NCBI RefSeq assembly: GCF_000142905.1
Contig: NW_013657675.1
Location: 310,001 to 374,000, forward strand
Reading direction: 5' to 3'
DNA from: Thecamonas trahens ATCC 50062
Taxonomy: Eukaryota > Protista > Apusomonadida
DNA length: 64,000 nucleotides
Part shown: piece after piece, positions 1 to 64,000 of the stretch
How positions within the stretch are numbered: position 1 is the first letter of the stretch
Layout: every line of letters begins with the position of its first letter
Translations under genes and position numbers: made by a program
Notes under the pieces: model-generated
What the model was told of the DNA's origin: nothing
What the model saw: the letters and a program-made list of their open reading frames with translations, nothing else
Databases searched by the model: none

Positions 1-3000
1 CGGGCCATCTCGGTCGCCGCATCGGGCGACATAGGCAGAGAGGGCAGGCCGGTGTCGAGTGGCGACGGCTCGTCGCCGCTGCGGAGGATCTGGACCACAG
101 AGTCGTCCAGCACCTCGTCCGGGGCGACAAACGAGAGGCCGTGCGTCGAGACCGACGACGTGATCTCCGAGACAATGTCAGCGGTGATAAAGACGGAGAG
201 CGTGGTCGGCGCAACCCGATACGGCTCACCGTAGTACAGGGTGGAGATCAACTTCTCGATGCGCACAATGCCGTCGCCGGTGAGCATACCGCCGGCTTTG
301 GCCACCTCACCGCGAGTAAAGACGACGGCGACCGGGCCGGCGGCCTCGACAACTACTGCAATCTGAGAGACGAAGGCGGTGATGCACTCTGGCGCTTGGG
401 CTGCGAGCGTCTGCGAGTCCAGGGCCCAGTCGATCTTGGCCATGCCGATTCGGCGAGCGAGCTTGTCCATACTGGTATGAAAGGCGGTAAAGGCCGTCTC
501 GGCCGACGACGGCGAGGCAAGCAGCATCTGGGTGGCATGGATGCAAACCACCTTGCACAGAACGAGATTGCCCGATGGCGCCTCGGCCGACGATGGGTAG
601 ACGACAGCCTGTGGCGAGTAGAGCTCAGCGAGCGAGACTGCCAGCGCATCAAAGGTTGGGCGATCCCCGGGCGACTGGCGCCAGAGCTGGGTGATGAGCG
701 GGACGAGCGGGGCGAGCCCAGGCAGGATCTTGTCCAGCGACGGCCGGCGGCCATCCATTACGTCGAGTGCCACCGCGAGCGGATTCTCACCTGGGAACAA
801 ATTCGAGCGCGTCGCCAGCTCGTACAGCGTGAGGCCGAGCGAGTAAGCGTCCGACGCGGACGACGTGCTCTCCGGGCCGGAGGAGAGGACTTCGGGCGCG
901 GTCCAGAATAGCGTGCCCACATTCTGCCGCGAACCATTGTGACCCGCTGCAGTGCCAAGCGACGAAAACGCCGACGAGGCAACCGAGGTAGCTGGATTGA
1001 TGGCGTTGCGGGACGAGGCCTTGGCCAGCTTTTCGTCCTTGGCCGTTTCGGTGGGGACGGAGGCCGCCGCCGCCTTGACCGACGACATGCCAAAGTCGGC
1101 AATCTTGGGCACCCAAGACGTGTCGAAGAGCACATTGAGCGACTTAAAGTCCGAGTGAATGACACCGGCGTGGGCGAGATATTGCATGCCCTGGGTCATG
1201 TTATGCGCCCACTTGAACATGATCGACGGGTCGAGGAAGAGGTCCGGCGCGTGGAGCACGTCGTAGAGCGTGCCACGGTCCATAAACTCGGTGACCAGCT
1301 GCGGCGGCTCGAGGGTGATGCCCATAAAAATGACAACGTTGGGATGCCGAAGCCGCATGAGCATGCTCGCCTCGTCCACAAACTCACGCAGCTGCCGCCC
1401 CGAGAGCTCGACGCACCGCGTCCGCTTGACTGCCACAGCGGTGGCCCGCCACGTTCCAGCGTACACGGTGCCAAACGAACCCTCGCCAACGGCAGAGCCG
1501 ATGACCAGCTCGTTGGCGTCGATTACCAGCTCCGAGTCGGAGCTGAGCTTGTAGGTCACCGACTTGCGCCGGTAAAAAAGCAGCCAGCGGCGACGCCGAC
1601 GAGGACGGCGACGGCAACAAGCGAGAGTACAACAGCAAGGATGAGTGCGGTGTTCGACGACTTGCTCGGCGCATCGAGTGCCATGATGTACGATGTCGTG
1701 GTCACATCCGAGTTGCCGAGGCCGGGCGCGATGGCAACCGCGCGCAGATCGATTGTGCCCGAGGTCGAGAGCATGATCGGCTCCGAGTACACGGGCGAGG
1801 CTCCGGTTGGGAGCGATCCATCCAGGGTGTAATGGATGGCGGCAGATGAGGTGAGCGTCTCGAGCGTGATGACAATCGGGTTGCGGAACGCGCCCGATGG
1901 CGGCGACGCGAGCGGCGCCGACGCTCGCTTCAGGACGGCGGCAACACGCAGCGCCTCGAGCTGCGGCAGCGCAGCGGTGATCGCGGCAGAGGCGACAGAG
2001 GCGTTCTGCGCCGTCACCACTTCGATCATGAGCTGCTGCCATTGGGTAATGATGTTGACAAAGCCAAAACCAGACATCGAGGTCCGGAGAACCGAGGCAC
2101 CGGCCGACGCGTACATGTTGTACCCGACACGGGTCCGGTTGGCCTCGATGGCGTCGGCAAGTGAGATGCGAAGCGGAAAGGCACCCGCAAGGCCGGCAAG
2201 GCCGGCACGCTGATAGCTTGAACTGCCCATGACCCGCAGCGCAGCCTTGGCCGACGCCACAAGCCGCGAGTTGATGGGCAAGCCGTAGACCACAATGCCG
2301 CCGATGGCAGCGTCGGTGGCCATGCCCGGCCCGGCACTCGCGCCCGGCCCATCGTAGTCAACAGGAAACGGAAAGGCGCCGAGATCGTCCTCGGGCAGTC
2401 CAAACAACACAGCGAGGGCGGCCACCGACTCAAAGCCGCAGAACATGGCAGCTTCGCCGGTTGCCAGCGCAGAGGCGTCGACAAGATTTGGCGGCTCCGC
2501 TCCTGGCTTGACGACAAACGCGCCGTCGCCAACAAGCGTCAGTAGGGCGTCAAAGGTGGCAGTGACGCGCGGATCGACAAACGTCATGTTTGACGAGGCA
2601 AATGAGGCGTAAGCCTCGTTGCCGTGCATGCGAATGAAGAGGTAGTCGAATATCGGCGACGGCGCCATGAAGCTGAGGTCGTTGCCGAGGCAGCCCTGGC
2701 CGGCAGCCTGGAGCTTGGCGCAGAGAGCCCGGAAGCCCGACCAGGTAGTTGGCAGATCGTCCGCAAAGATGCCATGGCTGGCAAAAAGGGCTTTGTTGTA
2801 CATGCAGAGGTTGGCCGAGCCGGCGATGGGCATGCCGTACTTGCGACCGTCGGCGCCGGTGCAAAAGGCCTCGGCAGCCGGAAGCGCATCGCCTGTCATG
2901 CCAACCTCGTCCCAAACATCGGTGAGGTCGACGTAGAGTCCGGCATCGATCGACTCGAGACGGCCGGGCCCATTGTAGAGATTCACCAGGTCGGGCGTGA

Positions 3001-3316
3001 GGAGCGAGGAGACCATGGTCTGATATACTTGTGGATCGGCCGGAAAGTTGATCCGGAACTCGGTGAGGAAGCTCTCGCCAGCACTTGCGTTTGCCACGCT
3101 GTTGTACTCGGAGATGAGGTAGCGTTGAAAACGGGTGAGGGCGGAGCCATCGGTGGTATCGAAAACAACACGCATGTCGGGCGCCTCAACTGACGCGACA
3201 GCCTTGCCGACCAACAAAGCAGTCACAACAAGGAGCACCAAAGTCCATGCCATAAGCTTCTGGTGTAGACTGCTTGTAGCCGTCATGCACGAGGCTACAG
3301 CCCGCTCTTTCGCCAT
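1..3316 (-). CDS. Receptor-like TKL protein kinase: signal peptide, sugar-type solute-binding ectodomain, CHB_HEX_C/Fn3-associated domain, TM helix, kinase, degenerate cyclase-like region. 3' end runs off the window; apparent 1-bp frameshift at 1574-1579
   Basis: ORF 1556..3628 has hydrophobic MAWTLVLLVVTALL, SBP motif YGMP...YNKALF...PTTW, IHYTLDGSLPT (CHB_HEX_C) and TM LILAVVLSLVAVAVLVGV. Adding one base to the A6 run at 1574-1579 continues into YRRKSV...GEGSFGTVY...VAVK...HSDFKSLN...DFG...GTLFWTAPE, open to position 1. Confidence 0.85.
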
Positions 3317-4516
3317 GGCCAATGTGGTTCGAGTTGAGTGATAACCACTCGGAAAGCCTTGGTGCGGTGGCACGACAACAGCGGGGAAATTGGCATTGCT
3401 TCCGGCCAGTGGCAACGCAACAGTGGCGAGTGGATGGAAGGAGTGCGAGGGGATCGGATGAGTGCAGAAGGAAGGCGAGTGCGTAAGGAGCTTGTATATG
3501 GCAAGGAAGAGGGGGGGGATAGGGAGGGGGGAGGAGGAGCCCAGAAAGTAGCAAGAAGCGTGGGGCAGAGGGTGCGCTGCCTGGTGGTGGGGAATATTGG
3601 GACATTGTGCGCATGCCGGCCACTCCATTGCAAACTCTTGTCACAGCTCCACCACCAACATGAGCGTGCGAGGCAAGTTTCGCCGCATCCACATCGTCAA
3701 ACAGCCTACAGCTGGGTACAACATCAGTGCGATGCCTCTTGAGGCAGGTCGAGCCATTTGGTGCGGTTGACATCTTCATCAAGGATCACTCCCTGGGCTA
3801 TCGTGTCGCATTCTGCCATCGTGACGGCTTCAACTCGAGAACTCGGCGGCACAGCATGGAAACTTGCGTAACGGGGCAATATCTGGCCGTCGCGTAGATG
3901 TGCTGTGCGCATGTGACCTACCGATAGCGAACAGCTTCCCTGATGTAGAACTACCCTGGCGAAGCCGCCTTCCGTGCACGTACCGTCGAGCCGGATGTCG
4001 TCGACGCTGCCCCTCCAATGCAAGCAACCATTACAGCCGTAGCCCAGACTGATGACGAGGCTACGACTCTACTGGCCGCCTAGGCGGTGGCGATCTAGTT
4101 GGGTCACCCATGATGGCGGCGAGGCTGTGGATGATGGCAATGACGATGACCATGGCTAGCTGAATGGTTGGTGACAGCTAAGCCACACACTCGTGGCGCA
4201 CACGAGACTTCCTCCGTCCGACGAACCCCGCCAGACTCAACTCTCACCTTTTTTCTCGAAGGGAACACCTCCGGCCGTTCTTTCCACGCGCCGCTTGCGT
4301 CCCCCTCCTTCACCTTTCCCACGCTCAACACCCACTCCATCTTCTTCGGAGTGTGCTTGTTGGCGTCCCCTGTGTTCTAACTCTTCCTCCCCCTCCCTCC
4401 TTTCGGTCCCGGTCTGTCTTCTGTGTCGCCTTGTGTGACCCCAGCCCGCCCGTACCCCCCCCCCCTCCCCCCCTTGGTCCGTCTTTCTGTTCCTGCATCC
4501 ATCGCCGACGTCAGCA

Positions 4517-5281
4517 ATGTCGCTTTCCGCTGCACCTCCGCTCGCCACGGCCTCGCTGGCCACAGGCATTGACTTGTTCAACAACTCCTCGCTTGAACTC
4601 CTCTCGCCGCGGCTCGGTGACGATTCTCTTCCGCCGCTCCCCGCCTTTGGCTTCGGCGACCATGCCGCCATGCCGCCGGCCGTCGGCGACGTGGCGCTGA
4701 ACGATTGGCTCGGCGACTGCACGCTCCCGACGCTTGACATGGACATTGCGCCGTCGCCCGAGGCTGACCCGCTTCCGTCGACAAGCGTTTACTCGCCGGC
4801 TAGCTCGTACTCGCCGGCCTCGCGCTCGGCGTCGTACTCGCCGGCGCCGCCGTCGCTCGAGTCGAGCCGCTCGCCGCAGGCAACCAACCGCCGCGTGGCC
4901 AAGCGCAAGCGGACGCCCAACGCCGACGACGAGCCGGTTGACCCGCACCTCCTCGCGCGAAAGGATGACGTGCCCGAGGAAGTTATCCAGCGCTTGCTCC
5001 AGGCAAAGCCGCGCGACCTCACCGAGGAGGAGAAGCGCATCCGCAAGCGGGCCAAGAACCGCCAGTCGGCCGCCGTCGCCCGCGAGAAGCGCCGTGCCAA
5101 GCAAATGGCCAAGGCCAATCAGCTCAACCAGTTCAAGGCCAAGAACGAGGCTCTCTCCAACGAGAACGACGCTCTCCGCGCCCGCATCGCCCTCCTCGAG
5201 GCCTTTTGCCGCGAGCGCATCGGCTCGCTCCCGGACGACGACGACGCCCGGCCGGCCAAGCGCCAGCGTGGTCTTGCCTAG
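4517..5281 (+). CDS. bZIP transcription factor
   Basis: Basic region KRIRKRAKNRQSAAVAREKRR followed by heptad zipper LNQFKAKNEALSNENDALRARIALLE. Confidence 0.9.
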   Translation: MSLSAAPPLATASLATGIDLFNNSSLELLSPRLGDDSLPPLPAFGFGDHAAMPPAVGDVALNDWLGDCTLPTLDMDIAPSPEADPLPSTSVYSPASSYSPASRSASYSPAPPSLESSRSPQATNRRVAKRKRTPNADDEPVDPHLLARKDDVPEEVIQRLLQAKPRDLTEEEKRIRKRAKNRQSAAVAREKRRAKQMAKANQLNQFKAKNEALSNENDALRARIALLEAFCRERIGSLPDDDDARPAKRQRGLA

Positions 5282-5467
5282 CTTCGCCTGCCTTTGCCTG
5301 CCCTGAGCAATGCAAGACCTCCCAGTAGTTAAAGCACAATTTTCCCAACTCGAGACGTAGCGTGCGGATGCTGCGCGATGAAGTAGCGGATTGCCCAGTC
5401 ACGCTCCTCGGAGAGTTTAGAGACCCTTGTTCCACATGCACAGTTCAGCCCCAGCTCAACCCCCTCT

Positions 5468-6255
5468 TCAATCAGTGGCGGCATCGACCTGCTCACTCTC
5501 AACAAGATCGTAGACAGCGTCGCACCGGATCATGTACTTGCGCCCGCCCTTGACCGGCGACGACTTGTGCAGCCGGCGATGCGGCATGATGACAACCCGC
5601 CCGGCAGCAGGCGGCACCGACGCCACAACCTCACACTCGGACGGATCGGCAAACTTGGAGCTTCGCGCCAGAAACTCCAGCTCGCCGCCGCGGTGGTCGC
5701 GAGCCCGATCGAGCAAGCCGCCGGCCGTCGAGAGGTAGAAAGGACCGAGAAGAACGACTGCCGCTGCGGCGACTCGACGTACGGGCCGTCGTAGTGGGAA
5801 GGAAAGTCTTGCCGAGTCGCATAGGTGATAAACTTGAGCCGTGGCGAGAGCCCACGCTTGGCCCACACCTGCCGGTCGCCGCCGGTCGTCGTCTCCACAG
5901 TCTCGGGCACCAGATCCGAGACAAACTCCCACATCACCGCCGCAGCCTCGGGCGACGAGAAGATGGTCCGCCGCCCGAGCTTGCGCTCCTCGGCCTCGGG
6001 ATCGTCGGCCCACCGCCGCCACATGACCGGGTGCGACGATGCCCGTTCGCCAAAGCCCTGCTCGATGAGCGCTGCACACTGTGCCGCCGTCAGCACGCCA
6101 TCGCTCACCGTCACGCCGTCGACTCCATCGACCGCCCGCGTTGTCACCCCCGTCGCGCCGTCTGCCGAGTCCTCACCCGCCCGTCCGGGCAGCTCGAGCT
6201 CGAGCTTGTCTTTGAGGATCTCGTCAGAAACCGCAAGTCCGGTGTACGATGCCAT
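5468..6255 (-). CDS. 2OG-Fe(II) oxygenase (prolyl-4-hydroxylase-like); 1-bp frameshift at ~5739-5741
   Basis: ORF 5530..6285 gives RLKFITY...FPSHYDG (HxD). ORF 5468..6079 gives YLS...GGELEF...GRVVIMPHRRLHKSSPVKGGRKYMIRCD (distal His, Lys/Arg). The two join by adding one base in AAA. Confidence 0.85.
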
Positions 6256-6380
6256 TACTAAGCAGTTGCTAGCACGGTCAAGCAAGAGGATTGGTTACGT
6301 TGTGGTGTTATTGAGACCGACGCTGGAGTTGTGGATCCGATGCGCGGTCGGCTTTTGAGGCCAAATGACACTCCCCATTT

Positions 6381-6405
6381 GGGGGGGGGGGGGGGGGGGG
6401 GGGGG
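6381..6405. repeat. Poly-G tract (25 nt), one of many G/C homopolymers in introns and intergenic DNA
   Basis: Seen directly; similar tracts at ~7042, 12688, 13102, 13305, 35399, 35487, 41069, 46059, 46799, 53596. Confidence 0.9.
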
Positions 6406-6421
6406 CGGCTCGGCGAATCCA

Positions 6422-9235
6422 TTACGACTCGGCCGACCGCTCCTTGGCAAACTGCTCTTGGAGCTCCTTCTGGGTCTGCCCATCCACGGGCCGGAACTCG
6501 AGAAGCTCCATCGAAAACTCGCCCTTGCCCTGGGTCGCCGACCGCAGATCGGTCGAGTAGCCAAAGATCTGGTTGAGCGGAACGTCGGCGACAAGGCGGA
6601 CGTAGCCGCCCATCGTCTCCGAGTTGGTCACCACGCCCTTGCGCTGCGCAAGCTGGCCGGCAACCGCGCCCTGGAACTCGGACGGCGCCTCGCACTCGAC
6701 CTTCATCACAGGCTCGCGGACAATCGGGTTGGCCTCGAGGAACGCTGTGCATCGAAAGGAGCAAGAAAAACAAGGCATGAGGAAAGGTGAGTAGCGGACA
6801 AAGGTGAGAATAGCTGGAAGGGGGGGCCGGGGGGGATGAGCTTGGCGCTCGGCCGCCGCAGGTGGTGACTTGTCTCAGATCGAGGAATTCAAATCGGAAT
6901 CTCATCATCGGGACCTTGCGCTTCGCGTGGCGGCAACAAACTCGCCACACACAAGGATCCACTACGAGATTTGGCAGTCATCACTGACAAGCCACCACCA
7001 CGGCCTACGGGCCGCCTAGGAATAGGGAATAGGGAAAGGAAAGGGGGGAGGGGGGGGGGGGGAGGCAATGGCATATACGTACCCTCCTGGAAAGCGGAGC
7101 GGGCGGCGATCTTGAACGCCATCTCGTTCGAGTCGACAGCATGGGCGAGACCGTCCTGGAGAACGACGCGGACGCCGACGATGGGATGGCCCGTCAGCGG
7201 ACCCTTCTCGACGGCTTCGCGGAAGCCCTTCTCAACAGCGGGAAGGAACTGCGGCGGAATGTTGTTGCCGACGGTGGCGTCCTCAAAGACAAAGGTCTCG
7301 CCATCAGCGACCTCCTCGTCGGTCAGCGGCTCGATGTAGCCGATGACGCGGCCAAACTGGCCCGAGCCACCCGACTGCTTCTTGTGGGTGTAGTTGAATG
7401 GAACCTTGGTCGTGGCACCCTCGTTGAACGAGACCCGCGGGCGGCCGGTCTCGGTCTCAACGCCGTACTCGCGCTTGAGGCGCTCGACATAGACCTCGAG
7501 GTGGAGCTCGCCCATGCCAGAGATCACGGTCTCCTTGGTCTTATCGTCGTACGAGACCCGCAGCGTCGGGTCCTCACGCTGGAAGCGGCCGAGGCCCTTG
7601 GAGAACTTAGCCGAGTTGGTCGACGACTTGGGCTTGATAGAAAGCGAAATGACCGGGTCCGGCACGTGCATCGAGGTCATGGAGAGCCACACGTCGCGCG
7701 ACGACGAGAACGTGTCGCCCGACGCGCAGTCGACGCCAAAGGTCGCGCAAATGTCGCCGGCGCCTGCCACCGTAATGTCCTCCATCGACGCCGCGTGCAT
7801 CCGCACCAGGCGGTTGACCTTGACCTTTTCGTCGCGCGAGACATTGAACACAAAGTCGCCCTTCTTGAGTGTACCCTGGTACACCCGCATGTACGTCAGC
7901 GTGCCGTGCGGCCCGTCTTCGAGCTTGAACGCCAGCGCAATGAGTGACTTGGACGCATCGGTAATGAGCTCGACCGAGGCCTCGTCGTTGCGCAGGTCGA
8001 GTGCCGTGTTGACCACGTCGAGCGGCGATGGAAGGTAGTCGACAACGGCGTCGAGCAGCGGCTGCACACCCTTGTTCTTAAATGCCGAGCCCATGAGGAC
8101 CGGCGTGAAGTTCATGGCAAGCGTCGACCGCCGGATGGCCGCCTTGATGTCCGCCACTGACGGCTCCTCGTCGTTGAGCACAATCTCCGCAATGTCGTCG
8201 TCGACATCCGCCAGCGCCTCGAGCAGCATGCCGCGCTTGAGGTGCGCGTCGTCGACAAGCTCCGACGGGAGGCCCGAGAGGTCCGACGAGTACACCGGCC
8301 GCGCGCCCTGGTCTTCCGCCGCAAACGTGATCGCCTCCATCGTCACCACATCAATCACGCCCTTGTGCTCGTCCTCCAGCCCAATCGGGACCTGGGTCGC
8401 AGCCGCGTTGAGCTGCACCTTGGACCGCAGCTGCTCGATGACCGTGTCCGGCTCGGCGCCTGCGCGGTCGAGCTTGTTGATAAACGTGATTCGCGGGACA
8501 GAGTACCGCCGCATCTGCTTGTCCACCGTCATCGTCTGCGACTGGACGCCCGACACGCCGCAGAGCAGCATGACCGCTCCGTCAAGCACGCGCAGCGCGC
8601 GCTCGACCTCGATTGTAAAGTCGACATGGCCAGGCGTGTCAATGATGTTGATGTGCGTGTCCTCCTCAGCATCACGCCGGCGCCACTGTGTGTACGTCGC
8701 CGCAGATGCAATCGTGATGCCCTTCTCACGCTCCAGGTCCATCGAGTCCATCGTCGCACCCTTGCCCGTCTTGCCGCGCACCTCGTGCATCTCACGGATC
8801 CGCCCGGTGTAGTACAGCACACGCTCGGTCACCGTCGACTTGCCGCAATCCACATGCGCCGCAATTCCGATGTTCCGCATCCGCCGCGGCTATTGTCCAT
8901 CGTCGTCGTTCAAAGACTCAAGCGTGAGTATGCTCCCCCTCCCCCTCCCGCCGACATGCTGCAAAATAATAAGCGCGTCATCGGATCCGCTCGTTTGATT
9001 TGTTGCCAGCCATCCACAGCCTCGCACCCCCCCCTCCCCGGCTCCCAGCCCTCGCCTACGCTCAATCGCACGTTCTCGCCAAGGTCGAGAAAAGTAGCCG
9101 GAACACGTGACGTACGTCGATAACACCGCCTGCTGTCGTCGACATGGCTGCCGCCCGGAAGACGGTGGCTGCCATTGACGGTGCAGTCTGTGTGGCGAGG
9201 ATGCAGCGGCCCACCAGCCCAGCTGCCCGCCACAT
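6422..9235 (-). CDS. GFM1: Mitochondrial elongation factor G1; exons 9116-9235, 7083-8889, 6422-6744
   Basis: [68 protein letters not shown] donors at 9115 and 7082 and AG acceptors join in frame. Exon 1 encodes an Arg/Ala/Ser/Thr-rich presequence. Confidence 0.95.
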
Positions 9236-9461
9236 TGTTTGAGTGATGAGAGAAATGTGGCCCAACGACGGCTCCTTTGCCTTCGGCAGCCAGCCATCGG
9301 CCGGCACAGCCGCAGTGGCTGAGCCAAAGTCAATCTATGAATCGCCTCTCCCCGCAATCGTTGCCATCAAGCGCACAAACACCATGGTCGCGGTGTTTAC
9401 CTCTGACCGCGCAAACTCGAACCAGATCGTCACACAGTCAACCGCGGGACCGATAACCGCC

Positions 9462-11621
9462 TCAGGCCCTCCATCGCGAGGTGTGCATAAAGTCATACTG
9501 GCGATACATCCGATGGAGGGTGGCGAGCTTGCGCGGGATCGGATGCGAGGTGAGGAGGAGCATGCGGATGTCGTCCTCAAAGCGAGAGCGCACCGAGGCT
9601 GGCAGCCGGCGGGCAAGGACCCAGAGCTTGTGGACGAGAATAACGAGCGCGCCGTGCTCAAGGAGCGAAAGCGACTCAGTCTCGGCCATGTTGTCGTTGA
9701 GCATGATCTCAACGCGGCGGACGGCGAGTCGCAGCTCGCGATGGAGGCTGCGGGTCGACGCTGACTGGGCTGAGGAGAAGACAAGGCCCGAGGTTGCGCG
9801 GAAGAGCCAGCCAAAGACGACGAGGGCCGGGATGGCAGCAATGAGCTGAAAGTTGAGCTCATTTGAGCGCATGATCTGGTCAAGGGCCGCCATGGCCCGG
9901 TCGACGTCGACCTTTTGCTTCTGGACCTGGATGAGGATGGTCCGCAGCATCGAGCCAAAGAGCAGGCCGGCAATCGGCTTGCGGATGCCGGTCTCGTACT
10001 CGCGCATGACGACAGTGATGTCACCGGCCTCGGCGGCGGCGAGAACGGCGTCAACATCGGCGTCGTTGCGGTGCTCGACCACAAAGTCGGCCACCATTCG
10101 CTTGAGCGACTCGGTGTCCGCCATGAGCGACTGCGCGGACATGAGGCCGACCTTGGATGCGTCGTAGCGGATCGTGGCGTAAATGTCGCGGAGAGGTTCG
10201 ACCACCCGCCGCTGGACAAAGACCACGCTCGTCTCCCACATGTCGACCATCGACGCTGCAATTGACGCCCGTCGCTGGAAGACCTGCCGGTAGAGGACAA
10301 AGGCGCCGACGGCGCCAACGAGGTAGTGCGGCCACCGCCGGAACCAGTGCGACGGGATCCGCAGCGGCTCGTGGAGCTCGTCGAGCACCAGCCCGCAGTG
10401 CGACGCCTCAGCGATGGCCCCCAGCAGTGGAAGGTACATCCGGACACGCTCCGCAGACGCCGCTGCGCCTGGTGCTACCAGCCGGTCGTCCGACGACGAC
10501 GACGCGCGCTTCAGCTGCTCGCTCTCTGCCACCGCCACCAGTGCCGTGAGATCATCCAGAAACTCGGCGTCGCACGCGTACCGCACCGCCGGCGGCGCCT
10601 CGAGTGCCGCAGATCGCACCCCGGCTGCCATGTCCAGCACGGTCACAAGGGTGAACCGCGTGAGGTCGTTGAGCACGGCTGCCGTCGGCGCCGCCGCGCA
10701 CACCCGCGAGATCGACGACACAAGCATGACGCACCGCCCCAGATGTGGCAGTAACGTGTCCTGCAGGCGTGCAATGCCGCTGAGTGTGTCGCGGACAGAG
10801 ACCTCAGTCGAGAACGCCACCTCGCCGGCCCGCCACCGCTGGAGAAACCCGATCGGCGAACGAATTCGGAGCGGCACCGCCCGCCCCAGCCACGCCACCA
10901 CGCCTTCACGCCGCCCGCGCCGCCCATGCCGCCCTTCGCCGCCGACATTGCCGCCGCTCTCGGCTCCGCCCGCGCCCGCGCCCGCGGCACCCGCCGCCTC
11001 ATCACCGGCTTCGCCGCGCAGCCGCGCCGCCACACCGCCAAAGATGCGGACTGGAAGCGACTGAAACCAGAATGACATGGGCGACATGGCCTGGGCTTGC
11101 CAGTAGCCCTCCTCCCGGAGCAGATCAACCGAGTGGTCGAGGATGGCCTGTGTGATGATGCCGAGCAAGACAAGCCCAGCCTTGACGTACAGCACCACCT
11201 CTGCCGTCCGCAGCGTTGTCATCCAGTTCACCGAGTTGCTCGCCGAGACCACATCACACGCCTCCTTGACCGCCCGAATGATCGAGGTGAGGCCCGTGAG
11301 CAAGTTGCACGAGTCCAGCGCCACCCACGCCCGCAGCATCACCACCGCCGTCTCAACCTCCTCGGCAGCTGCATCACCGGCAGGAGTGCCGACGCCAGCA
11401 GAACCACCCGGAGCCGAGGCCTCGCCAGCAGCATCAGTAGATCCTCCACCCGAAGCCAGAGCTTGGAGTGGCTCGAGCGGGAACGATGCGGCCAGAGCAG
11501 CATGGGCCTCTTTGACGGCCCGCAGCGAGGGAGGGAGCTTGGCGTGATGCGGCGGCATGGCCACAAAGCCACCGTCTGACCCATGGGCTTGCATGCTCGA
11601 CGTCGGCGGTGCAGCAGACAT
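9462..11621 (-). CDS. NCA2: NCA2/DGS1-family mitochondrial outer membrane protein
   Basis: LRTILIQVQKQKVDVDRAMAALDQIMRSNELNFQLIAAIPA matches the NCA2 domain core; two hydrophobic segments; start codon uncertain. Confidence 0.8.
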   Translation of the reverse strand: MSAAPPTSSMQAHGSDGGFVAMPPHHAKLPPSLRAVKEAHAALAASFPLEPLQALASGGGSTDAAGEASAPGGSAGVGTPAGDAAAEEVETAVVMLRAWVALDSCNLLTGLTSIIRAVKEACDVVSASNSVNWMTTLRTAEVVLYVKAGLVLLGIITQAILDHSVDLLREEGYWQAQAMSPMSFWFQSLPVRIFGGVAARLRGEAGDEAAGAAGAGAGGAESGGNVGGEGRHGRRGRREGVVAWLGRAVPLRIRSPIGFLQRWRAGEVAFSTEVSVRDTLSGIARLQDTLLPHLGRCVMLVSSISRVCAAAPTAAVLNDLTRFTLVTVLDMAAGVRSAALEAPPAVRYACDAEFLDDLTALVAVAESEQLKRASSSSDDRLVAPGAAASAERVRMYLPLLGAIAEASHCGLVLDELHEPLRIPSHWFRRWPHYLVGAVGAFVLYRQVFQRRASIAASMVDMWETSVVFVQRRVVEPLRDIYATIRYDASKVGLMSAQSLMADTESLKRMVADFVVEHRNDADVDAVLAAAEAGDITVVMREYETGIRKPIAGLLFGSMLRTILIQVQKQKVDVDRAMAALDQIMRSNELNFQLIAAIPALVVFGWLFRATSGLVFSSAQSASTRSLHRELRLAVRRVEIMLNDNMAETESLSLLEHGALVILVHKLWVLARRLPASVRSRFEDDIRMLLLTSHPIPRKLATLHRMYRQYDFMHTSRWRA

Positions 11622-12051
11622 CCGCACAGCGAATGGCAAGCACGCGCAGTCAAGTGGCCTACGTTCTCCTCGCTTGCCAACAGCAACCTCTGCCTCCGCC
11701 CTCCCCTTCAACTCACCTGCTCAATGCTGAGTTGCCTGACGCGTCGTCGACCGCCCTGCCACCACCGGACCGGCCGACCACTCCACACCTCTTGCCCCCG
11801 CGACAGATCAGATCGGCCAACCCGCTGATGCTGTGGCTATTGAGCACACAGGGCTAATCCAGGTGTATCCTCTCTTCCAACCCCACCCCAAGGCTGCAGA
11901 CCTGAGTCATCGTCTCGCCGGAGAGTACATAGCCTGGAGGTGGGGACGACTTGGTCGACGGCGGAGGAGCAAAGGTTTTTTCGTTTACCTCGATGAAAGG
12001 GTGTGGTGGGACGAGCCGAGCCGAGCCGGTGCAGATCGATCTGTCCTCGGC

Positions 12052-12648
12052 TCAAGAGGCCTTGGTCTTCTGAGAGGCCTCAAACTCGGCGCGAGCCTCC
12101 GCAGCGCGGGCGGTGGCGCGCTTGATAAAGCCCGGAGACGGCTCGTAGCCGAGGTGCATGATGATCTCGAGCATGACAAAGTACGGGGCCATGAGGAAGG
12201 CCTGCGCGAGGTTGTCGAGAAGAGCGGGTGCGCGGCCCTCAAAGATCTTGTGCGCGGCGATCTGAGCAACCCAGCAGCCGATGTGGATGCCTGCGGCAGC
12301 CTTGAGGACGAGCTCACCGGGATAGGTGGCGACGAGGTGGTTGGCAGCGGCGTTGCCTGCGACGACGAGGGCAGCCGCAAGGAAGCCGGCCTTATGATCG
12401 AGCACGATGTAGTACAGCACGTAGACAAGCGTGCCGACAAGGGCCCAGTTTGCACCAGCATACGGCGCGACTGCAGGCGGGAGTGCGGAATCGACGGCCT
12501 CGGCCACGGGCCCAGGCAGAGCAAGCAAGGCGAGCATGGCCTGGCCTGTCCACAGCAGCGGCCATACACAGATAATATGAACCGCAACATTGATGGTGTC
12601 CGAGTGGTAAGAGGCGTAAAAGGCAAAGTTCTTCTCCAGGTAGCTCAT
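12052..12648 (-). CDS. MPO1: Mpo1-like (DUF962) 2-hydroxy fatty acid dioxygenase
   Basis: FYASYHSDTINVAVHIICVWP...WVAQIAAHKIFEGRAPALLDNLAQAFLMAPYF. Confidence 0.9.
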   Translation of the reverse strand: MSYLEKNFAFYASYHSDTINVAVHIICVWPLLWTGQAMLALLALPGPVAEAVDSALPPAVAPYAGANWALVGTLVYVLYYIVLDHKAGFLAAALVVAGNAAANHLVATYPGELVLKAAAGIHIGCWVAQIAAHKIFEGRAPALLDNLAQAFLMAPYFVMLEIIMHLGYEPSPGFIKRATARAAEARAEFEASQKTKAS

Positions 12649-12745
12649 GATGACAAGACTGCGTGCGTATGGTTAGAGGGGAGGGAAGGGGGGGGGGGGG
12701 CGGGGGGGGTGAGGGAGGGGGAAGACTCGGGTACTAGACATTCTT

Positions 12746-13047
12746 NNNNNNNNNNNNNNNNNNNNNNNNNNNNNNNNNNNNNNNNNNNNNNNNNNNNNNN
12801 NNNNNNNNNNNNNNNNNNNNNNNNNNNNNNNNNNNNNNNNNNNNNNNNNNNNNNNNNNNNNNNNNNNNNNNNNNNNNNNNNNNNNNNNNNNNNNNNNNNN
12901 NNNNNNNNNNNNNNNNNNNNNNNNNNNNNNNNNNNNNNNNNNNNNNNNNNNNNNNNNNNNNNNNNNNNNNNNNNNNNNNNNNNNNNNNNNNNNNNNNNNN
13001 NNNNNNNNNNNNNNNNNNNNNNNNNNNNNNNNNNNNNNNNNNNNNNN
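12746..13047. other. Assembly gap (302 N)
   Basis: Run of n characters flanked by G/C homopolymer tracts. Confidence 1.
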
Positions 13048-13250
13048 ACGTTAGACTTTTTGGTGGTTTGACGTTTGACGGTGGTGACGCCACTGCCTCT
13101 GCCCCCCCCCTCCCCTCCCTCCCCCCCCCCTCCACTCCCCTCCCACACTCACCTACGTCCACACCACACCACATATAGCGCACACCACACACAGTCACAG
13201 CTACAGAGACAAAGAGAGACAGAGACCACACGTATACACACTACCACACA

Positions 13251-13905
13251 ATGGCTGCTTCGTCAAAGGCTGTCCGCCGCATTATGAAGGTAAGTGAGAA
13301 TGGTTGGGGGAGGGGGGAGGGGGGGGGGGGGGCAGTGGTCGTGCTCCGGGCGCAGGTCGCCCTGACGGTAGAGGTCGCAAAGTAAGGGAGGGAGAGAGGG
13401 GAGGGGAGAGAGAAGGGGAGATGCGAAGGGAAAGAGACTGATTGGTGTGAGGGTGCGGGTTGTGTAGGAGTTGGAGCGTGTGGGAAAGGCTGGTGAGGAG
13501 CTGGCGAATACCGAGGCTGGCCCGGTGTCAGACACGGACATGTTCACTTGGAAGGCCGTGCTGCGCAACGTGGGCGAGCCGTACGCAGGAGGCGAGTTTG
13601 AACTGCAGATCACGTTTCCGGAAGACTTTCCTTTCAAGCCGCCGACGGTTGTCTTTGTCACGCCGGTCTACCACCCGAACATCGACAAGAGCGGCGAGAT
13701 CTGCATGCCCATTCTCAAGGCCGACGTGTGGCGCCCGATGAACTCGGTCATCAACGTCCTCACTGCCGTCCGCGACCTGATGGAGGAGCCGAATCCGTCC
13801 GATCCGCTGCGGCCCAAGCTCGCGGCACAGTACCTGGACAAGCGTGCAGCCTTTGACAAGGCCGCCAAGAAGCACACCAAGACCCACGCCAAGCCGAAGA
13901 AGTAG
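13251..13905 (+). CDS. Ubiquitin-conjugating enzyme E2, UBE2L3/UbcH7-like; exons 13251-13289, 13468-13905
   Basis: MAASSKAVRRIMK|ELERV; FPEDFPFKPP; YHPNIDKSGEICMPIL (catalytic Cys); GTAAGT...TAG intron. Confidence 0.92.
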
Positions 13906-14009
13906 TGTTGGCTCTGCCTGCCTGGGACGAAAAGGAGAACTGCAGGGCCGAGTGGCAACAAAACAAGTGGATGGGTGCAACAAAAGGAGTGTGTGTAATG
14001 GATCAATGC

Positions 14010-15424
14010 TTAGACTGAGCCGGACGAGTAGCCAGACGAGTAGCCAGACGAGCCGCCCGACGAGCCGCCCGACGAGCCGCCCGACGAGCCGCCCGACGAG
14101 CCGCCCGACGAGGTGCCGCCAGTGGAATGGCCCGAGTTGCCCGAGTTGCCCGACGAGGTGGTCGACGGGTTGTTGTCGGCAATAGCAGTGACCGGGAACT
14201 CAGCAACGGCACAGGTGTTCTTGCCATACTGGAGGTGGATGTAGCCCTCCATGCCCCACGAGGTGCCCCACGAGTTGCGGACAATCCAGTAGCCGTTGGC
14301 CGAGTCAATGTTGGCAAAGCCGACAACACCGACACCGTGGTCGATCTGGTGGCCGCAGGCCGAGGCCTGGACGACGCCGGACTGGTAGGTCTGCCACGAC
14401 GAAGCGTCGACGGCGATGGAGAGCGGGCCCCATGCCATGAGGTTGGCGGCCATCTCGGTCTCGTTCTTCTTGGTCGAGGCCCAGCGCCAGCCAGTGACGT
14501 GGGCGGCCACCTTGAGGACGAGTACTGGCAGGTGCCGTCGCGGGCGGTGTACGGGTAGTCCGCCTCGGGCTCCTGGCCGTTCTTGACAATGTACTGGATG
14601 GCGTTCACCGGCCAGCCACCGTTGCAGCCCTGCATCTGCGTGTCACAGTCGACAATCTGCTGCGGCGCAAGGACCACAAGCGGCTTGCCCGACAGCGCCC
14701 AGATCGACTCGATGTTCTCGGTAGCCGAGAACGCCCAGCACGAGCCGCACTGGCCCTGGTTCTTGATCGGCGAGACAACCTGCGGCGAGTGGCCGACCCA
14801 GGTGAACGACGACGGGAGTGCAGTCGACTCGAGCGGCGCAACCTTGGCGCCCTCGGTCCGCTTCGGCGCCTTGGCCATGTCCAGGTCGCGCATCAGGTAG
14901 TTCTTGGCAAACTCCTCCTGCGAAAGTGCAGCAAACTTGGTCACGCCCCACACGGCAGTGTTGCCCGGTGCCGCGTTCTGCTTGGCCACACGACGGAGCG
15001 TGTCCTTAAAGTTGTTGAGACGGAGATCGATCTCAGACGGCGAGACCTCGCCGTACTTGTCCTGGAACTGGCGGAAGAGCGACTGTTGTCATGTCCATCA
15101 TGAATCACAGTGAGTGTCTGCCCCAGCTGAGCCGTCCACCGCCACAGTGCAAGCTCAAAGGCGACGACCATCGTCACGCAAAATGAAAGCCATTGGAAAA
15201 AGCCCGTGCGCCAAAAAAAATGCCGCTTTGGTAGGGGAAGGTTTGGTTGGAGGGGCAAGGGCAGGGGGGGGGCGGGGGGGACGGGAAGGCGGGGCGGGGC
15301 GTACAAGAGTCTCCTCCTCGGTGAAACCACCCGAGTTCTTGACAGACAGCGCAGGCACATCCTCGAGACGGATGGCGAACGCCGTGGCCACAAGGGCGAG
15401 CATCATGACGACAGCAAGCTTCAT
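14010..15424 (-). CDS. Papain-family (C1A) cysteine protease with signal peptide, I29 prodomain and Ser/Gly-rich C-terminal tail; intron 15083-15304; 1-bp frameshift at ~14512-14514
   Basis: MKLAVVMMLALVATAFA signal; WGVTKFAALSQEEF prodomain; QGQCGSCWAFS, GCNGG, IDHGV, YWIVRNSWG catalytic motifs. Confidence 0.92.
14023..14112. repeat. 12-bp coding tandem repeat (GACGAGCCGCCC)n encoding (SSGG/SSGY)n
   Basis: About 7 near-perfect units visible. Confidence 0.9.
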
Positions 15425-15748
15425 GGTGTATTGGTAAGTCACGTGTGGCGGAGTGGTTGTTGATGAGTGCCGCCAACCGACCACCGACATGCGACTGCCG
15501 CTTGCCGCCCGCAACTCCGCACATGGCCAGCAGCAGCTACCTCCTCAGCATGCCACCCAGTCCGCATGCGGCACTCCGATTGAGCCATCGCTCACTATCA
15601 CTACTCTTCCCTTGCCCCGTACCCCTTGCTACACACATGCGCACATCATCGTCACCACGGCAACCATCGCCATCGTCGGCATCGGCAAGAGGGGGAGAAA
15701 GTGTGCCATGGGACACAGAGTTGGTGATCAACGAAAACTCCTCTTCGG

Positions 15749-17655
15749 TCATTCATTGGAGTGTAACACACTCCCACCGATCAACGGTGCCTCCATCCGC
15801 GATAGTGCCGCATACTTCCGCCCGCGGACTCGTTCCCACAAACGCAACAAGCCAAAGTCTGTGCCTGAGAGTACCGCGTGGAGGAGAAGAGCGTAGAGCA
15901 CAATCCAAACCGCGATGAGGCCGAGGAGGAGGCTGACACCGGCACCGACCGACGAGATAAAGTATGTGTCGCCCGACCTGAACACTGTCCGCAGCACGTC
16001 CTGCCCCGCCACCCGGCAAGCGGCGTAGTCCGGGATGACTTGCGCGAGCACCGTTGGGCACTCGAACGCCATGTCGGGGAACGTGATGAGCATCAGCGCC
16101 TGGATGGCAGGCCGATAGAACGACGAGAAGAACATCGGCCGGAGAACGGCAGGCGCCCGCGACGGGTTGATGATCGCGCCCGAGGTGAGCATAAAGAACC
16201 CGTAGAGTGTCACACCTACCGAGATCGCAATGACTGGGTCCGGCGAGACCAGGCCCATCACCAGCATGAACAGCTCGGCAAAGATGTTGGCCACCACCAG
16301 AACCGCCAGACCGGCAAAGAACCGGCCCACGCTCCCCCCGGCACCGCCATCATGGCATACAGCACCGCGTAGAACACGCCCACAATGATCAAAATGACAG
16401 CGCTCCGAAAAATAAGCGTGGTAGACACGTGTGCTGCTACAGAGTACAGCCGCGATCGGTACTCGTGCCGGAGAATGAGCCGGTCGTGGACCGCGTGTGG
16501 GAGAGTCGTCAGCGAGACAAAGGTGGTGACAAGGACGGCAAAGAAGAAGACATTGACCAGGTCCCGGACCGTCTCGTAGTCGGACGCAATTTCAAAGTAC
16601 AGCCCGCCAATCATGAGCGCCATCAACCAGATCATGACCGCGCGGACGGAAAACACGTGCGGATCGCGCTTGACCACCAGCGCCTGTCGCCAGAACAGCA
16701 CTTTCATCTTGCTCAGCGATCTCGCTCCAAACACGGGCTCGTCATCGCCGTACGACGTCGTCAGTCGCCGCTTCCCACTGCTGGTCACCAGCACCCGCCC
16801 CGTCGCCGCCCGCCGCCGCGTTCCGCTCCCTCCTCCCACCTCTTCCTCGCCCGACCCCGCCACCGCCACATCAAGCAAATCGCACCCGCCTGGTGAGACT
16901 ACCACCCGCAGCACTTCTTCCGCAACATTGGCGCCTGCAGGCGCAAGCCCGCCAGACACCAGCGCCTCTTGTAGCCGTGATCGTGGCCCCATGTACGCCA
17001 TCCGCCCGCCCACAAGCACCAGCAGCGAGTCCAGCAGACCCACAATCGCCCGCGACGGCTGGTGGATCGAGCACATGACCACAACGCCGTCGCGCGCCGC
17101 AAGCCCCGCCACATCCGCCATCAGTCGCTCTGCGCTCGCAGAGTCCAGCCCGGACGTCGGCTCGTCGAGCAGCAGGTACTTGGGCCGTGACAGCAGCTCG
17201 CACGCCACAGACACCCGCCGCCGCTCGCCGCCGGAAATGCCCCGCTCAAACGCAGACCCGATTCGCGAATCGGCGACATGCTCCAGCCCCAGATCCGCAA
17301 GCACCGCGTCCACAGCCTCGCTTAATACCGCCCCGACCGGCAACCGCAGCGCTCCCTGCGTCTCCAGCGTCTCGCGGACCGTAAGGCACGGAATCAGTGC
17401 TGCATCGTCCTGCGGGCAAAAAGCAAGACGAGACGCAACGTGCTTTGAGTAAGCCATCCCGCCGTACTGTACCCTCGCATCAAGCCGAGCCCCGCTCACC
17501 CCAGGCAGCCGCTCGCCTACCACCGTCAGGAACGTCGACTTGCCTGCCCCAGACGGCCCCATCACCCCCAGCACGGACCCAGGCGCCACCTCGCCAGCCA
17601 CAGACTGCAGAATACTCCGTCCATTCACCTCGTACGACGCAATTTCAAACTGCAT
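15749..17655 (-). CDS. ABCG (White-type) half transporter, NBD-TMD; 1-bp frameshift at C6 16334-16339
   Basis: Walker A GPSGAGKST, signature ISGGERRRV, Walker B LLLDEPTSGLD, SIHQP. ABC2 membrane domain is split between ORFs 16258..17655 and 15749..16330. Confidence 0.92.
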
Positions 17656-17776
17656 ACTCGACTCGTCGAGCGCGACGTGAGCTAGTCGTCAAGTGTCGTC
17701 ATAGCCCAGGCATATACCTCCTCTCTCCCCTCCCTTGCGCCCGCCTTTACACGCACAAGCGCACCACGTAGCATGT

Positions 17777-17851
17777 GGAAAATTATTAATCGTTCCGCAC
17801 CACTCTCCGCACCACTCCCCGCTTCACTCCCCGCACAACTCTCAGCAGCAC
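17777..17851. promoter_or_regulatory. AT-rich core plus five 12-bp degenerate repeats in the 275-bp divergent ABCG/PKS spacer
   Basis: GGAAAATTATTAATCG then TTCCGCACCACT CTCCGCACCACT CCCCGCTTCACT CCCCGCACAACT CTCAGCAGCAC; regulatory role inferred from position only. Confidence 0.5.
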
Positions 17852-17930
17852 GGTTCGGTGCCATGTGCAGGTCAGCGTCTTTTCCTCACCCCTACCGTCT
17901 CACACATCTCTCTCGCTACTGCTTGACATT

Positions 17931-20900
17931 ATGCCGCGCTTGGCTGTTGTCGGTGCTGCCTGTAACTATCCTGGCTCGCAGAGTCTGAAAGAATTGTGGG
18001 AAAATGTGTTGGCATCGCGTCGTCAGTTTCGTGACGTGCCTGACGAGCGCCTTCCTCTGGGCGATTACGGTGCTCCCGAGGGTGGCAATGGCGAAGGCGA
18101 GTTCAACGAGTACGATCCGGACTGGAAGGACAAGACTACCGCAAAGTATGCCGCCGTCCTCGATGGTGTCTCGGTCAATGCTCGCGAGTGGCGGGCGAAC
18201 AAGGCCAAGGTCGCATCGACCGACGTTGTCCACTGGCTCGCGCTGCAGGTTGCCGCTTCCGCCCTCGACTCGGTTGATCTCCCTGCAAAGCTCAACGAGG
18301 GCTTTGGCGTCATTGTCGGCAACACCCTGACCGGCGAGACCTCGCGGGCGTCACTCATGCGCCTTAGATGGCCCTTTGTGGAGCGCGAGCTCCGCGAGAC
18401 CGCGGCCGGCCAAGGTCTCGCCCCCGAAGCCATCGACGCACTCGTTTCCGGGCTTAAGACCCGCTACAAGGCTGCGTTTGCCGAGACCACCGAGGATACC
18501 CTTGCCGGCGCTCTTTCCAACACCATTGCCGGCCATGTCTCCAAGCACTACGGCCTGCAAGGCTGCGCATACACAGTCGATGGCGCGTGCGCCTCGTCTG
18601 CGCTCGCTGTCGCCGTCGCTGCAGACCAGCTTGCTGCCGGAAATCTCGACGTTGCCCTCGTCGGCGGCGTCGACATCTCGCTGGATCCGCTCGAGCTCGT
18701 CGGCTTCTCACGCGCAGGCGCGCTATCGTCCACAGACATGAACGTCTATGGCGCTGCCGCAGACGGCTTCTTCCCTGGCGAGGGCTGCGGCTTTGTGGTC
18801 ATCATGCGCGCAGACGATGCTACTGATCTGGGACTCCCCATCCTTTCCTTCCTCGACGGATGGGGCATCTCAGCCGACGGCTACGAGGGCATCATGCGTC
18901 CGTTCCTTGATGGCCAGGCTCTCGCCATCTCGCGCGCTTACGCTCGAGCAAGCTTTGATCCGCGTGACACCCACTTTGTCGAGGGCCACGGGACCGGTAC
19001 CCCAACCGGCGACCCCATCGAGCTCGGCGCCATCCACAAGGTCTTAGCTGCGGCCACGGCCGATGCCGGCGAGCCGGCTGTCGAGCCAGCCTGCATTGGC
19101 GTGACCTCAATCAAATCCATCATTGGTCACACCAAGGCTGCGTCGGGCATTGCTGCATTCCTCAAGGCCGTCCTCGGCGTCAACCAGCGGGTCATCCCAC
19201 CTATGGCCGGCATCCAGCTCGACTCGGTTGCGCCAGCTCTCGCCAAGCTCCCCGGCGTGTATCCAGTCATCCACGGCCGCGCGCTTGCTCTTGACACCGA
19301 CATGCATGCCGCGTCATCGTCGATGGGCTTTGGCGGCATCAACGTCCACCTCATCGTCTCATCCACCGCTGCCTCGCCGCCGCTTCAGCTACTCGGCGGT
19401 CCCGATCACCTCGCCCGTGAGCGCTATCTTGCCTCGGCCCAGGATGCTGAACTCCTTGTCTTTAACGCGCCCTCGCTCACTGGCCTCCTTGCCGAACTCA
19501 CCGAAGCCGCTGACATCCTCTCGCGCGCCTCCTGGGCCGAGGTCGCCGACTACGCCGCCCATCTTGCCGCGGCGGCGGCCGCATCTGATGCCGACCTCTG
19601 TGCAGCCACTGTCGCTGCCGTTGTCACCTCGCTCGCCCATGCCCAGAGCCTCGTTGCAGACGCCATCGCTGCTGCCTCAGACGCCTTGGCTCTCGCTCCG
19701 GTCGTGCTGCCCGAGAGCCTCTATGCCTCGTTTGCGCCGTCGTGGAAGGCTGCCGACCCCGAGCTCGTCTGGGTCTGCGCTGGCCAGGGCACGCAGCGGG
19801 CGGGCATGGCCCTCCAGCTCTGCCGCCGCTTCTCTGCTACTCATCGCGCAGAGCTGCTCGGCATTGATCCCAACTCAGAGCTGGCTGCTGAGGTCGAGGC
19901 AGTTGTCACTGCCGCGCTCGACGTTCATCTCCCTGTACTTGCCGCCCCGCATCCTCAGCTCTTGGCCACGCTCAAAGACGACGCCCAGCGCGTTCTCGCT
20001 GTGACTGAAGCCCTGTGGATTGGCCTACTTCGCCGCTGCGGCGTGCCGTGCGGCGCCGTCGCCGGCCACTCACTAGGTGACGTCATCGCGCTATACGCTG
20101 CCGGCGTCTTTGATTTTGCCACTTTGTGGCAAGTGGTCGACGCGCGCGCGCGCGCGTTTGCTAGCGCGCCGAGTGGTGGAATGGCGGTCATGCGCGGATC
20201 AGCTGACGCTGCTGCCGCACTTCTGGCAAGCGTTCCCACCGGCAACCAGCTGGTCGTCGCCAACATCAACGCGCCCGACCGCATCGTCCTTGCGGGGCCA
20301 CCAGACGCCATCGCCACCGCTGTGGCCGCCGGGGCCGACGCAGGGCTCCCGGGCGCGGTCCTTGCCTCGGTCTCTGCCCCGTTCCACACCCCAAGCATGG
20401 CCGACGTCGCCGCATCATTTGAGGCTGCGCTGCTCGCCATCCTCGAGGAGACCACGCTTGCCAAACCCAGCGTGCCGGTCTACTCCTCGTGCCGCGGTGG
20501 CGAGCTTGAGCTCTCCGCCATGGCGTCCCCGGCCGCCCTCGCCACATACCTTGCTCAGTGCGTGGCGTCACCGGTCGACTACGTCGGTGTTGTCGCCGCC
20601 GCCACCGCTGCTGGCCACAAGCTCGGTATCGAGATCGGGTCGTACACCCACGACATGACCCGAATGACCCGTCGCTGTGGCGACGCCCTGAAGCTGCTCC
20701 CGGTTGAGGCTCGCCCGGGTTGCTTTGGTGCTTTCCTTGACCTGGTCGCCCGCTCCGTGGCGGCGGCGCCGGCGACGCTTGCCCTCCATCCGCTCTTTGA
20801 CCACCGCTTTGTGCGCGAGTGGGTCGACCCGCGGTCAAGGACGTTCATCGTCAACCCATGTGAGTCGCCGATCTACGGCCCGCCACTGCAAGACGCCACC

Positions 20901-23900
20901 AAGCTCCGCTCGCGAGTTGCTACCGTCTCAGCCTCTATCCGCGACAGAGGCGCAAGTGCTGCCAACGACCGCGGCTCGGATGTCCGTGCTGCCGCGCGTC
21001 GCGCCGCAGCCCGCCGTAAGGACCACAAAGCCGCACGATCCAAGACAAACTCCGGCAAGCCGAGGTCCAAGGCTGCGGTGGCGTTTGAGACCGCCGTCGT
21101 GCCTTCGCTCGCCACGGCGGGTGATGCCGCAACCAACGAGGCGCTTGCAAAGTACCTTGCGGTCCGTGGCAAGTACCTTGCCTCGCTCATCGAAGCTGAC
21201 ATGCGCAAGGGCGGCGTCCAGGCCGCCATCGAGGCCGCCGACGCCGCCGCCGAGGCCAAGCGTCAGCAACGCATCCGCGCCATGTCTGTGGCAGCCACCG
21301 CTGCCGTCCTCACTGCCGAGCCGAGCATGACTGCTGCCCTCGTCCTGGAGGTTGTTGTGGATCTGGCCTCCGAGGCTGCGTCCTTTGCCGCCGCGCCCAC
21401 CACCCAGCTGCTCGAGCTCTACCTCGATTCAATCAAGTCGGTCCGGTTCATCACCGACATTGCGGTTGCCCTCGGCCTCGACGCCTCGCTTGTCAACCCG
21501 ACGTCGCCCGATTGGCAGAAACCGATGACGCTTGCCTCGCTCGCCAAGCGCATGCATATCCTCTGTGAGTCAAGCGGTGGCGCTGGCCAGCGCGCTGGCC
21601 CGGCGTCAGGCGGCCTTGCATCGGGCGCAAGCCAATCGGTTTGGTCTTGGCTCGGCATCTTTGACGAAATGCCGCTCCCGCTCTTTCCCAACCCCGATCC
21701 AATCGCCTCGATCGAGTCCGCCACGCTTGTTGTTCATGTTGGCGACGACTCGGCTGCCGCCGCCCACAACGTGGCCAGTGGCTTGGGTCTTGCCGAGCCC
21801 ACTATCGTTATTGACCTCGCCGCCGATGCAGCCGCTGCGGCTGCGGCTGCTGCGGCTGCGTCCTATCTCATTGTCGTAGCCCCACAGATACCGGACCCCG
21901 CAACTTCTGCTGGTGCTGCGGTGACGGCAACTGCGACGGTGATGGCGACGCTCGGTCGCCTCGTCCGTGCTGTTGGCGATGTGTGGAGGATGGAGGACCG
22001 CTGCGGTGGCCGGATCAATGATGGCGGCATTATCTATGTGCTGCATGGTGACGGGCCTGTCCCACTCCGCGGCTTTGCCGCCTCGGCTCTCCTTGAGGCG
22101 GGCTCGTACGTCCCAGCAGCCGTTGTGACCTGCGAGCCGAGCCTGTCGCCAGCTGATGCCGGGCGGTTCACTGCCGCTCTACTAACTCGCTGCCCGCTCG
22201 AGCCCAAGTTTGTCATCGCCACCACGTCCGGCCCAGCTCCGGCCGACGGCAAGTCCTGGATCGCCTTCCGTCATCCGCGACCATACTCCTTCGACTCTTC
22301 GCCACTCCTCCTCGATGCCCCGGCTCTGGCGTCGTCGGCTGTGGCTGTTGCGCCAGTATCGGAGGCAGCTGCCGTTGTCTCGTGGTGTGACGCGCTCGCC
22401 CGCGGCGGCGATGCTCCGCGGTCGACTTTGGGTGCCGTCGTTGTCTCGGGTGGTGGTAAGGGCATCACGGCCGAGTGCATCTTCCGTGCTGCGGCCTACC
22501 TCTCGCTCACCAGGCTCGTTCTTGTTGGCACCTCGCCGGCCTCGCATCCTCAGGTCACCGCTACGCTCGAGCGGATGGCGCGAGTGCCTGGCCTGCAGGC
22601 GCGGTACTACGTCGCAGATGTGACGGACCGCCCATCAGTCGACGCCATGCTTGAGGCGCTGAGTGCCGACGAGCCGTCATGGGAGGTGGTCGGCCTTGTC
22701 CACGGTGCCGCGACCAACAAGCCAGCTGCCACCGACGAGCTGGGATCGGGGGACGCCGCCGCGCGCGACATGCAGGTCAAGGTCTGCGGCGCCGCGGTCC
22801 TCCTCGACGCGCTGCACACCTCACCGCGCGCTCGCGGCGAGCCCGGGCTGGAATTTATAGTCGGCCTCTCGTCGATCATTGCCGCCACTGGCATGTTTTC
22901 GGCAGGCGTCTACGGCAGCGCCAATCTGCTGATGGAGCGCGTCTTTGGCTCGGTCGCCAGCTCGGTTCCAGTCGTCCTCATCCGCTACGGCGTATGGGAA
23001 GAGGTTGGCATGGGCGCCCGCATGGGCTCGGTCGAGTTTATGGAGGCATCAGGCATGACGCCGCTGAGCGTCGAAGCCGGCTCGCGCGCCTTTGTCGAGC
23101 TACTCGCCGAAGCGCTTGTTGCTGACAATCTAGCTGCACCGATCGTTGCTGTTGTTGCCTCGCGCCTTGGCGGACTGGCCACCTGGTGCAACGGATGGAA
23201 CTGCTCCCATCCGCGGGTCCGCAACGCCGCGGGTGCTTCGATTCTCAGCAACGCACCGGCCTTTGACTCGGTCGCCGCGCTGGAGCCCAACCTCGAGCTG
23301 ACGCTTGTCCGCAAAATGAGCATCCAAAATGCCCGCTACCTAGCCGACCACTCGATCGGCGGCTCTGTGGTGGTGCCAGCTGCGGTCGAGCTGGCGCTCT
23401 GTGTTCAGGCCGCCGCGGGGCTTCACGCCCCACTCCATCCGCCGGCCAGCACCAAGCCGAGCTGGAAAGATGTGAGCGCGGGCTCAATTGTCTGCCGCGA
23501 CTTTGCCTTTCCTCTCGCGCTCGACGTCCATCGACGCCGCGGTGCCGTCGTGGCTGTCACCGCCGCCAACTGGACAGCAGCGCCCAGGCTGGATGGCCAG
23601 GCACATCCGTGGTCCGTCGTATGGGTGCAAAACGAGTTTGGCAAGCTAACCGCCACCGGATGCGTTGGTATCGTGACCACTGACACCCTTGCTGACGGCG
23701 CCTTTGCGCGGTGCGCCGCGCCGCTCAAGCTCCTTGCTGACGCCCGCAGCTCAAGCCCGACGTACATCGATGTCAAGGCCGACATCTATGAGCCCGGCCT
23801 TCTCTTCCACACTAGCGTCTTTCGGCGCATTAGCGCTATCCGTGCCCTCATGTGGGACGAGGCGGCTGGGCGCGGCCACGTCATTGCCCGGGTCTCGCGC

Positions 23901-26105
23901 ACGCCCGGCGGCGTTGACGACGTCATGGCCACCCGCGAGTCACTCGGCGGTCTAGGGGATCCGCTCTTCCGTGACGGTGTCATCCAGTGCGCGCTGGCGA
24001 TCATCCCGCAAGAGGTCTCGCTGCCGTCATCGCTTTCAGCACTGTATGTCCACCAAGCCGCGAGCTTCGCGCTGGCTGATGCTGACGTCCTCGATGTGGT
24101 ACTCACGCTCACCCGCGAATACAACGGCGTCTACGCCGCCAACGTCGTTGTCCACGGCATTCATTCGGTCAGTGGCGCCTCGATGGTGGCCGAAGAGTGG
24201 TACGGCCTGAGATACAAGGTTGTTCGCCACGATCCGACGCGCCCGGCGGCAGCCGACCTTCTCGCGCCCAGCGCTCGTGACAACACCGTGCTGAACAAGA
24301 CTATGAGCGAAGCAGCCTTTGCCTTTGGTATAGAGCTTCCCAAGCTCGCGGTCTGCGCCGCTGAGCTCCCGTTTCAGGCCGTCGGCAGGCCTGCCGGAGT
24401 GCAGGCTATGATCAAGACGGCGCGGCGCAAGGCCCAGGCTGAGATGGTGACAGATCTCGTTGGCAGTCATGCCAAGCTCGGCCACAGCCCTACCGGCGCG
24501 CCACACCTGGTATTGCGGTCGCCAGGAAGCTCGAAAGCCGAGACTGGGCTCTCGTTTTCGTACACTGAGCGAGTGCTGGCGGCGGCGTGTGACGATGGCA
24601 GCGCTGGATTTGGCTCCGCCGTCGGCATCGACGTGGTGGCGCTCCGCGACGACGCGTCGCGCGTCACCGCCGCCATGCTCCCACACAAGAGCCATCGCAA
24701 GGTGGTGGTCTGGCTCACCTCGGGCGGATATGGCAAGGTGAGTGTAGATAGCGCCCACGTGGCGCGGGCGCGAATCTGGGCAGCGCTCGAGGCGGCGTTC
24801 AAAGCCCGTGGGCCGCTTGCTGATGCAAGCCGCGGATGGAGTGATGCAAGCGTTGGTGTCCTCCGCCGCCGCGGCGATGCAGTCCTGCTCTGGGTTGAGG
24901 GCCCGAACGGCGCCGGACGCGAAGGCAAGCACCTTGTTCTCACTCTCCCGCTACAGCTGACCCGATCGGGTAAGATTATGACTGCTGTGACCGCGCGCGA
25001 AGCCGGCCTGGACACGCTCGGGCTGGTAGTGCCCGGGCCGCAGCTGGGGTGGAACCTCGGCATTGCGCTCTCGCCCGAGCCCAGCAACTCGTCAGACATC
25101 GCGTTCACCATACGGCACCGCATGGCGGTCTCATTCCACGACACCGGCTCCGCAAGCGCCACGTTCCTCTTTGCGCGATTGTACGACGTCATCGGGCGGA
25201 CGCGCGAGCTGTCGATGCGGTACTCGCCCGAGGCTCTCTCCGAGGCTACCAGGTTTTCCGAGGGCGAGGTGGCGTCGGTGAGTGACTGGGTCCATGTCGT
25301 GCGCGTTCGCGAGATCGAGGTCAAGGACGTACTCCAGGTCGAGTTCCGAGCGGTGAGCGTGACCGAGGCGTCCGCCGTTTTCTCAATCCGCATGCTTGCC
25401 GGGCGCAGCGGGACCGAGTTTGTACCGGTTGCCTACGCCACGCTCGGTATCTCAGCAGTGCGTGTTGAAGGCCGCGAGGCTGCGCGGACGCCATGGACCG
25501 CGGCGTTTATGCGGTTCTTGTGCGCCATGGCGCCAAGAGTCTCGTACGCAGAAGCATCGCAGGCGGTGTTCCGATCGGTGCTTGATGGCTCAGTCCTCGC
25601 GTCGCCGTCGTGGCACGGCGGCGTGGCGTGCCAGGCCGACTGGGGCGTCGACGATGCCGAGTGGGCCGAGGCCAGGGCGGCGCCGGCGACCGATCTTGGC
25701 GGGCAGATTTGGGCCTCGTCCGAACGCGGTGGTGCAGTTGTCCACGTCTGGCAGCACACAACGGATCGGATGGCCAGTAACTTTGTGGGCAACGTGTACT
25801 TTGCCGAGTACGGAGCGTGGATGGGCGCGGCGTGGGAGTCGCTCATCCACGACGTCGATGCCGCCGCCGAGGCCGCCGGCAGCCTCCGCGTCCACGAATC
25901 CAACATTGTGTACGAGGTCGAGTCGTTCCCGTTCGACTCGCTGTCGTGCGAGGTTGGCATCGCCGCTGTTCATGACACCGGCGTGGTCGTCGACTTTGTC
26001 TTTCGCCGCCCGGGCGTGGTTCTTGCCCGCGGCCGGCAGGTGTACTGCGGCGAGATGGGGCCAGGCCTGCACAACGTGCTCGATCGGGTGATGGCTTCAG
26101 TTTAG
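17931..26105 (+). CDS. pksE: Enediyne-type iterative type I polyketide synthase (KS-AT-ACP-KR-DH-PPTase) with two fused hot-dog thioesterase domains
   Basis: KS: DGACASS (Cys 18588), EGHGTGT, GHTKAASG. AT: AGQGTQ, GHSLG (20070), APFH. ACP: LYLDSIK (21429). KR: SGGGKGITAEC, YGSAN. DH: YLADHSIGGSVVVP, GDPLFRD. PPTase: VGIDVV, RIWAALEAAFKA. TE: IGRTRE and SNFVGNVYFAEY. PKSE-diagnostic KS strings STDVVHWLAL and VGNTLTGETSRASLMRLRWPFV. Confidence 0.92.
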   Translation: MPRLAVVGAACNYPGSQSLKELWENVLASRRQFRDVPDERLPLGDYGAPEGGNGEGEFNEYDPDWKDKTTAKYAAVLDGVSVNAREWRANKAKVASTDVVHWLALQVAASALDSVDLPAKLNEGFGVIVGNTLTGETSRASLMRLRWPFVERELRETAAGQGLAPEAIDALVSGLKTRYKAAFAETTEDTLAGALSNTIAGHVSKHYGLQGCAYTVDGACASSALAVAVAADQLAAGNLDVALVGGVDISLDPLELVGFSRAGALSSTDMNVYGAAADGFFPGEGCGFVVIMRADDATDLGLPILSFLDGWGISADGYEGIMRPFLDGQALAISRAYARASFDPRDTHFVEGHGTGTPTGDPIELGAIHKVLAAATADAGEPAVEPACIGVTSIKSIIGHTKAASGIAAFLKAVLGVNQRVIPPMAGIQLDSVAPALAKLPGVYPVIHGRALALDTDMHAASSSMGFGGINVHLIVSSTAASPPLQLLGGPDHLARERYLASAQDAELLVFNAPSLTGLLAELTEAADILSRASWAEVADYAAHLAAAAAASDADLCAATVAAVVTSLAHAQSLVADAIAAASDALALAPVVLPESLYASFAPSWKAADPELVWVCAGQGTQRAGMALQLCRRFSATHRAELLGIDPNSELAAEVEAVVTAALDVHLPVLAAPHPQLLATLKDDAQRVLAVTEALWIGLLRRCGVPCGAVAGHSLGDVIALYAAGVFDFATLWQVVDARARAFASAPSGGMAVMRGSADAAAALLASVPTGNQLVVANINAPDRIVLAGPPDAIATAVAAGADAGLPGAVLASVSAPFHTPSMADVAASFEAALLAILEETTLAKPSVPVYSSCRGGELELSAMASPAALATYLAQCVASPVDYVGVVAAATAAGHKLGIEIGSYTHDMTRMTRRCGDALKLLPVEARPGCFGAFLDLVARSVAAAPATLALHPLFDHRFVREWVDPRSRTFIVNPCESPIYGPPLQDATKLRSRVATVSASIRDRGASAANDRGSDVRAAARRAAARRKDHKAARSKTNSGKPRSKAAVAFETAVVPSLATAGDAATNEALAKYLAVRGKYLASLIEADMRKGGVQAAIEAADAAAEAKRQQRIRAMSVAATAAVLTAEPSMTAALVLEVVVDLASEAASFAAAPTTQLLELYLDSIKSVRFITDIAVALGLDASLVNPTSPDWQKPMTLASLAKRMHILCESSGGAGQRAGPASGGLASGASQSVWSWLGIFDEMPLPLFPNPDPIASIESATLVVHVGDDSAAAAHNVASGLGLAEPTIVIDLAADAAAAAAAAAAASYLIVVAPQIPDPATSAGAAVTATATVMATLGRLVRAVGDVWRMEDRCGGRINDGGIIYVLHGDGPVPLRGFAASALLEAGSYVPAAVVTCEPSLSPADAGRFTAALLTRCPLEPKFVIATTSGPAPADGKSWIAFRHPRPYSFDSSPLLLDAPALASSAVAVAPVSEAAAVVSWCDALARGGDAPRSTLGAVVVSGGGKGITAECIFRAAAYLSLTRLVLVGTSPASHPQVTATLERMARVPGLQARYYVADVTDRPSVDAMLEALSADEPSWEVVGLVHGAATNKPAATDELGSGDAAARDMQVKVCGAAVLLDALHTSPRARGEPGLEFIVGLSSIIAATGMFSAGVYGSANLLMERVFGSVASSVPVVLIRYGVWEEVGMGARMGSVEFMEASGMTPLSVEAGSRAFVELLAEALVADNLAAPIVAVVASRLGGLATWCNGWNCSHPRVRNAAGASILSNAPAFDSVAALEPNLELTLVRKMSIQNARYLADHSIGGSVVVPAAVELALCVQAAAGLHAPLHPPASTKPSWKDVSAGSIVCRDFAFPLALDVHRRRGAVVAVTAANWTAAPRLDGQAHPWSVVWVQNEFGKLTATGCVGIVTTDTLADGAFARCAAPLKLLADARSSSPTYIDVKADIYEPGLLFHTSVFRRISAIRALMWDEAAGRGHVIARVSRTPGGVDDVMATRESLGGLGDPLFRDGVIQCALAIIPQEVSLPSSLSALYVHQAASFALADADVLDVVLTLTREYNGVYAANVVVHGIHSVSGASMVAEEWYGLRYKVVRHDPTRPAAADLLAPSARDNTVLNKTMSEAAFAFGIELPKLAVCAAELPFQAVGRPAGVQAMIKTARRKAQAEMVTDLVGSHAKLGHSPTGAPHLVLRSPGSSKAETGLSFSYTERVLAAACDDGSAGFGSAVGIDVVALRDDASRVTAAMLPHKSHRKVVVWLTSGGYGKVSVDSAHVARARIWAALEAAFKARGPLADASRGWSDASVGVLRRRGDAVLLWVEGPNGAGREGKHLVLTLPLQLTRSGKIMTAVTAREAGLDTLGLVVPGPQLGWNLGIALSPEPSNSSDIAFTIRHRMAVSFHDTGSASATFLFARLYDVIGRTRELSMRYSPEALSEATRFSEGEVASVSDWVHVVRVREIEVKDVLQVEFRAVSVTEASAVFSIRMLAGRSGTEFVPVAYATLGISAVRVEGREAARTPWTAAFMRFLCAMAPRVSYAEASQAVFRSVLDGSVLASPSWHGGVACQADWGVDDAEWAEARAAPATDLGGQIWASSERGGAVVHVWQHTTDRMASNFVGNVYFAEYGAWMGAAWESLIHDVDAAAEAAGSLRVHESNIVYEVESFPFDSLSCEVGIAAVHDTGVVVDFVFRRPGVVLARGRQVYCGEMGPGLHNVLDRVMASV

Positions 26106-26119
26106 CGGCATAGAGCAGA

Positions 26120-28165
26120 TCAAAGGCGCACGCCGCCGGAAATGATGTCGGCGTGGAGCTTGGGTGTGAGTGGGACAAAGGTGTTGCCTGAGAGGAAGTA
26201 AATGTCGGGGACATATTCGGGGTCAATGCCTTCGTCGCGGAGCTGGACCTTCTTGTGCTTGTACGTGCCGGTGAGATCCATGGCCGGGAGAAAGCGGAGG
26301 AAGAGCGGAACGGCATATGAGGCGAGGTGCGTGCGGATGTGAGCGGCAAAGCCGGTAAAGTCAAAGGCATCAGGCGAGGCGCCGACAATGGCCACCAGGC
26401 CAGCTCGGCCGGAGTACTCGCCGACGGTCACGCCGTAGACGTTGCACTCGAGCGGGGCCGGATCGGTGAAGCGGGCGCATACCTCAGCAACCTCCGAAGT
26501 GGCCACGTTCTCGCCCTTCCAGCGGAACGTGTCGCCGATGCGGTCAACAAAGTAGACAAAACCTTCGTCGTCGCGCTTGAGCAGGTCGCCTGAGCGGAAC
26601 CAGGCATCGCCTTGCTTGAACACATCCTTGAGCACCTTTTTCGACGATGCCGTCGATGAAGTGTAGCCCGAGTAGTTGGTCGCGCCCGACTTGAACTTGA
26701 TGATCTTGGCGATAAACTCGCCAGCCTCGTCGGTCTCGACCGCGATGCACCTGCCGTCGGGTCCGCGAACCACCTCTTCGGTCATGCGGTCAAATTTGAC
26801 GATTTGCTGCGGGAGAATGGCCTGCAGCGGTTGCGAGATGTATCCGATTGAGTTGTCCTTGTCCTCCAGGTTGAGAATGGCGGCCGCGCCCTCAGTGGCG
26901 GCGTAGAACTCGAGGATGCGGTCTACGCCGAACCGGGTCTTGAACTTGGACCACACGTCTGGCCGGAGACCGTTGCCGATGGCCAGGCGGACCGAGTTGT
27001 CGGCGTCACGAGGGTGCGCCGGCGCCGCGAGTAGGTAGCGGCAGAGTTCGCCGATGTACTGCACAATGGTGACGTCGTACTTGACCACGTCGGCTGTGTA
27101 CCGTGAAGCCGAGAACTTGGACCGGAGAACCATCATGGCACCGCCATACAACACCATACCCACGCCAATCATACCGGCGGCAGAGTGGTAGAGCGGGAGG
27201 ACGGTGTAGACTCGGTCGTCGGGCGTGACCTTGGCAAAGATCGAGAACGCCGACGCCGCAGTCAGGTAGCGGAAGTGGGTCACGATGGCGGCCTTGGGCA
27301 GGCCGGTCGTGCCCGAGGTGTAGATATAGAGCAGTGGGTCACGCGTCTTGACTCCACGAGCGTACCCACGGCTCTCAGCTGGCACCGGCTTGATCGAGAG
27401 GCTTGACCAGCCGATGGCAGACGCGCCGTCGACCCGCGCGAGCTCGTCGGCCGCATCGTCGTCAAGGCAGGCGAGCAGAACGTCCGAGTGCAGGCCACGG
27501 AGCTCGTCGCGGACAGCGGCGACAACGTTGGCAAGTGCAGCATCAAACAGTACGGCCTGCGCGCCCGAGACCGCGATCGAGTGCATCAGCACATCGCCAG
27601 TCTGGTTGGTGTTGACCAGCGCGGCACGGACGCCGACCTTGGCCAGGCCTAGCCAGACGGCAATGTACCGCGGGCGGTTGTAGCCAAACACCGCGACAAT
27701 GGTGCCAGGCTCGAGGCCGGCGTCTAGCGCCCAGTGCGCCACCTGGTTGGCGGCGTCGTCCATCTGGCCAAAGGTAAAGTACTCGCCAGAGTCAACATGG
27801 GCAAAGGCCGGGGCGCCACGGCCGCGCCAAGCCACGGTCGACTCCCAGAGCTGATCCACAGTTGTGTTCTTCCGGTCCGCGTTCTTGAGATACAGCTGGA
27901 TGCGGACTCCACCGACGAGCATCCGTACATCGCGCATTCTCAGACCCTTTTTGGAGACAAGGAAAGCAAGGCCAGCAGCAGCGACGCCAGCCAGGACCAG
28001 CAGGACCAGCCACAGAGCACACACCAGCCACCAGAGCACAGGCCCCAGCACAAGGCCAACAACAAGTCCCGAAACTCCCGGCGAGTGGCGGACCAAGCTC
28101 CTCATGCCCTCCTTCACTCGTCCCACCATGCTCGTTGCGCTCGCTCGGCTCGTTGTTCCTGACAT
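26120..28165 (-). CDS. Fatty acid transport protein / very-long-chain acyl-CoA synthetase (SLC27/FATP family)
   Basis: N-terminal TM; YIYTSGTTGLPKAA; QYIGELCRYL; GNGLRPDVW; EFYAATEG; FVDRIGDTFRWKGENV. Confidence 0.95.
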   Translation of the reverse strand: MSGTTSRASATSMVGRVKEGMRSLVRHSPGVSGLVVGLVLGPVLWWLVCALWLVLLVLAGVAAAGLAFLVSKKGLRMRDVRMLVGGVRIQLYLKNADRKNTTVDQLWESTVAWRGRGAPAFAHVDSGEYFTFGQMDDAANQVAHWALDAGLEPGTIVAVFGYNRPRYIAVWLGLAKVGVRAALVNTNQTGDVLMHSIAVSGAQAVLFDAALANVVAAVRDELRGLHSDVLLACLDDDAADELARVDGASAIGWSSLSIKPVPAESRGYARGVKTRDPLLYIYTSGTTGLPKAAIVTHFRYLTAASAFSIFAKVTPDDRVYTVLPLYHSAAGMIGVGMVLYGGAMMVLRSKFSASRYTADVVKYDVTIVQYIGELCRYLLAAPAHPRDADNSVRLAIGNGLRPDVWSKFKTRFGVDRILEFYAATEGAAAILNLEDKDNSIGYISQPLQAILPQQIVKFDRMTEEVVRGPDGRCIAVETDEAGEFIAKIIKFKSGATNYSGYTSSTASSKKVLKDVFKQGDAWFRSGDLLKRDDEGFVYFVDRIGDTFRWKGENVATSEVAEVCARFTDPAPLECNVYGVTVGEYSGRAGLVAIVGASPDAFDFTGFAAHIRTHLASYAVPLFLRFLPAMDLTGTYKHKKVQLRDEGIDPEYVPDIYFLSGNTFVPLTPKLHADIISGGVRL

Positions 28166-28299
28166 GCGTTTTTTTAGGGGAGACGTGTGGGCAGACTTTG
28201 GGCTGCAGGTCCAGCTACCAAAGCGCACGACCAATGCAGCTCGGTGTCGGCTTTGCCCAGAGTCACTTCCGATGGCTGTTGTGACGGCGGGAGGTCTTA

Positions 28300-29763
28300 C
28301 TAGAGCAGGTCGATGGAGAGCGGTGCTCGAGGGACGTAGGGCGAGTTGGACGACGACGACGATGACAGCGCCGACGCCGGAGACGAGGTCGATGAGGTTG
28401 ATGGCGAGTCAAAGTCGTCGATGGCGTATGTAGGCGACGGCGAGACGGCATCGACAGGAACGGGCAGACTGGTACCTGCTTTGGCTCTGTCGTCCGCACT
28501 GGAGAGCGAGGCCTCGAGATCCGAGATGAGCTCGTCCAGCTCGGCACGGAGCTCGGGATCATTGGCCGGTGACGGCATCCCTGTTGGACTTGTCGCGCCA
28601 GACATGCTGTGTGCAAGTGGTGTTGCCGGAGGCGATGCTTGCAGATCAGGAGACGGCTGAGGTCGGACCGGAGGTGAGTTGGGAAGCGGGCGCGGGTTGG
28701 CAAAGGCGCGAAAGAGCCGCTGCTCGCGAGCGGCAGTCCGCGCGGCGTCGCGCTTGCGTTGCGCAATGGCGGACCGCCGCAGCACCTCGGAGCGCGTCAG
28801 TCGCGGCTCAGAGGGCTCTTCCGTCCGGAGCGTAGCCCGGAGCGTGCGATCCATGTGTTCGGCCCGCCGAGAGGCAGCGGCGGCGGCCTTTAGCTCGCCC
28901 AGCTCTGACAAGAGAGCGTCGACCACGCCTGGGCGCGATCCAAGCGCGCTCAGCCGGAGCGGGTCTGTCCGTGGCTGTGGCACTGGCTCCGGTGACCGGT
29001 TACGACGGACACGTCTCACTCTCACCTTTGTCCGCACGCTTGTCTGTAAGTTGGCGGCCGACGCGCTGTTCTCCGCCGCAGCCGGCGCCAGGGCTGGCGC
29101 GGATGCTGGTTCCGAGCCGTCGTTCTCAAAGAACAGCGCCGGCGGGCAAAAGGTGTCGGGCAGCGGCGGCGGCGACGGACTGCGCTCCCTCGACGTTGCC
29201 TCTGTCTCCTCGGCGAGGTCTGGTGCAACAGCAGCATCATCGGCGACAGGCTCCGGCGGCGGCGGCGTTGGGCGGGTGGCTGCGACGCGTGCCAAGTGGG
29301 CGAGCAGCTGCGGCCCGCGGTCGAGCAGGCGGACAGCGAGCCCGATCTTGGCAATCTCATTGCCAACGGGGTCGTACATGTAGTACATGCCGCGGACGAG
29401 ACCGTGGGTAGCGAGCGGTGCGTCGAGCGGCTGCCTGAGATCGATAGATGCGGCAGCGCAGAGCAGCGGCTTTGACGGATCTGCTACGTCGAGCAAGAGC
29501 ACCACAAGCGGAGAAGCACGGAGAACACGGCGAAGCTCGTCCGGAGCCATGGCAAACAAACTCGACTTGCCACGGGAGAAGACAAGGTCGTCGCCGCTCG
29601 AGACAGCCGCCGCGCCATTTGGCGCCATCACCACCAGCGGCTGAAAGTCGCCAAGGACAAACGAGACAGCGGCGGCGCCCAGAGCAGCACGGAGGCCAAA
29701 CACGGCCTCAACATACACCTCAAGGGTGTATGCTGTCTCTTGCTTGCTTTCGGCACACGCCAT
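28300..29763 (-). CDS. MAP10 (KIAA1383)-like microtubule-associated protein: N-terminal C2-like domain and low-complexity tail
   Basis: YTLEVYVE...AVSFVLGDFQPLVV...FSRGKSSLF...SPLVVLLL...RGMYYMYDPVGNEIAKIGLAVRLLDRG resembles the MAP10 N-terminus. Confidence 0.7.
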   Translation of the reverse strand: MACAESKQETAYTLEVYVEAVFGLRAALGAAAVSFVLGDFQPLVVMAPNGAAAVSSGDDLVFSRGKSSLFAMAPDELRRVLRASPLVVLLLDVADPSKPLLCAAASIDLRQPLDAPLATHGLVRGMYYMYDPVGNEIAKIGLAVRLLDRGPQLLAHLARVAATRPTPPPPEPVADDAAVAPDLAEETEATSRERSPSPPPLPDTFCPPALFFENDGSEPASAPALAPAAAENSASAANLQTSVRTKVRVRRVRRNRSPEPVPQPRTDPLRLSALGSRPGVVDALLSELGELKAAAAASRRAEHMDRTLRATLRTEEPSEPRLTRSEVLRRSAIAQRKRDAARTAAREQRLFRAFANPRPLPNSPPVRPQPSPDLQASPPATPLAHSMSGATSPTGMPSPANDPELRAELDELISDLEASLSSADDRAKAGTSLPVPVDAVSPSPTYAIDDFDSPSTSSTSSPASALSSSSSSNSPYVPRAPLSIDLL

Positions 29764-30118
29764 GCTCGAGGCCGAGTCGCGTGTGGTGTAGTGTGTGGCG
29801 TGCGTGGTGGACAGTTGCGGCGCGCGCTGACACCGCCGCGGCAGCTGCCAGGCCAGGGCAAGCTGGTGTGATGCCGATCTCACACGCTGACGAGCTCGTG
29901 CACACCGGGCGTAGCTATCGTGGTGGCGTCGACAAGAAGCCATGCTGTCAGACGCTAGCTACCTGTTTATGACTGGTATCGTCCTCTGCTGTCCATGATG
30001 GGGGGACTACGCCCATGGCAGCTGGGGCTGCAACGTTGTGCCGATCGGGCTGGTGATCAGGTAGGTGATGAGACTGGTGTTCGGCTGGCTTGGATCGCCG
30101 GCTCGCAATGACAAACCA

Positions 30119-30646
30119 TCAGTACCAGAATGTCGAAGAATGATCTGGAGGAGCCCAGTCTCGGCGATGGGGATCGTGGGCCTCGTGGGGGTAGAAGTAC
30201 CCGGTGACGCCTGGCCACGGCGGACGGGTATTTTCTGAGCTAGCGAGTTCGTCGAGACTGTGCAGATCGGAGACTCGCGAGTAGATGACGTGGCCGAGCA
30301 TATACTTGCGCTCATGGTCGTCATCGGCAACGGCAGCCTCGACCAGCCGGGCGAGAGCCAGGCCCTGCGACGGGGAGAAGACCAGATCCTCGACCATCGG
30401 CCAGAGCAGCGTGGGCGTGATCGAGTCCATGGCGTGTATGGCGTCACCGAGAGCCTCAAAGGCAGCTTGATCCACGTTCTCACGCGCCCTCACAGCAGCC
30501 CACGCAGCAGCTTTGGCCGCCTTCTCGGCCTTTTCCAACGAGCCGAGCTCACGACCCTTGGCCACATCCTGTGCACACTTTGAGCAATACGGCGAGTCGC
30601 CACCGGCATAGAACCCGCACCCACCCTTGCACTGTTGAGCAGACAT
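30119..30646 (-). CDS. Small protein with N-terminal A20-type zinc finger
   Basis: CKGGCGFYAGGDSPYCSKC; remainder unrecognised. Confidence 0.65.
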   Translation of the reverse strand: MSAQQCKGGCGFYAGGDSPYCSKCAQDVAKGRELGSLEKAEKAAKAAAWAAVRARENVDQAAFEALGDAIHAMDSITPTLLWPMVEDLVFSPSQGLALARLVEAAVADDDHERKYMLGHVIYSRVSDLHSLDELASSENTRPPWPGVTGYFYPHEAHDPHRRDWAPPDHSSTFWY

Positions 30647-30924
30647 TGATGTGTGAAGCAATGTGTGCGGTGTTGTGAATGTCAGTGAGTGTGTCTGTGT
30701 ACGATGTGTGCCGGGTGGACAACACAGTTCTTCCATTCATTTCCATGCCTTCCACTGCCGGCGAGCGAGCGGCAGTTCAAGGTATCCTCCGCGCCTCGCA
30801 TCGAAGCGTCCGGCGCCATTGCTCTCGTTCTCCTCTCCAACAACTCCTCGCTGCCAAACTCTGCGGATAGCGGTCAGCTTGGCTTCCGAGGATGAGGCCC
30901 GTGATCGGGGCCAGACGAGCTCGC

Positions 30925-31854
30925 TCAGTCCAGATCATCCATGTCTTCGACATCACCGGCGGTGGCAGCAGTAGACTCGGTAGAAGGCGGATGTTGCGAG
31001 GCAGCGGCGGCGTACGAGCCGTCGAGGAGCGAGGCACGGCCGTTAGGCGTCTGAGCCAGGATCTTGATGCGGTTGATCTCGTCGAGCGAGTCGACGTTGG
31101 CAAGGATGGCGGCGATGGCGGCCCGTTCATCAGAGGACATGGCCGACGTCGCATCCTTGCTGGGAGCGGCGGCACCCGCTGACGACGGCAAGGCCGCGAG
31201 CGGGTCGAATGTCTTGTGCGCCGCAGCCTCGCCGGGCTTGCCAAACTCGTCGATGGCAGCCAGACGCTCGGCGCGCTTAACCTTGACAAAGTCGATGACC
31301 TGCAGCCGCGGGCAAAGATGCAGCAGGTACAGCCGCATCTTGGGGTTGCGGGCCACCGGGTTACCCACCAGGGAGATGCGACGCAGCGAGGCCGCCAGCT
31401 CTGCCAGCGGGTTGAGGGCGTCGAGCGAGCCGATGACATTGTGGGAGAGGACCAGCGAGCGGAGAGCCGGGAGGGCAGCGCCAAGGCCCGAGTCGACCGA
31501 GCCAATGCGGTTGCTTGCCAGCAGCAGCATGCTCAGCTTGCGCAGCCTTGGAAAACCACCCAGGACCCGAATATGGTTGCCTGAGAGGTCAATGGCCTCA
31601 TACCCGTCCCGTGTGGCGCCAAGGTTCTCAATGGCCGCCAGATTGTTTTCTGCCATTGCCTCTCGGCCCCGCCCAGACGTCAGTCTTCCCTCTCCGCTTC
31701 TCCACAGCGCCCACTACAGGGCCAACCTCACACCTAACCACCTCCTCACACTCGCTCTTGCTTGGTACTTACCCCGGAGGTCAAGCTCAAGAAGCCCGCA
31801 TGGGTTGAGGTAGTGTAGCGCAGTCGCTACCGTGTCGGCGGTGAGGCGCGACAT
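30925..31854 (-). CDS. SNRPA1: U2 snRNP protein A'; exons 31773-31854, 30925-31649
   Basis: MSRLTADTV...ELDLR|ENNLAAIENLGAT...IDLSGNHI...GNPV...LQVIDFVKVKRAER; GTAAGT donor, ACTGAC branch. Confidence 0.93.
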
Positions 31855-31969
31855 GATTGAGTCGAGTGACCAACGCCAATGGTCCGCTTCCTCGCCCTCG
31901 CCCTCCTCGCCCTCCCGTGGCAAAGTCCACGCATCGTTCAATACATGCTATCTCCATCGCACACTCCAG

Positions 31970-33307
31970 CTACAGTATCACGGCCTCGATGGCATCGGGT
32001 GCAGCAAGTGCAGGTGGCGAGGTTGGCGAAGCTACCCGTGGAGTAGACGGGCCAGAGCCCGGGAGCCGGTTGACGGCTACCACCTCGACCGATTGGACGT
32101 AGTGCTCAAAAGCCAGGACAGCCTCCTCGAGATCGCTGACGCCGACAAAGTCACTGACAAACGTGGCAACGACGCGAAACTTGACGACCCCGTAGGCGAC
32201 CGGCTCAAACGAAGACATGCCCCATACCAGCGACGGCATGGCAATGAGCCGCACGGCGTTCTCCAGAAGGCCGAGATCAGTCTTGACCGTCCGCGGCTTG
32301 ATGTCGAGCACGCAGGTGAACCGCGCGTTTGGCTCGTAGTAGCTGGTGGTCGGCTCCGCCACAGGTGAGACCAGCCGGTCCACTGAAAAGTATGGCGTGT
32401 CAAACTCGAGCTCATCGTCGGTCACTACCTCCATCACACCGTCTGACGACGAGAGTTCGTTCGGTCGCGCACAGTACACATCGCCGGCGTCGTCATATCC
32501 GCCCAGTGATGCTGCTGCCTCATACCCGTCGTAGATGTGAGACGCTGACGCCGACGCCGATGCCGACGCCGACGCCGACGCCCATGACGACACCGTCCCA
32601 CCAGCTGAGAAGGTGCGCCGGTGCCGCAGTTTCTCGGTCTCGGCCTCGCTACGCCCGCCACTTGCACCGCCGGCCGGCGACGGCGCGGAGCTCGGCGGCG
32701 CATCAGGGGTGAACACTCGCCCGCTCGTCTCTGGCCGCGTGAACGAAGACCGCAGCTCAGCGTGGACAGAGTCAAAGACGTCCGAAGCCAACGAGCCGAG
32801 CGTCCGCCGCGCAAACTCGAGCTTGGCCCGCACCGACGTCCGCAGGAACGTGTTGACCGCCTCCTCGTTGCCACCGCCCTCGACATTGGCACCTAGACCT
32901 GAGCTAGAGCCGCCGGATCCACTCGCACTCGCACTTGCGCCTACAAGTGGCGCGCAGAGCCGCACCGGTTCGGAAATCGTGCGATGCAGCGGAGTCCTCT
33001 CCGTCCCGCCGCTGGGGCCGACCGGTGCGTCGTCGCCGAGCTCGCCGTCTCCGTTTGGCCAAAAGTATCGCCGCATCGGACTGATCAAGTTGGTGACCCG
33101 CTTGTACAGCGGCGAGGGCATTGAGTCTGAGCCTGACGCCGTGGTCGACGCCGTGAGCGCCGACGGCGAGCAGGGCTCTGCTGCCGCCGCTGCGGCGGCT
33201 GCCACTGCCCGTGCGTGCGGATCCGGCTCCGACTCGGTCCGTCGGTGCCGGCCTGGACTGAGTGGTACGGAACTGGTTGCAGCGGCCGGCGAGAACACTA
33301 CGGTCAT
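31970..33307 (-). CDS. Low-complexity region ending in an EF1B-type guanine-nucleotide exchange (EF1_GNE) domain; probably the 3' half of the upstream kinase gene
   Basis: VLDIKP...TDLGLLENAVRLIAMPSLVWG...PVAYGVVKF...VSDLEEAV...VQSVEVVAVNRL is the EF1-beta/delta C-terminal domain. Confidence 0.8.
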   Translation of the reverse strand: MTVVFSPAAATSSVPLSPGRHRRTESEPDPHARAVAAAAAAAAEPCSPSALTASTTASGSDSMPSPLYKRVTNLISPMRRYFWPNGDGELGDDAPVGPSGGTERTPLHRTISEPVRLCAPLVGASASASGSGGSSSGLGANVEGGGNEEAVNTFLRTSVRAKLEFARRTLGSLASDVFDSVHAELRSSFTRPETSGRVFTPDAPPSSAPSPAGGASGGRSEAETEKLRHRRTFSAGGTVSSWASASASASASASASHIYDGYEAAASLGGYDDAGDVYCARPNELSSSDGVMEVVTDDELEFDTPYFSVDRLVSPVAEPTTSYYEPNARFTCVLDIKPRTVKTDLGLLENAVRLIAMPSLVWGMSSFEPVAYGVVKFRVVATFVSDFVGVSDLEEAVLAFEHYVQSVEVVAVNRLPGSGPSTPRVASPTSPPALAAPDAIEAVIL

Positions 33308-33396
33308 GCCCGAGCTCTCGCCATCATCGCCTGAGAGCTCCGAGAGTGTGTCGTTGACACGGTAGGCCGACGGGAGTGGCGGGCCTGACGTCAGTG

Positions 33397-35118
33397 TCAG
33401 CGTCCCGCTGTCTCGACCGTCGAGTACAGCTGTGAGTCTCCCAGTGAGGACTCGTCCTCAGCAGACGAGGACGCGCCGGAAGAGCAAAGCGTGGCGGTGT
33501 GCGAGGTCGAGACCAGCGACCGCGGCGATGGAACCGAGACAGAGAACGAGATGGTCTCCGAGCGCGAGCCCGGTGACAGGCCAGAGCTACAAAAGGGAGC
33601 ACCATTGCCCTCGGTGTCGGCGTCAGCGTCGGCGTCGGCCACCCACAGCAGGTCGCCGGTCGAGGCCAGTCGCGGCGTTGTTCGCTTGCCAACCAGCGGC
33701 ACGGCGACATCAACGACAAAGGCCAGCGACTGGGCCTCGCGCGCCGTCGGCCGCGCTGACGGATCAAACATCAGGCACGCGTCTAGAAAGGCCTTGCATT
33801 CGGGCGAGATACCTGTAGGCAGCGGCGGGCTCTCGCAGTCCTCGCACACCCGCTTAAGAAGCAGAGCACGGTGGTGGAGATGGGCCCACGGCGGCATGCC
33901 CTGGATCATCTCGATGACCGTACAGCCGACCGACCACATGTCTGCCGACGTGAATGCGCCCTCCTGCTTGAGGATCTCGGGTGCCATCCAGTACGGCGTG
34001 CCCTTGAGCGACCGTGCGCCGTCTTCGGCCTCCTCCAGCAACTTGGACGCGCCAAAGTCGGCGAGCTTGACCACGCCGTCCTTATCGACCAGGATGTTGG
34101 CTCCCTTGATGTCGCGGTGCAGGATCGAGTGCGAGTGCAGGTACTCGAGGCCGATGAGGATCTGCTTGGTGTACTTGCGGACAAGCGGCTCCGCCAGCGA
34201 GCCAAACCGCGTGAGCAGCGCCTTGATCGAACCACCGGACATGTACTCCATAAGGATGTAGATGGCCGAGTCGGGCTGAGAGACCTCGGCACCCAGATAC
34301 CGCACAATGTGCGGGTTGCGCAGCCGGCGCATGATGTTGACCTCCTCGCGCAAGGCCTGCAGCCGCGCCAGCGCCCGCGAGTCGCACATTGAGTGCTCCA
34401 CCTTTTTCACAGCAACAATTCGTCCGTCATCGGTGAGCCCGAGATACACGGAGCCGAACGAGCCCTTGCCCAGCATCTTCGTGCCAATCTTCCACCCAAA
34501 GTTCGGGTTGAGCGGCACAATTGCGCGGCCGTCAGACTCGGACTCTTCGGGCAGCGTGCCGTGACTCACCATCGGCGCCGCACCCTCGCCCGAAGGCAGC
34601 GACCAGGTCTCTGACGAGACAATGCCTGGCGCGCTCGCAGGCTCGGGCACATCCACGCCCAGCATCTGGACGGAGCGGCGGGTGGCAATCGAGAGTGTCG
34701 ACGAAGCTGTCGCCTGCTGCGCTTCCTCTGCCGCCGCCGCCCACGCCCATGGCGATGGCGGCACCCGCGCCCCGAACCCCGCCGGGAGCTCCAGAACCAG
34801 GTTTAGGATCTTGGACAGCTCGCGCTGGGCGGCATCATGCAGCGCCGCATCGAGTGCCTCCTGTGACGAGAGCAGAATCAGATCGCCGTCGCCGTCATAA
34901 TACCGCACCCGCATCGGCGCCACTCCGTACTCGGTCACCAGCGCGGCGCCCAGCTCGGCCATGCCCAGCCGGCCACCGGCCACGAGCGGAAGTACCAGCC
35001 GTCGGATGTCATCTGCATCGGCCACAAAGCACTTGAACGTCACTGTAGCAGCCTCTGGCGAAGTTATACCACCCGTTATCTCTCCACTGTTCTTGCCTGC
35101 ACCAGCATCGGCCGCCAT
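33397..35118 (-). CDS. PB1-domain STE11/MEKK-family MAP kinase kinase kinase
   Basis: PB1: VTFKC...DIRR...YYDGDGDLILLSSQEALDAA. Kinase: LGKGSFGSVY, VAVK, HRDIKGANIL, LADFGASK, GTPYWMAPE. Confidence 0.93.
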   Translation of the reverse strand: MAADAGAGKNSGEITGGITSPEAATVTFKCFVADADDIRRLVLPLVAGGRLGMAELGAALVTEYGVAPMRVRYYDGDGDLILLSSQEALDAALHDAAQRELSKILNLVLELPAGFGARVPPSPWAWAAAAEEAQQATASSTLSIATRRSVQMLGVDVPEPASAPGIVSSETWSLPSGEGAAPMVSHGTLPEESESDGRAIVPLNPNFGWKIGTKMLGKGSFGSVYLGLTDDGRIVAVKKVEHSMCDSRALARLQALREEVNIMRRLRNPHIVRYLGAEVSQPDSAIYILMEYMSGGSIKALLTRFGSLAEPLVRKYTKQILIGLEYLHSHSILHRDIKGANILVDKDGVVKLADFGASKLLEEAEDGARSLKGTPYWMAPEILKQEGAFTSADMWSVGCTVIEMIQGMPPWAHLHHRALLLKRVCEDCESPPLPTGISPECKAFLDACLMFDPSARPTAREAQSLAFVVDVAVPLVGKRTTPRLASTGDLLWVADADADADTEGNGAPFCSSGLSPGSRSETISFSVSVPSPRSLVSTSHTATLCSSGASSSAEDESSLGDSQLYSTVETAGR

Positions 35119-35907
35119 GCTGCCGCGGCTTGCCAAGCTCGCCACCTCTGTCGCCTGCTTGTTGGTCTTCTTCTGCTTGGTCGCCTCTGCTTGGGGTCAC
35201 CAGGCCCAGGGCCTCACCAGCACGTCGTCCAACTTCCACACGACGTAACCGTGTAGGCGTGTGGGCGTGTGAGTGCACGTGTGGTTAGGTGTGAGTGTGG
35301 GGAGAGGTAAGGGGGAGGGGGGGAGGGCGAGGATAGGGGAAGGGGTGGGGGACGGGCTTGATCGGTGCGGTGGAGGCTGTGGCCGAAAGGGAAGGACGGG
35401 GGGGGGGGGGGGGGGGCTTGGAGTGGCTTGCCGTTCTGGGTGGAGGGATGATCGGGGCAGGGGAAGAGGGAGATCAGCTGAGTAAAGGGGGGGGGGGGGG
35501 GGGGGTGATATCGGTAGGGAATGGCTATGGGAGGCGCTGTCTTGGTGGTGGTGGTGGTGGTGGTAATGATGATGACCTCAGGGGGACTGTGAGCCGCCTA
35601 CAGCCAATTGCAGCAGCTTTACTGAGCAGTATCGCAGTCGTAGGTAAGGAGCAGCAGATCAGGGCCACCGACTCGCGTAAGGCAAGGCGCACATTTGATA
35701 CATATATATATATGTATATATCACATCCTTCCCCCCTTCCCCCTCCCTTCCCTTCCCAAACCTGCCATATCTACAGCCATCGCCATCGCACCGCTTTCTA
35801 CTGATATTGAGCACTTGGGCCTCTGCTCAGCCACAGCCACGGTCACGGGCACGACTTGGCCATGCCACACCACCTCTCGCCCCCTCCCCCTCCCCCCCCC
35901 TTCCCTC

Positions 35908-37293
35908 ATGGGCTGTGGGACATCCAAGGGCCGGGTGGTGGACGGGGCCAAGGGTGGCAGGGCCAAGGGTGCTACAGAGGGGAAGCGGGCACTGGTTGTA
36001 GGCTCGTATGCGTCGAGACCGGTCACTGTCGAGGTGCTGTACCTCCCATCGGCGGCGCAGGGAAGCGACTCGTCGCTGCGCAAGGTCTCGACTCGTATCA
36101 AGCTCAATCCGTCGACGTATCAGGTAATCTGGGACCCACGGGGCACAGAGGTTGTCTTCCTTGACGGAGCCGACAAGGTGTACTTTCCCATCTCGTCGGT
36201 TCTCCGCCGCCAGGGCGTCGTCTATCCGCTGGTCGAGCCTGTCGTCCTCCCCGGCAGCGAGGAAGCTGCCGCGCTGGTGGCTTGGGGCGATCCGCTTGAA
36301 GATGAGACTGGCGACGAGGCTTGCGACGGGTGGCGGGCCATGGGCTACACTGCATCGCCGGTCCGTCACCTCGCTTCCGTCGCCCATGCCCGCGGCACGC
36401 TCTTTGTAGACGCCTCTTTTCCACCTCCGGACGATGATGACGATGCCGGAGGTTGGGAGCGCCTCGGCGAGCTGGCGCATGCCTCAGGTGTGAGTACACT
36501 TGATCCCTCCATCGTCACTCTGGCCATGTGGGCCTCCATCGGGCCATCGCTCGCGTGGTTTAAGGCTACGCTCGCTGCTCGTGCTTGGCTGGCAGGAGAT
36601 GGCAACCCGCTGCCGGGCTTGGTAGAGCCGGTCGATGCGCGCGAAGCAGCGTACGGTGGCGTCACGGGTGTCCGCTACTGGGATCCGATCACAGCGTCGC
36701 AGCAGGTTAATGTCACCGACGACATTGTGCCAACCGCAGCCGACGCCTTTCCGTGGTCGTCCGACATGCCGCACCCAACCGCGTCGGGTGCCAATTTTGC
36801 CGGCGTGGCCGCCCTGTGGCTTGCGCTCAAGCACTTTGCCAAGGCGTTTGGCTCGTGGGACCTGCTTGCAGGGCCGGACACTCCGTTCTCGCTGGGCCAA
36901 TGCCTGGCTATGGCCATCGGGCCGGGCGTAGCCACGACGTCGCGGCTCTGGTCAGATTTGCTGGTGGCCCTGGCGACCGAGGTCACACCTTCAGTGGCAG
37001 TTCTTGTCTGCAGCGAGCTGCCTTCCAGTAGCCCTGCTGTTATTGTGGATGCGTTCTCTTTTGACAACTCGGACGCCGGCCGCTATGTCCGGCTCTTTAT
37101 TCCCGGGTGCGACACAAACGTGATTGCGCTCTGGCGTTGTGGCCTGGAACTGCCGCCGGAGATTGCCGCGGCGACCAAGACCCGAGATGCTGTACTCGCC
37201 GATGACCACCCGTCGTCGCTGGTGGCAAGCACTTTCTGGATTCCGTGGTCGCCGGTCGAGCACCGCGGCGCCTGGTTTTCATTTGTGTGGTAG
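35908..37293 (+). CDS. Predicted myristoylated/palmitoylated calpain-like protein with a degenerate, likely inactive CysPc domain
   Basis: MGCGTS N-terminus; LFVDASFPP...WER, GVRYW...VTDDIVP, LWLALKHFAKAFGSWDLLAG, YVRLFIPG, TFWIPW mirror calpain motifs. Confidence 0.6.
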   Translation: MGCGTSKGRVVDGAKGGRAKGATEGKRALVVGSYASRPVTVEVLYLPSAAQGSDSSLRKVSTRIKLNPSTYQVIWDPRGTEVVFLDGADKVYFPISSVLRRQGVVYPLVEPVVLPGSEEAAALVAWGDPLEDETGDEACDGWRAMGYTASPVRHLASVAHARGTLFVDASFPPPDDDDDAGGWERLGELAHASGVSTLDPSIVTLAMWASIGPSLAWFKATLAARAWLAGDGNPLPGLVEPVDAREAAYGGVTGVRYWDPITASQQVNVTDDIVPTAADAFPWSSDMPHPTASGANFAGVAALWLALKHFAKAFGSWDLLAGPDTPFSLGQCLAMAIGPGVATTSRLWSDLLVALATEVTPSVAVLVCSELPSSSPAVIVDAFSFDNSDAGRYVRLFIPGCDTNVIALWRCGLELPPEIAAATKTRDAVLADDHPSSLVASTFWIPWSPVEHRGAWFSFVW

Positions 37294-37301
37294 GCGTCTA
37301 T

Positions 37302-40300
37302 CTACCCGCCGATGACGGCCACCGCTGCATCGAGGACGGCCTGACACCTGTCGCCAAGTTGCTTGCGGAGCCAATGCTTGGCCTTTTGCGCGAGCAGTGC
37401 CCACTCGTCCTCGTCGTTGGCGAGTGTGGCGGCCAGGTGCGCAAGCACGAGCGCGGTGGCCCACGCATCGTCGCTGGCTCCGTCGGGCGCGCCGGTCCGG
37501 ACCGGCACGCCAAGCACCGACGCCAGCGCTTCGGTCGCAGGCCACGCGCCTGATGCCGACTGCAGCATGATAATTTTGTCCACCGGCCGCAGCGCAGCGT
37601 CGAGAATGAGACTAAACGCTTCGTCGCCAGCAGTGCTTCCGTCCTCGTCGTCGTCGCTGGAGAAGAGGCTGCCCCTTGAGGCGTGTGCAGCCATCGGTGC
37701 CGCGCCAAACAGCGAGCCGTCGGCGGTGCCCTCAGCCTCGAGCTCGGCCCACGCCGGCGAGGCCAGCGACTGCTCGCCAGATCCAGTGTAGTCGTAGCTA
37801 ACTGCCGCGCTGGTATCGAGCCCGAGCGCCTTGCTCCGGCGCGAGCTCTGGCGCGGGCTGGAGCTCCGCTTTTTCTCCGCCATTGCCGGCGGCCGCGCGC
37901 GGCTGCCCTTGGCGCGGGCGAGGACGCGGCCGCTGCCGCCACCCTGGCCGCCGCTACTGCCACGGCGCATCGGCGGTGGAGCTGCTCCTGCGTAGCCGGC
38001 GCTGCCACCCAAGCCACCGCCACTGCCACCACCACCGTACGCCATCGGTTGCGCCATGCCATACCCGGGAGCACTACCCATCGGCGCGCCACCTATCGGT
38101 GGCGGCGGGGCCATTGCTTGGAACATGGCGGCTCCAGGCGGGGGGGCAGGTGCTGCGCGCGGTGCCGGTGGAGGCGCTGCTGCCGCCGACGACGACGAAA
38201 ACACAGACCGGAGCGCAGAGAAGAACCCGTCGGAGCTGCGCGCAGCCGGCGGCGGCGGAGCGGCAACTTCGTTCAGCATGTTGTTCTGGTTGTGGAGCTC
38301 CTGGCCGATGGCGGACGATATCTCGTACTGCCGCTCTATCGCCTCTTCGATCGAGTCGAGCAGAGTGTCGGTGTCGGCATACGCGTCGCGTGAAATCGGC
38401 ATCGGTCCGGGTTCAGTAGGAAGAATGTCAGCCGAGACGGCGACACCGACGCTGTCCGGCAGGTCGCGGACGCCAGCCTCCGACGCAGCAGCGGCGGCTG
38501 ACGCAGCAGGGTCAAGGTCGACACGAGCAAGGTTGGTTCGGATAGCGGCACGGCGGGTCTCGGCGTCGCGCTTGTCGAGGGCGACAAACGAGGTGCACGA
38601 CGAGATGAGAGAGTACTTTGTGGCCAGATGGACGACGCGGTTGCGGGCAGCCTTGCCGGCCGGGCCGGGCTTGCCCACGTTTCGCTCGAGCTGCTTGATG
38701 AGGTTGCGGGCAGCGATGCGGTGGAGCAGGTCGCCCGGCACCACGTCCTCGGCGATGTTGAACTCGAGGGCGAGGTCGAACCCGCCCATGGGCGTGTCGC
38801 CGACAAGCGCCACCGTGTGGACGTTGTCGACGGCGCCCTCGGCGCGGTCGCCATCAACGAGGGCGAAGACGGTAAATGCCTGACCAGCGAAAATGGGCGG
38901 AAGGGCGGCCGGGCACTGAACAACTTTGTCAGCAAGACCGCCCCAGTCGATGCGTGCGTTGGTGATGGCCGGCTGCAGAGCGCGGCGGAGCTGGCGAGCG
39001 ACGACCGGCTCGATCCGCTCGCCAGAGACAACAAACTCGGCGTAGCCGCGGCCTGCGCGAGCCAGGCCCTTGACCAGGGTCCGGGACGCCTCTGCGCCGA
39101 TGCCAAAGGTGAAGACGCGGGTCTCGGACGCAGCGTTGCGCGCAAAGGTGAGGACTTCCGAAGTGTTGGGCACCTCGCCGTCGGTGAGGATGAGGAGCTG
39201 CCGCGGGACGCCGTCCTCGGGCTCGGACGCAAAAATGTCGCGGAGCGGCGGGAGAATGTCGGTCTGGTTGAGGTCGGCCTTCATGCCAGCCACCGCGGCA
39301 CGTGCGCGGGTGAGCGACCGGTCGTTGTACTCGACCGCCGAGGCAAAGAGCTTCTCGTAGCGCGAGCCAAACGAGACAATGTTGAACTTGGAGCCCATGG
39401 GGATGGAGCGGAGGAAGAGCTGCAGTGCGTTCTTGGCCTGGTTCATCCGCGAGCCGGCCATCGAGCCGGACCGGTCGACAAGGAAAATGAGCTCTGCGCG
39501 CTGGGCGCCGAGCTCGGCGGCGCTCGCGTCAAACAGATCGCCAGCCTCGGGCACAATGGTAAAGGCCAGGGCGTCGTCGCCAAGCAGACCCGAGGCCTGG
39601 CACTCGAGGCGCGGCTGGTTGGCGGCATCGAGGTGGAAGCGGACAACGAGCGGGGCACTGGCGACCTCGCCGCCGAGCGGGCGCTCAACCGTGACGTGCA
39701 CCCGCTCGTCTGACTCACGCTCGGTCCGCACGTCGTGGGTGAGCGAGACCACGTCGTGAATGGCTGACGGCATCGTGGCCGCCACCGTCACTGCCAGCCC
39801 GGGCGGAACCTCGGCGGTGGCGGCGTCGTCGGGCGCTGCGTCCGGCAAGCTGGCCGGATCCGCTAGCGGCAGCCGCGCCAGCGAGATGGGAAGGACAACG
39901 GCATCGCGCTCGAGCTCGAGCTCGATGACGTACCGGAGCCGGATGAGGACCGACTGGTGTGGGAGGACGTTGCCAATGGCAAGAACCAAGACCGACTCGT
40001 TGACGCCCTGCTCAAGGAGAAAGGCGCCATCGCCGGCGGCCACGGCGGCGGTATATGCTGCACGTGCAGCTTGCTTTTCCTGGACCACGCCTTCGATCTG
40101 CAAGTCGCCGACCTGAGCCTCGAACCCGCAGATGGCCACGTCGTCATTGCGGAAGACAAACGAGGCCTCCAGCGCGTCGTCCGAGTCGTTGACAAAGCGA
40201 AAGACGACATCAACATCGGCCGCCAGATCCAGGACCACCGCATGAACTGTGGCTCCGACTAGCGGCATCGCGCGGCGAGTTCCGGCGGCCACCAGTGCAC

Positions 40301-40665
40301 ACACCTCGTCGCCCACCAGCGGATCCTCGTCGGCCGGTCCGGTAGCGTTGACCGGCGGCGCAACCGGGACCGGCACCGTCTCGGGCTCGAGTCCGGCCTC
40401 AAAGTAGTTCGACAGCGCCATCTCCGCGTTCCACCCAGCCCGCGAGAGGAACTGCCTTGTGGTAGCCTCGGATGCGCCGGTTATGCCTGTCAAGGTTTGT
40501 GAGTACAAGAGGGAGAAAGAAGAAAAGGAAGTGTAAAAAAAACCCCCACATCATCAGTAGTTGCATGCACAGGTGCAGCAAGGGGGAAGCAGAGCAGGGG
40601 GGGGGTGTGGAGTGCAGGGGAAGCCTACCTTGGAACATGGCTACCTTTTCCTGTTGCGAAGACAT
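37302..40665 (-). CDS. VWA5A-like protein: UBA-like domain, VIT, vWA, Gly/Pro-rich tail; exons 40629-40665, 37302-40486
   Basis: MSSQQEKVAMFQ|GITGASEATTRQFLSRAGWNAEMALSNYF (UBA-like); FVNDSDDALEASFVF...AICGFEA (VIT); LIFLVDRSGSM, ILTDGEV, FTFGIG (vWA MIDAS). Confidence 0.9.
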
Positions 40666-40908
40666 AGCGTGCAGAATAAAAGAATAGAGTGTATGTGTGG
40701 GGAAGGTAGTCTTTGGTGGGGATTGGGTTGAGTCTATGGTGTGGGTGGGTGTGTAGGTGTGTAGGTGTGTGGGTGTGTAGGTGTGGGTGGGTTGGAATGA
40801 CCGAGTCTGTCAGTCAGTTGGTGAACAATGAGTTTTTGGCTTTGTGATGGATGAATAATGGTGTGTGGTCGTCGTCGTCACCGCTCGCTGGTTTTACTCT
40901 CCTCCACA

Positions 40909-41651
40909 ATGGAAGGTGGCGGTCATCGAATGGACGTTCTGTTGCAACTGCGTCGCTTTGTAGCGGAGAAGATTCGCAGGTAGGGTGCTAGCCATACTGG
41001 ATGGTGGTGGGGACGAGTAGAGGGGGGTGGGGGGAGGGTTGAATGGCATGGGAGGGAGGGGGACAGGAGGGGGGGGGGGGGAGGGCAGAGGGGACAGGGG
41101 GCAGAGGGTTGGGGGGGGGGCGCGGCAAAATGGCGCCAAACTCACATGCCGCCTCGACTCGGGCGACTGCTTCCAGGTTCGAGGAAGATCACCTTATGGG
41201 CGAGGAGAGCAGTTTGACGGCTGCACTTGTGGAGCATCATGCCAAGCTGGTGATGGACGAGGCCCGGGTCCAGTCGGCGATCCAGACGGCCATGCGCAGC
41301 GCGCTGCAGAACGGCCGCGAGGTGGTTGAGCTAGAGGCTAGGGAGGCAGTCAAGATGGCTGCGCCCGACGAGATTGTCGAGGTTGTCGAGGTCGGAGATG
41401 ATTCCGATGCCGATGCCGAGGAGGAGGGCAACGAGCTCGAGGCTTCCACGCTAGACAAGGAGGAAGAGGCGCTGCTGGGCGATCTGTTTGCCTCGTTTCT
41501 GCAGCGCAAGCGTACCAGCGAGTCACCGGCGTCGTCGGCTCGAGAGGTCCATCGGGTGCGGCGCAAGGTGCGGGCGCGATCGGCCCGGCTTGACGACACC
41601 TTTACGTCTCCGGCACGGCCGTACTTTGAAGTTCATCCCGACCAGGTGTGA
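40909..41651 (+). CDS. Hypothetical acidic protein; exons 40909-40979, 41177-41651
   Basis: ATG...CGCAG|GTAGGG donor, G-rich intron, ACTCAC branch and TTCCAG acceptor join in frame to the ORF ending 41651. Confidence 0.55.
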
Positions 41652-41675
41652 GGCGGGCCAACACGGCTTTATAGT

Positions 41676-43316
41676 TTACGGCGAGGCCATGACATTCCAG
41701 ACCTCATTGTCGTCGTCGTCGCCGTTGCCACCAGCGCTGCCGTTCTCAGGCACACTGCTTGATGGCGACATGCCCGGCCCGGTGTGGCCGTACTCGGCGG
41801 TGACATCGAGGGCGGTCGGGGTGATGAGCATGGCAACCGGCTCCGGTTCGTCGACGACGGCTGGTGGGTGCTGCGGAGAGACCGAAGGCTCGGTGCCGAT
41901 TTGGTTGGCCTCGTAGGTGCTTGCGTCGACAAAGACGGCGGTGGTGGTGCCAGACGGCGACTCGCCGACATCCATGTCGATGACAACGGGCACGTCCTGA
42001 TCGCCAGTGACCGACTCCTCTGAGGCCGAGGCTGAAGCCGAGGCGTCGTCATCGGCGGCGGCGGAGGCGGCAGCTGCTGCTGCCTGGCGCTCAGCAGCAG
42101 ATGGGATAGCGCCGCCGAGGCGGGCGGCGGTGATGTGCTCGGGATGGTCCACATGAACAGCACGGGTGTTGTACGAGCCACAGTGGCTGCACTTGTGGCC
42201 GCGAAAGTTGAACGGCACCTGGCAGCGACCGGAGCAGTCGTTGCAGAGGAGATGTGCGACCGACTCGGCGTAGTCCTCGGGCATGGGCGAGAGCGCCATG
42301 AGGTTGTCGAGACGGCGCCACTGCTCGGTCATGTCGTAGATGGTCTTGGAGCAGAGCGGGCAAACGAGCGAGGACTCAACGTACTCCCGGAAGCACGACT
42401 CGTGCATGCAGTGGCCGCAGCGCGGCAGGATCTGGATCGACTCGGTCGACGTGAACATGTAGTCGCGGCAGACCGGGCAGTTGGACATGATGTTCTTCTC
42501 GATGCAGATGTGGTTCTCCAGATCGATCGAGAGGCACATCTGGCACGTGTCACAGTGCCAAAAGTCGATGCCGAGGCCCTCGCCGACCCGGCAGAGCCCG
42601 CACTTGTCGCAGTGGTAGATCGACTTGTTCGGGTTGCCGTCAAACAAGTTGCATTTGAGGCAGGTGTACGAGGCAAACGCGATGTTGCAATTAGCACAGT
42701 TGGTCGCCGGTGCCTGCTCGGTCCCGCACTCCATGCACAGGATCTTGCTCACCGAAAACCGATCCAGCACATGGTCGGGATCGCCGGTCTCCTCATCGTG
42801 GCACAGCCGACATGTCACAAACTTGGAGCAGCACTCAGCCCAGAGCTTGCACTTGCGTGGATAGTGCTTGCACCCCAGAATCCCCTCGTCATCGCCAGTC
42901 TCGCTCGGTGGCGAGTACCAACTCTTGGCCTTGTCGTCGCACTCATCGCTAGTCGCCTGACTTGCTCCAGCATTTCCGCTCCTCCACTTGGCCATCATGA
43001 TGTCCTGTGCATCCCCCCTCCCCAAAATCCCACTGCCGTAAGTTCTGTCTCTATCCATCCACGACAAAGCATGCCGTGCAGAGAGTGTGCCTCTGCCCGC
43101 GTCCTTCGTCCCATCCCGACTCTGCGAACCTTCCACTCGGACCACTCCCCCCTCTCCCCGACACAACGCCACCATATACAAGCTCATGCCATCCTCACCC
43201 TCACTACCTACCTGGATCTTGCGAGACTTTTCCGCAGGGCTCAAACTCGCGTCCCGCTGGATGGCCAGAACCTTCTTCCGAAGCACCGACTGGGCATCCT
43301 CTTCGCCTGAGCTCAT
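41676..43316 (-). CDS. RCHY1: RING and CHY zinc finger E3 ligase (Pirh2); in-frame intron 43005-43211
   Basis: GCKHYPRKCKL...CRLCHDE (CHY), CLKCNLFD...HCDKCGLCRVG (CTCHY), CPVC...CGHCMH...CPLC (RING), LCNDC...KCSHCGSYNT. Confidence 0.93.
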   Translation of the reverse strand: MSSGEEDAQSVLRKKVLAIQRDASLSPAEKSRKIQVGSEGEDGMSLYMVALCRGEGGVVRVEGSQSRDGTKDAGRGTLSARHALSWMDRDRTYGSGILGRGDAQDIMMAKWRSGNAGASQATSDECDDKAKSWYSPPSETGDDEGILGCKHYPRKCKLWAECCSKFVTCRLCHDEETGDPDHVLDRFSVSKILCMECGTEQAPATNCANCNIAFASYTCLKCNLFDGNPNKSIYHCDKCGLCRVGEGLGIDFWHCDTCQMCLSIDLENHICIEKNIMSNCPVCRDYMFTSTESIQILPRCGHCMHESCFREYVESSLVCPLCSKTIYDMTEQWRRLDNLMALSPMPEDYAESVAHLLCNDCSGRCQVPFNFRGHKCSHCGSYNTRAVHVDHPEHITAARLGGAIPSAAERQAAAAAASAAADDDASASASASEESVTGDQDVPVVIDMDVGESPSGTTTAVFVDASTYEANQIGTEPSVSPQHPPAVVDEPEPVAMLITPTALDVTAEYGHTGPGMSPSSSVPENGSAGGNGDDDDNEVWNVMASP

Positions 43317-43563
43317 GGTGTCGAGTCAAGTCGAGTGTGCCAGCCACCGAGAGCGACTTGTGTTTACTTCATCACAGTCAATTGGGTGGCGGGTGGTGGA
43401 AGCAATTAGCAGGATAGATCGCGGAGTAAGGACGTGTGCCGGTCTGATTGCATGGCTGCTTCTAGTTGGGTGCGCTGCTTTGTGCGGCAGGGCAAGATGC
43501 TGGCGAGCTCTGACGAGGCGGCGCCGCCGCCGCTGAAGGTAGACAGGGAATGACCATGATTTA

Positions 43564-44103
43564 TCAGTGCGGCTGAGGCACAAAGCCGTCGACGGCAAAG
43601 TTGCGGGTGGCGGCCGGGAGGGTGACGCGAATGCCGTCGATGTCGGGGCTCATGACGATCTGGCAGCCGAGGCGCGAGGTCTCGGTGAGGCCAAAGGCGA
43701 GATCGAGCATGTCCTCCTCTTCCTCCTCAGGCTCGGGGAGCTTGTCGAAAAAGTCGTCGTCGACAATGACATGACATGTCGAGCAGGCTAGCGAGGCCTC
43801 GCACGCGCCTTCGAGCTCAATGCCGTTGTCGTGGGCGATGGCCAGGAGATGCTGCCCATTCTCGCCCTCGACCGCCAGCTCTTCGCCCTCGGGCGTGACA
43901 AAGACCACGTTGGCCACCGTCCCGTCACCCTTCCAGCCCGGGTCCGACCCAGTGCATGCGAATGCCGAGGCCGAGAACGCCCGAACGGCGCTCACGCCTC
44001 CAGCGACGGCGACCGTGCCCGCGTCGGCCGTCGCTGTCGCCCTTGACGCGCTGCGCGTCGCCACCGCACCACCCGCGCGAACCGCCGCCGCCCTGCTTGC
44101 CAT
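43564..44103 (-). CDS. Mitochondrial [2Fe-2S] ferredoxin (adrenodoxin/FDX2/Yah1 type)
   Basis: Ala/Arg-rich presequence; EGACEASLACSTCHV...DMLDLAFGLTETSRLGCQ. Confidence 0.95.
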   Translation of the reverse strand: MASRAAAVRAGGAVATRSASRATATADAGTVAVAGGVSAVRAFSASAFACTGSDPGWKGDGTVANVVFVTPEGEELAVEGENGQHLLAIAHDNGIELEGACEASLACSTCHVIVDDDFFDKLPEPEEEEEDMLDLAFGLTETSRLGCQIVMSPDIDGIRVTLPAATRNFAVDGFVPQPH

Positions 44104-44349
44104 CCGCACACCAACCACAGCACTCCAGAGCATTCGTAACCTTGCAGTGGTCCGTTGCAGTCGAGTGTAGTAGGACACTCGCGTACACGAGCTCGCCGGC
44201 GACCCCGCCCGACGGGGGGCGAGTCAGACCGGAGGATGTCGCTCACCGACCAACAGCAGCCAGCAGCCGCACACCCATCCAACAGCGCATTCGCTCAAAG
44301 GCAGGCTAGGCCAAGGTAGTGGGGGGCATTTACAAGCGTTCCGATGCGG

Positions 44350-45971
44350 TCAGAGGCCAAACAGTGACATCAATGACGGCCCGGCGTAGGCCATGGGCTT
44401 GACGTTCGGGTGCGGAACGGCCTCGAACGAGGTGATGTGCGGCTTGAGCTCCGAGTCGAAGCGGATAAAGGCGCCCTTGTTGCCGACCTGGTCACAGTAG
44501 TTCGGGGCAGAGAATACTGTGATGAGCTTGCCGTCGGCCTCAATAAGGTAGCCCTCGTCCTTGACCTCGTGCGAACGGACGAGGAGCTCGAGGCCATTGG
44601 CCTCGAGGAAGCGCTTGGTGACGTCGGGACCAAAGGCGACGCCGACGCCGCGCTTGGACGGCGCGCGGCCTGGGTAGGGGTGCGGGTCGGACCAGAGGAT
44701 CTCGCACATGAGGCCCTCGTCGGGCGGCTGACAGAAGCGGTCGATGGCGCGGATGTCGTCGAGGGTCACGTCGTCGCGCGAGAACAGACCACCGTGCATA
44801 ACGATGACCTTGCCGCCGAGCACCACGCAGAGCGGGAGCGAGTTGAACAGATCAGTGAAGAGGCGCATGGTGCGGTCGTCGTACTTGGCCTTGACCTCGC
44901 CCTCAAAGCCGTACATCTGGTTCATGTTCTTCGACTCGTGGTTGCCGCGCGTCATGAAGAATGCCTTGGGATAGAGCACCTTGTACGCGAGCATGGTGAA
45001 GATGATCTCCACGCCAAACGAGCCGCGGTCGACAAAGTCGCCGTTGAACAGGTACGGGTTGGTCTCCGACGGCGGGCCGTTGAGCTCGAAGATGTTGCAA
45101 AAGTCGTAGAACTGGCCGTGGACGTCGCCGCAGACGGTAAAGGCGTCGTTGACCGGGACGTCGACGAGCGACGGCTCCGCCGCAAAGATGGGCTTGGCCA
45201 GCGCCAGCAGCTTGAGCGCATACTTGCGGTGAGCTTGCCCTGCGCCTTAAAAGTGGCAATGAGCTCCTCCACAAACGAGACCGTGATGTCGCCGTCGAAC
45301 CGCGGCCCGGTGTACGAGTCCTCGACGGCAATCGAGTCGTAGTCGAGGTTGTCAAACGGTGAGGCCTCGTCGGTCGCCTCGCCCGACGCGATGGCCGCCT
45401 CAAACGCCATGCGCTTGACGGCCTTCTCGCACTCCTTGAGCTTGTTGCGGGCCGTGGCATTGCGCGGCTTGAGCTTGACCACGCGCTTAAAGTCCTTCAG
45501 TGCCTCCTTGTAGTGCCCGAGGCAAAAGTTGGCCGATCCACGCCGGTAGTAGCCCTTGACGTAGTCGGGATCGAGCTCGATGGCCGAGTTGGCGTCGGTC
45601 AACGCCGCGCCGTACGCCTCCATCTTGATGTGCGCAAACGCCCTGTTTGCGTAGTACACCGCCGAGTTGGGATTGATCTTGATCGCCTCCGAGTACGCCT
45701 CCAGCGACTGCCCGTAGTGCGCCTCTATCTCACGCACCACACCGCCCTGCTTCCGTCAGTCCTCACGCCGCCTCGCCACTGCCCTGCCCATCCGCAGAAA
45801 AATGGCTCAGCCGAGGCCCCTTCTCGACGCACCCCCACACCGTCCAAGCCCCGCACGGTCCGACACACCCCCGCCTCCGTCCCGCCCATCTAACGTACCC
45901 TGGAAGTACTGGTTGCCCTTGTTCTTCAGCTCATCCGCACGCCTCTGCTCCTCCTCAGACACCGCCGCCAT
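44350..45971 (-). CDS. PPP5C: Ser/Thr protein phosphatase 5 (TPR + PPP domain); intron 45725-45898; 1-bp frameshift at ~45231
   Basis: [31 protein letters not shown] TPRs; [31 protein letters not shown]; C-terminal [11 protein letters not shown]. Confidence 0.95.
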
Positions 45972-46085
45972 GATGGTTCGCAAAGTGAGGTCGGCCGACC
46001 AGCGGTTGTTCGCCGCAAGCCTTTGCTTGGCCTCAGCCGGCCGGCCACATCTGGCGGAGGGGGGGGGGGGGGGGGGGTGGCCGGC

Positions 46086-46187
46086 GAACCGGACACGATT
46101 ATTTGTTGTTGAGGTATTCGAGAACCGAACACGATTATTTGTTGTAGACGTATTCGAGAACGATTACTCTGTTGGTTGAGGTAATCG
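46086..46187. repeat. 36-bp AT-rich tandem duplication (2 copies plus a partial third)
   Basis: GAACCGGACACGATTATTTGTTGTTGAGGTATTCGA / GAACCGAACACGATTATTTGTTGTAGACGTATTCGA / GAACGATTACTCTGTTGGTTGAGGTAATCG. Confidence 0.85.
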
Positions 46188-46281
46188 TTCGTGAACAGAT
46201 CCAGGTCGCATTCCTTCGCCTCCCTCCCCCCTCCTCGCCAGGCTCCAACACAACCTCACACACCACCCACAACGGCTCATC

Positions 46282-46557
46282 ATGGAGGACATGGATGTGA
46301 TTGGCTTCCCCGGTGACGAGTTTGCTGGCGAGGACGATGAGGACCAGCTTTATGCTGTCCTGGCCGAGACCGAGAACGCCACCACGCCTGCCCTCCGCGC
46401 CCGCCTTCGCAAGCAGCTGGCAGCCCGCCACGTCCACAAGTCGTTCGATAACAAGCTGCCTGATGACTTTGACGATGACGAGTACTCATTGCGGCCGCTG
46501 CCGTCGTCTGCCTCTGCTCCTCCTCGTCCTGCGCCATCATCGGCGCCGTCAACATGA
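46282..46557 (+). CDS. Small acidic protein, weakly CSN9/CSNAP-like
   Basis: Coding-like codon usage between two low-complexity spacers; HVHKSFDNKLPDDFDDDE resembles the F/D-rich CSNAP tail. Confidence 0.45.
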   Translation: MEDMDVIGFPGDEFAGEDDEDQLYAVLAETENATTPALRARLRKQLAARHVHKSFDNKLPDDFDDDEYSLRPLPSSASAPPRPAPSSAPST

Positions 46558-47071
46558 TGCACCCTCACGCACCTGACCTTCACTACGCCCAACGCCCAAC
46601 GACCAACGCCGCACACCTTACCCTTCGCCCTACACTACGCTCATCGCTACTCTTCCCGACCTACTCTGGGCACCGCACACTCACACACACGCAAGCACGC
46701 GCTCACGCTTGTTCTCTCTCTCTCTCTCTCTCTATTTCTCGCTCTCGATCTCGCCCTGGCCACTTACAATACCCCACCTCATCTCCATCGCCCCTCCTCC
46801 CCCCCCCCCCACATCCCCTACATCCCCGATCTAACCCCCATACACACACATACACACACACGCATATACATATAAACACACCACACACCTTACCCAATCT
46901 CTCGCCACCTACGCAACCACCTCTTCACGCTGGTCGCCACAACGCCACAACGCAGCAGGCCAAACTGAGCCCAGCCAGAAAGGAGCCCTTCACCCTCCCT
47001 CTCCACACTTCCCTCTCCCTACCCCCCACCCCCCCCCACCCCCCCACCCCACCCCACCCAAAACACACACC

Positions 47072-49708
47072 ATGGGTGCCATGGCCTCACACCCGCTGGT
47101 GCCATATAGCCGTGACAGGGCACGGAGGAGGCGACGAACGAGGAGGCTGAGGCGGAGTGCACGGAGAGCAGGTGGCGGACGACGAGGCGGACATGCCCTG
47201 GCTCATCAACGGCTGGTGGCTGGCACAGCGACAGACTTGGCTGACTTGGACGACTCGACAGACTCGGCAGACTCGACAGACTCGGCATCAACAGTCTCGG
47301 ACGGCTCGTCGTCGGGCGGCTCGGGCGCCTCGCTCTGGCTCTTCGAGTCGTACTCGGACTCGGATGCTGGCGATGGCGAGTCGGTCCCGGTTGTGGAGCT
47401 GCCACGGGCGTGGTCATCCACATGGGCCGCCGTCTACGGCCTCCGCTCTCGTGGCCGAGCCACTCATGTTGTTGGCGCTACCGGCTGGCGGTGGGCTGGC
47501 CTCGGTGTGCTCGGCGCCTCGCGCCCGGTCTGCCCGCCGCTCACGCCGCCTCCGCTTACGCTCGCTGCCGCCCGCGACGCCCTCAACCCGCGTCTCGCTC
47601 CCGCTCTCCCGCATCCGCCGTCAGACGACGCCGACACTCTCCGCCTTGCACCGAGCCGCGCCGAGATTGACGCATGGTGGTCATCGCGCCACCGGGCCGG
47701 CCTCGGATGGCACCTCCCGCTGAGGGAGCTGCTGCCGTATCCGAGCCTCCGGCTTGACCTGCCCAACCCGGCCCCTCTTGCCGCCGCCATCTCGCGCTTC
47801 TTTACAACCGCTTGGATGCGCGGCGACTACGACAGCCTCCGCCCGGTTTTGCAGACCATCCACGCCCTCGTCGACGCCCGCCAGTACCGGGAGGCCCTCC
47901 GCTGGCTCGACGCCTTTGACAACGACGCCTGGCTCGTCTCCATCGAGGACTACCACCGCGCCGACGCCCGGCTGCAGGGCATCGGCGGCGGCCCGGCGCC
48001 ACACTTTTCCGCCCTCATCCTCGACTCACTCGCTGTCGAGCCGCTCCTCCTCCGCTCCTCGGTCTACCTTGCCCTCTACCTCGACGAAGGCAAATCGTCG
48101 CTCCTCGCTGCTGCCCTTGACGTCTACCACGAGCTCGTCGGCCTCAAGCAAGAGCTTGCCCTCCCGCTCGCCCGCAACCTCCTTGCCGCTCACCTCTTTG
48201 ACCACGCCTGGTCTTTTGTCTCCACCGCCCTCCACGCAAAGCCGACTGCAGAGGTCATCGTTGCGCTCTCCACACAAGCCAAGCTTGCCCGCGAGCTGCT
48301 CGAGTGGCGCGCCGCCTTTGCCGGCCCGCACCCTTCTACAATCATCCCGCACCACCTAGCGTCTGCTCCCGACGCCGAGCCTTTAGTTGTCCTCGCGCCG
48401 GTGGTTGTCGGCAACGCCCTTCGTGCGGCCGCCCAGCAAGGTATCTCGCTCGCCCACTTTCGCGCCGCCGCCTTTCTTATCCCCTCCTCACCGGTTCTTT
48501 CCTTTGAGTACGGGCTCGCCGTCCAGGAATCCGGCGATCCCGCTGCTGCCGCCGTGCAGTATGAGCAGGCTGTCAACCTCGCCCCGAACGAGTCGCTGTA
48601 CCTCTTTCAGCGCGCGTGCTTTGAGCTCGCCCACGGCGAGCCCGACCGCGCGATCAACCTCTTTGCCGCCGTCGCCCGCCTTGCAGACACCACCTCGGCC
48701 CTCCACGCGCTCATACTCGGCTACGCACTGGTTGAGCTGGGCGAGTTTGAGCCGGCGCTCTCCGCCCTCGACATTGCCACAGCCTTCCAGCCGGCGTGGG
48801 CCGCTCCACTCCGTCTCGCTGGCTACATTCACGCATCGTGTGGTGCCCACCCTGCCGCCGTCCGAGCCCTTGCCACCGCTCTCGAGCGCGCCCCGCGCAA
48901 CGCAGCCATCAAGTTTCAGCTCGCCCTCGAGTTCATTGCCCTCCATCAGCACCTCCAGGCCGACGAGCTCCTCTCCGAAGTCATGCAGCGCTATCCTGAC
49001 TTTGCCGCCGGCCATTACTGGCATGCCAAGGTGCTCAGCGCCCAGGGCCAGCGCAAGGCCGCACTCCGCGCCCTGCTCAAAACCATCGAGCTTGAGCCGC
49101 GCCACGTCGCTGCCTATCTCGACCTCGCCCGCGCCTACGCTGCAAACGGGGCCCTTCAGGAAGCGCAGCGCCTCACTCGCCGCGCCCTTGCTCTCGCCGC
49201 CGAGCACGGGCCCACGCCGCCGCCGCCGCCCACTCCCACCCCGTCCATCCTCCGCCTGCCCTCGGCCATGGACGCCTCGCTCCGCTCATGGTCCGGCGTC
49301 GAGGACGAGCTCGCCTCGCTCGCCTCGTCCGCCACCTACCTCTCGGCCTCGTCGTCTTCGCCCTCACTCGATTCATCAACCTCGGCCGACTCGTCGTCCC
49401 GCAAGACCTCGTCCGGCTCTGCGCCGCGCTCCGCTGACCACTATCGTCCGCTGCGCCCTGACGACGACGAAGGCGACATCGACGTCGACGTCCTCCAGGA
49501 TGCCCGCGACGCCCGCGGCCTCGTCCACGGCGTCGCCCCACCACTCTTCTACACCATCCTCGAGGCCGAAGCCGACCCCGGCAGCGACACGCTGGTCTCG
49601 TCGCCGTTCACTCCCGAGCCGTTTGGCCATCTCGACTCGCTCCGCGCCTCGGCCCATCGCCTTAACCAAAAGATCGTCATCAAGATGAATCGGCTCCACG
49701 GCCGATGA
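47072..49708 (+). CDS. Tetratricopeptide repeat protein
   Basis: Tandem TPR-like helices, e.g. YGLAVQESGDPAAAAVQYEQAVNLAPN, LGYALVELGEFEPALSALDIA, AKVLSAQGQRKAALRALLKTIELEPRH; start uncertain. Confidence 0.8.
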   Translation: MGAMASHPLVPYSRDRARRRRRTRRLRRSARRAGGGRRGGHALAHQRLVAGTATDLADLDDSTDSADSTDSASTVSDGSSSGGSGASLWLFESYSDSDAGDGESVPVVELPRAWSSTWAAVYGLRSRGRATHVVGATGWRWAGLGVLGASRPVCPPLTPPPLTLAAARDALNPRLAPALPHPPSDDADTLRLAPSRAEIDAWWSSRHRAGLGWHLPLRELLPYPSLRLDLPNPAPLAAAISRFFTTAWMRGDYDSLRPVLQTIHALVDARQYREALRWLDAFDNDAWLVSIEDYHRADARLQGIGGGPAPHFSALILDSLAVEPLLLRSSVYLALYLDEGKSSLLAAALDVYHELVGLKQELALPLARNLLAAHLFDHAWSFVSTALHAKPTAEVIVALSTQAKLARELLEWRAAFAGPHPSTIIPHHLASAPDAEPLVVLAPVVVGNALRAAAQQGISLAHFRAAAFLIPSSPVLSFEYGLAVQESGDPAAAAVQYEQAVNLAPNESLYLFQRACFELAHGEPDRAINLFAAVARLADTTSALHALILGYALVELGEFEPALSALDIATAFQPAWAAPLRLAGYIHASCGAHPAAVRALATALERAPRNAAIKFQLALEFIALHQHLQADELLSEVMQRYPDFAAGHYWHAKVLSAQGQRKAALRALLKTIELEPRHVAAYLDLARAYAANGALQEAQRLTRRALALAAEHGPTPPPPPTPTPSILRLPSAMDASLRSWSGVEDELASLASSATYLSASSSSPSLDSSTSADSSSRKTSSGSAPRSADHYRPLRPDDDEGDIDVDVLQDARDARGLVHGVAPPLFYTILEAEADPGSDTLVSSPFTPEPFGHLDSLRASAHRLNQKIVIKMNRLHGR

Positions 49709-49753
49709 TCGATTGCATTTAGTAAGGCAGACGCGGCAAAGGCGCTGCGCCGC

Positions 49754-51906
49754 TCACGCAGAGCCGAGGTTAGCAAGCGGATCAAAGGCCACCTCTTCGA
49801 TGTGGAACGGCTGGTACACGTTATACGCGCCAGGATCCAGCGCCGTCCGCGCCACAGGCTCCTGCACAAAGTCCTCTACAAACGCCAGCCGCTCGCGCCG
49901 GACATGCGGCTCTGGGTTGCCGAGCGGTGCCAGAAAGTGAACGTAGAACAGCGGCCAGAGTTCAGAGATCATAGTCGAAAAGACCGGGCCGGCCGCTCCC
50001 ACACTCCGCCGCTCAGACTTGGTCATGTGCCGCGTCTTGGCCGCCCACATGATCTCCAGCCACTCGATCATGTCCGGCTCGTCAAGCATCATCGGGAAGA
50101 GCGTGAGCACAGGATCGTACGAGACCGCCGTCGCCCGGCTCGCCTCGCCGCTGTCCCCAGCCTCGCCCGCCCCGCCGCTCGGCCCAAGCAGCCGCGCCGC
50201 GAGCAGCTGCCGGAACAGCACCAGCAGCGGCAGCGTCGAAAACGACGCCAGAAACGTCGACGGCAGGAAGCCCGACGCGTGCATGTGCGACCGCGAGAGC
50301 GAGCCGAGCTTCAGCTTGAGCTTGGGCCCCGCCCGCTTTGAGAACACCTTCCACATCGGGATCCGCTGCGCCTCGATCTCCTGCTGCGAGATGAGGGTTG
50401 TGGGCGCTTGCGGCGATCCGCCGTGCAGGGGAAGCGTGTATGATGACAGGTCCACCAGCTTGCCGTCGCGGTCCGGAAACAGCGGCAGCGTTGTCCATCC
50501 TGCAGACACCTCGCCAGACTCGATGATCCGGCCCTGCGGGTGCGCAGCGTCGACTTCGCCGCGACGGACAAACACCATCGCAAGCTCGACAAGAAGACAC
50601 ATCCGCGACGCAGCCTCCACAGACGGCGGCGCCGGAAACCGAACCACTAGCACGTTGTCATGCTCCTCCGACGACGGCACAAACCCGCCGTGCCGCGGAA
50701 ACTTCCACTGCTCACGGATCCGCGTCGTCGTTCCAACCTCGGCCGAGAACTGCGAATCTTTCGTCGCCACCACCACGTGGATGTTTGAGAGGATTGACTC
50801 GCCGTCAAAGAGGCAGATCCGCGCCTTGCGCTCCAGAATCTCTGCATAGTTGCCGGGCGTCGGCACGCCGAGCGCCGTCGTCAGCCGGACTGCAAACGTT
50901 GACCGCGAGTACACCGGCCGCAGCTCACCCGTGTTGCGCTCTACCGCAAGGTCAGCGTATCCGAGCCCGTGCGAGGCAAGCGCCGGGATGAGATGTGCCG
51001 ACGGCCGGTGGTGTCCAAGCTCGTAGATGTGCGCCAGCGTTGACCCGCGCACACCGGGGTACCACCCCTCGAGCACAGACGCCATCTGGGCGCCCTGCCG
51101 AAACGTCTTGCGCAGCTGCTCCCAGTGCTGTCCGGTGACATGCGAGACCGCTGTCGACGGCTCGCTTGGTGCCACTGCGCCCGCAGCCGCGGCTTCCTCT
51201 TGCCACTCGTCGTCATCACTCTCAATCGGCGGCGCCGCCGCAGCCCCGGTGACCTGCTGCGCCACCTCGGCCCCGCTGCCAGCGTCGCCCTTGGGCTTGC
51301 GCGACGACCGCCGCCGTCTCTTCCGCCGCCGCGACTCGCCGTTGCCTTCCGCCGTCGGTATCACGTTCTCCTCCTCCAACTCGACCTCCCTCTCCTCTTT
51401 CACCACCGCGCCGCCATCGTCGCTCTTCTGCGACTTGCGCGACTTGCGCGACCGCCGCCGCCTTCCGTGGCGCCTGCGCTTGACGCGGTACTTTTTGCGC
51501 GATCCAAACTCGCCAGCATCACCATCGCAATTCTCTTCCTCACCTCCATCATCATCCTCGCCGCGGTCCTCGTCCGACTCGCCTTCCGAGTCACTCAGAT
51601 CTTCCGGTCCGCACACATCGTCGGTTGCAAACTGCTCGTCCTCCACCTCCTTGTCCTTCCGCGACTGGGCCTCATCAGCATATCCCATGCCATCAACAAC
51701 TCCTACCTCATCTATCGCTCCGCCCAAGTGAGTCGCTCTCTTTACCCTCGCCCCAGTTGCCCGCTCAGCAAGCCTGTCGCTCTTTGGCGCGCAAACGGCA
51801 CCGGGCCGTCGACCGACCTACCGTCGTCAAGCATGAGCTCCTCAAGGTCGTCAGCCTCAACCTTGTTAAGGTCCACGCCCTCGTAGTCCTCGTGGCCCTC
51901 TGCCAT
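49754..51906 (-). CDS. NPHP1: Nephrocystin-1 homolog (ciliary transition zone); exons 51822-51906, 49754-51711
   Basis: RICLFDGESILSNIHVV, LLVEL, GEVSAGW, LHGGSP, FRQLLA, PVLTLFPMMLDEPDM, KSERR, QPFHIEE match the NPHP1 C-terminal domain. Confidence 0.85.
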
Positions 51907-52318
51907 GTGTCTCTTGCCAGAAGGGGAAGCCGAGGGTGCGGTGTGGCACTCGCTACGGCACTCGCTGTGGCCGCGGACGGGGCGGCAGAGTCGGGCGCGC
52001 TGAGCCATTCGTCGGCAAACTTCGTTGCGATCAATCACTGACGCAACGGCCGCCACCACAGCCACCTCCCGGGCGGGAGCTAGTATGCCAAGCGCAGGCT
52101 GAATCGCCACGACATGGACACTGGGAGGAACATAACTCCGTGGCAGAGGGCTAAGCCAGATGAATCACACGCAGCAGTCTTATTCCTGGCTGCCTGCATC
52201 GCGGCATCGGTCTTGGTGCGGCGGAAGTGAGAGGACCAAAGGCTCATTTTTCCAGCGCTCGCGTCTGGACCACTCGCTCACCTCCACCACTCTCTCCCCA
52301 CCTCTTACAATCTCAACA

Positions 52319-53572
52319 ATGGCCAACCCTGTTTCCATCGGTGTCGTTGGTGTCGGCTACTGGGGCAAGAACTATGTTCGCCTCACCGGACAGCATGCCA
52401 AGACCAACCTGGTCGGCATGTGCGACATGCATCCGCCGACCCTGGCCAAGGCTGTTGAGCGCTTCCCGGACGTCCCCGCGTTCTCGTCGGTCGATGAGCT
52501 CCTCGCCGTCCCCGAGCTCGAGGCTGTCGTCATTGTCGTCCCGGCCCGTACGTTGTCTATTTACACGAGTGTCCCGTTGAGATCAGCACCAACGCGAAGC
52601 TTGGGCTTTGGGCGCCTTACTCGTGTGTAGCGATGCGGGGAGCCGTCCAGGGCAGTGTTTGCGGGAGATGGAGCGGCGAGACACTCGTTTTTTCGACAGC
52701 GACTCACCCATACTGGCTAACCATTGACTGGCTTGTTGGGTGACACAGGCTTCCACCATGCCGTCGGCATGCAGGTTCTCAACGCTGGCAAGCACGTCCT
52801 CATGGAGAAGCCGCTCGCGGTCTCCGAGGAGGAGTGCAACGACATGATCGCCGCCGCCGAGGCCAACAATGTCCGCCTCCTTGTGGGGCACACCTTCCTC
52901 TTCAACTCGTCGGTGACCAAGATGAAGGAGCTCATTGCTCGCGACGACTGCGGCGCGCTGCAGTACGTCTACGCCAAGCGGACGAACCTCGGCCCGATCC
53001 GCCACGATGTCTCGGCGCTGTGGGACCTTGCTACCCACGACGTCTCCATGTTCCTCGACATCCTCGGCCGCCAGGGCCTCGAGCCCGAGTGGGTCTCCTG
53101 CACCGGCTCGTCTATCCTGCCGGGCTCAGACCTCGCCGACGTGGTCTTCCTCACCATCGGCTTCAAGGGCTCCGCGCTTGTTGCTCACGTCCATGCCTCG
53201 TGGATGGACCCGAACAAGGAGCGCGAGGTTGTTGTCGTCGGCTCCAAGTCGCGCATCGTCTTCCGCGACACCGCCACCCTCCACCCGATCTCTGTCTACT
53301 TTAAGGGCGCGCACGAGCTCCAGGAAGACGGCAAGAACGCCACCGACATGTCATCGGTCGAGGATTTCCTCGCCCTTGCCCCTGGTGATGTCTACATGCC
53401 CGAGTTTGAAAAGTCCGAGCCTCTCGGCAGCCAGATGACCGAGTTCTGCACCGCCATTCGCGACGTCCACTACGACATGCGCTCTGATGGCTCCTTTGGC
53501 CTTAAGGTCGTCCACATCCTCAACTCGGCCGACAAGTCGATGAAGCAGGATGGCGTCCGCATTGACCTCTAG
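52319..53572 (+). CDS. Gfo/Idh/MocA-family NAD(P)-dependent oxidoreductase; intron 52548-52748
   Basis: IGVVGVGYWGKNYVR, VPAR|FH, GKHVLMEKPL, VGHTFLFN, RTNLGPIRHDVSALWDLATHD. Confidence 0.92.
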
Positions 53573-53873
53573 CTTGTTCATCGAAAACATCTTTGCCCCC
53601 CCCCCCGACCCCCCCCCCACCCTCTCTACTTGACCATAATACTGCCTCTTCCACCATCATCCTTTCTTCCCAGTGCCTCGCTCTCATGCTCTCCCTCTGA
53701 AAAAAAGGTTAGCCAACCACCCTGTGTCCCATTTGGCCATCGCACGCCATTGGCGCGCATCGACCGCTCAACCGCCGGTTGCCAGCCACGCCCTCCCTCC
53801 CCCCTACACACACACACGCACCACCACCACCACTCACCACCCCACTATCTCACTCTCTACAAACAACGTTCTC

Positions 53874-56057
53874 ATGGCCCAGACGGTCAGTGAGGCCGTG
53901 GCGGCAGTGCTTCCAGCGTCGCCTTACGTCGGCCCGTCTCCGTTTGACGACCTGGGGACAGGCCTCACTCCGCCATCGGCGGGGCCTGCTGCGTCGCTGT
54001 GGGATGACTCGATGGAGGTTCTTGCTCCGCCTGCTGTCGAAGGTGAAGAGACTCGCAATGGCTCTGCTGCCGGCTGGTCCGATGCGGATGGCGATGATGA
54101 TGACAGTGATGGGACGCGTGGCGCACCACCCGCGCCTCGCCCGCGCCACTCCAAGGGCCTGCATGACCACGTCCGCGCCGAGCTCGATACCATGCGCACC
54201 GCGCTCGAGGCCTCGCTCCGCGCTGCGCTGGAAAATGAGTACGCTGGGAAGCTGGCGCTTGCTGAGACGCGCGCCCACAACGCCGAGCTGGAGTACGCCC
54301 GCCAGCTTGCCGAGGCCGAAGAGGCCTTTGAGAGCCAGGTCGCCCGCGAGCTCGATCGCGTTCGCGCCGATGCAGCAGCCGAGCTCGCCGACGCTCGCGC
54401 CCATCTCGAGAGTGACATGCACAAGCAGGTTCAGGCCCAAGTGATGGCTTTGCAGGAGCAGGCCAACGCCAAGTGCGCAGCGGTTGCGTCCGAAGCCCAC
54501 GCCCAAGCCCAGGCTGCATACACGGCCCAGCTCGATGCCGTCCGCAACGAGGTTCGCCAGGAGCTCCGCTCCGATGTCGAGCGCAAGATGCGTGCCGCCC
54601 TCCTTGCTAAGATGAAGACGGCCATTGCCGCCGAGCTACGTGAGGAGCTCGCGCCGACCATCCGTCGAGAGCTCCGCGCCGAGCTGGCTGTCGAGCTCGA
54701 GCGCGAAATCCGTGCCGAGTTTGCCGAGCGTGAGCAAGCTGTCTTGGCCGAACGGCACCGTTCCGCGCTTGAGGCCGAGTTCCGCGATCGCCTCGACGCT
54801 GCTGTTGCCAAGGAAGTTTCCGACGCCAAGTCTCACCTCGAGGCTCAGGCCGAGCTGAAAGTCAAGCTCCAGGTCGAGGAGCAGCTGCAGGTGGAAAAAT
54901 CCAAGCTTGTCTCTCACTTTAAGGCTCATCAAGTCCGAGAGGCTCGCGAGTCGGTCGCCAAAGAGCGTGCCACCATCAAGACTGCTCACGCCGAGCTTGC
55001 GCGCCTCAAGTCGAGTTTCAACGCCTACCGCCGCAAAAAGACTCGCGAGCTCGAATCGCGTGAGTCCAAGGTCCGTGAGCTTGAGCGAACCATTGCCAAC
55101 CAGCGCGCTACTCTTGAGCAGCGCATTCGAGACGCCCGCACAGAGTGGGCGTGGAAGGAGAAGCATCTCCGCGAGCGGACCAAGGCGCTTGATGCCCGCG
55201 AAATCCGCAGTCTCTCAAACTCCTCCCCGAACCAGCGGCTGCAAGCACGCCAGGGCTTGTCGTCGCCGGCTCCTCGATCACCCTCGCCATCGCCCCGCCG
55301 CCGCTCACCCTCACCGCCCCCTCATTCGCCCTCGCCACGCATCGCTGCGTCTGTCGTCGAGTCGGCTGTCCAATCGGTCGCCAGCGCAACCGACGCCTCG
55401 ACCTCGATCCTCGACGAGTCGTTTGACCCAAAGGCTGTGGCCTCCATGCTCATTCTCCGCGCCCGGGCTCAGTACCGCCCCGGTCCCGAGAGCAGCCCGC
55501 CCCGCTCGCCTGTCTTCACCTCGACCTTTGGCGGACGGAGCGAGCGCCTCGCCTCGCCTGCTCGGTCGACGACGGCGCTCGGTCCCATCTCACGCTCGCG
55601 CGTGCCGCCAGCCGCATCCGCAGCGAGCTCCAAGGCATTGGCACGATGGCAGGAGGAGAAGCAAGCCGAGCAGCTGTTTGCCAACCTGCCGCCGCTGTCG
55701 ATCTCCGGCGTGAACGACGACGTCATCCGCGAGCTGTACGCGCTGTGGGACCAGACGTATGCTTCGTACCTACGCCGAGTCGCCATGGTCTCGTCGGGCG
55801 CCGCCCTTGGTCCGGCCGGCATCACCAATGAGGTGGGCCGGCTGCAAGAGCTCTATCCTGCCGTGGCGTCTGTTCTTGCCCTCGCCCGGCACTGGGAGCG
55901 GGCGGTTGTTGCCGGCCATGTCGGCACGGCCGCCGGACTGCGGTCGGACCTGGAAAGCGCCGTCGATGCGTGGGAAGCTCAGCACGACGGCAATGTGCTC
56001 CTTGTCCGCGGCTTTGATGTCCGCGACTGGATGGCGCTGGTGGATGGCGGAGACTAG
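53874..56057 (+). CDS. Coiled-coil hypothetical protein
   Basis: Long ORF with an extended A/E/R/Q heptad region and Ser/Pro-rich linker; family not recognised. Confidence 0.7.
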   Translation: MAQTVSEAVAAVLPASPYVGPSPFDDLGTGLTPPSAGPAASLWDDSMEVLAPPAVEGEETRNGSAAGWSDADGDDDDSDGTRGAPPAPRPRHSKGLHDHVRAELDTMRTALEASLRAALENEYAGKLALAETRAHNAELEYARQLAEAEEAFESQVARELDRVRADAAAELADARAHLESDMHKQVQAQVMALQEQANAKCAAVASEAHAQAQAAYTAQLDAVRNEVRQELRSDVERKMRAALLAKMKTAIAAELREELAPTIRRELRAELAVELEREIRAEFAEREQAVLAERHRSALEAEFRDRLDAAVAKEVSDAKSHLEAQAELKVKLQVEEQLQVEKSKLVSHFKAHQVREARESVAKERATIKTAHAELARLKSSFNAYRRKKTRELESRESKVRELERTIANQRATLEQRIRDARTEWAWKEKHLRERTKALDAREIRSLSNSSPNQRLQARQGLSSPAPRSPSPSPRRRSPSPPPHSPSPRIAASVVESAVQSVASATDASTSILDESFDPKAVASMLILRARAQYRPGPESSPPRSPVFTSTFGGRSERLASPARSTTALGPISRSRVPPAASAASSKALARWQEEKQAEQLFANLPPLSISGVNDDVIRELYALWDQTYASYLRRVAMVSSGAALGPAGITNEVGRLQELYPAVASVLALARHWERAVVAGHVGTAAGLRSDLESAVDAWEAQHDGNVLLVRGFDVRDWMALVDGGD

Positions 56058-56108
56058 CAGAGTTCAGGTTACGGGTGTTTGTTGATATGGGTTGTCAGCT
56101 ACAGCGAG

Positions 56109-58112
56109 TTACATGGCCTGCATAAACTGTGAGGTGGCGATGGTCTTGGCAAGGTCATCGATGGTGCCCTCCCACATGGTGTGGACGTTGTCAAAGGTAG
56201 TCTGGATGGCCTGCTTGTGCTCAACAAGGAGCGAGAAGGTGTCGATGACGCAAGTGGAGAGCGCCTCCTTCTCCTCGGCGCAGCGGCGCTCGGTCTCAGC
56301 GTAGGCAGCGCGGAGGTCCTCCACCTGCTGCGAGGTCGAAGTGACACCGGCCGACTTGTCGGCCTTGAGCCGCAGCGTAGCCTCCTCCAGCTTGGCCGTG
56401 TCCGAGGTGAGCTGCGCAAGGCTCCGCGCGGCAGCCTCCTTCTCCATCGTGCACTGCAGCTCTATCTTGTTGATCTTGGACTCGAGGGCCGAGACCGCCG
56501 ACTTCTTCTCGGCAAGCTGCTCCTCCTGGACCTCCTTGCGCTCCTTGGCCTGAAGCGAGGCGCCATGCAGCTCATCGGAGAGGCTGCCAAAGGCGGAGCG
56601 GAGGGCGGTAATGTGAGCCTCGACGGCGGTCGGCGTGGCCGAAACCAGATCGTCTGTTGTCGAGCCGTTGGCGTTGAACGCCAGGTCGAGCGACGAGCGC
56701 AGCTCGGCCGGGAACGACGCGTTCGCGGCAAGCGACGACGAGGCAACGGCACCGATGCGCGAGTTGATGGTCGCGACCAGGCCGGCCAGCTTCTCGCTGG
56801 CCTTGGAGAGCTTGACCTCGGCGTCCCACGCCTCGTTGTCGGCGGCCTCGCGGAGCGCACCCAGGTTGTCGACCGACGCTTCAAGGGCGGCCTTCTCCTT
56901 GTTCATGCGCTCGACGTCGCCAGACGAAACCGGCTGCCCGGCAATGGCCAGCTCGATGGCGGACTTCTGCTCGCGAAGCCGCGCCAGCTCGCTCGTCGTC
57001 GACGCCTCCTTGGCCGCCGACTCCTCAACCGCTGCAGAGAGCATGCCGATGTGCTCCGTGAGCTTGGAGAGCATGTTGCCAAACTTGCTCAAATCGGCGG
57101 TGTACTCGGCCTTGGCCTTGCGCAGCGAGGCGAGCTCCGAGTCCGACGATGTCAGCTCGGTGATGCGGGAAGTCATGCCGGCGACAGCATCGCGCGACGA
57201 CGCAATCTGGTCGGTCACCGACTTGTTGCGGAGCTCAAACGACTCGGCAAGCTCGTACTCAAAGACCTCAAACTCGTCGGCGCCAGCAAGGAAGGCCTGG
57301 TAGCACCGGCAGATGTGGTTGAAGAAGATCTCGTCGCCAGACTCGTTACCCGAGTCGCGCGCCTCCTCCTCAAGCATCAGGATCTCCTCCTCATACGTCA
57401 GCAGCTTGACCATCCATCCGAGGCCTGCCAGGACCGTCGGCCATGTGTGCGACGAGCCGACCGAGGCCAGGGCAGACTTGTTGATGCGGAACGGGTAGGC
57501 CATGAACATAAAGAGCTCGGCAACCTCAGCGTCGAACCGCTGGCCAAACTTAAAGTACGGGTCAAAGCCGTGGTACAGAAACTGGAACATGTGCTGAAAG
57601 TCGCGTGCAGTCGGCTGCGCCAGCATCGTCGGCGTCACCGCACCCGAGTACTGCTGGTGGGTGAGGTACGAGATAAGCGTGTGAATGGTGTGGTTCTGGA
57701 ACTTCTTCGACCGCACAGGGCGCGGGTCGTTCTTGAGCATCAGCGACCGCCGCGATGCCATGTTGGGGAGCAGTGACAGTGACTGCCGCTTCTTGGCCGA
57801 CGACGGCGGCGCCATCATCATCGCCGACGACCGCCGCCGTGACCGCAGCGCAGAGCCCATGGCCGAGCCGGTCGACTGCCGCGACCGTGCCGGTGTGTGC
57901 ATCCCGCGCCCGTAGTCGTCCTCCTCCTCGCCATACGCCTCGCGCTGTGCATACGACGGGGCAAGGCTCCGCCGGCCCTTGCGCAGCCCGCTCTGCATGC
58001 CCTGCTTGGGCGCCATTGAGTTGCGCTTCGACGCCGACCGGCCGAGCGACGTCCGCGCGTTGAGGCTGTTCGACGACAGCGTGCCCAGCGTCATCCGGCG
58101 GTTACGAGACAT
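56109..58112 (-). CDS. NDC80: Kinetochore protein Ndc80/HEC1
   Basis: Basic N-terminal tail; NDPRPVRSKKFQ, PTARDFQHMFQFLY, YPFRINKSALASVGSSHTWPTVLAGLGWMV (CH domain); long coiled coil. Confidence 0.93.
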   Translation of the reverse strand: MSRNRRMTLGTLSSNSLNARTSLGRSASKRNSMAPKQGMQSGLRKGRRSLAPSYAQREAYGEEEDDYGRGMHTPARSRQSTGSAMGSALRSRRRSSAMMMAPPSSAKKRQSLSLLPNMASRRSLMLKNDPRPVRSKKFQNHTIHTLISYLTHQQYSGAVTPTMLAQPTARDFQHMFQFLYHGFDPYFKFGQRFDAEVAELFMFMAYPFRINKSALASVGSSHTWPTVLAGLGWMVKLLTYEEEILMLEEEARDSGNESGDEIFFNHICRCYQAFLAGADEFEVFEYELAESFELRNKSVTDQIASSRDAVAGMTSRITELTSSDSELASLRKAKAEYTADLSKFGNMLSKLTEHIGMLSAAVEESAAKEASTTSELARLREQKSAIELAIAGQPVSSGDVERMNKEKAALEASVDNLGALREAADNEAWDAEVKLSKASEKLAGLVATINSRIGAVASSSLAANASFPAELRSSLDLAFNANGSTTDDLVSATPTAVEAHITALRSAFGSLSDELHGASLQAKERKEVQEEQLAEKKSAVSALESKINKIELQCTMEKEAAARSLAQLTSDTAKLEEATLRLKADKSAGVTSTSQQVEDLRAAYAETERRCAEEKEALSTCVIDTFSLLVEHKQAIQTTFDNVHTMWEGTIDDLAKTIATSQFMQAM

Positions 58113-58235
58113 GATGCGAGTTTTCCGCTGATATATCTGTTTCGTCCACAGCAGAGCAAAGGCCCCCGTCCCACTGGTGAGTCACTAGCTATGCCCTTGC
58201 CCTCGGGAGTCTGGCGGCCCCGACTGGCGACCTGC

Positions 58236-58287
58236 GCGCGCAAACGGACAGTTCAAAATTTGAATGGGCTTTTTCCAACTTTGGCGC
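58236..58287. promoter_or_regulatory. Candidate bidirectional cell-cycle promoter core (CHR x2, E2F-like x2, MYB/MSA-like)
   Basis: GCGCGCAAA 58236-58244, AACGG 58243-58247, TTCAAA 58252-58257, TTTGAA 58259-58264, TTTGGCGC 58280-58287, between divergent NDC80 and BUB1. Confidence 0.6.
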
Positions 58288-58599
58288 CGCCGCTTGCCCC
58301 ACCCGGCCACAACGCCATGACCGCACACCCTGGCTCCCTTGTCCAGATCATCTCCTCTTACACAGCTTAGCCATGTACAGCACGTAACGTACCCAACTGA
58401 TATGTGTAGTGGTGGAGGTGCGTCCCCTTGCGGAGTTTCGAGAGAGAGAGGAGTGCCGGCCAAGAGGAAGGTCGATCAGGTCTGCGAGCGGCGAGACGGT
58501 GACGAGCGGCGGCGGGTAGAGTACGAGCGACGAATGGTGGCCGGCATCGCTCTCAATCTCGCCCGTTCAAACTTTTGTAGCGAGACACAAGTCGGCGCC

Positions 58600-61500
58600 A
58601 TGAGCATGTTGCAGGCACAGCCGGCAGAGGCAGAGCAGACGCAGGCAGCAGAAGCAAACCGTGTCGGCTCGGAGAAGGAGATGGTCAAGGCTGGGGCACC
58701 TGTGGAGATGGCTCAGTTTGAGGGCTCCAAAGAGAACGTCCAGCCGCGGAAGCGCGGCCGCAGGCCCGGCGCTCTGGCCGCCGCCTTTGGCGCCGACGGT
58801 TCGACAAAGTACAAGACGACCGGGTCCGAGGCTGCGGCAGAACTTGCAGCCCAGCGAGCCGAGTACGAGGACAAGCTGGCCAACTACGACGGGTACGATG
58901 TGCTCGGGGATATTTGGCTCCCGTACATTGACTGGGTCGAGCAGAACTATGTTGTCGGCGGCGCCGACGCCGCTGTGCTTCCGCTTCTCGAGCGGGCGTC
59001 TCGGGCGCTGGTCCACGAGACCATGTACGCCAACGATGTGCGGTACGTCCAGATCTGGGTCGACTACGCCGCGATGGTAGACGAGCCATCAGATATTCTC
59101 GCCTTTATGGCCTCGAACGGAATTGGCGAGCGGGTCGCGCTGTTCTACGAGGCGTGGGCCGGCGTCCTCGAAGACACCGGCGCGTACCGCCGTGCTGTGC
59201 GGGTCTTTGAGGACGGCATCCGCATGGGTGCCCAGCCAAAGCAGACGCTCAAGCTTCGCGCTTCTGCCTTGCACACACGCCTCGAGCAAAAGATGCAGGA
59301 TGCGGGCCTGTCCTCGCTAGAGGAGTTCTTTGCTCACGCCGCGCGCTCGTCGTCGCGCTCCAAGCGCCCGACCCGGACATCGTCAACCGAGCGGTCAATC
59401 CTCGGCCGGCTCTCCAAGCGCAAGGCCAACCACGGCTCGCGGCTGGCTCTCCGTGGACCCGGAAAGCTCAAGTCCAAGACTCGTGACAACGTGCAGGGCG
59501 CGTCTTTCACCATCTTTGACGACTCGCAGCTTGGCGGCGCCGCGCCGAGCTCGGCTGCTCCGTCGTTCACCAACCTGCCAACTCAGCAGGCCAAGACCAA
59601 GGAGAACACTGCACGTCCGGCAGCATGGACGGGTTCAGCACTGGCCTCGGCCGGCCACAAGCCCGGTGACCTGCCTGGCCTTCCACTCATCGCCAAGCCG
59701 GTTGCAACCTCTGGCTTTGCTATCTTTGTGGAAGAGGATCTGCCGCAGCCCAAGCCGGTTGCCACCGACGACGCCGATGACGGCCCAGGCGTCCGCCAGG
59801 CGCTCGACGGTCCACTGGCGCTGTCCGAGGCCGAGGCCACTGAAGTGGCCAACCTCCGCGCCAATCCGCTGAAGAATTTTGCCAAGCCTAGTGGCTCTTC
59901 CACTGCTGCTGCTCTCGCCCCAAAGACCAAGCCTGTACTCAGACCGCTTGGCGCCTCGACGACCTCGGCGCCTGCGCCACAGCCTGCGCCGCATGCCCCC
60001 GTTGGCAACTCGGAAGGCGGCGGTTACGCAGCCGCGCTCCTCGAGCTGGATGGCCGTGAGTCATGCTTTGAGGAGCACCGCGCGCTAGCATGGCGCATGA
60101 AGTTTGCCGCGCGTAAGCGTCAGCAGGCTGAAGCTCAAGCTCGTGCTCAAGCTCAGGCCCAGGCCCAGGCCAAGGCCAAGGCCGAGGCCCAGGCTAAGGC
60201 CAAGGCCCAGGCTAAGGCCAAGGCCCAGGCTCAGGCTCAGGCCGAGGCCCAGGCTAAGGCTCAGGCCGAGGCCGAGGCCGAGGCCAAGGCCCAGGCACAG
60301 GCTGAAGCCGAGGCCAAGCGTCAGCACCTTGACATCAGCGCCAACCGACTCCCGCAGCCGCAGTTCCCATCAACGCCGTCGTCCGACACCAAACGCGCAA
60401 CGTTTTTTGACGCCGCGCCGGCCATGACGCCCGACTCGACAGCGCCCGACACTCCGTCGGGTACCTTTGAGTCGATGCGGACGGCAGGACACATGCCGTC
60501 ACCCACAGTCAACACCAAGGAGGCGATGCAGGATGTGATGGCCATGTTCAACGCTGCCTCGCCCACCGCAGACCTCTCGGCTGCCGTCCTGGCAGCCAAC
60601 ACCCGCAAGAACGCCAGCCTTGGTGGTGCATCCGGCTTTGCCATCTTTGACGAGAGCGCTCAAGCTCCGATTCCGGCTGCGGCCCCGGCGCCAAAGCCCA
60701 CCCCGGCCCCAGCCCCGGCCAGCTTCGCCATCTTTGACGAGAGCGCCCAGGCCCCGGCTCCCGCACCAGCACCCGCTCCTGCTCCTAGTAAGGCCGGCTT
60801 CGCCATCTTTGACGAGAACGCACCGCAGTCGCCAGCTCCCGCCCCGGCCCCTGCTCTCGCCAAGGCTGGTTTTGCCATCTTTGACGAGAACGCAGCGGCG
60901 CCGGCTACGCCCACGCCCGCGCCCACGCCAGCACAGAATCTGTTCGACAACGCCGTGGCGCCCAACATTGGCACCACCCCGTCGCCGACCGTCAACACCA
61001 AGGAGGCCATGTCGGACGTCATGGCAATGTTCAACGACGCTTCACCTACCGCCACCTTTGACATGGCCTCGCTGGTGGCAAACACCCAGCGTAACGCTAT
61101 GATCGGCCGCGCAGACATGGCGCCGCCGAGCTTTGTCATCTACGACGAGAACGCGGCAGGCGCAAATGAGACCCACGCCGTGCTCGATGATGGCGGCTCG
61201 CCGGGCCATTTTCGCGGCCTTCCGCCCATTACTCCCATCGCCAAGTCGGTGAACGAGACGCGATTCGGCAACTCGATGATGGGGCTGGACCCGGTCTCGT
61301 GTGCTCGTGAGGCCCACGCCCGTGCCTCGCTGGACCCGACCCAGGTCCATATCTACGCTGCCGACGACGGCATCCACGCGCCGCAGCTTGACGATGTTGT
61401 CGACAATGAGGGCGACCTGATCTCCTCGGCCGTCGGTGACGGCCTGCTTGTTCTTGGCGACTCGCCCGACCTGCATCTGGAGCGCGTCCTCGGGCGCGGC

Positions 61501-62352
61501 GTCTCGGGCTCGTGGATCTTTGCTGTCGAAGACCGAGCCTCGTGGGACGAGGACGCCAGCCCTCTGGCCCTCAAATACTCGGCGGTCGACTCGCTGGCTT
61601 GGGAGATGTACATCCTCGCCAAGCTGGCATCGCGCTCGGCTCGCGTGGCGCGCGGCTCGCCGCTTGTTGCTGATCTAGTCACCGGCCACCTCTACGCATC
61701 AGGCGCCTCGATCCTTGTTCAGAGCCGAGCGTCGTCACTCTCGCTCCGTGATCTTCTCGACGTCTACGTCGAGGCTGGCGCATCTATGTCCGAGCCGCTG
61801 GCTGTCATGTACGCGGTTCAGATGCTTGACGTGCTCGGCATGCTCGCCGAGGCCCGCGTCTCCCACACCCACATCGCCACCGACAAGTTCCTCCTCCGCA
61901 TGCCCGCAGTCCAGCCGGTGGCCCCCTGGGAGCCGTGCTCGACCGATGCTGCGTGGTCGACAACCGGAGTCAAACTCATCGACTTTGGCGACGGCGTCGA
62001 TCTTGACCATCCAGAGCTCGGCGAGCTCGGTGCCACCCGCTCGCCGCTCCACGCCGATGTTGTTGGCATTGCCGCGAGCATCTACGCCCTGCTCGTGCCC
62101 GCCGCCACCTTTGAGCTCGACACCTGCTCGACATCGAGCAAGAAGCAGCTGGCCTGCGCCATGCCGGTCAACGCCATGTGGACAACACTCCTCGAAACCC
62201 TTGTCAACGTTGCTCCAGAGCCCGACGCCGTCGCCACAGTCGCCGACTCACTCCGCTGTGGTCTCATCGACGCCGTCAGCGCCAACCCCGACGTTGCCTC
62301 GTGCATGGCTGAGAACCTTGCTGCCCAGGATGCGCTCCTCTTCCGCCGCTGA
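58600..62352 (+). CDS. BUB1: MadBub (Bub1/BubR1-Mad3) spindle checkpoint protein with degenerate kinase domain
   Basis: [15 protein letters not shown] (KEN1), TPR ([24 protein letters not shown]), FTIFDD-KEN-FAIFVE cassette, [16 protein letters not shown]1 [11 protein letters not shown]-terminal kinase fold with IDFG. Confidence 0.92.
60121..60320 (+). repeat. Coding low-complexity repeat (AQ/AK/AE)n within MadBub
   Basis: Degenerate 6-bp GCCCAG/GCCAAG/GCCGAG units. Confidence 0.85.
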
Positions 62353-62576
62353 GTCGAGGCTGGCCTCCAATCTGTAAACTGTTGCAAAACGTGTCCCACA
62401 AGCCCGTCGCCTGTCGCCCCGCCCAATTCGAATCGCCACTACAGTCCGCCTGCCTGCCGACCAGCCCGCAGCTCCTTCCCCGACACACCGCCACCCTCTC
62501 ACACCCACACACACCACACTACATCACCGCACACCACACACAACAGGCTCTTCCCTAGCTCCTCCTCTCTTCAACC

Positions 62577-63106
62577 ATGGCCGACATGACTTCTCGGTAC
62601 GCTTCCCTCCCCACCACCAGCACACCTCCCTCTCTCCCTCCCTCCCCCCCCCTTTGGCGCGCACTCACTACACCATCCTCTCTTGGCCCTCCGGTGACAG
62701 GATTGAGCCGACAAGGTTCTTGACCATGATCATGCACCTCATGATGGTGCTGATGATTCTGTTTTCCAAGGATGAGAACGTAAGAGCTGCTCTCCCTATC
62801 CGCTATGCCAACCAACAGTTCGATGAGGCGGCGGCCAAGTTTGACTCTGTCCTTGCCCTCGCCATCCTCTGCTTCGCCATCGAGCTCGTTGGCATCCTTG
62901 GCGGCTTCTCCACCTTTAACAACGGCTTGGCTGTCCTCCAGATCGCAGCCCACTTTTCCGCCACCATCGCTCTCTCCTACTTTGTCATCGAGCGCTGGCA
63001 TCACATGCACTTTTGGTCCATCTGGTTCTTTACCTCGGCCATTCCCGCCGCTTTCGAGCTCTGGGGCATTGTCAAGGTCGTCGTCTTTCGAGTCCGCAAG
63101 TGGTAA
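62577..63106 (+). CDS. TMEM107: Transmembrane protein 107 (ciliary transition zone); intron 62597-62700
   Basis: MADMTSR|IEPTRFLTMIMHL...SKDENVRAALP...FAIELVGILGGFSTFN...IAAHFSATIALSYFVIERW...SAIPAAFE. Confidence 0.9.
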
Positions 63107-63446
63107 TCCTCTCGTGCGCTACCTTGTCTTATCCTGTATCCTTCCCTTCTCCATCGCTGCACACGCTCCAGCTTCGGCTCCGGTCGTCCCGGCGCCGCGC
63201 GCTGTTAGCGGCATGCAGCAGATCATCAGAGCAAGCATGGGCGGGAGCGCCCGGCTGCAGAGACTAGCCAGCGGGCGTACCAAGTCCGCCCTCTTCTATC
63301 GCGCCTTTAATGCCCGAGTGCCCGCGATGAATTCAGTGCGCGAACCCCGCGGCCCAGACCTGGCCACAGCGTGACCATCCCCGAGACAAAGAGCCGGAGC
63401 GGCGAACGCCTGCAGCTCCCGCCAAACACACCTCTTTGCCACCCCC

Positions 63447-63500
63447 ACACATACACACACACACACACATATATATATATACACATACACATACACACAC
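63447..63500. repeat. (CA)n/(TA)n microsatellite upstream of the tubulin gene
   Basis: acacatacacacacacacacacatatatatatatacacatacacatacacacac. Confidence 0.85.
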
Positions 63501-63521
63501 CAGCATTCGGCTCTTACTCAC

Positions 63522-64000
63522 ATGGGTGTGCTCCTGGTCTCAGTCGGCCAGGCTGGCAACGCGGTGGCCGGCGAGGTGTGGAAGGTGCTGAGGCCAGTCC
63601 TGGGCCCACACGCCGCGCTGTGGACGTACGCCGAGGACGGTGCGGTCCGGGCGGTGGCAGTCGACTCAGAGCCCAAGGTGGTTGCTGCGCTTTCGAGCGA
63701 TGCCCGCCCCAAGCCGCGATCGGTGGTGGTTGGCCAGTCGGGTCGCGGCAACAACTGGGCGTTCGGCTATGCGGGCCTGCCGGGCGACAACCTGCTCGAT
63801 CGCGCCCTCGAAGCCATCCGTGTCGAGATCGAAGCTGCTGCCTTTGTCGGCGCCATCTTTGTTCTGCATGCCATCGGCGGTGGCACCGGCTCGGGACTCG
63901 GTTCGGCTTTGCTTGGCTCGATTCGCCAGGACTACCCGTCGACCCCGCTGTTCTCGGTCGCCATCGCCCCGTTTGCCACGGGCGACACGCCGCTGCAGCA
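63522..64000 (+). CDS. Zeta(eta)-type tubulin of the delta/zeta clade, 5' portion; runs off the window
   Basis: Translated by hand: MGVLLVSVGQAGNAV...VDSEPKVV...GRGNNWAFGY...GGGTGSGLGS...GDTPLQ. DSEPK, GRGNNW and PLQ favour zeta over delta. Confidence 0.85.
   Translation, partial: MGVLLVSVGQAGNAVAGEVWKVLRPVLGPHAALWTYAEDGAVRAVAVDSEPKVVAALSSDARPKPRSVVVGQSGRGNNWAFGYAGLPGDNLLDRALEAIRVEIEAAAFVGAIFVLHAIGGGTGSGLGSALLGSIRQDYPSTPLFSVAIAPFATGDTPLQ

What the first reader, a model, noticed from the sequence alone, without database searches (positions are those of the whole stretch)
17931..26105. A bacterial enediyne-type PKS (PKSE) embedded in a eukaryotic protist chromosome
Seen in sequence: a single intronless 2724-aa ORF with domain order KS-AT-ACP-KR-DH-PPTase, a single ACP placed between AT and KR, and intact catalytic residues (KS Cys/His/His, AT GHSLG, ACP DS, KR GGGKG and YxxxN, DH His and Asp, PPTase GID and WxxxEAxxK). 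The KS carries strings I recognise from actinomycete PKSEs such as SgcE, CalE8 and DynE8: STDxxHWLAL, VGNTLTGExSRAxLMRLRWP, EDTLAGxLSNTIAG, GGVDxSxDPxExxGF, and post-AT NPCE. Established: this architecture defines enediyne PKSs, which with a type II hot-dog thioesterase make the C15 heptaene that precedes enediyne cores. I know them only from bacteria. Inference: horizontal acquisition by a bacterivorous flagellate and use for a polyene (pigment, antioxidant or defence) or a novel polyketide. It is contiguous with typical eukaryotic genes and has host-like GC-rich codons, which argues against simple contamination.
Basis: partly seen in the sequence, partly recalled or inferred. Interest (0 to 1): 0.95.

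Follow-up and report, generated by a model that had tools for sequence, protein, structure and literature searches.

The report
Enediyne-type polyene synthase in protists
A marine protist carries an intact gene for a self-contained, enediyne-type polyketide synthase, a kind so far described only in bacteria, and two other eukaryote-type environmental contigs carry its relatives, each next to an ABCG exporter gene.

Summary
Window 17931-26105 (+) is one unbroken 2724-codon gene.

It is a resident eukaryotic gene, not contamination:
- It lies mid-way along a 655-kb contig between eukaryotic genes.
- Its codon composition matches its neighbours.
- An independent estuary-metagenome contig spans the ABCG-PKS junction.
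- Variants in natural samples are 15 synonymous to 6 non-synonymous.

The KS is 42-50% identical to bacterial PKSE-type enzymes and about 30% to PfaA. The protein is collinear with "long-form" PKSE-like enzymes that carry the thioesterase fused. That bacterial group lacks the enediyne warhead cassette genes, and I did not find them in this genome either. It is therefore not an enediyne maker.

New here: two metagenomic proteins on eukaryote-type contigs (myosin, HSF, PARG) form a strongly supported clade with it, and each also sits beside an ABCG half-transporter.

The most likely function is a self-priming iterative synthase that makes a conjugated polyene, releases it with its own thioesterase, and hands it to the ABCG exporter. 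Product, transcription and donor lineage remain untested. The same stretch was also noted elsewhere in this scan.

The parts
17931..26105 (+). Whole gene: 2724 codons plus TAG, with no intron. Order is KS-AT-ACP-KR-DH-PPTase-double hot-dog TE.
   Evidence: Collinear with bacterial long forms over aa 4-980 and 1503-2693.
17931..19370 (+). Ketosynthase (aa 1-480), with catalytic Cys220, His353 and His400.
   Evidence: Pfam PF00109/PF02801. These residues are invariant in alignment A1. Identity is 42-50% to PKSE-like KS and about 30% to PfaA-family KS.
19761..20705 (+). Acyltransferase (aa ~611-925), with GHSLG at 712 (Ser714) and Arg739.
   Evidence: Pfam PF00698; invariant columns; best PDB sequence matches are malonyl-CoA:ACP transacylases.
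20853..20864 (+). Post-AT NPCE motif (aa 975-978).
   Evidence: N975, P976, C977 and E978 are invariant among the three eukaryotic proteins. N975 and P976 are nearly invariant across bacterial long forms, whose consensus also reads NPCE.
21318..21575 (+). Single acyl carrier domain (aa ~1130-1215), with phosphopantetheine site Ser1167 in LDSIK.
   Evidence: L1163, S1167 and I1168 are invariant in A1. There is only one such site. Pfam PP-binding is weakly seen at the homologous place in P0156. Domain borders are approximate.
22428..23210 (+). Ketoreductase catalytic part (aa ~1500-1760): GGGKG at 1507, Lys1617, Ser1648, Tyr1661, Asn1665.
   Evidence: Invariant columns in A1; motifs; Pfam KR hits at the aligned place in P0148 and P0156.
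23283..24305 (+). Dehydratase (aa ~1785-2125), with His1807 and Asp2015 (DxxxQ).
   Evidence: Pfam PKS_DH_N at 1790-1831; H1807 and D2015 invariant.
24378..24995 (+). Integrated phosphopantetheinyl transferase (aa ~2150-2355), with GID at 2232 and WAALEAAFK at 2283.
   Evidence: Pfam ACPS at 2231-2313, weak; motifs; aligned with the PPTase block of bacterial long forms; folded alpha/beta region in the AF2 model.
25104..25487 (+). Hot-dog domain 1 of the thioesterase (aa ~2392-2519). It keeps the G-x-x-R-E motif (Gly2422, Arg2425, Glu2426).
   Evidence: G273, R276 and E277 of A3 are invariant in 20 sequences. AF2 model gives a helix plus a 4-5 strand sheet. Foldseek matches double hot-dog thioesterases.
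25704..26084 (+). Hot-dog domain 2 of the thioesterase (aa ~2592-2718). It keeps Asn2617, Asn2621, Tyr2623 and Tyr2627 (SNFVGNVYFAEY). The position of CalE7 Arg37 is Trp.
   Evidence: Best PDB sequence matches are CalE7, DynE7 and the 'ACP-polyene thioesterase' 4i4j. Invariant columns are. tblastn of a discrete Streptomyces TE hits window 25749-26090.
17656..17930 (.). A 275-bp divergent intergenic region shared by the ABCG and PKS genes.
   Evidence: It is spanned without a break by an estuary-metagenome contig (17001-20353) and by a contig of a 2020 run of the same organism (17212-18414).
15878..17655 (-). ABCG (White-type) half-transporter, divergent neighbour and probable functional partner. 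The frame breaks near 16333-16357 (a short intron or an assembly error).
   Evidence: Pfam ABC_tran + ABC2_membrane; TIGR00955. It is the best match in this genome to the ABCG that flanks the PKS relative on L104: three pieces at 42-43% identity, 341 bits summed, against 254 bits for the next paralogue.
26120..28234 (-). FATP-type long-chain acyl-CoA synthetase, convergent neighbour with only 14 bp between the stop codons. The link to the PKS is not conserved elsewhere.
   Evidence: Pfam AMP-binding; NF006134 at 643 bits, over the cut-off of 625. No AMP-binding gene lies beside P0148 or P0156.

Best explanation
This is a functional nuclear gene of a GC-rich marine protist. Other notes of this scan name the organism Thecamonas trahens.

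The gene encodes a self-contained iterative type I polyketide synthase of the enediyne-PKS (PKSE) superfamily. It belongs to the 'long-form' branch, in which the hot-dog thioesterase is fused to the synthase.

Inferred mechanism, by homology with SgcE/SgcE10 and CalE8/CalE7:
1. The built-in PPTase puts phosphopantetheine on Ser1167 of the single ACP.
2. The AT loads malonyl units.
3. KS, KR and DH act in every round, and there is no enoyl reductase. A fully conjugated polyene thioester therefore grows on the ACP.
4. The C-terminal double hot-dog thioesterase releases the chain, possibly with decarboxylation to a polyene hydrocarbon such as the C15 heptaene. It appears to have one composite active site: Arg-Glu from domain 1 and Asn/Tyr from domain 2.
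5. The neighbouring ABCG half-transporter then moves the hydrophobic product into or across a membrane.

The gene descends from a bacterial long-form PKSE-like gene. A eukaryote acquired it long enough ago to leave three very divergent eukaryotic descendants that still keep the ABCG neighbour.

Shown: gene integrity, eukaryotic location, family placement, absence of the tested enediyne cassette genes, purifying selection, and the eukaryotic clade with conserved ABCG linkage.

Inferred: the chemistry, the export step and the direction of transfer.
For: Integrity and location:
- One 2724-codon frame with all catalytic residues.
- It lies at position ~328 kb of a 655-kb contig, between eukaryotic genes.
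- GC3 is 0.735, within the neighbours' range of 0.70-0.86.
- An estuary-metagenome contig of 3489 bp covers 17001-20353 in one piece across the ABCG-PKS junction. Marine metagenomes from other studies hold pieces at 99% or more.
- The 21 variant sites in the ORF are 15 synonymous and 6 non-synonymous.

Family:
- KS identity is 42-50% to PKSE-like enzymes, about 30% to PfaA family and 27-29% to modular PKS.
- The PKSE-like group including the query separates from PfaA and modular KS at SH-aLRT 99-100.
- The protein is collinear with bacterial long forms through PPTase and TE.
- The TE's best solved relatives are CalE7, DynE7 and the 4i4j polyene thioesterase. The AF2 model (pLDDT 70.7) matches double hot-dog acyl-ACP thioesterases at TM ~0.7.
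- In the full-length tree the canonical clade splits from the rest at 100. The eukaryotic clade (100) joins 20 long forms at 89.

Not an enediyne pathway:
- The two genes directly upstream of the PKSE in Streptomyces locus L084 recur in 25-26 loci. All of these are short-form except one unclassifiable partial locus (L081). They occur in no long-form locus and not in the window. Neither was found in the whole genome with the Streptomyces proteins as queries.

Eukaryotic clade:
- P0148 lies beside a myosin, an actin-fragmin-kinase-domain gene and an ABCG. P0156 lies beside HSF, PARG and an ABCG, and carries a C-terminal PH domain.
- The clade has support of 99-100 in three trees.
- In a profile search the three score 4083-4349 bits against 1501 for the best bacterial protein.
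- The ABCG neighbours are best mutual matches.

Background chemistry: PKSE plus TE gives 1,3,5,7,9,11,13-pentadecaheptaene (PMC9992847).
Against: - No RNA run holding the stretch was on record, so transcription is not shown.
- No long-form PKSE-like enzyme has a described product in the papers I could search. Chain length and release chemistry are extrapolated from canonical PKSE/TE pairs that share only 33-38% identity over KS-AT (about 45% within the KS) and about 27% in the TE.
- In hot-dog domain 2 the position of CalE7 Arg37 is Trp, so the composite-site idea is needed to keep the TE active. I could not inspect model coordinates to test it.
- The query sits on a long branch (1.5-1.8 changes per site). 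With KS-AT alone, an AU test does not reject a tree that puts the eukaryotic clade next to the PfaA outgroup (p = 0.40). Nesting inside bacterial diversity rests on the full-length tree (support 89) and on shared architecture.
- The organisms behind P0148 and P0156 are unknown. A giant-virus origin of those contigs is not formally excluded, although no relative was found in IMG/VR.
- ABCG adjacency is correlative only.
Confidence: 0.6

Rival explanations
1. It is a secondary-lipid synthase of the PUFA-synthase kind. It would make a fatty-acid-like product that the neighbouring acyl-CoA synthetase activates for lipid assembly, not a conjugated polyene.
For: - NCBIfam's PfaA model matches aa 4-901 at 272 bits.
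- The AU test does not reject a position next to the PfaA outgroup.
- A FATP-type acyl-CoA synthetase is the convergent neighbour.
- The fused TE might only hydrolyse, giving a free acid.
Against: - The PfaA score is far below the cut-off of 1010.
- KS identity to PfaA-family genes is about 30%, against 42-50% to PKSE-like enzymes.
- There is one ACP, not a tandem array, and no enoyl reductase, chain-length factor or FabA-type DH pair.
- It has an integrated PPTase and a CalE7-type TE, which PfaA lacks.
- The genome has only two other KS-like places, both FabF/FAS-like.
- The ACS neighbour is absent from the two related loci.
Confidence: 0.1
2. The gene is bacterial contamination or a chimeric join in the assembly.
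For: All named close relatives are bacterial. The gene has no intron.
Against: - Eukaryotic genes lie on both sides within a 655-kb contig.
- The junction is spanned in an independent estuary metagenome and in a 2020 run of the same organism.
- GC3 matches the host.
- Nothing above 43% identity exists among 1.84 billion representative proteins.
- The same PKS-ABCG pairing occurs on two other eukaryote-type contigs.
Confidence: 0.02
3. It starts a true enediyne pathway in the protist.
For: PKSE-type KS motifs and domain order, and a CalE7-like TE.
Against: - The cassette genes that accompany every canonical PKSE locus sampled were not found beside the gene or anywhere in the genome with single Streptomyces queries.
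- The protein lies on the non-canonical side of a 100%-supported split.
- Bacterial long forms stand alone among housekeeping genes.
Confidence: 0.02
4. It is a decaying relic of an old transfer and no longer makes anything.
For: No RNA evidence. It has a long branch and Ala-rich insertions (18% Ala). Pfam scores for KR, ACP, PPTase and TE are weak or absent.
Against: An 8.2-kb frame without a stop. Every catalytic residue is kept. The synonymous to non-synonymous ratio is 15:6 in natural variants. Hundreds of columns are invariant among the three eukaryotic proteins across all domains.
Confidence: 0.05
5. The family is ancestrally eukaryotic, or moved from eukaryotes to bacteria, and was not acquired from bacteria.
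For: The eukaryotic clade is deep, and KS-AT data cannot exclude a basal position.
Against: - Only three eukaryotic members were found, against thousands of bacterial ones in 14 phyla.
- In the full-length tree the clade sits between two bacterial long-form clades.
- No relative was found in any named eukaryote.
Confidence: 0.05

Closest known systems
Canonical enediyne polyketide synthases (SgcE, CalE8, DynE8 type) with their discrete thioesterases (SgcE10, CalE7, DynE7)
   Same: Domain order KS-AT-ACP-KR-DH-PPTase, a single ACP, no ER, KS motif strings, and a hot-dog TE of the same family. The expected chemistry is an iterative, fully dehydrated polyene (PMC9992847).
   Different: - Identity is only 33-38% over KS-AT (about 45% within the KS).
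- The TE is fused and duplicated into a double hot-dog, not a free 150-aa protein.
- No cassette genes were found.
- It lies on the other side of a 100%-supported split.
- The host is a eukaryote.
Uncharacterised bacterial 'long-form' PKSE-like synthases with fused PPTase and double hot-dog TE. Examples are Derxia lacustris P0017, Methylococcus capsulatus L046, Desulfosarcina variabilis L092, and forms in Nostocales and Myxococcota.
   Same: Full-length collinearity including both hot-dog domains and their invariant residues. They are stand-alone genes without the enediyne cassette. They are the nearest group in the full-length tree.
   Different: - Identity to the query is 26-31% over the full-length alignment.
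- Eukaryotic members form their own clade and keep an ABCG neighbour.
- One eukaryotic member has a PH domain.
- Hot-dog domain 2 of the eukaryotic proteins has lost the Arg that the bacterial consensus keeps.
PUFA synthase subunit PfaA and heterocyst-glycolipid-type synthases (TIGR02813)
   Same: A related KS-AT-ACP-KR-DH backbone. It is the sister family of PKSE in KS trees (PMC4247773).
   Different: The score is far below the family cut-off (272 against 1010 bits). It has one ACP, its own PPTase and TE, and no partner subunits with ER or FabA-type DH.
Plant and bacterial double hot-dog acyl-ACP thioesterases (FatA/FatB) and ACOT12/ACOT7
   Same: The predicted fold of aa ~2392-2718 superposes at TM 0.64-0.75 on the target. 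A tandem hot-dog with one working site is the known logic of these enzymes (my own knowledge).
   Different: Only 9-15% sequence identity. The sequence family is CalE7-like.

Membership tests
PKSE superfamily (enediyne-type iterative type I PKS, broad sense) | KS domain groups with PKSE KS domains and apart from PfaA and modular KS | tested here: met
   The split has SH-aLRT 99-100. Identity is 42-50% against ~30% and 27-29%. Caveat: an AU test cannot exclude the earliest-branching position within the group.
PKSE superfamily (enediyne-type iterative type I PKS, broad sense) | Domain order KS-AT-ACP-KR-DH-PPTase with a single ACP and no ER | tested here: met
   The order is as stated for PKSE in PMC9992847.
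PKSE superfamily (enediyne-type iterative type I PKS, broad sense) | Self-phosphopantetheinylation by the C-terminal PPTase domain | not testable with these tools
   The motifs GID and WxxxEAxxK are present. The activity needs a biochemical test.
PKSE superfamily (enediyne-type iterative type I PKS, broad sense) | Product is a conjugated polyene (C15 heptaene with the TE) | not testable with these tools
   Inferred only from domain content and PMC9992847.
Canonical enediyne PKSE (minimal PKSE cassette) | Gene lies with a discrete TE and three further conserved cassette genes | tested here: not met
   Two conserved upstream genes (659 aa and ~339 aa in L084) recur in 25-26 short-form loci, but not in the window or any long-form locus. 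They were not found in the genome with these queries. The third cassette gene was not identified or tested.
Canonical enediyne PKSE (minimal PKSE cassette) | Falls in the clade of cassette-linked PKSEs (~1900-2030 aa) | tested here: not met
   The full-length tree separates the canonical clade from the rest at 100, and the query is on the other side. Its length is 2724 aa.
Bacterial long-form PKSE-like synthases with fused TE | PPTase followed by two hot-dog domains in the same polypeptide, with invariant G-x-x-R-E in the first and N..N.Y...Y in the second | tested here: met
   A3 invariant columns, the AF2 model and Foldseek matches to double hot-dog TEs.
Bacterial long-form PKSE-like synthases with fused TE | Phylogenetic nesting inside the group | tested here: inconclusive
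   In the full-length tree the eukaryotic clade joins 20 long forms at 89, with another long-form clade outside. With KS-AT alone the position is a polytomy.
CalE7/DynE7/SgcE10-type enediyne thioesterase | Hot-dog fold with the conserved Asn, Tyr and Arg of CalE7 (Asn19, Tyr29 and Arg37, numbering from my reading of the alignment; their roles are from memory) | tested here: inconclusive
   These are the best PDB sequence matches (E = 3e-5 to 1e-3). Asn and Tyr are kept in domain 2, but the Arg37 position is Trp. An invariant Arg-Glu sits at the equivalent place in domain 1.
PUFA synthase PfaA (TIGR02813) | Score over the curated cut-off, tandem ACPs, and partner subunits | tested here: not met
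   272 bits against 1010. There is one ACP. No family member over the cut-off exists in the genome.

The most novel reading that the evidence does not exclude
Heterotrophic protists own a small conserved biosynthetic unit: a PKSE-type polyene synthase with built-in activation and release, paired with an ABCG exporter. It was inherited from one old bacterial gift and makes an exported conjugated polyene, perhaps a membrane antioxidant, a pigment, or a compound used against bacterial prey or competitors. This would be the first enediyne-type PKS chemistry in eukaryotes. It would also give the large, unstudied bacterial long-form family its first handle.
Probability: 0.4. Interest if true: 0.85.

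Novelty: new variant of a known kind. Interest (0 to 1): 0.78.

Why it matters
PKSE-type synthases are treated as a bacterial speciality. NaPDoS2 lists the enediyne subclass among the iterative classes observed in bacteria (PMC9582728). I found no paper linking them to any eukaryote.

Here one sits in a protist chromosome under purifying selection. It has two divergent relatives on eukaryote-type contigs and a conserved exporter neighbour. Three things follow:

1. It is a clear, testable case of an old bacterium-to-eukaryote transfer of a whole megasynthase.
2. It is a single-gene route to a conjugated polyene that needs no helper PPTase or TE. That is convenient for expression and for hydrocarbon or polyene engineering.
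3. It opens a way into a widespread bacterial long-form family. More than 5000 proteins scored at E<=1e-50 in the profile search (this count also includes canonical PKSEs and other type I PKSs), and its product appears not to have been described.

The PKS-ABCG pairing would also add to the few conserved biosynthetic gene pairs known in protists.

Tried and rejected
- The search for related loci with the single protein in genome contigs found nothing. An alignment was needed.
- The look-up of encoding contigs on the window's own protein is masked.
- The first KS tree, rooted on FabF-type fragments, gave an artefactual topology: a branch of length 6.5, with the query pulled to the root. I discarded it.
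- The 'careful' IQ-TREE run did not finish in two 300-s calls, so I report only quick and FastTree trees.
- A PDB search of the AT region did not bring up an enediyne AT among 28 hits at E<=1e-10, so it says nothing about membership.
It returned only loci in the bacterial score range and did not even recover the known L104 contig. It therefore says nothing about how rare the eukaryotic clade is.
- The IMG/VR scan gave no relatives.
- The search with the L104 ABCG found two close homologues only on 2-3 kb contigs, too short to show neighbours.
- Cluster look-up gave no organism names for P0148 or P0156.
- One genome search failed, and one script returned no answer, although its tree file was saved.
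- The L104 actin-fragmin-kinase gene has no match in the window's genome. The L104 myosin motor is only 42% identical to its best match there. The L104 organism is therefore not a close relative, and its identity stays open.
- No RNA run was listed.
- I did not independently verify the organism name.
Full report
**1. The observation**

The ORF list gives one open frame, 17865-26105, on the + strand. Translation shows its first Met at 17931 and 2724 residues up to TAG at 26103-26105.

- KS: Cys220, His353, His400
- AT: GHSLG at 712
- ACP: LDSI at 1165 (Ser1167)
- KR: GGGKG at 1507 and YGSAN at 1661
- DH: His1807 and Asp2015
- PPTase: GID at 2232 and WAALEAAFK at 2283
- The KS strings, and NPCE at 975

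Pfam sees KS, AT, PKS_DH_N, ACPS and, beyond what this finding described, a C-terminal 4HBT_2 hot-dog domain. Loosened versions of the four KS strings are family-specific. They occur in 45-71 of 80 PKSE-like KS domains, and in none of 3 PfaA-family or 4 modular KS domains.

**2. It is a resident gene of a eukaryote**

- The window is C5:310001-374000 of a 28.7-Mb, 131-contig assembly. The contig carrying the protein is 654,703 bp.
- Neighbours are a White-type ABCG half-transporter, a FATP-type acyl-CoA synthetase (NF006134, 643 bits, over its cut-off), MAP10, NCA2, EF1B, a protein kinase and a papain-type protease.
- GC3 of the PKS is 0.735, within the 0.70-0.86 range of 15 other ORFs of the window.
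- Near-identical DNA is held by runs from six studies, including estuary and marine metagenomes.
- One estuary contig of 3489 bp lies on 17001-20353 without a break. It covers the ABCG 5' end, the 275-bp intergenic region and 2.4 kb of PKS. A 2020 run of the same organism bridges 17212-18414 with no mismatch.
- Across three environmental runs the ORF shows 21 variant sites, 15 synonymous and 6 non-synonymous. That is the signature of a protein kept by selection.
- Other notes of this scan call the organism Thecamonas trahens. I did not verify the name.
- No RNA run was on record.

**3. What family**

The best full-length hits are 2200-2650-aa proteins at about 39% identity over KS-AT. Many are labelled 'enediyne polyketide synthase' by JGI, and several carry a hot-dog domain.

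The query is collinear with them from KS-AT (aa 4-980) through KR-DH-PPTase-TE (aa 1503-2693). In an alignment of 26 such proteins every catalytic residue is invariant.

KS identity is 42-50% to PKSE-like genes from 80 named bacterial genomes, about 30% to three genes that pass the PfaA model, and 27-29% to modular PKS. Trees separate the PKSE-like group including the query from PfaA and modular KS at SH-aLRT 99-100.

**4. Two kinds of PKSE-like gene**

ORF lengths at the bacterial loci fall into two groups: about 1900-2030 aa, and 2100-2900 aa.

In Streptomyces locus L084, two genes (659 aa and ~339 aa) lie directly upstream of the PKSE and a 158-aa hot-dog TE lies directly downstream.
- The two upstream genes recur in the same place in 25-26 loci. 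All are short-form except one unclassifiable partial locus (L081). They come from actinomycetes, Acidobacteriota, Planctomycetota, Chlorobiota and others.
- They occur in no long-form locus and not in the window.

They fit the 'minimal PKSE cassette' of PKSE, TE and three conserved genes (PMC9992847). Neither was found in the whole protist genome with the Streptomyces proteins as queries.

Long-form genes stand alone among housekeeping genes. They match the discrete TE only in their own C-terminus, as does the window at 25749-26090.

**5. The thioesterase**

A PDB sequence search of the last 325 residues returns only enediyne-pathway hot-dog thioesterases as significant hits: CalE7, DynE7, the 'ACP-polyene thioesterase' 4i4j and two further unnamed thioesterase entries.

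An alignment of the C-terminal 575 residues with 19 long forms shows two hot-dog units.
- The first has invariant Gly2422, Arg2425 and Glu2426.
- The second has invariant Asn2617, Asn2621, Tyr2623 and Tyr2627.
- In the second unit the position aligned with CalE7 Arg37 is Trp.

An AlphaFold model built on this alignment (pLDDT 70.7) has a PPTase-like alpha/beta region followed by two helix-on-sheet units. Foldseek matches it to double hot-dog acyl-ACP thioesterases (FatA/FatB, ACOT12, LnmK) at TM about 0.7 on the target.

I infer a single composite active site built from both units. I could not test this on coordinates.

**6. A eukaryotic clade**

A search of 1.84 billion representative proteins found nothing above 43% identity. 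Two of its hits gave the best full-length BLAST totals, and both sit on eukaryote-type contigs.

- P0148 (2877 aa) is on an 80-kb JGI contig (L104, GC about 48%). It lies next to a myosin with a PH domain, an actin-fragmin-kinase-domain gene, a trypsin-PDZ protease and a divergent ABCG half-transporter.
- P0156 (2712 aa) is on a 16-kb contig. It lies next to HSF-domain exons, PARG, a sugar transporter and a convergent ABCG. It ends in a PH domain (Pfam E = 7e-11).

The three proteins form a clade in FastTree (99), in IQ-TREE on KS-AT (99) and in IQ-TREE on the full length (100). A profile of the three scores them at 4083-4349 bits, and the next protein, a bacterial long form, at 1501.

The ABCG beside P0148 finds its best match in the window's genome in the PKS-adjacent ABCG: three pieces at 42-43% identity, 341 bits summed. 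The next paralogue gives 254 bits at 35%.

The L104 myosin motor is only 42% identical to its best match in the window's genome, so that organism is not a close relative. No relative was found in IMG/VR.

The FATP-type neighbour of the window is not found in the other two loci.

**7. Placement and direction of transfer**

With KS-AT, four groups form a polytomy: the eukaryotic clade, two long-form groups and the canonical short forms. An AU test does not reject a tree with the eukaryotic clade next to the PfaA outgroup (delta lnL 2.7, p = 0.40).

With all shared domains (37 rows, 2019 columns) the result is clearer:
- The canonical clade is split from the rest at 100.
- The eukaryotic clade joins a 20-member long-form clade at 89.
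- A second long-form clade lies outside that pairing.

Named relatives come from 14 bacterial phyla and no named eukaryote. Transfer from a bacterium into a eukaryote, followed by long divergence, is therefore the economical reading. The donor cannot be named and the nesting is only moderately supported.

**8. Mechanism**

The protein has everything needed to work alone.
- It can prime itself (PPTase, Ser1167) and load malonyl units (AT).
- It extends and fully dehydrates in every round (KS, KR, DH; no ER).
- It can release the chain (TE).

By analogy with PKSE/TE pairs, which give 1,3,5,7,9,11,13-pentadecaheptaene from a C16 thioester (PMC9992847), I expect a conjugated polyene hydrocarbon or acid. 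The conserved ABCG neighbour and the PH domain of P0156 point to a membrane-directed or exported lipid-like product. All of this is inference.

**9. Literature**

I found no paper joining Thecamonas with polyketide synthases or enediyne PKS with eukaryotes. NaPDoS2 lists the enediyne subclass among those observed in bacteria. A cyanobacterial survey noted enediyne-type KS clades next to PUFA-type ones.

**10. Verdict**

- It needs three corrections. The gene belongs to the cassette-less, TE-fused branch. Nothing points to an enediyne. It is one of at least three eukaryotic genes that share an ABCG partner.

Noticed in passing
window 17778 and 17879: Independent runs carry an extra A after 17778 and an extra T after 17879 relative to the assembly. 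These are probably homopolymer errors in the reference, in the shared ABCG/PKS promoter region. An in-frame GCT insertion after 21845, in a GCT repeat, is a minority form in two metagenomes.
   Followed up: partly
window 15878-17655 (-): The ABCG gene matches its L104 counterpart in three pieces, with a change of frame between about 16333 and 16357. This is a short intron or an assembly indel, and the gene model needs RNA data.
   Followed up: partly
P0277, P0282, P0298, P0299, P0302, P0305, P0306, P0319, P0321, P0336, P0347, P0356; L014:17492-18997: Many bacterial long-form PKSE-like proteins of ~3000-3200 aa carry a fused FAD amine-oxidase or phytoene-desaturase-like domain, and some also a PilZ domain. 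In L014 such an oxidase is the next gene. This hints at further desaturation or oxidation of the polyene in bacteria.
   Followed up: no
L016, L018, L021, L034, L042, L091: In several cyanobacteria (five Nostocales and one Hyellaceae MAG) the long-form gene is split. A KS-AT protein of ~1010-1030 aa is followed by the rest, which ends in the hot-dog TE.
   Followed up: no
L081 (Myxococcota MAG, 7.4-kb contig): This locus has both enediyne cassette genes upstream, yet its KS grouped with long forms in the quick KS tree. Its ORF runs off the contig, so its class is unclear.
   Followed up: no
P0156, aa 2621-2711: A pleckstrin-homology domain is fused behind the thioesterase of a PKS. This is a eukaryote-style membrane-targeting addition to a bacterial-type megasynthase.
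   Followed up: partly
window 1556-3628 (-): This ORF combines a bacterial extracellular solute-binding domain (SBP_bac_1/8) with Fn3_assoc and chitobiase C-terminal domains. It is another bacterial-looking module in this eukaryotic window.
   Followed up: no
window 17054-17175: Contigs of a same-organism run and of a marine metagenome share identical loose ends at 17054 and 17169. This most likely reflects a paralogous ABC ATPase gene that matches only the conserved motif stretch.
   Followed up: no
window 26103-26122: The PKS stop codon and the stop codon of the convergent acyl-CoA synthetase gene are only 14 bp apart, so their 3' ends must overlap.
   Followed up: no

What the first reader, a model, noticed from the sequence alone, without database searches (positions are those of the whole stretch)
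25100..26100. Two enediyne-type thioesterases fused to the PKS, with the conserved motif apparently split between them
Seen: after the PPTase come two ~130-aa hot-dog-like units. Unit 1 (RHRMAVSFHDTGSASATFLFARLYDVIGRTRE) keeps the GRxRE arginine motif but has lost NxxGNVY. Unit 2 (HTTDRMASNFVGNVYFAEYGAWMGAAWE) keeps NxVGNVYF but has lost the arginines. Established: SgcE10/DynE7/CalE7 are stand-alone oligomeric hot-dog thioesterases with consensus like ETNLVGNVYYxNYxRWQGRCRE and substrate channels at subunit interfaces. Inference: the tandem pair forms an intramolecular pseudo-dimer with one composite active site. That would make this a one-gene, self-priming (PPTase) and self-releasing (TE) polyene assembly line, well suited to surviving transfer into a eukaryote without operons.
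Basis: partly seen in the sequence, partly recalled or inferred. Interest (0 to 1): 0.8.

Follow-up and report, generated by a model that had tools for sequence, protein, structure and literature searches.

The report
Fused double hot-dog thioesterase on PKS
A giant polyketide synthase gene in a protist chromosome ends in two copies of the enediyne-type release enzyme that seem to share one active site; hundreds of bacteria carry the same uncharacterised design, so it was not invented in the eukaryote.

Summary
One intron-free ORF (17931-26105, +, 2724 aa) encodes KS, AT, ACP, KR, DH and an Sfp-type PPTase. It ends in two hot-dog units: unit 1 at about 25059-25532 and unit 2 at about 25704-26099.

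Unit 2 matches CalE7, DynE7 and SgcE10 directly. Unit 1 matches nothing as a single sequence. A family profile of unit 1 hits only the enediyne thioesterases in the PDB (DynE7, E 6.5e-13), and it aligns to the unit 2 profile at 99.6% probability.

An AlphaFold2 model (pTM 0.85) is a double hot-dog. It superposes on acyl-ACP thioesterases with Z 24.

The split motif holds across the family. In 56 tandem relatives the unit 1 Arg is present in 55 of 55, and the unit 2 Asn/Asn/Tyr/Tyr in 54-56 of 56. The unit 2 Arg survives in only 28 of 56. That fits one composite site made of unit 1 Arg and unit 2 Asn/Tyr, with a decaying reciprocal site.

The fusion is not a eukaryotic invention. 358 bacterial stretches match, and the best 80 span both units, mostly at the C-terminus of PKSs of about 2500-2700 aa. 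Two other eukaryotic contigs carry relatives, and each has an ABCG gene next to the PKS.

The scan's earlier notes concern this window only.

The parts
17931..26105 (+). Single ORF of 2724 aa: an iterative type I PKS with the order KS-AT-ACP-KR-DH-PPTase-TE'-TE
   Evidence: There are no stops in 2746 codons. GC is 65.5% against 63-64% in the flanks. The flanking genes are eukaryotic.
17937..19211 (+). Ketosynthase domain
   Evidence: Pfam ketoacyl-synt (3e-39) and Ketoacyl-synt_C (3e-26). The best NCBIfam matches include PfaA-type KS-MAT.
19767..20639 (+). Acyltransferase domain
   Evidence: Pfam Acyl_transf_1, 1.2e-21. It is closest to FabD/DisD-type malonyl transferases; the DynE8 AT scores only 30.8 bits.
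21420..21440 (+). Probable ACP phosphopantetheine site (L-D-S motif, Ser 1167)
   Evidence: Motif read from the translation. Relative P0004 has a weak PP-binding hit at the equivalent place. This assignment is inferred.
22437..22475 (+). Glycine-rich loop that I read as the Rossmann motif of the ketoreductase
   Evidence: Motif read from the sequence. The relatives P0003, P0004 and P0016 have Pfam KR hits. Pfam does not call the window's own KR.
23298..23423 (+). Dehydratase N-terminal part, with a His-x3-Gly-x4-Pro stretch that I read as the DH motif
   Evidence: Pfam PKS_DH_N, 1.3e-4. The motif lies at 23349-23378.
24198..25007 (+). Sfp-type phosphopantetheinyl transferase domain
   Evidence: Pfam ACPS is weak. 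The family profile A3 hits Sfp (1qr0) at 2e-7. The Asp of G-x-D (24621-24644) and the Glu and Lys of W-x3-E-x3-K (24771-24806) are invariant in 21 sequences.
25059..25532 (+). Unit 1: a degenerate enediyne-type hot-dog thioesterase copy. It keeps Gly2422, Arg2425 and Glu2426, but has Ser, Thr, Leu and Leu at the Asn19, Asn23, Tyr25 and Tyr29 positions.
   Evidence: Profile hit to DynE7, SgcE10 and CalE7. hhalign against unit 2. AlphaFold2 gives the strand-helix-four-strand pattern at pLDDT 86-94. Arg is present in 55 of 55 relatives.
25194..25208 (+). Unit 1 motif G-R-T-R-E. The second Arg (Arg2425) aligns with CalE7 Arg37.
25533..25703 (+). Linker between the two hot-dog units. It is partly disordered in the model and ends in a helix.
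   Evidence: AlphaFold2 gives pLDDT below 50 for residues 184-211 of the 365-aa query and a helix at 217-230.
25704..26099 (+). Unit 2: an enediyne-type hot-dog thioesterase. It keeps Asn2617, Asn2621, Tyr2623, Tyr2627 and Trp2630, and has Trp2635 in place of the catalytic Arg.
   Evidence: PDB hits to CalE7, DynE7 and SgcE10. Pfam 4HBT_2, 2e-6. AlphaFold2 pLDDT 84-97. Family conservation.
25776..25838 (+). Unit 2 motif, from Ser-Asn-Phe-Val-Gly-Asn-Val-Tyr to Trp-Glu
16258..17655 (-). Divergently transcribed ABCG-type half transporter, a possible partner of the PKS. This ORF covers only part of the gene.
   Evidence: Pfam ABC_tran and ABC2_membrane. A transporter of the same type lies next to the PKS on two other eukaryotic contigs. 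It is 34% identical to the one in L002.

Best explanation
The last 365 residues of this PKS are an intramolecular double hot-dog thioesterase. It arose by tandem duplication of an enediyne-type (CalE7/DynE7/SgcE10-like) hot-dog thioesterase.

The two copies pack like the two subunits of the ancestral homodimer. Of the two interface active sites, only one is kept. In that site, unit 2 supplies the Asn/Asn/Tyr/Tyr cluster at the start of its central helix (Asn2617, Asn2621, Tyr2623, Tyr2627). Unit 1 supplies the Arg-Glu pair on its helix (Arg2425, Glu2426), which is the equivalent of the catalytic Arg37 of CalE7. The reciprocal site is dead in this protein: unit 1 has Ser, Thr, Leu and Leu, and unit 2 has Trp2635.

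The domain most likely releases the ACP-bound polyene made by the upstream KS-AT-ACP-KR-DH. It may also decarboxylate it, as CalE7 does. The built-in PPTase primes the ACP, so one polypeptide primes itself, builds the chain and releases the product.

What is shown: homology of both units, the predicted double hot-dog fold, the family-wide complementary conservation, and the PPTase motifs. What is inferred: that the residues converge on one pocket, the thioesterase chemistry, and the polyene product.
For: Homology of the two units:
- Unit 2 hits CalE7 (4.4e-5), DynE7 and SgcE10.
- The unit 1 family profile hits only those enediyne thioesterases in the PDB, led by DynE7 at 6.5e-13.
- The unit 1 and unit 2 profiles align at 99.6%, E 1e-24, over 129 columns.

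Fold:
- The AlphaFold2 model has mean pLDDT 83 and pTM 0.85.
- VIA-align gives Z 24.4, rmsd 2.6 A and 250 aligned residues against 2own, covering model residues 26-351. FatA, FatB, ACOT7, ACOT12 and LnmK follow, all double hot-dogs.

Conservation in 56 tandem relatives:
- Unit 1 has Gly 55/55, Arg 55/55 and Glu 54/55.
- Unit 2 has Asn 55/56, Asn 56/56, Tyr 56/56 and Tyr 54/56.
- The unit 2 Arg is present in only 28/56. Fisher p is 8e-11.

Cross-unit co-variation:
- Relatives whose unit 1 still has at least three of the four Asn/Tyr positions keep the unit 2 Arg in 11 of 13 cases. The others keep it in 16 of 41 (p 0.009).
- All six relatives with a fully degenerate unit 1 lack the unit 2 Arg.
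- P0040 keeps both motifs in both units, which looks like an early stage after duplication.

Other points:
- Class I hot-dog thioesterases build each site from two monomers. In SaDHNA, Asp16 and His23 come from one monomer and a helix residue 15 positions further on (Glu31) comes from the other (PMC8918352).
- The window protein keeps nearly all family-invariant residues of the retained site.
- The PPTase profile hits Sfp at 2e-7 and its motif residues are invariant.
- Six bacterial loci show no conserved neighbours, which fits a self-sufficient gene.
Against: - No coordinates were available, so the distance between Arg2425 and Asn2617/Tyr2627 was not measured.
- I could not read the CalE7, DynE7 or SgcE10 structure papers. 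That Arg37 acts across the subunit interface in those enzymes is therefore my inference from fold class, not a cited fact.
- The unit 1 Arg-Glu pair could be conserved for structural reasons or for ACP docking.
- The co-variation test is not corrected for relatedness, and several rows are close kin.
- The AlphaFold2 alignment was shallow (43 rows).
- No activity or product is known for any member of this family.
Confidence: 0.75

Rival explanations
1. Only unit 2 matters catalytically, or the thioesterase is inactive in this protist because the catalytic Arg is lost. Unit 1 would then be a structural scaffold or an ACP-docking or lid domain, and its conserved Arg-Glu would have a non-catalytic role.
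For: - Unit 1 has lost every Asn/Tyr residue of the motif.
- In plant FatB-type double hot-dogs the N-terminal unit mainly shapes the acyl pocket. This is my own knowledge of that family and was not tested here.
- The three eukaryotic proteins sit on long branches.
Against: - The unit 1 Arg is present in 55 of 55 relatives, while the homologous Arg in unit 2 is lost in half. A purely structural role would not predict that asymmetry.
- It would also not predict the co-variation between the unit 1 Asn/Tyr positions and the unit 2 Arg.
- The window protein keeps the invariant core of both units, and the 8.2-kb ORF is intact.
Confidence: 0.15
2. The didomain is not a hydrolase. It would be another double hot-dog activity, such as an LnmK-like acyltransferase/decarboxylase or a dehydratase or isomerase, acting on the ACP-bound chain.
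For: LnmK (Z about 20) and the FAS dehydratase regions (Z about 17) are among the structural matches.
Against: - By sequence, both units match only the enediyne thioesterases in the PDB and Pfam 4HBT_2.
- The conserved residues are the CalE7 catalytic set.
- The synthase already has a DH domain.
Confidence: 0.07
3. Unit 1 is not a hot-dog domain at all, and its G-R-x-R-E is a chance match.
For: As a single sequence, unit 1 has no PDB hit, no Pfam hit and no BLAST hit to unit 2.
Against: The profile hits, hhalign at 99.6%, the AlphaFold2 fold and the structural Z of 24 over both units.
Confidence: 0.01

Closest known systems
CalE7 / DynE7 / SgcE10, the enediyne polyene-ACP thioesterases (hot-dog fold; PDB 2w3x, 2xem/2xfl, 4i4j)
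   Same: Both units are homologous to them, and to no other PDB family by sequence. The Asn19, Tyr29 and Arg37 residue set is present in the didomain as a whole. Like them, it is paired with a KS-AT-ACP-KR-DH-PPTase synthase.
   Different: The known enzymes are stand-alone proteins of about 140-160 aa that work as oligomers, and every chain carries the whole motif. Here two copies are fused in one chain at the end of the synthase. The motif is divided between them, and only one of the two interface sites is kept. No enediyne cassette is nearby.
Double hot-dog acyl-ACP and acyl-CoA thioesterases (plant FatA/FatB, bacterial 2own/2ess/4gak, ACOT7/ACOT12)
   Same: They have the same predicted architecture: two hot-dog units in one chain packed as a pseudo-dimer. 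Z is 22-24 and rmsd 2.6-3.5 A over about 250 residues.
   Different: No sequence relationship was detected. Pfam Acyl-ACP_TE was not matched by any of 21 members, and identity in the structural alignments is 9-12%. The catalytic residues differ, so this looks like an independent duplication of a different single-domain ancestor.
Enediyne polyketide synthases (PKSE: SgcE, CalE8, DynE8)
   Same: They share the domain order KS-AT-ACP-KR-DH-PPTase, including the unusual built-in Sfp-type PPTase. JGI names two relatives 'enediyne polyketide synthase'.
   Different: PKSEs use a separate thioesterase and sit in enediyne cassettes. This family has the thioesterase fused and duplicated, has no conserved neighbours in bacteria, and has an AT no closer to DynE8 than to FabD-type transferases.

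Membership tests
Enediyne-type hot-dog thioesterase (CalE7/DynE7/SgcE10; Pfam 4HBT_2) | Significant sequence similarity to the solved members | tested here: met
   Unit 2 as a single sequence: CalE7 4.4e-5, DynE7 2.8e-4, SgcE10 1.6e-3. Unit 1 as a family profile: DynE7 6.5e-13, SgcE10 1.1e-11, CalE7 2.1e-8.
Enediyne-type hot-dog thioesterase (CalE7/DynE7/SgcE10; Pfam 4HBT_2) | Hot-dog fold: a long central helix wrapped by an antiparallel sheet | tested here: met
   The AlphaFold2 model shows a strand, a long helix and four strands in each unit, with pLDDT mostly 86-97. It matches hot-dog proteins structurally. This is a prediction, not an experiment.
Enediyne-type hot-dog thioesterase (CalE7/DynE7/SgcE10; Pfam 4HBT_2) | Asn19, Tyr29 and catalytic Arg37 all present in each chain | tested here: not met
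   Unit 1 has Ser and Leu at the Asn19 and Tyr29 positions but keeps Arg. Unit 2 keeps Asn and Tyr but has Trp at the Arg position. The full set exists only across the two units.
Enediyne-type hot-dog thioesterase (CalE7/DynE7/SgcE10; Pfam 4HBT_2) | Stand-alone protein acting as a homo-oligomer | tested here: not met
   Both units lie in one 2724-aa ORF after the PPTase. The same holds in 43 bacterial ORFs of 2300-2800 aa.
Enediyne-type hot-dog thioesterase (CalE7/DynE7/SgcE10; Pfam 4HBT_2) | Hydrolyses, and decarboxylates, the ACP-bound polyene of its synthase | not testable with these tools
   This needs expression and product analysis.
Double hot-dog thioesterases (FatA/FatB type, Pfam Acyl-ACP_TE) | Two hot-dog units in one chain packed as a pseudo-dimer | tested here: met
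   pTM 0.85. Z 24.4, rmsd 2.6 A and 250 of 256 residues of 2own aligned across model residues 26-351.
Double hot-dog thioesterases (FatA/FatB type, Pfam Acyl-ACP_TE) | Sequence membership in the Acyl-ACP_TE family | tested here: not met
   None of the 21 didomain members matches it at E 0.01. Only 4HBT_2 is found, and only on unit 2.
Enediyne polyketide synthase (PKSE) | Domain order KS-AT-ACP-KR-DH with a C-terminal Sfp-type PPTase | tested here: met
   Pfam hits for KS, AT, DH and ACPS. KR is called in the relatives. The PPTase profile hits Sfp at 2e-7 and its Asp, Glu and Lys are invariant. ACP and KR in the window protein are assigned from motifs only.
Enediyne polyketide synthase (PKSE) | Domains specifically closest to bona fide PKSE domains | tested here: inconclusive
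   The only solved PKSE catalytic domain, the DynE8 AT, scores 30.8 bits. A FabD-type transferase scores 81.9 bits. No full-length PKSE sequence was available for a tree.
Enediyne polyketide synthase (PKSE) | Sits in an enediyne cassette (E3, E4, E5 and a separate E10 thioesterase) | tested here: not met
   The window neighbours are an ABCG transporter, an AMP-binding enzyme, a MAP10-like protein and a papain-type protease. The neighbours I scanned at five of the six bacterial loci I looked at are unrelated housekeeping or sensor genes. The cassette proteins themselves were not searched for in the whole genome.

The most novel reading that the evidence does not exclude
This is a eukaryotic member of a large, so far uncharacterised family of autonomous one-polypeptide polyene synthases with the order KS-AT-ACP-KR-DH-PPTase-TE'-TE. 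Release depends on an asymmetric double hot-dog with a single composite site, derived from the enediyne thioesterase.

In a small eukaryotic clade the synthase is inherited together with an ABCG half transporter. Together they would form a two-gene unit that makes and exports, or flips, an unknown conjugated polyene lipid or hydrocarbon.
Probability: 0.45. Interest if true: 0.7.

Novelty: new variant of a known kind. Interest (0 to 1): 0.6.

Why it matters
Enediyne-type synthases are known only as part of multi-gene cassettes with a separate, oligomeric thioesterase.

Here the same chemistry appears packed into one gene. It is found in matching stretches of 358 genome contigs, in a collection with one genome per bacterial species, and in at least three eukaryotic contigs. 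I found no described product and no paper on this family in the searchable literature.

The complementary decay of the two thioesterase copies gives a clear, testable picture of how a homo-oligomeric hot-dog enzyme turns into an asymmetric single-chain enzyme. It also points to which residue pairs act together in CalE7-type catalysis.

A self-priming, self-releasing synthase should be easy to express in a foreign host, so the family's product could be found quickly. The conserved ABCG neighbour in eukaryotes suggests a small gene cluster that has stayed together without an operon.

Tried and rejected
Sequence searches:
- BLASTP of unit 1 against unit 2 found nothing. Homology appears only at profile level.
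- phmmer of the unit 1 region against the PDB found nothing.
- The word-based search for full-length relatives that share the C-terminus found only the protein itself. The exhaustive representative search was needed to find relatives.

Papers:
- I could not read the CalE7, DynE7 or SgcE10 structure papers. The cross-subunit position of Arg37 is therefore inferred.
- Literature searches for fused or double hot-dog thioesterases on PKSE-like synthases, and for PKSE homologues in the bacterial groups found here, gave nothing relevant.

Ideas rejected or left unresolved:
- That the fusion is a eukaryotic adaptation is rejected. Bacteria have the same architecture.
- That a specific bacterial donor can be named is not resolved. 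The three eukaryotic proteins group together on long branches outside all 50 sampled bacterial proteins. The tree was built with FastTree, rooted at the midpoint and carries a long-branch warning.
- That the neighbouring acyl-CoA synthetase-like gene belongs with the PKS is not supported. It is absent from the two other eukaryotic loci.

Not possible or not used:
- No model coordinates are exposed, so no distances between residues could be measured.
- Complex prediction was not used. The single-chain model already gave a confident arrangement of the two units.


Full report
THE GENE

The finding lies at the 3' end of one uninterrupted ORF, 17865-26105 on the + strand, with the first Met at 17931 (2724 aa).
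- Pfam finds KS, AT, the N-terminal part of a PKS dehydratase, a weak ACPS (PPTase) hit, and a 4HBT_2 thioesterase hit at the very end.
- GC content is 65.5%, against 63-64% in the flanks.
- The flanking genes are eukaryotic: a MAP10-like protein, NCA2 and a papain-type protease.
- The genome is 28.7 Mb in 131 contigs and has a single copy of this C-terminal region.
- The gene therefore sits in a eukaryotic chromosome. I could not name the organism.

CHECK OF THE OBSERVATION

Unit 2 (about 25704-26099) matches the three solved enediyne thioesterases directly: CalE7 2w3x at E 4.4e-5, DynE7, and SgcE10 4i4j. From that alignment, and in CalE7 numbering, unit 2 keeps Asn19, Asn23, Tyr25, Tyr29 and Trp32. 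It has Trp where Arg37 should be.

That Arg37 is the key catalytic residue of CalE7, and that Tyr29 assists decarboxylation, is my recollection of Kotaka et al. 2009. I could not open that paper.

Unit 1 (about 25059-25532) gives nothing as a single sequence. It has no PDB hit, no Pfam hit, and no BLAST alignment to unit 2.

RELATIVES

The exhaustive search of 1.84 billion representatives with the last 365 residues returned 59 proteins.
- Almost all contain both units in the same order.
- Only two hits are ordinary single-domain thioesterases of about 140 aa.
- Many hits are synthases of 2200-2900 aa that carry the pair at their C-terminus. The shorter ones are fragments, or PPTase-plus-pair proteins.

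Three lines of evidence show that unit 1 is a diverged copy of the enediyne thioesterase:
- A profile of unit 1 from the window and 23 bacterial loci hits only the enediyne thioesterases in the PDB: DynE7 6.5e-13, SgcE10 1.1e-11, 5vpj, 9ccr and CalE7 2.1e-8. The next hit has E 0.02.
- hhalign of the unit 1 profile against the unit 2 profile gives 99.6% probability, E 1.1e-24, over 129 columns.

Pfam recognises only unit 2 in all 21 members tested.

FOLD

AlphaFold2, given a 43-row alignment, produced a model with mean pLDDT 83 and pTM 0.85.
- Each unit shows one strand, a long helix and four long strands.
- The only poorly predicted parts are the first 13 residues and a linker loop.

Foldseek and VIA-align place the whole model on solved double hot-dog thioesterases.
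- 2own gives Z 24.4, rmsd 2.6 A and 250 of 256 residues aligned, across model residues 26-351.
- FatA, FatB, ACOT7, ACOT12 and LnmK follow.

The two units are therefore predicted to pack as an intramolecular pseudo-dimer in the usual double hot-dog arrangement. There is no detectable sequence relationship to the FatA/FatB family. This looks like an independent duplication of a different ancestor.

THE SPLIT MOTIF IS A FAMILY TRAIT

I aligned the two units of 56 tandem relatives to the unit profiles.
- In unit 1, the Gly and Arg of G-x-x-R-E are present in 55 of 55, and the Glu in 54 of 55. The positions equivalent to Asn19, Asn23, Tyr25 and Tyr29 vary.
- In unit 2, the four Asn/Tyr positions are present in 55, 56, 56 and 54 of 56. 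The Arg37 position is Arg in only 28 of 56, and otherwise Leu, Val, Ile, Trp, Ser, Ala, Phe or Cys.
- The asymmetry is far beyond chance: Fisher p is 8e-11 for Arg and 1e-15 for Asn19.

There is also cross-unit co-variation.
- Relatives whose unit 1 retains three or four of the Asn/Tyr positions keep the unit 2 Arg in 11 of 13 cases. The rest keep it in 16 of 41 (p 0.009, not corrected for relatedness).
- All six relatives with a fully degenerate unit 1, the window protein among them, have lost the unit 2 Arg.
- One relative, P0040, still has the complete motif in both units.

This is the pattern expected if the ancestral homodimer had two interface sites, each using the Asn/Tyr of one chain and the Arg of the other. 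After fusion, only the site made of unit 2 Asn/Tyr and unit 1 Arg stayed under selection.

Independent support for such two-chain sites in this fold class comes from a class I hot-dog thioesterase. There, Asp16 and His23 of one monomer and Glu31 of the neighbouring monomer line one site (PMC8918352). Glu31 is 15 residues downstream of Asp16. Arg37 is 18 residues downstream of Asn19.

I could not measure the distance in the model, because coordinates are not exposed. This last step is therefore inference.

The window protein keeps nearly every invariant residue of the retained site. That argues the site is functional.

SELF-PRIMING

A profile of the 270 residues before unit 1 hits Sfp (1qr0) at 2e-7, as well as the human and bacterial PPTases.
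- The Asp of G-x-D and the Glu and Lys of W-x3-E-x3-K are invariant in 21 sequences. I take these to be the Sfp-type PPTase signature residues.
- They lie at 24621-24644 and 24771-24806 in the window.

An L-D-S serine at 21420-21440 is the likely ACP site. A glycine-rich loop (22437-22475) and a His-x3-Gly-x4-Pro stretch (23349-23378), which I read as the KR Rossmann and DH motifs, are also present. These three assignments rest on motifs and on Pfam hits in relatives.

DISTRIBUTION

A scan of one genome per bacterial species found 358 matching stretches. The best 80 all span both units.
- The organisms include many Desulfosarcina and other Desulfobacterales.
- They also include Thermoactinomycetaceae (Laceyella, Shimazuella, Thermoflavimicrobium), Omnitrophota, Planctomycetota, Bryobacterales, a cyanobacterium, Derxia and Dyella.
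- In 43 loci the pair ends an ORF of 2300-2800 aa. In others the synthase is split into two ORFs.
- The neighbours I scanned at five of the six bacterial loci I looked at are unrelated to one another: release factor 3, OmpA, a chitinase, a cellulase, histidine kinases, FadL and YidC. That fits an autonomous gene.

The one-gene design was therefore already present in bacteria and is not an adaptation to eukaryotes.

Two relatives, P0003 and P0004, lie on eukaryotic contigs, next to genes with myosin, HSF and PARG domains.

In a FastTree of 53 full-length proteins the three eukaryotic proteins group together (support 100) outside all the bacterial ones. They sit on long branches, the program warns about this, and the root is arbitrary. 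No donor lineage can be named.

IS IT AN ENEDIYNE PKS?

The domain order with a built-in PPTase is that of PKSE, and JGI names two relatives that way. Three things argue against calling it more than PKSE-like:
- The AT is closer to FabD and DisD-type transferases (81.9 bits) than to the DynE8 AT (30.8 bits).
- The KS-AT matches PfaA-type models best.
- No enediyne cassette is nearby.

I therefore call it PKSE-like in architecture. A conjugated polyene product is likely, because there is a KR and a DH but no ER. The product is unknown.

VERDICT

It is corrected in two respects. The split motif and the fusion are features of a widespread bacterial family rather than of this gene. The convergence of the retained residues on one pocket is still inferred.

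I found no paper that describes this family.

Noticed in passing
window 16258-17655 (-); L002 6819-9155 (-); the contig of P0004: An ABCG-type half transporter (ABC_tran plus ABC2_membrane) lies directly next to the PKS in all three eukaryotic loci, though in different orientations. The window and L002 transporters are 34% identical, about the same as the PKSs are to each other (33%). This may be a co-inherited two-gene unit.
   Followed up: partly
window 26120-28234 (-): An AMP-binding (acyl-CoA synthetase-like) gene ends 15 bases after the PKS stop codon, convergent with it. The two other eukaryotic loci have no such neighbour, so the proposed three-gene cluster is not supported for this gene.
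   Followed up: partly
protein P0016, residues 976-1087: A PKS of unknown origin (Logan assembly) from the same family carries a GAF domain between AT and ACP. That is the place where the window protein has its long basic and helical insertion. It hints at a regulatory module at that position.
   Followed up: no
protein P0004, residues 2621-2711: A eukaryotic relative has a PH domain after the two thioesterase units. This suggests membrane targeting of the synthase.
   Followed up: no
protein P0040 (312 aa): This tandem thioesterase keeps the complete Asn/Tyr and Arg motif in both units. It looks like an early stage after the duplication, with both sites possibly still active.
   Followed up: partly
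protein P0002 (199 aa, on an 893-base ENA contig): This fragment is 55% identical to the window's linker and unit 2, far closer than any other hit. A related organism with the same gene is probably present in an environmental sample.
   Followed up: no
L034, L032, L077, L003 and others: In several bacterial genomes the synthase is split into two consecutive ORFs, for example 1816 plus 726 aa. The PPTase and both thioesterase units stay on the second ORF. Some of these splits may be assembly frameshifts.
   Followed up: no
window 12746-13047: A run of 302 N, either an assembly gap or a withheld stretch, inside the low-GC block at 12-14 kb.
   Followed up: no
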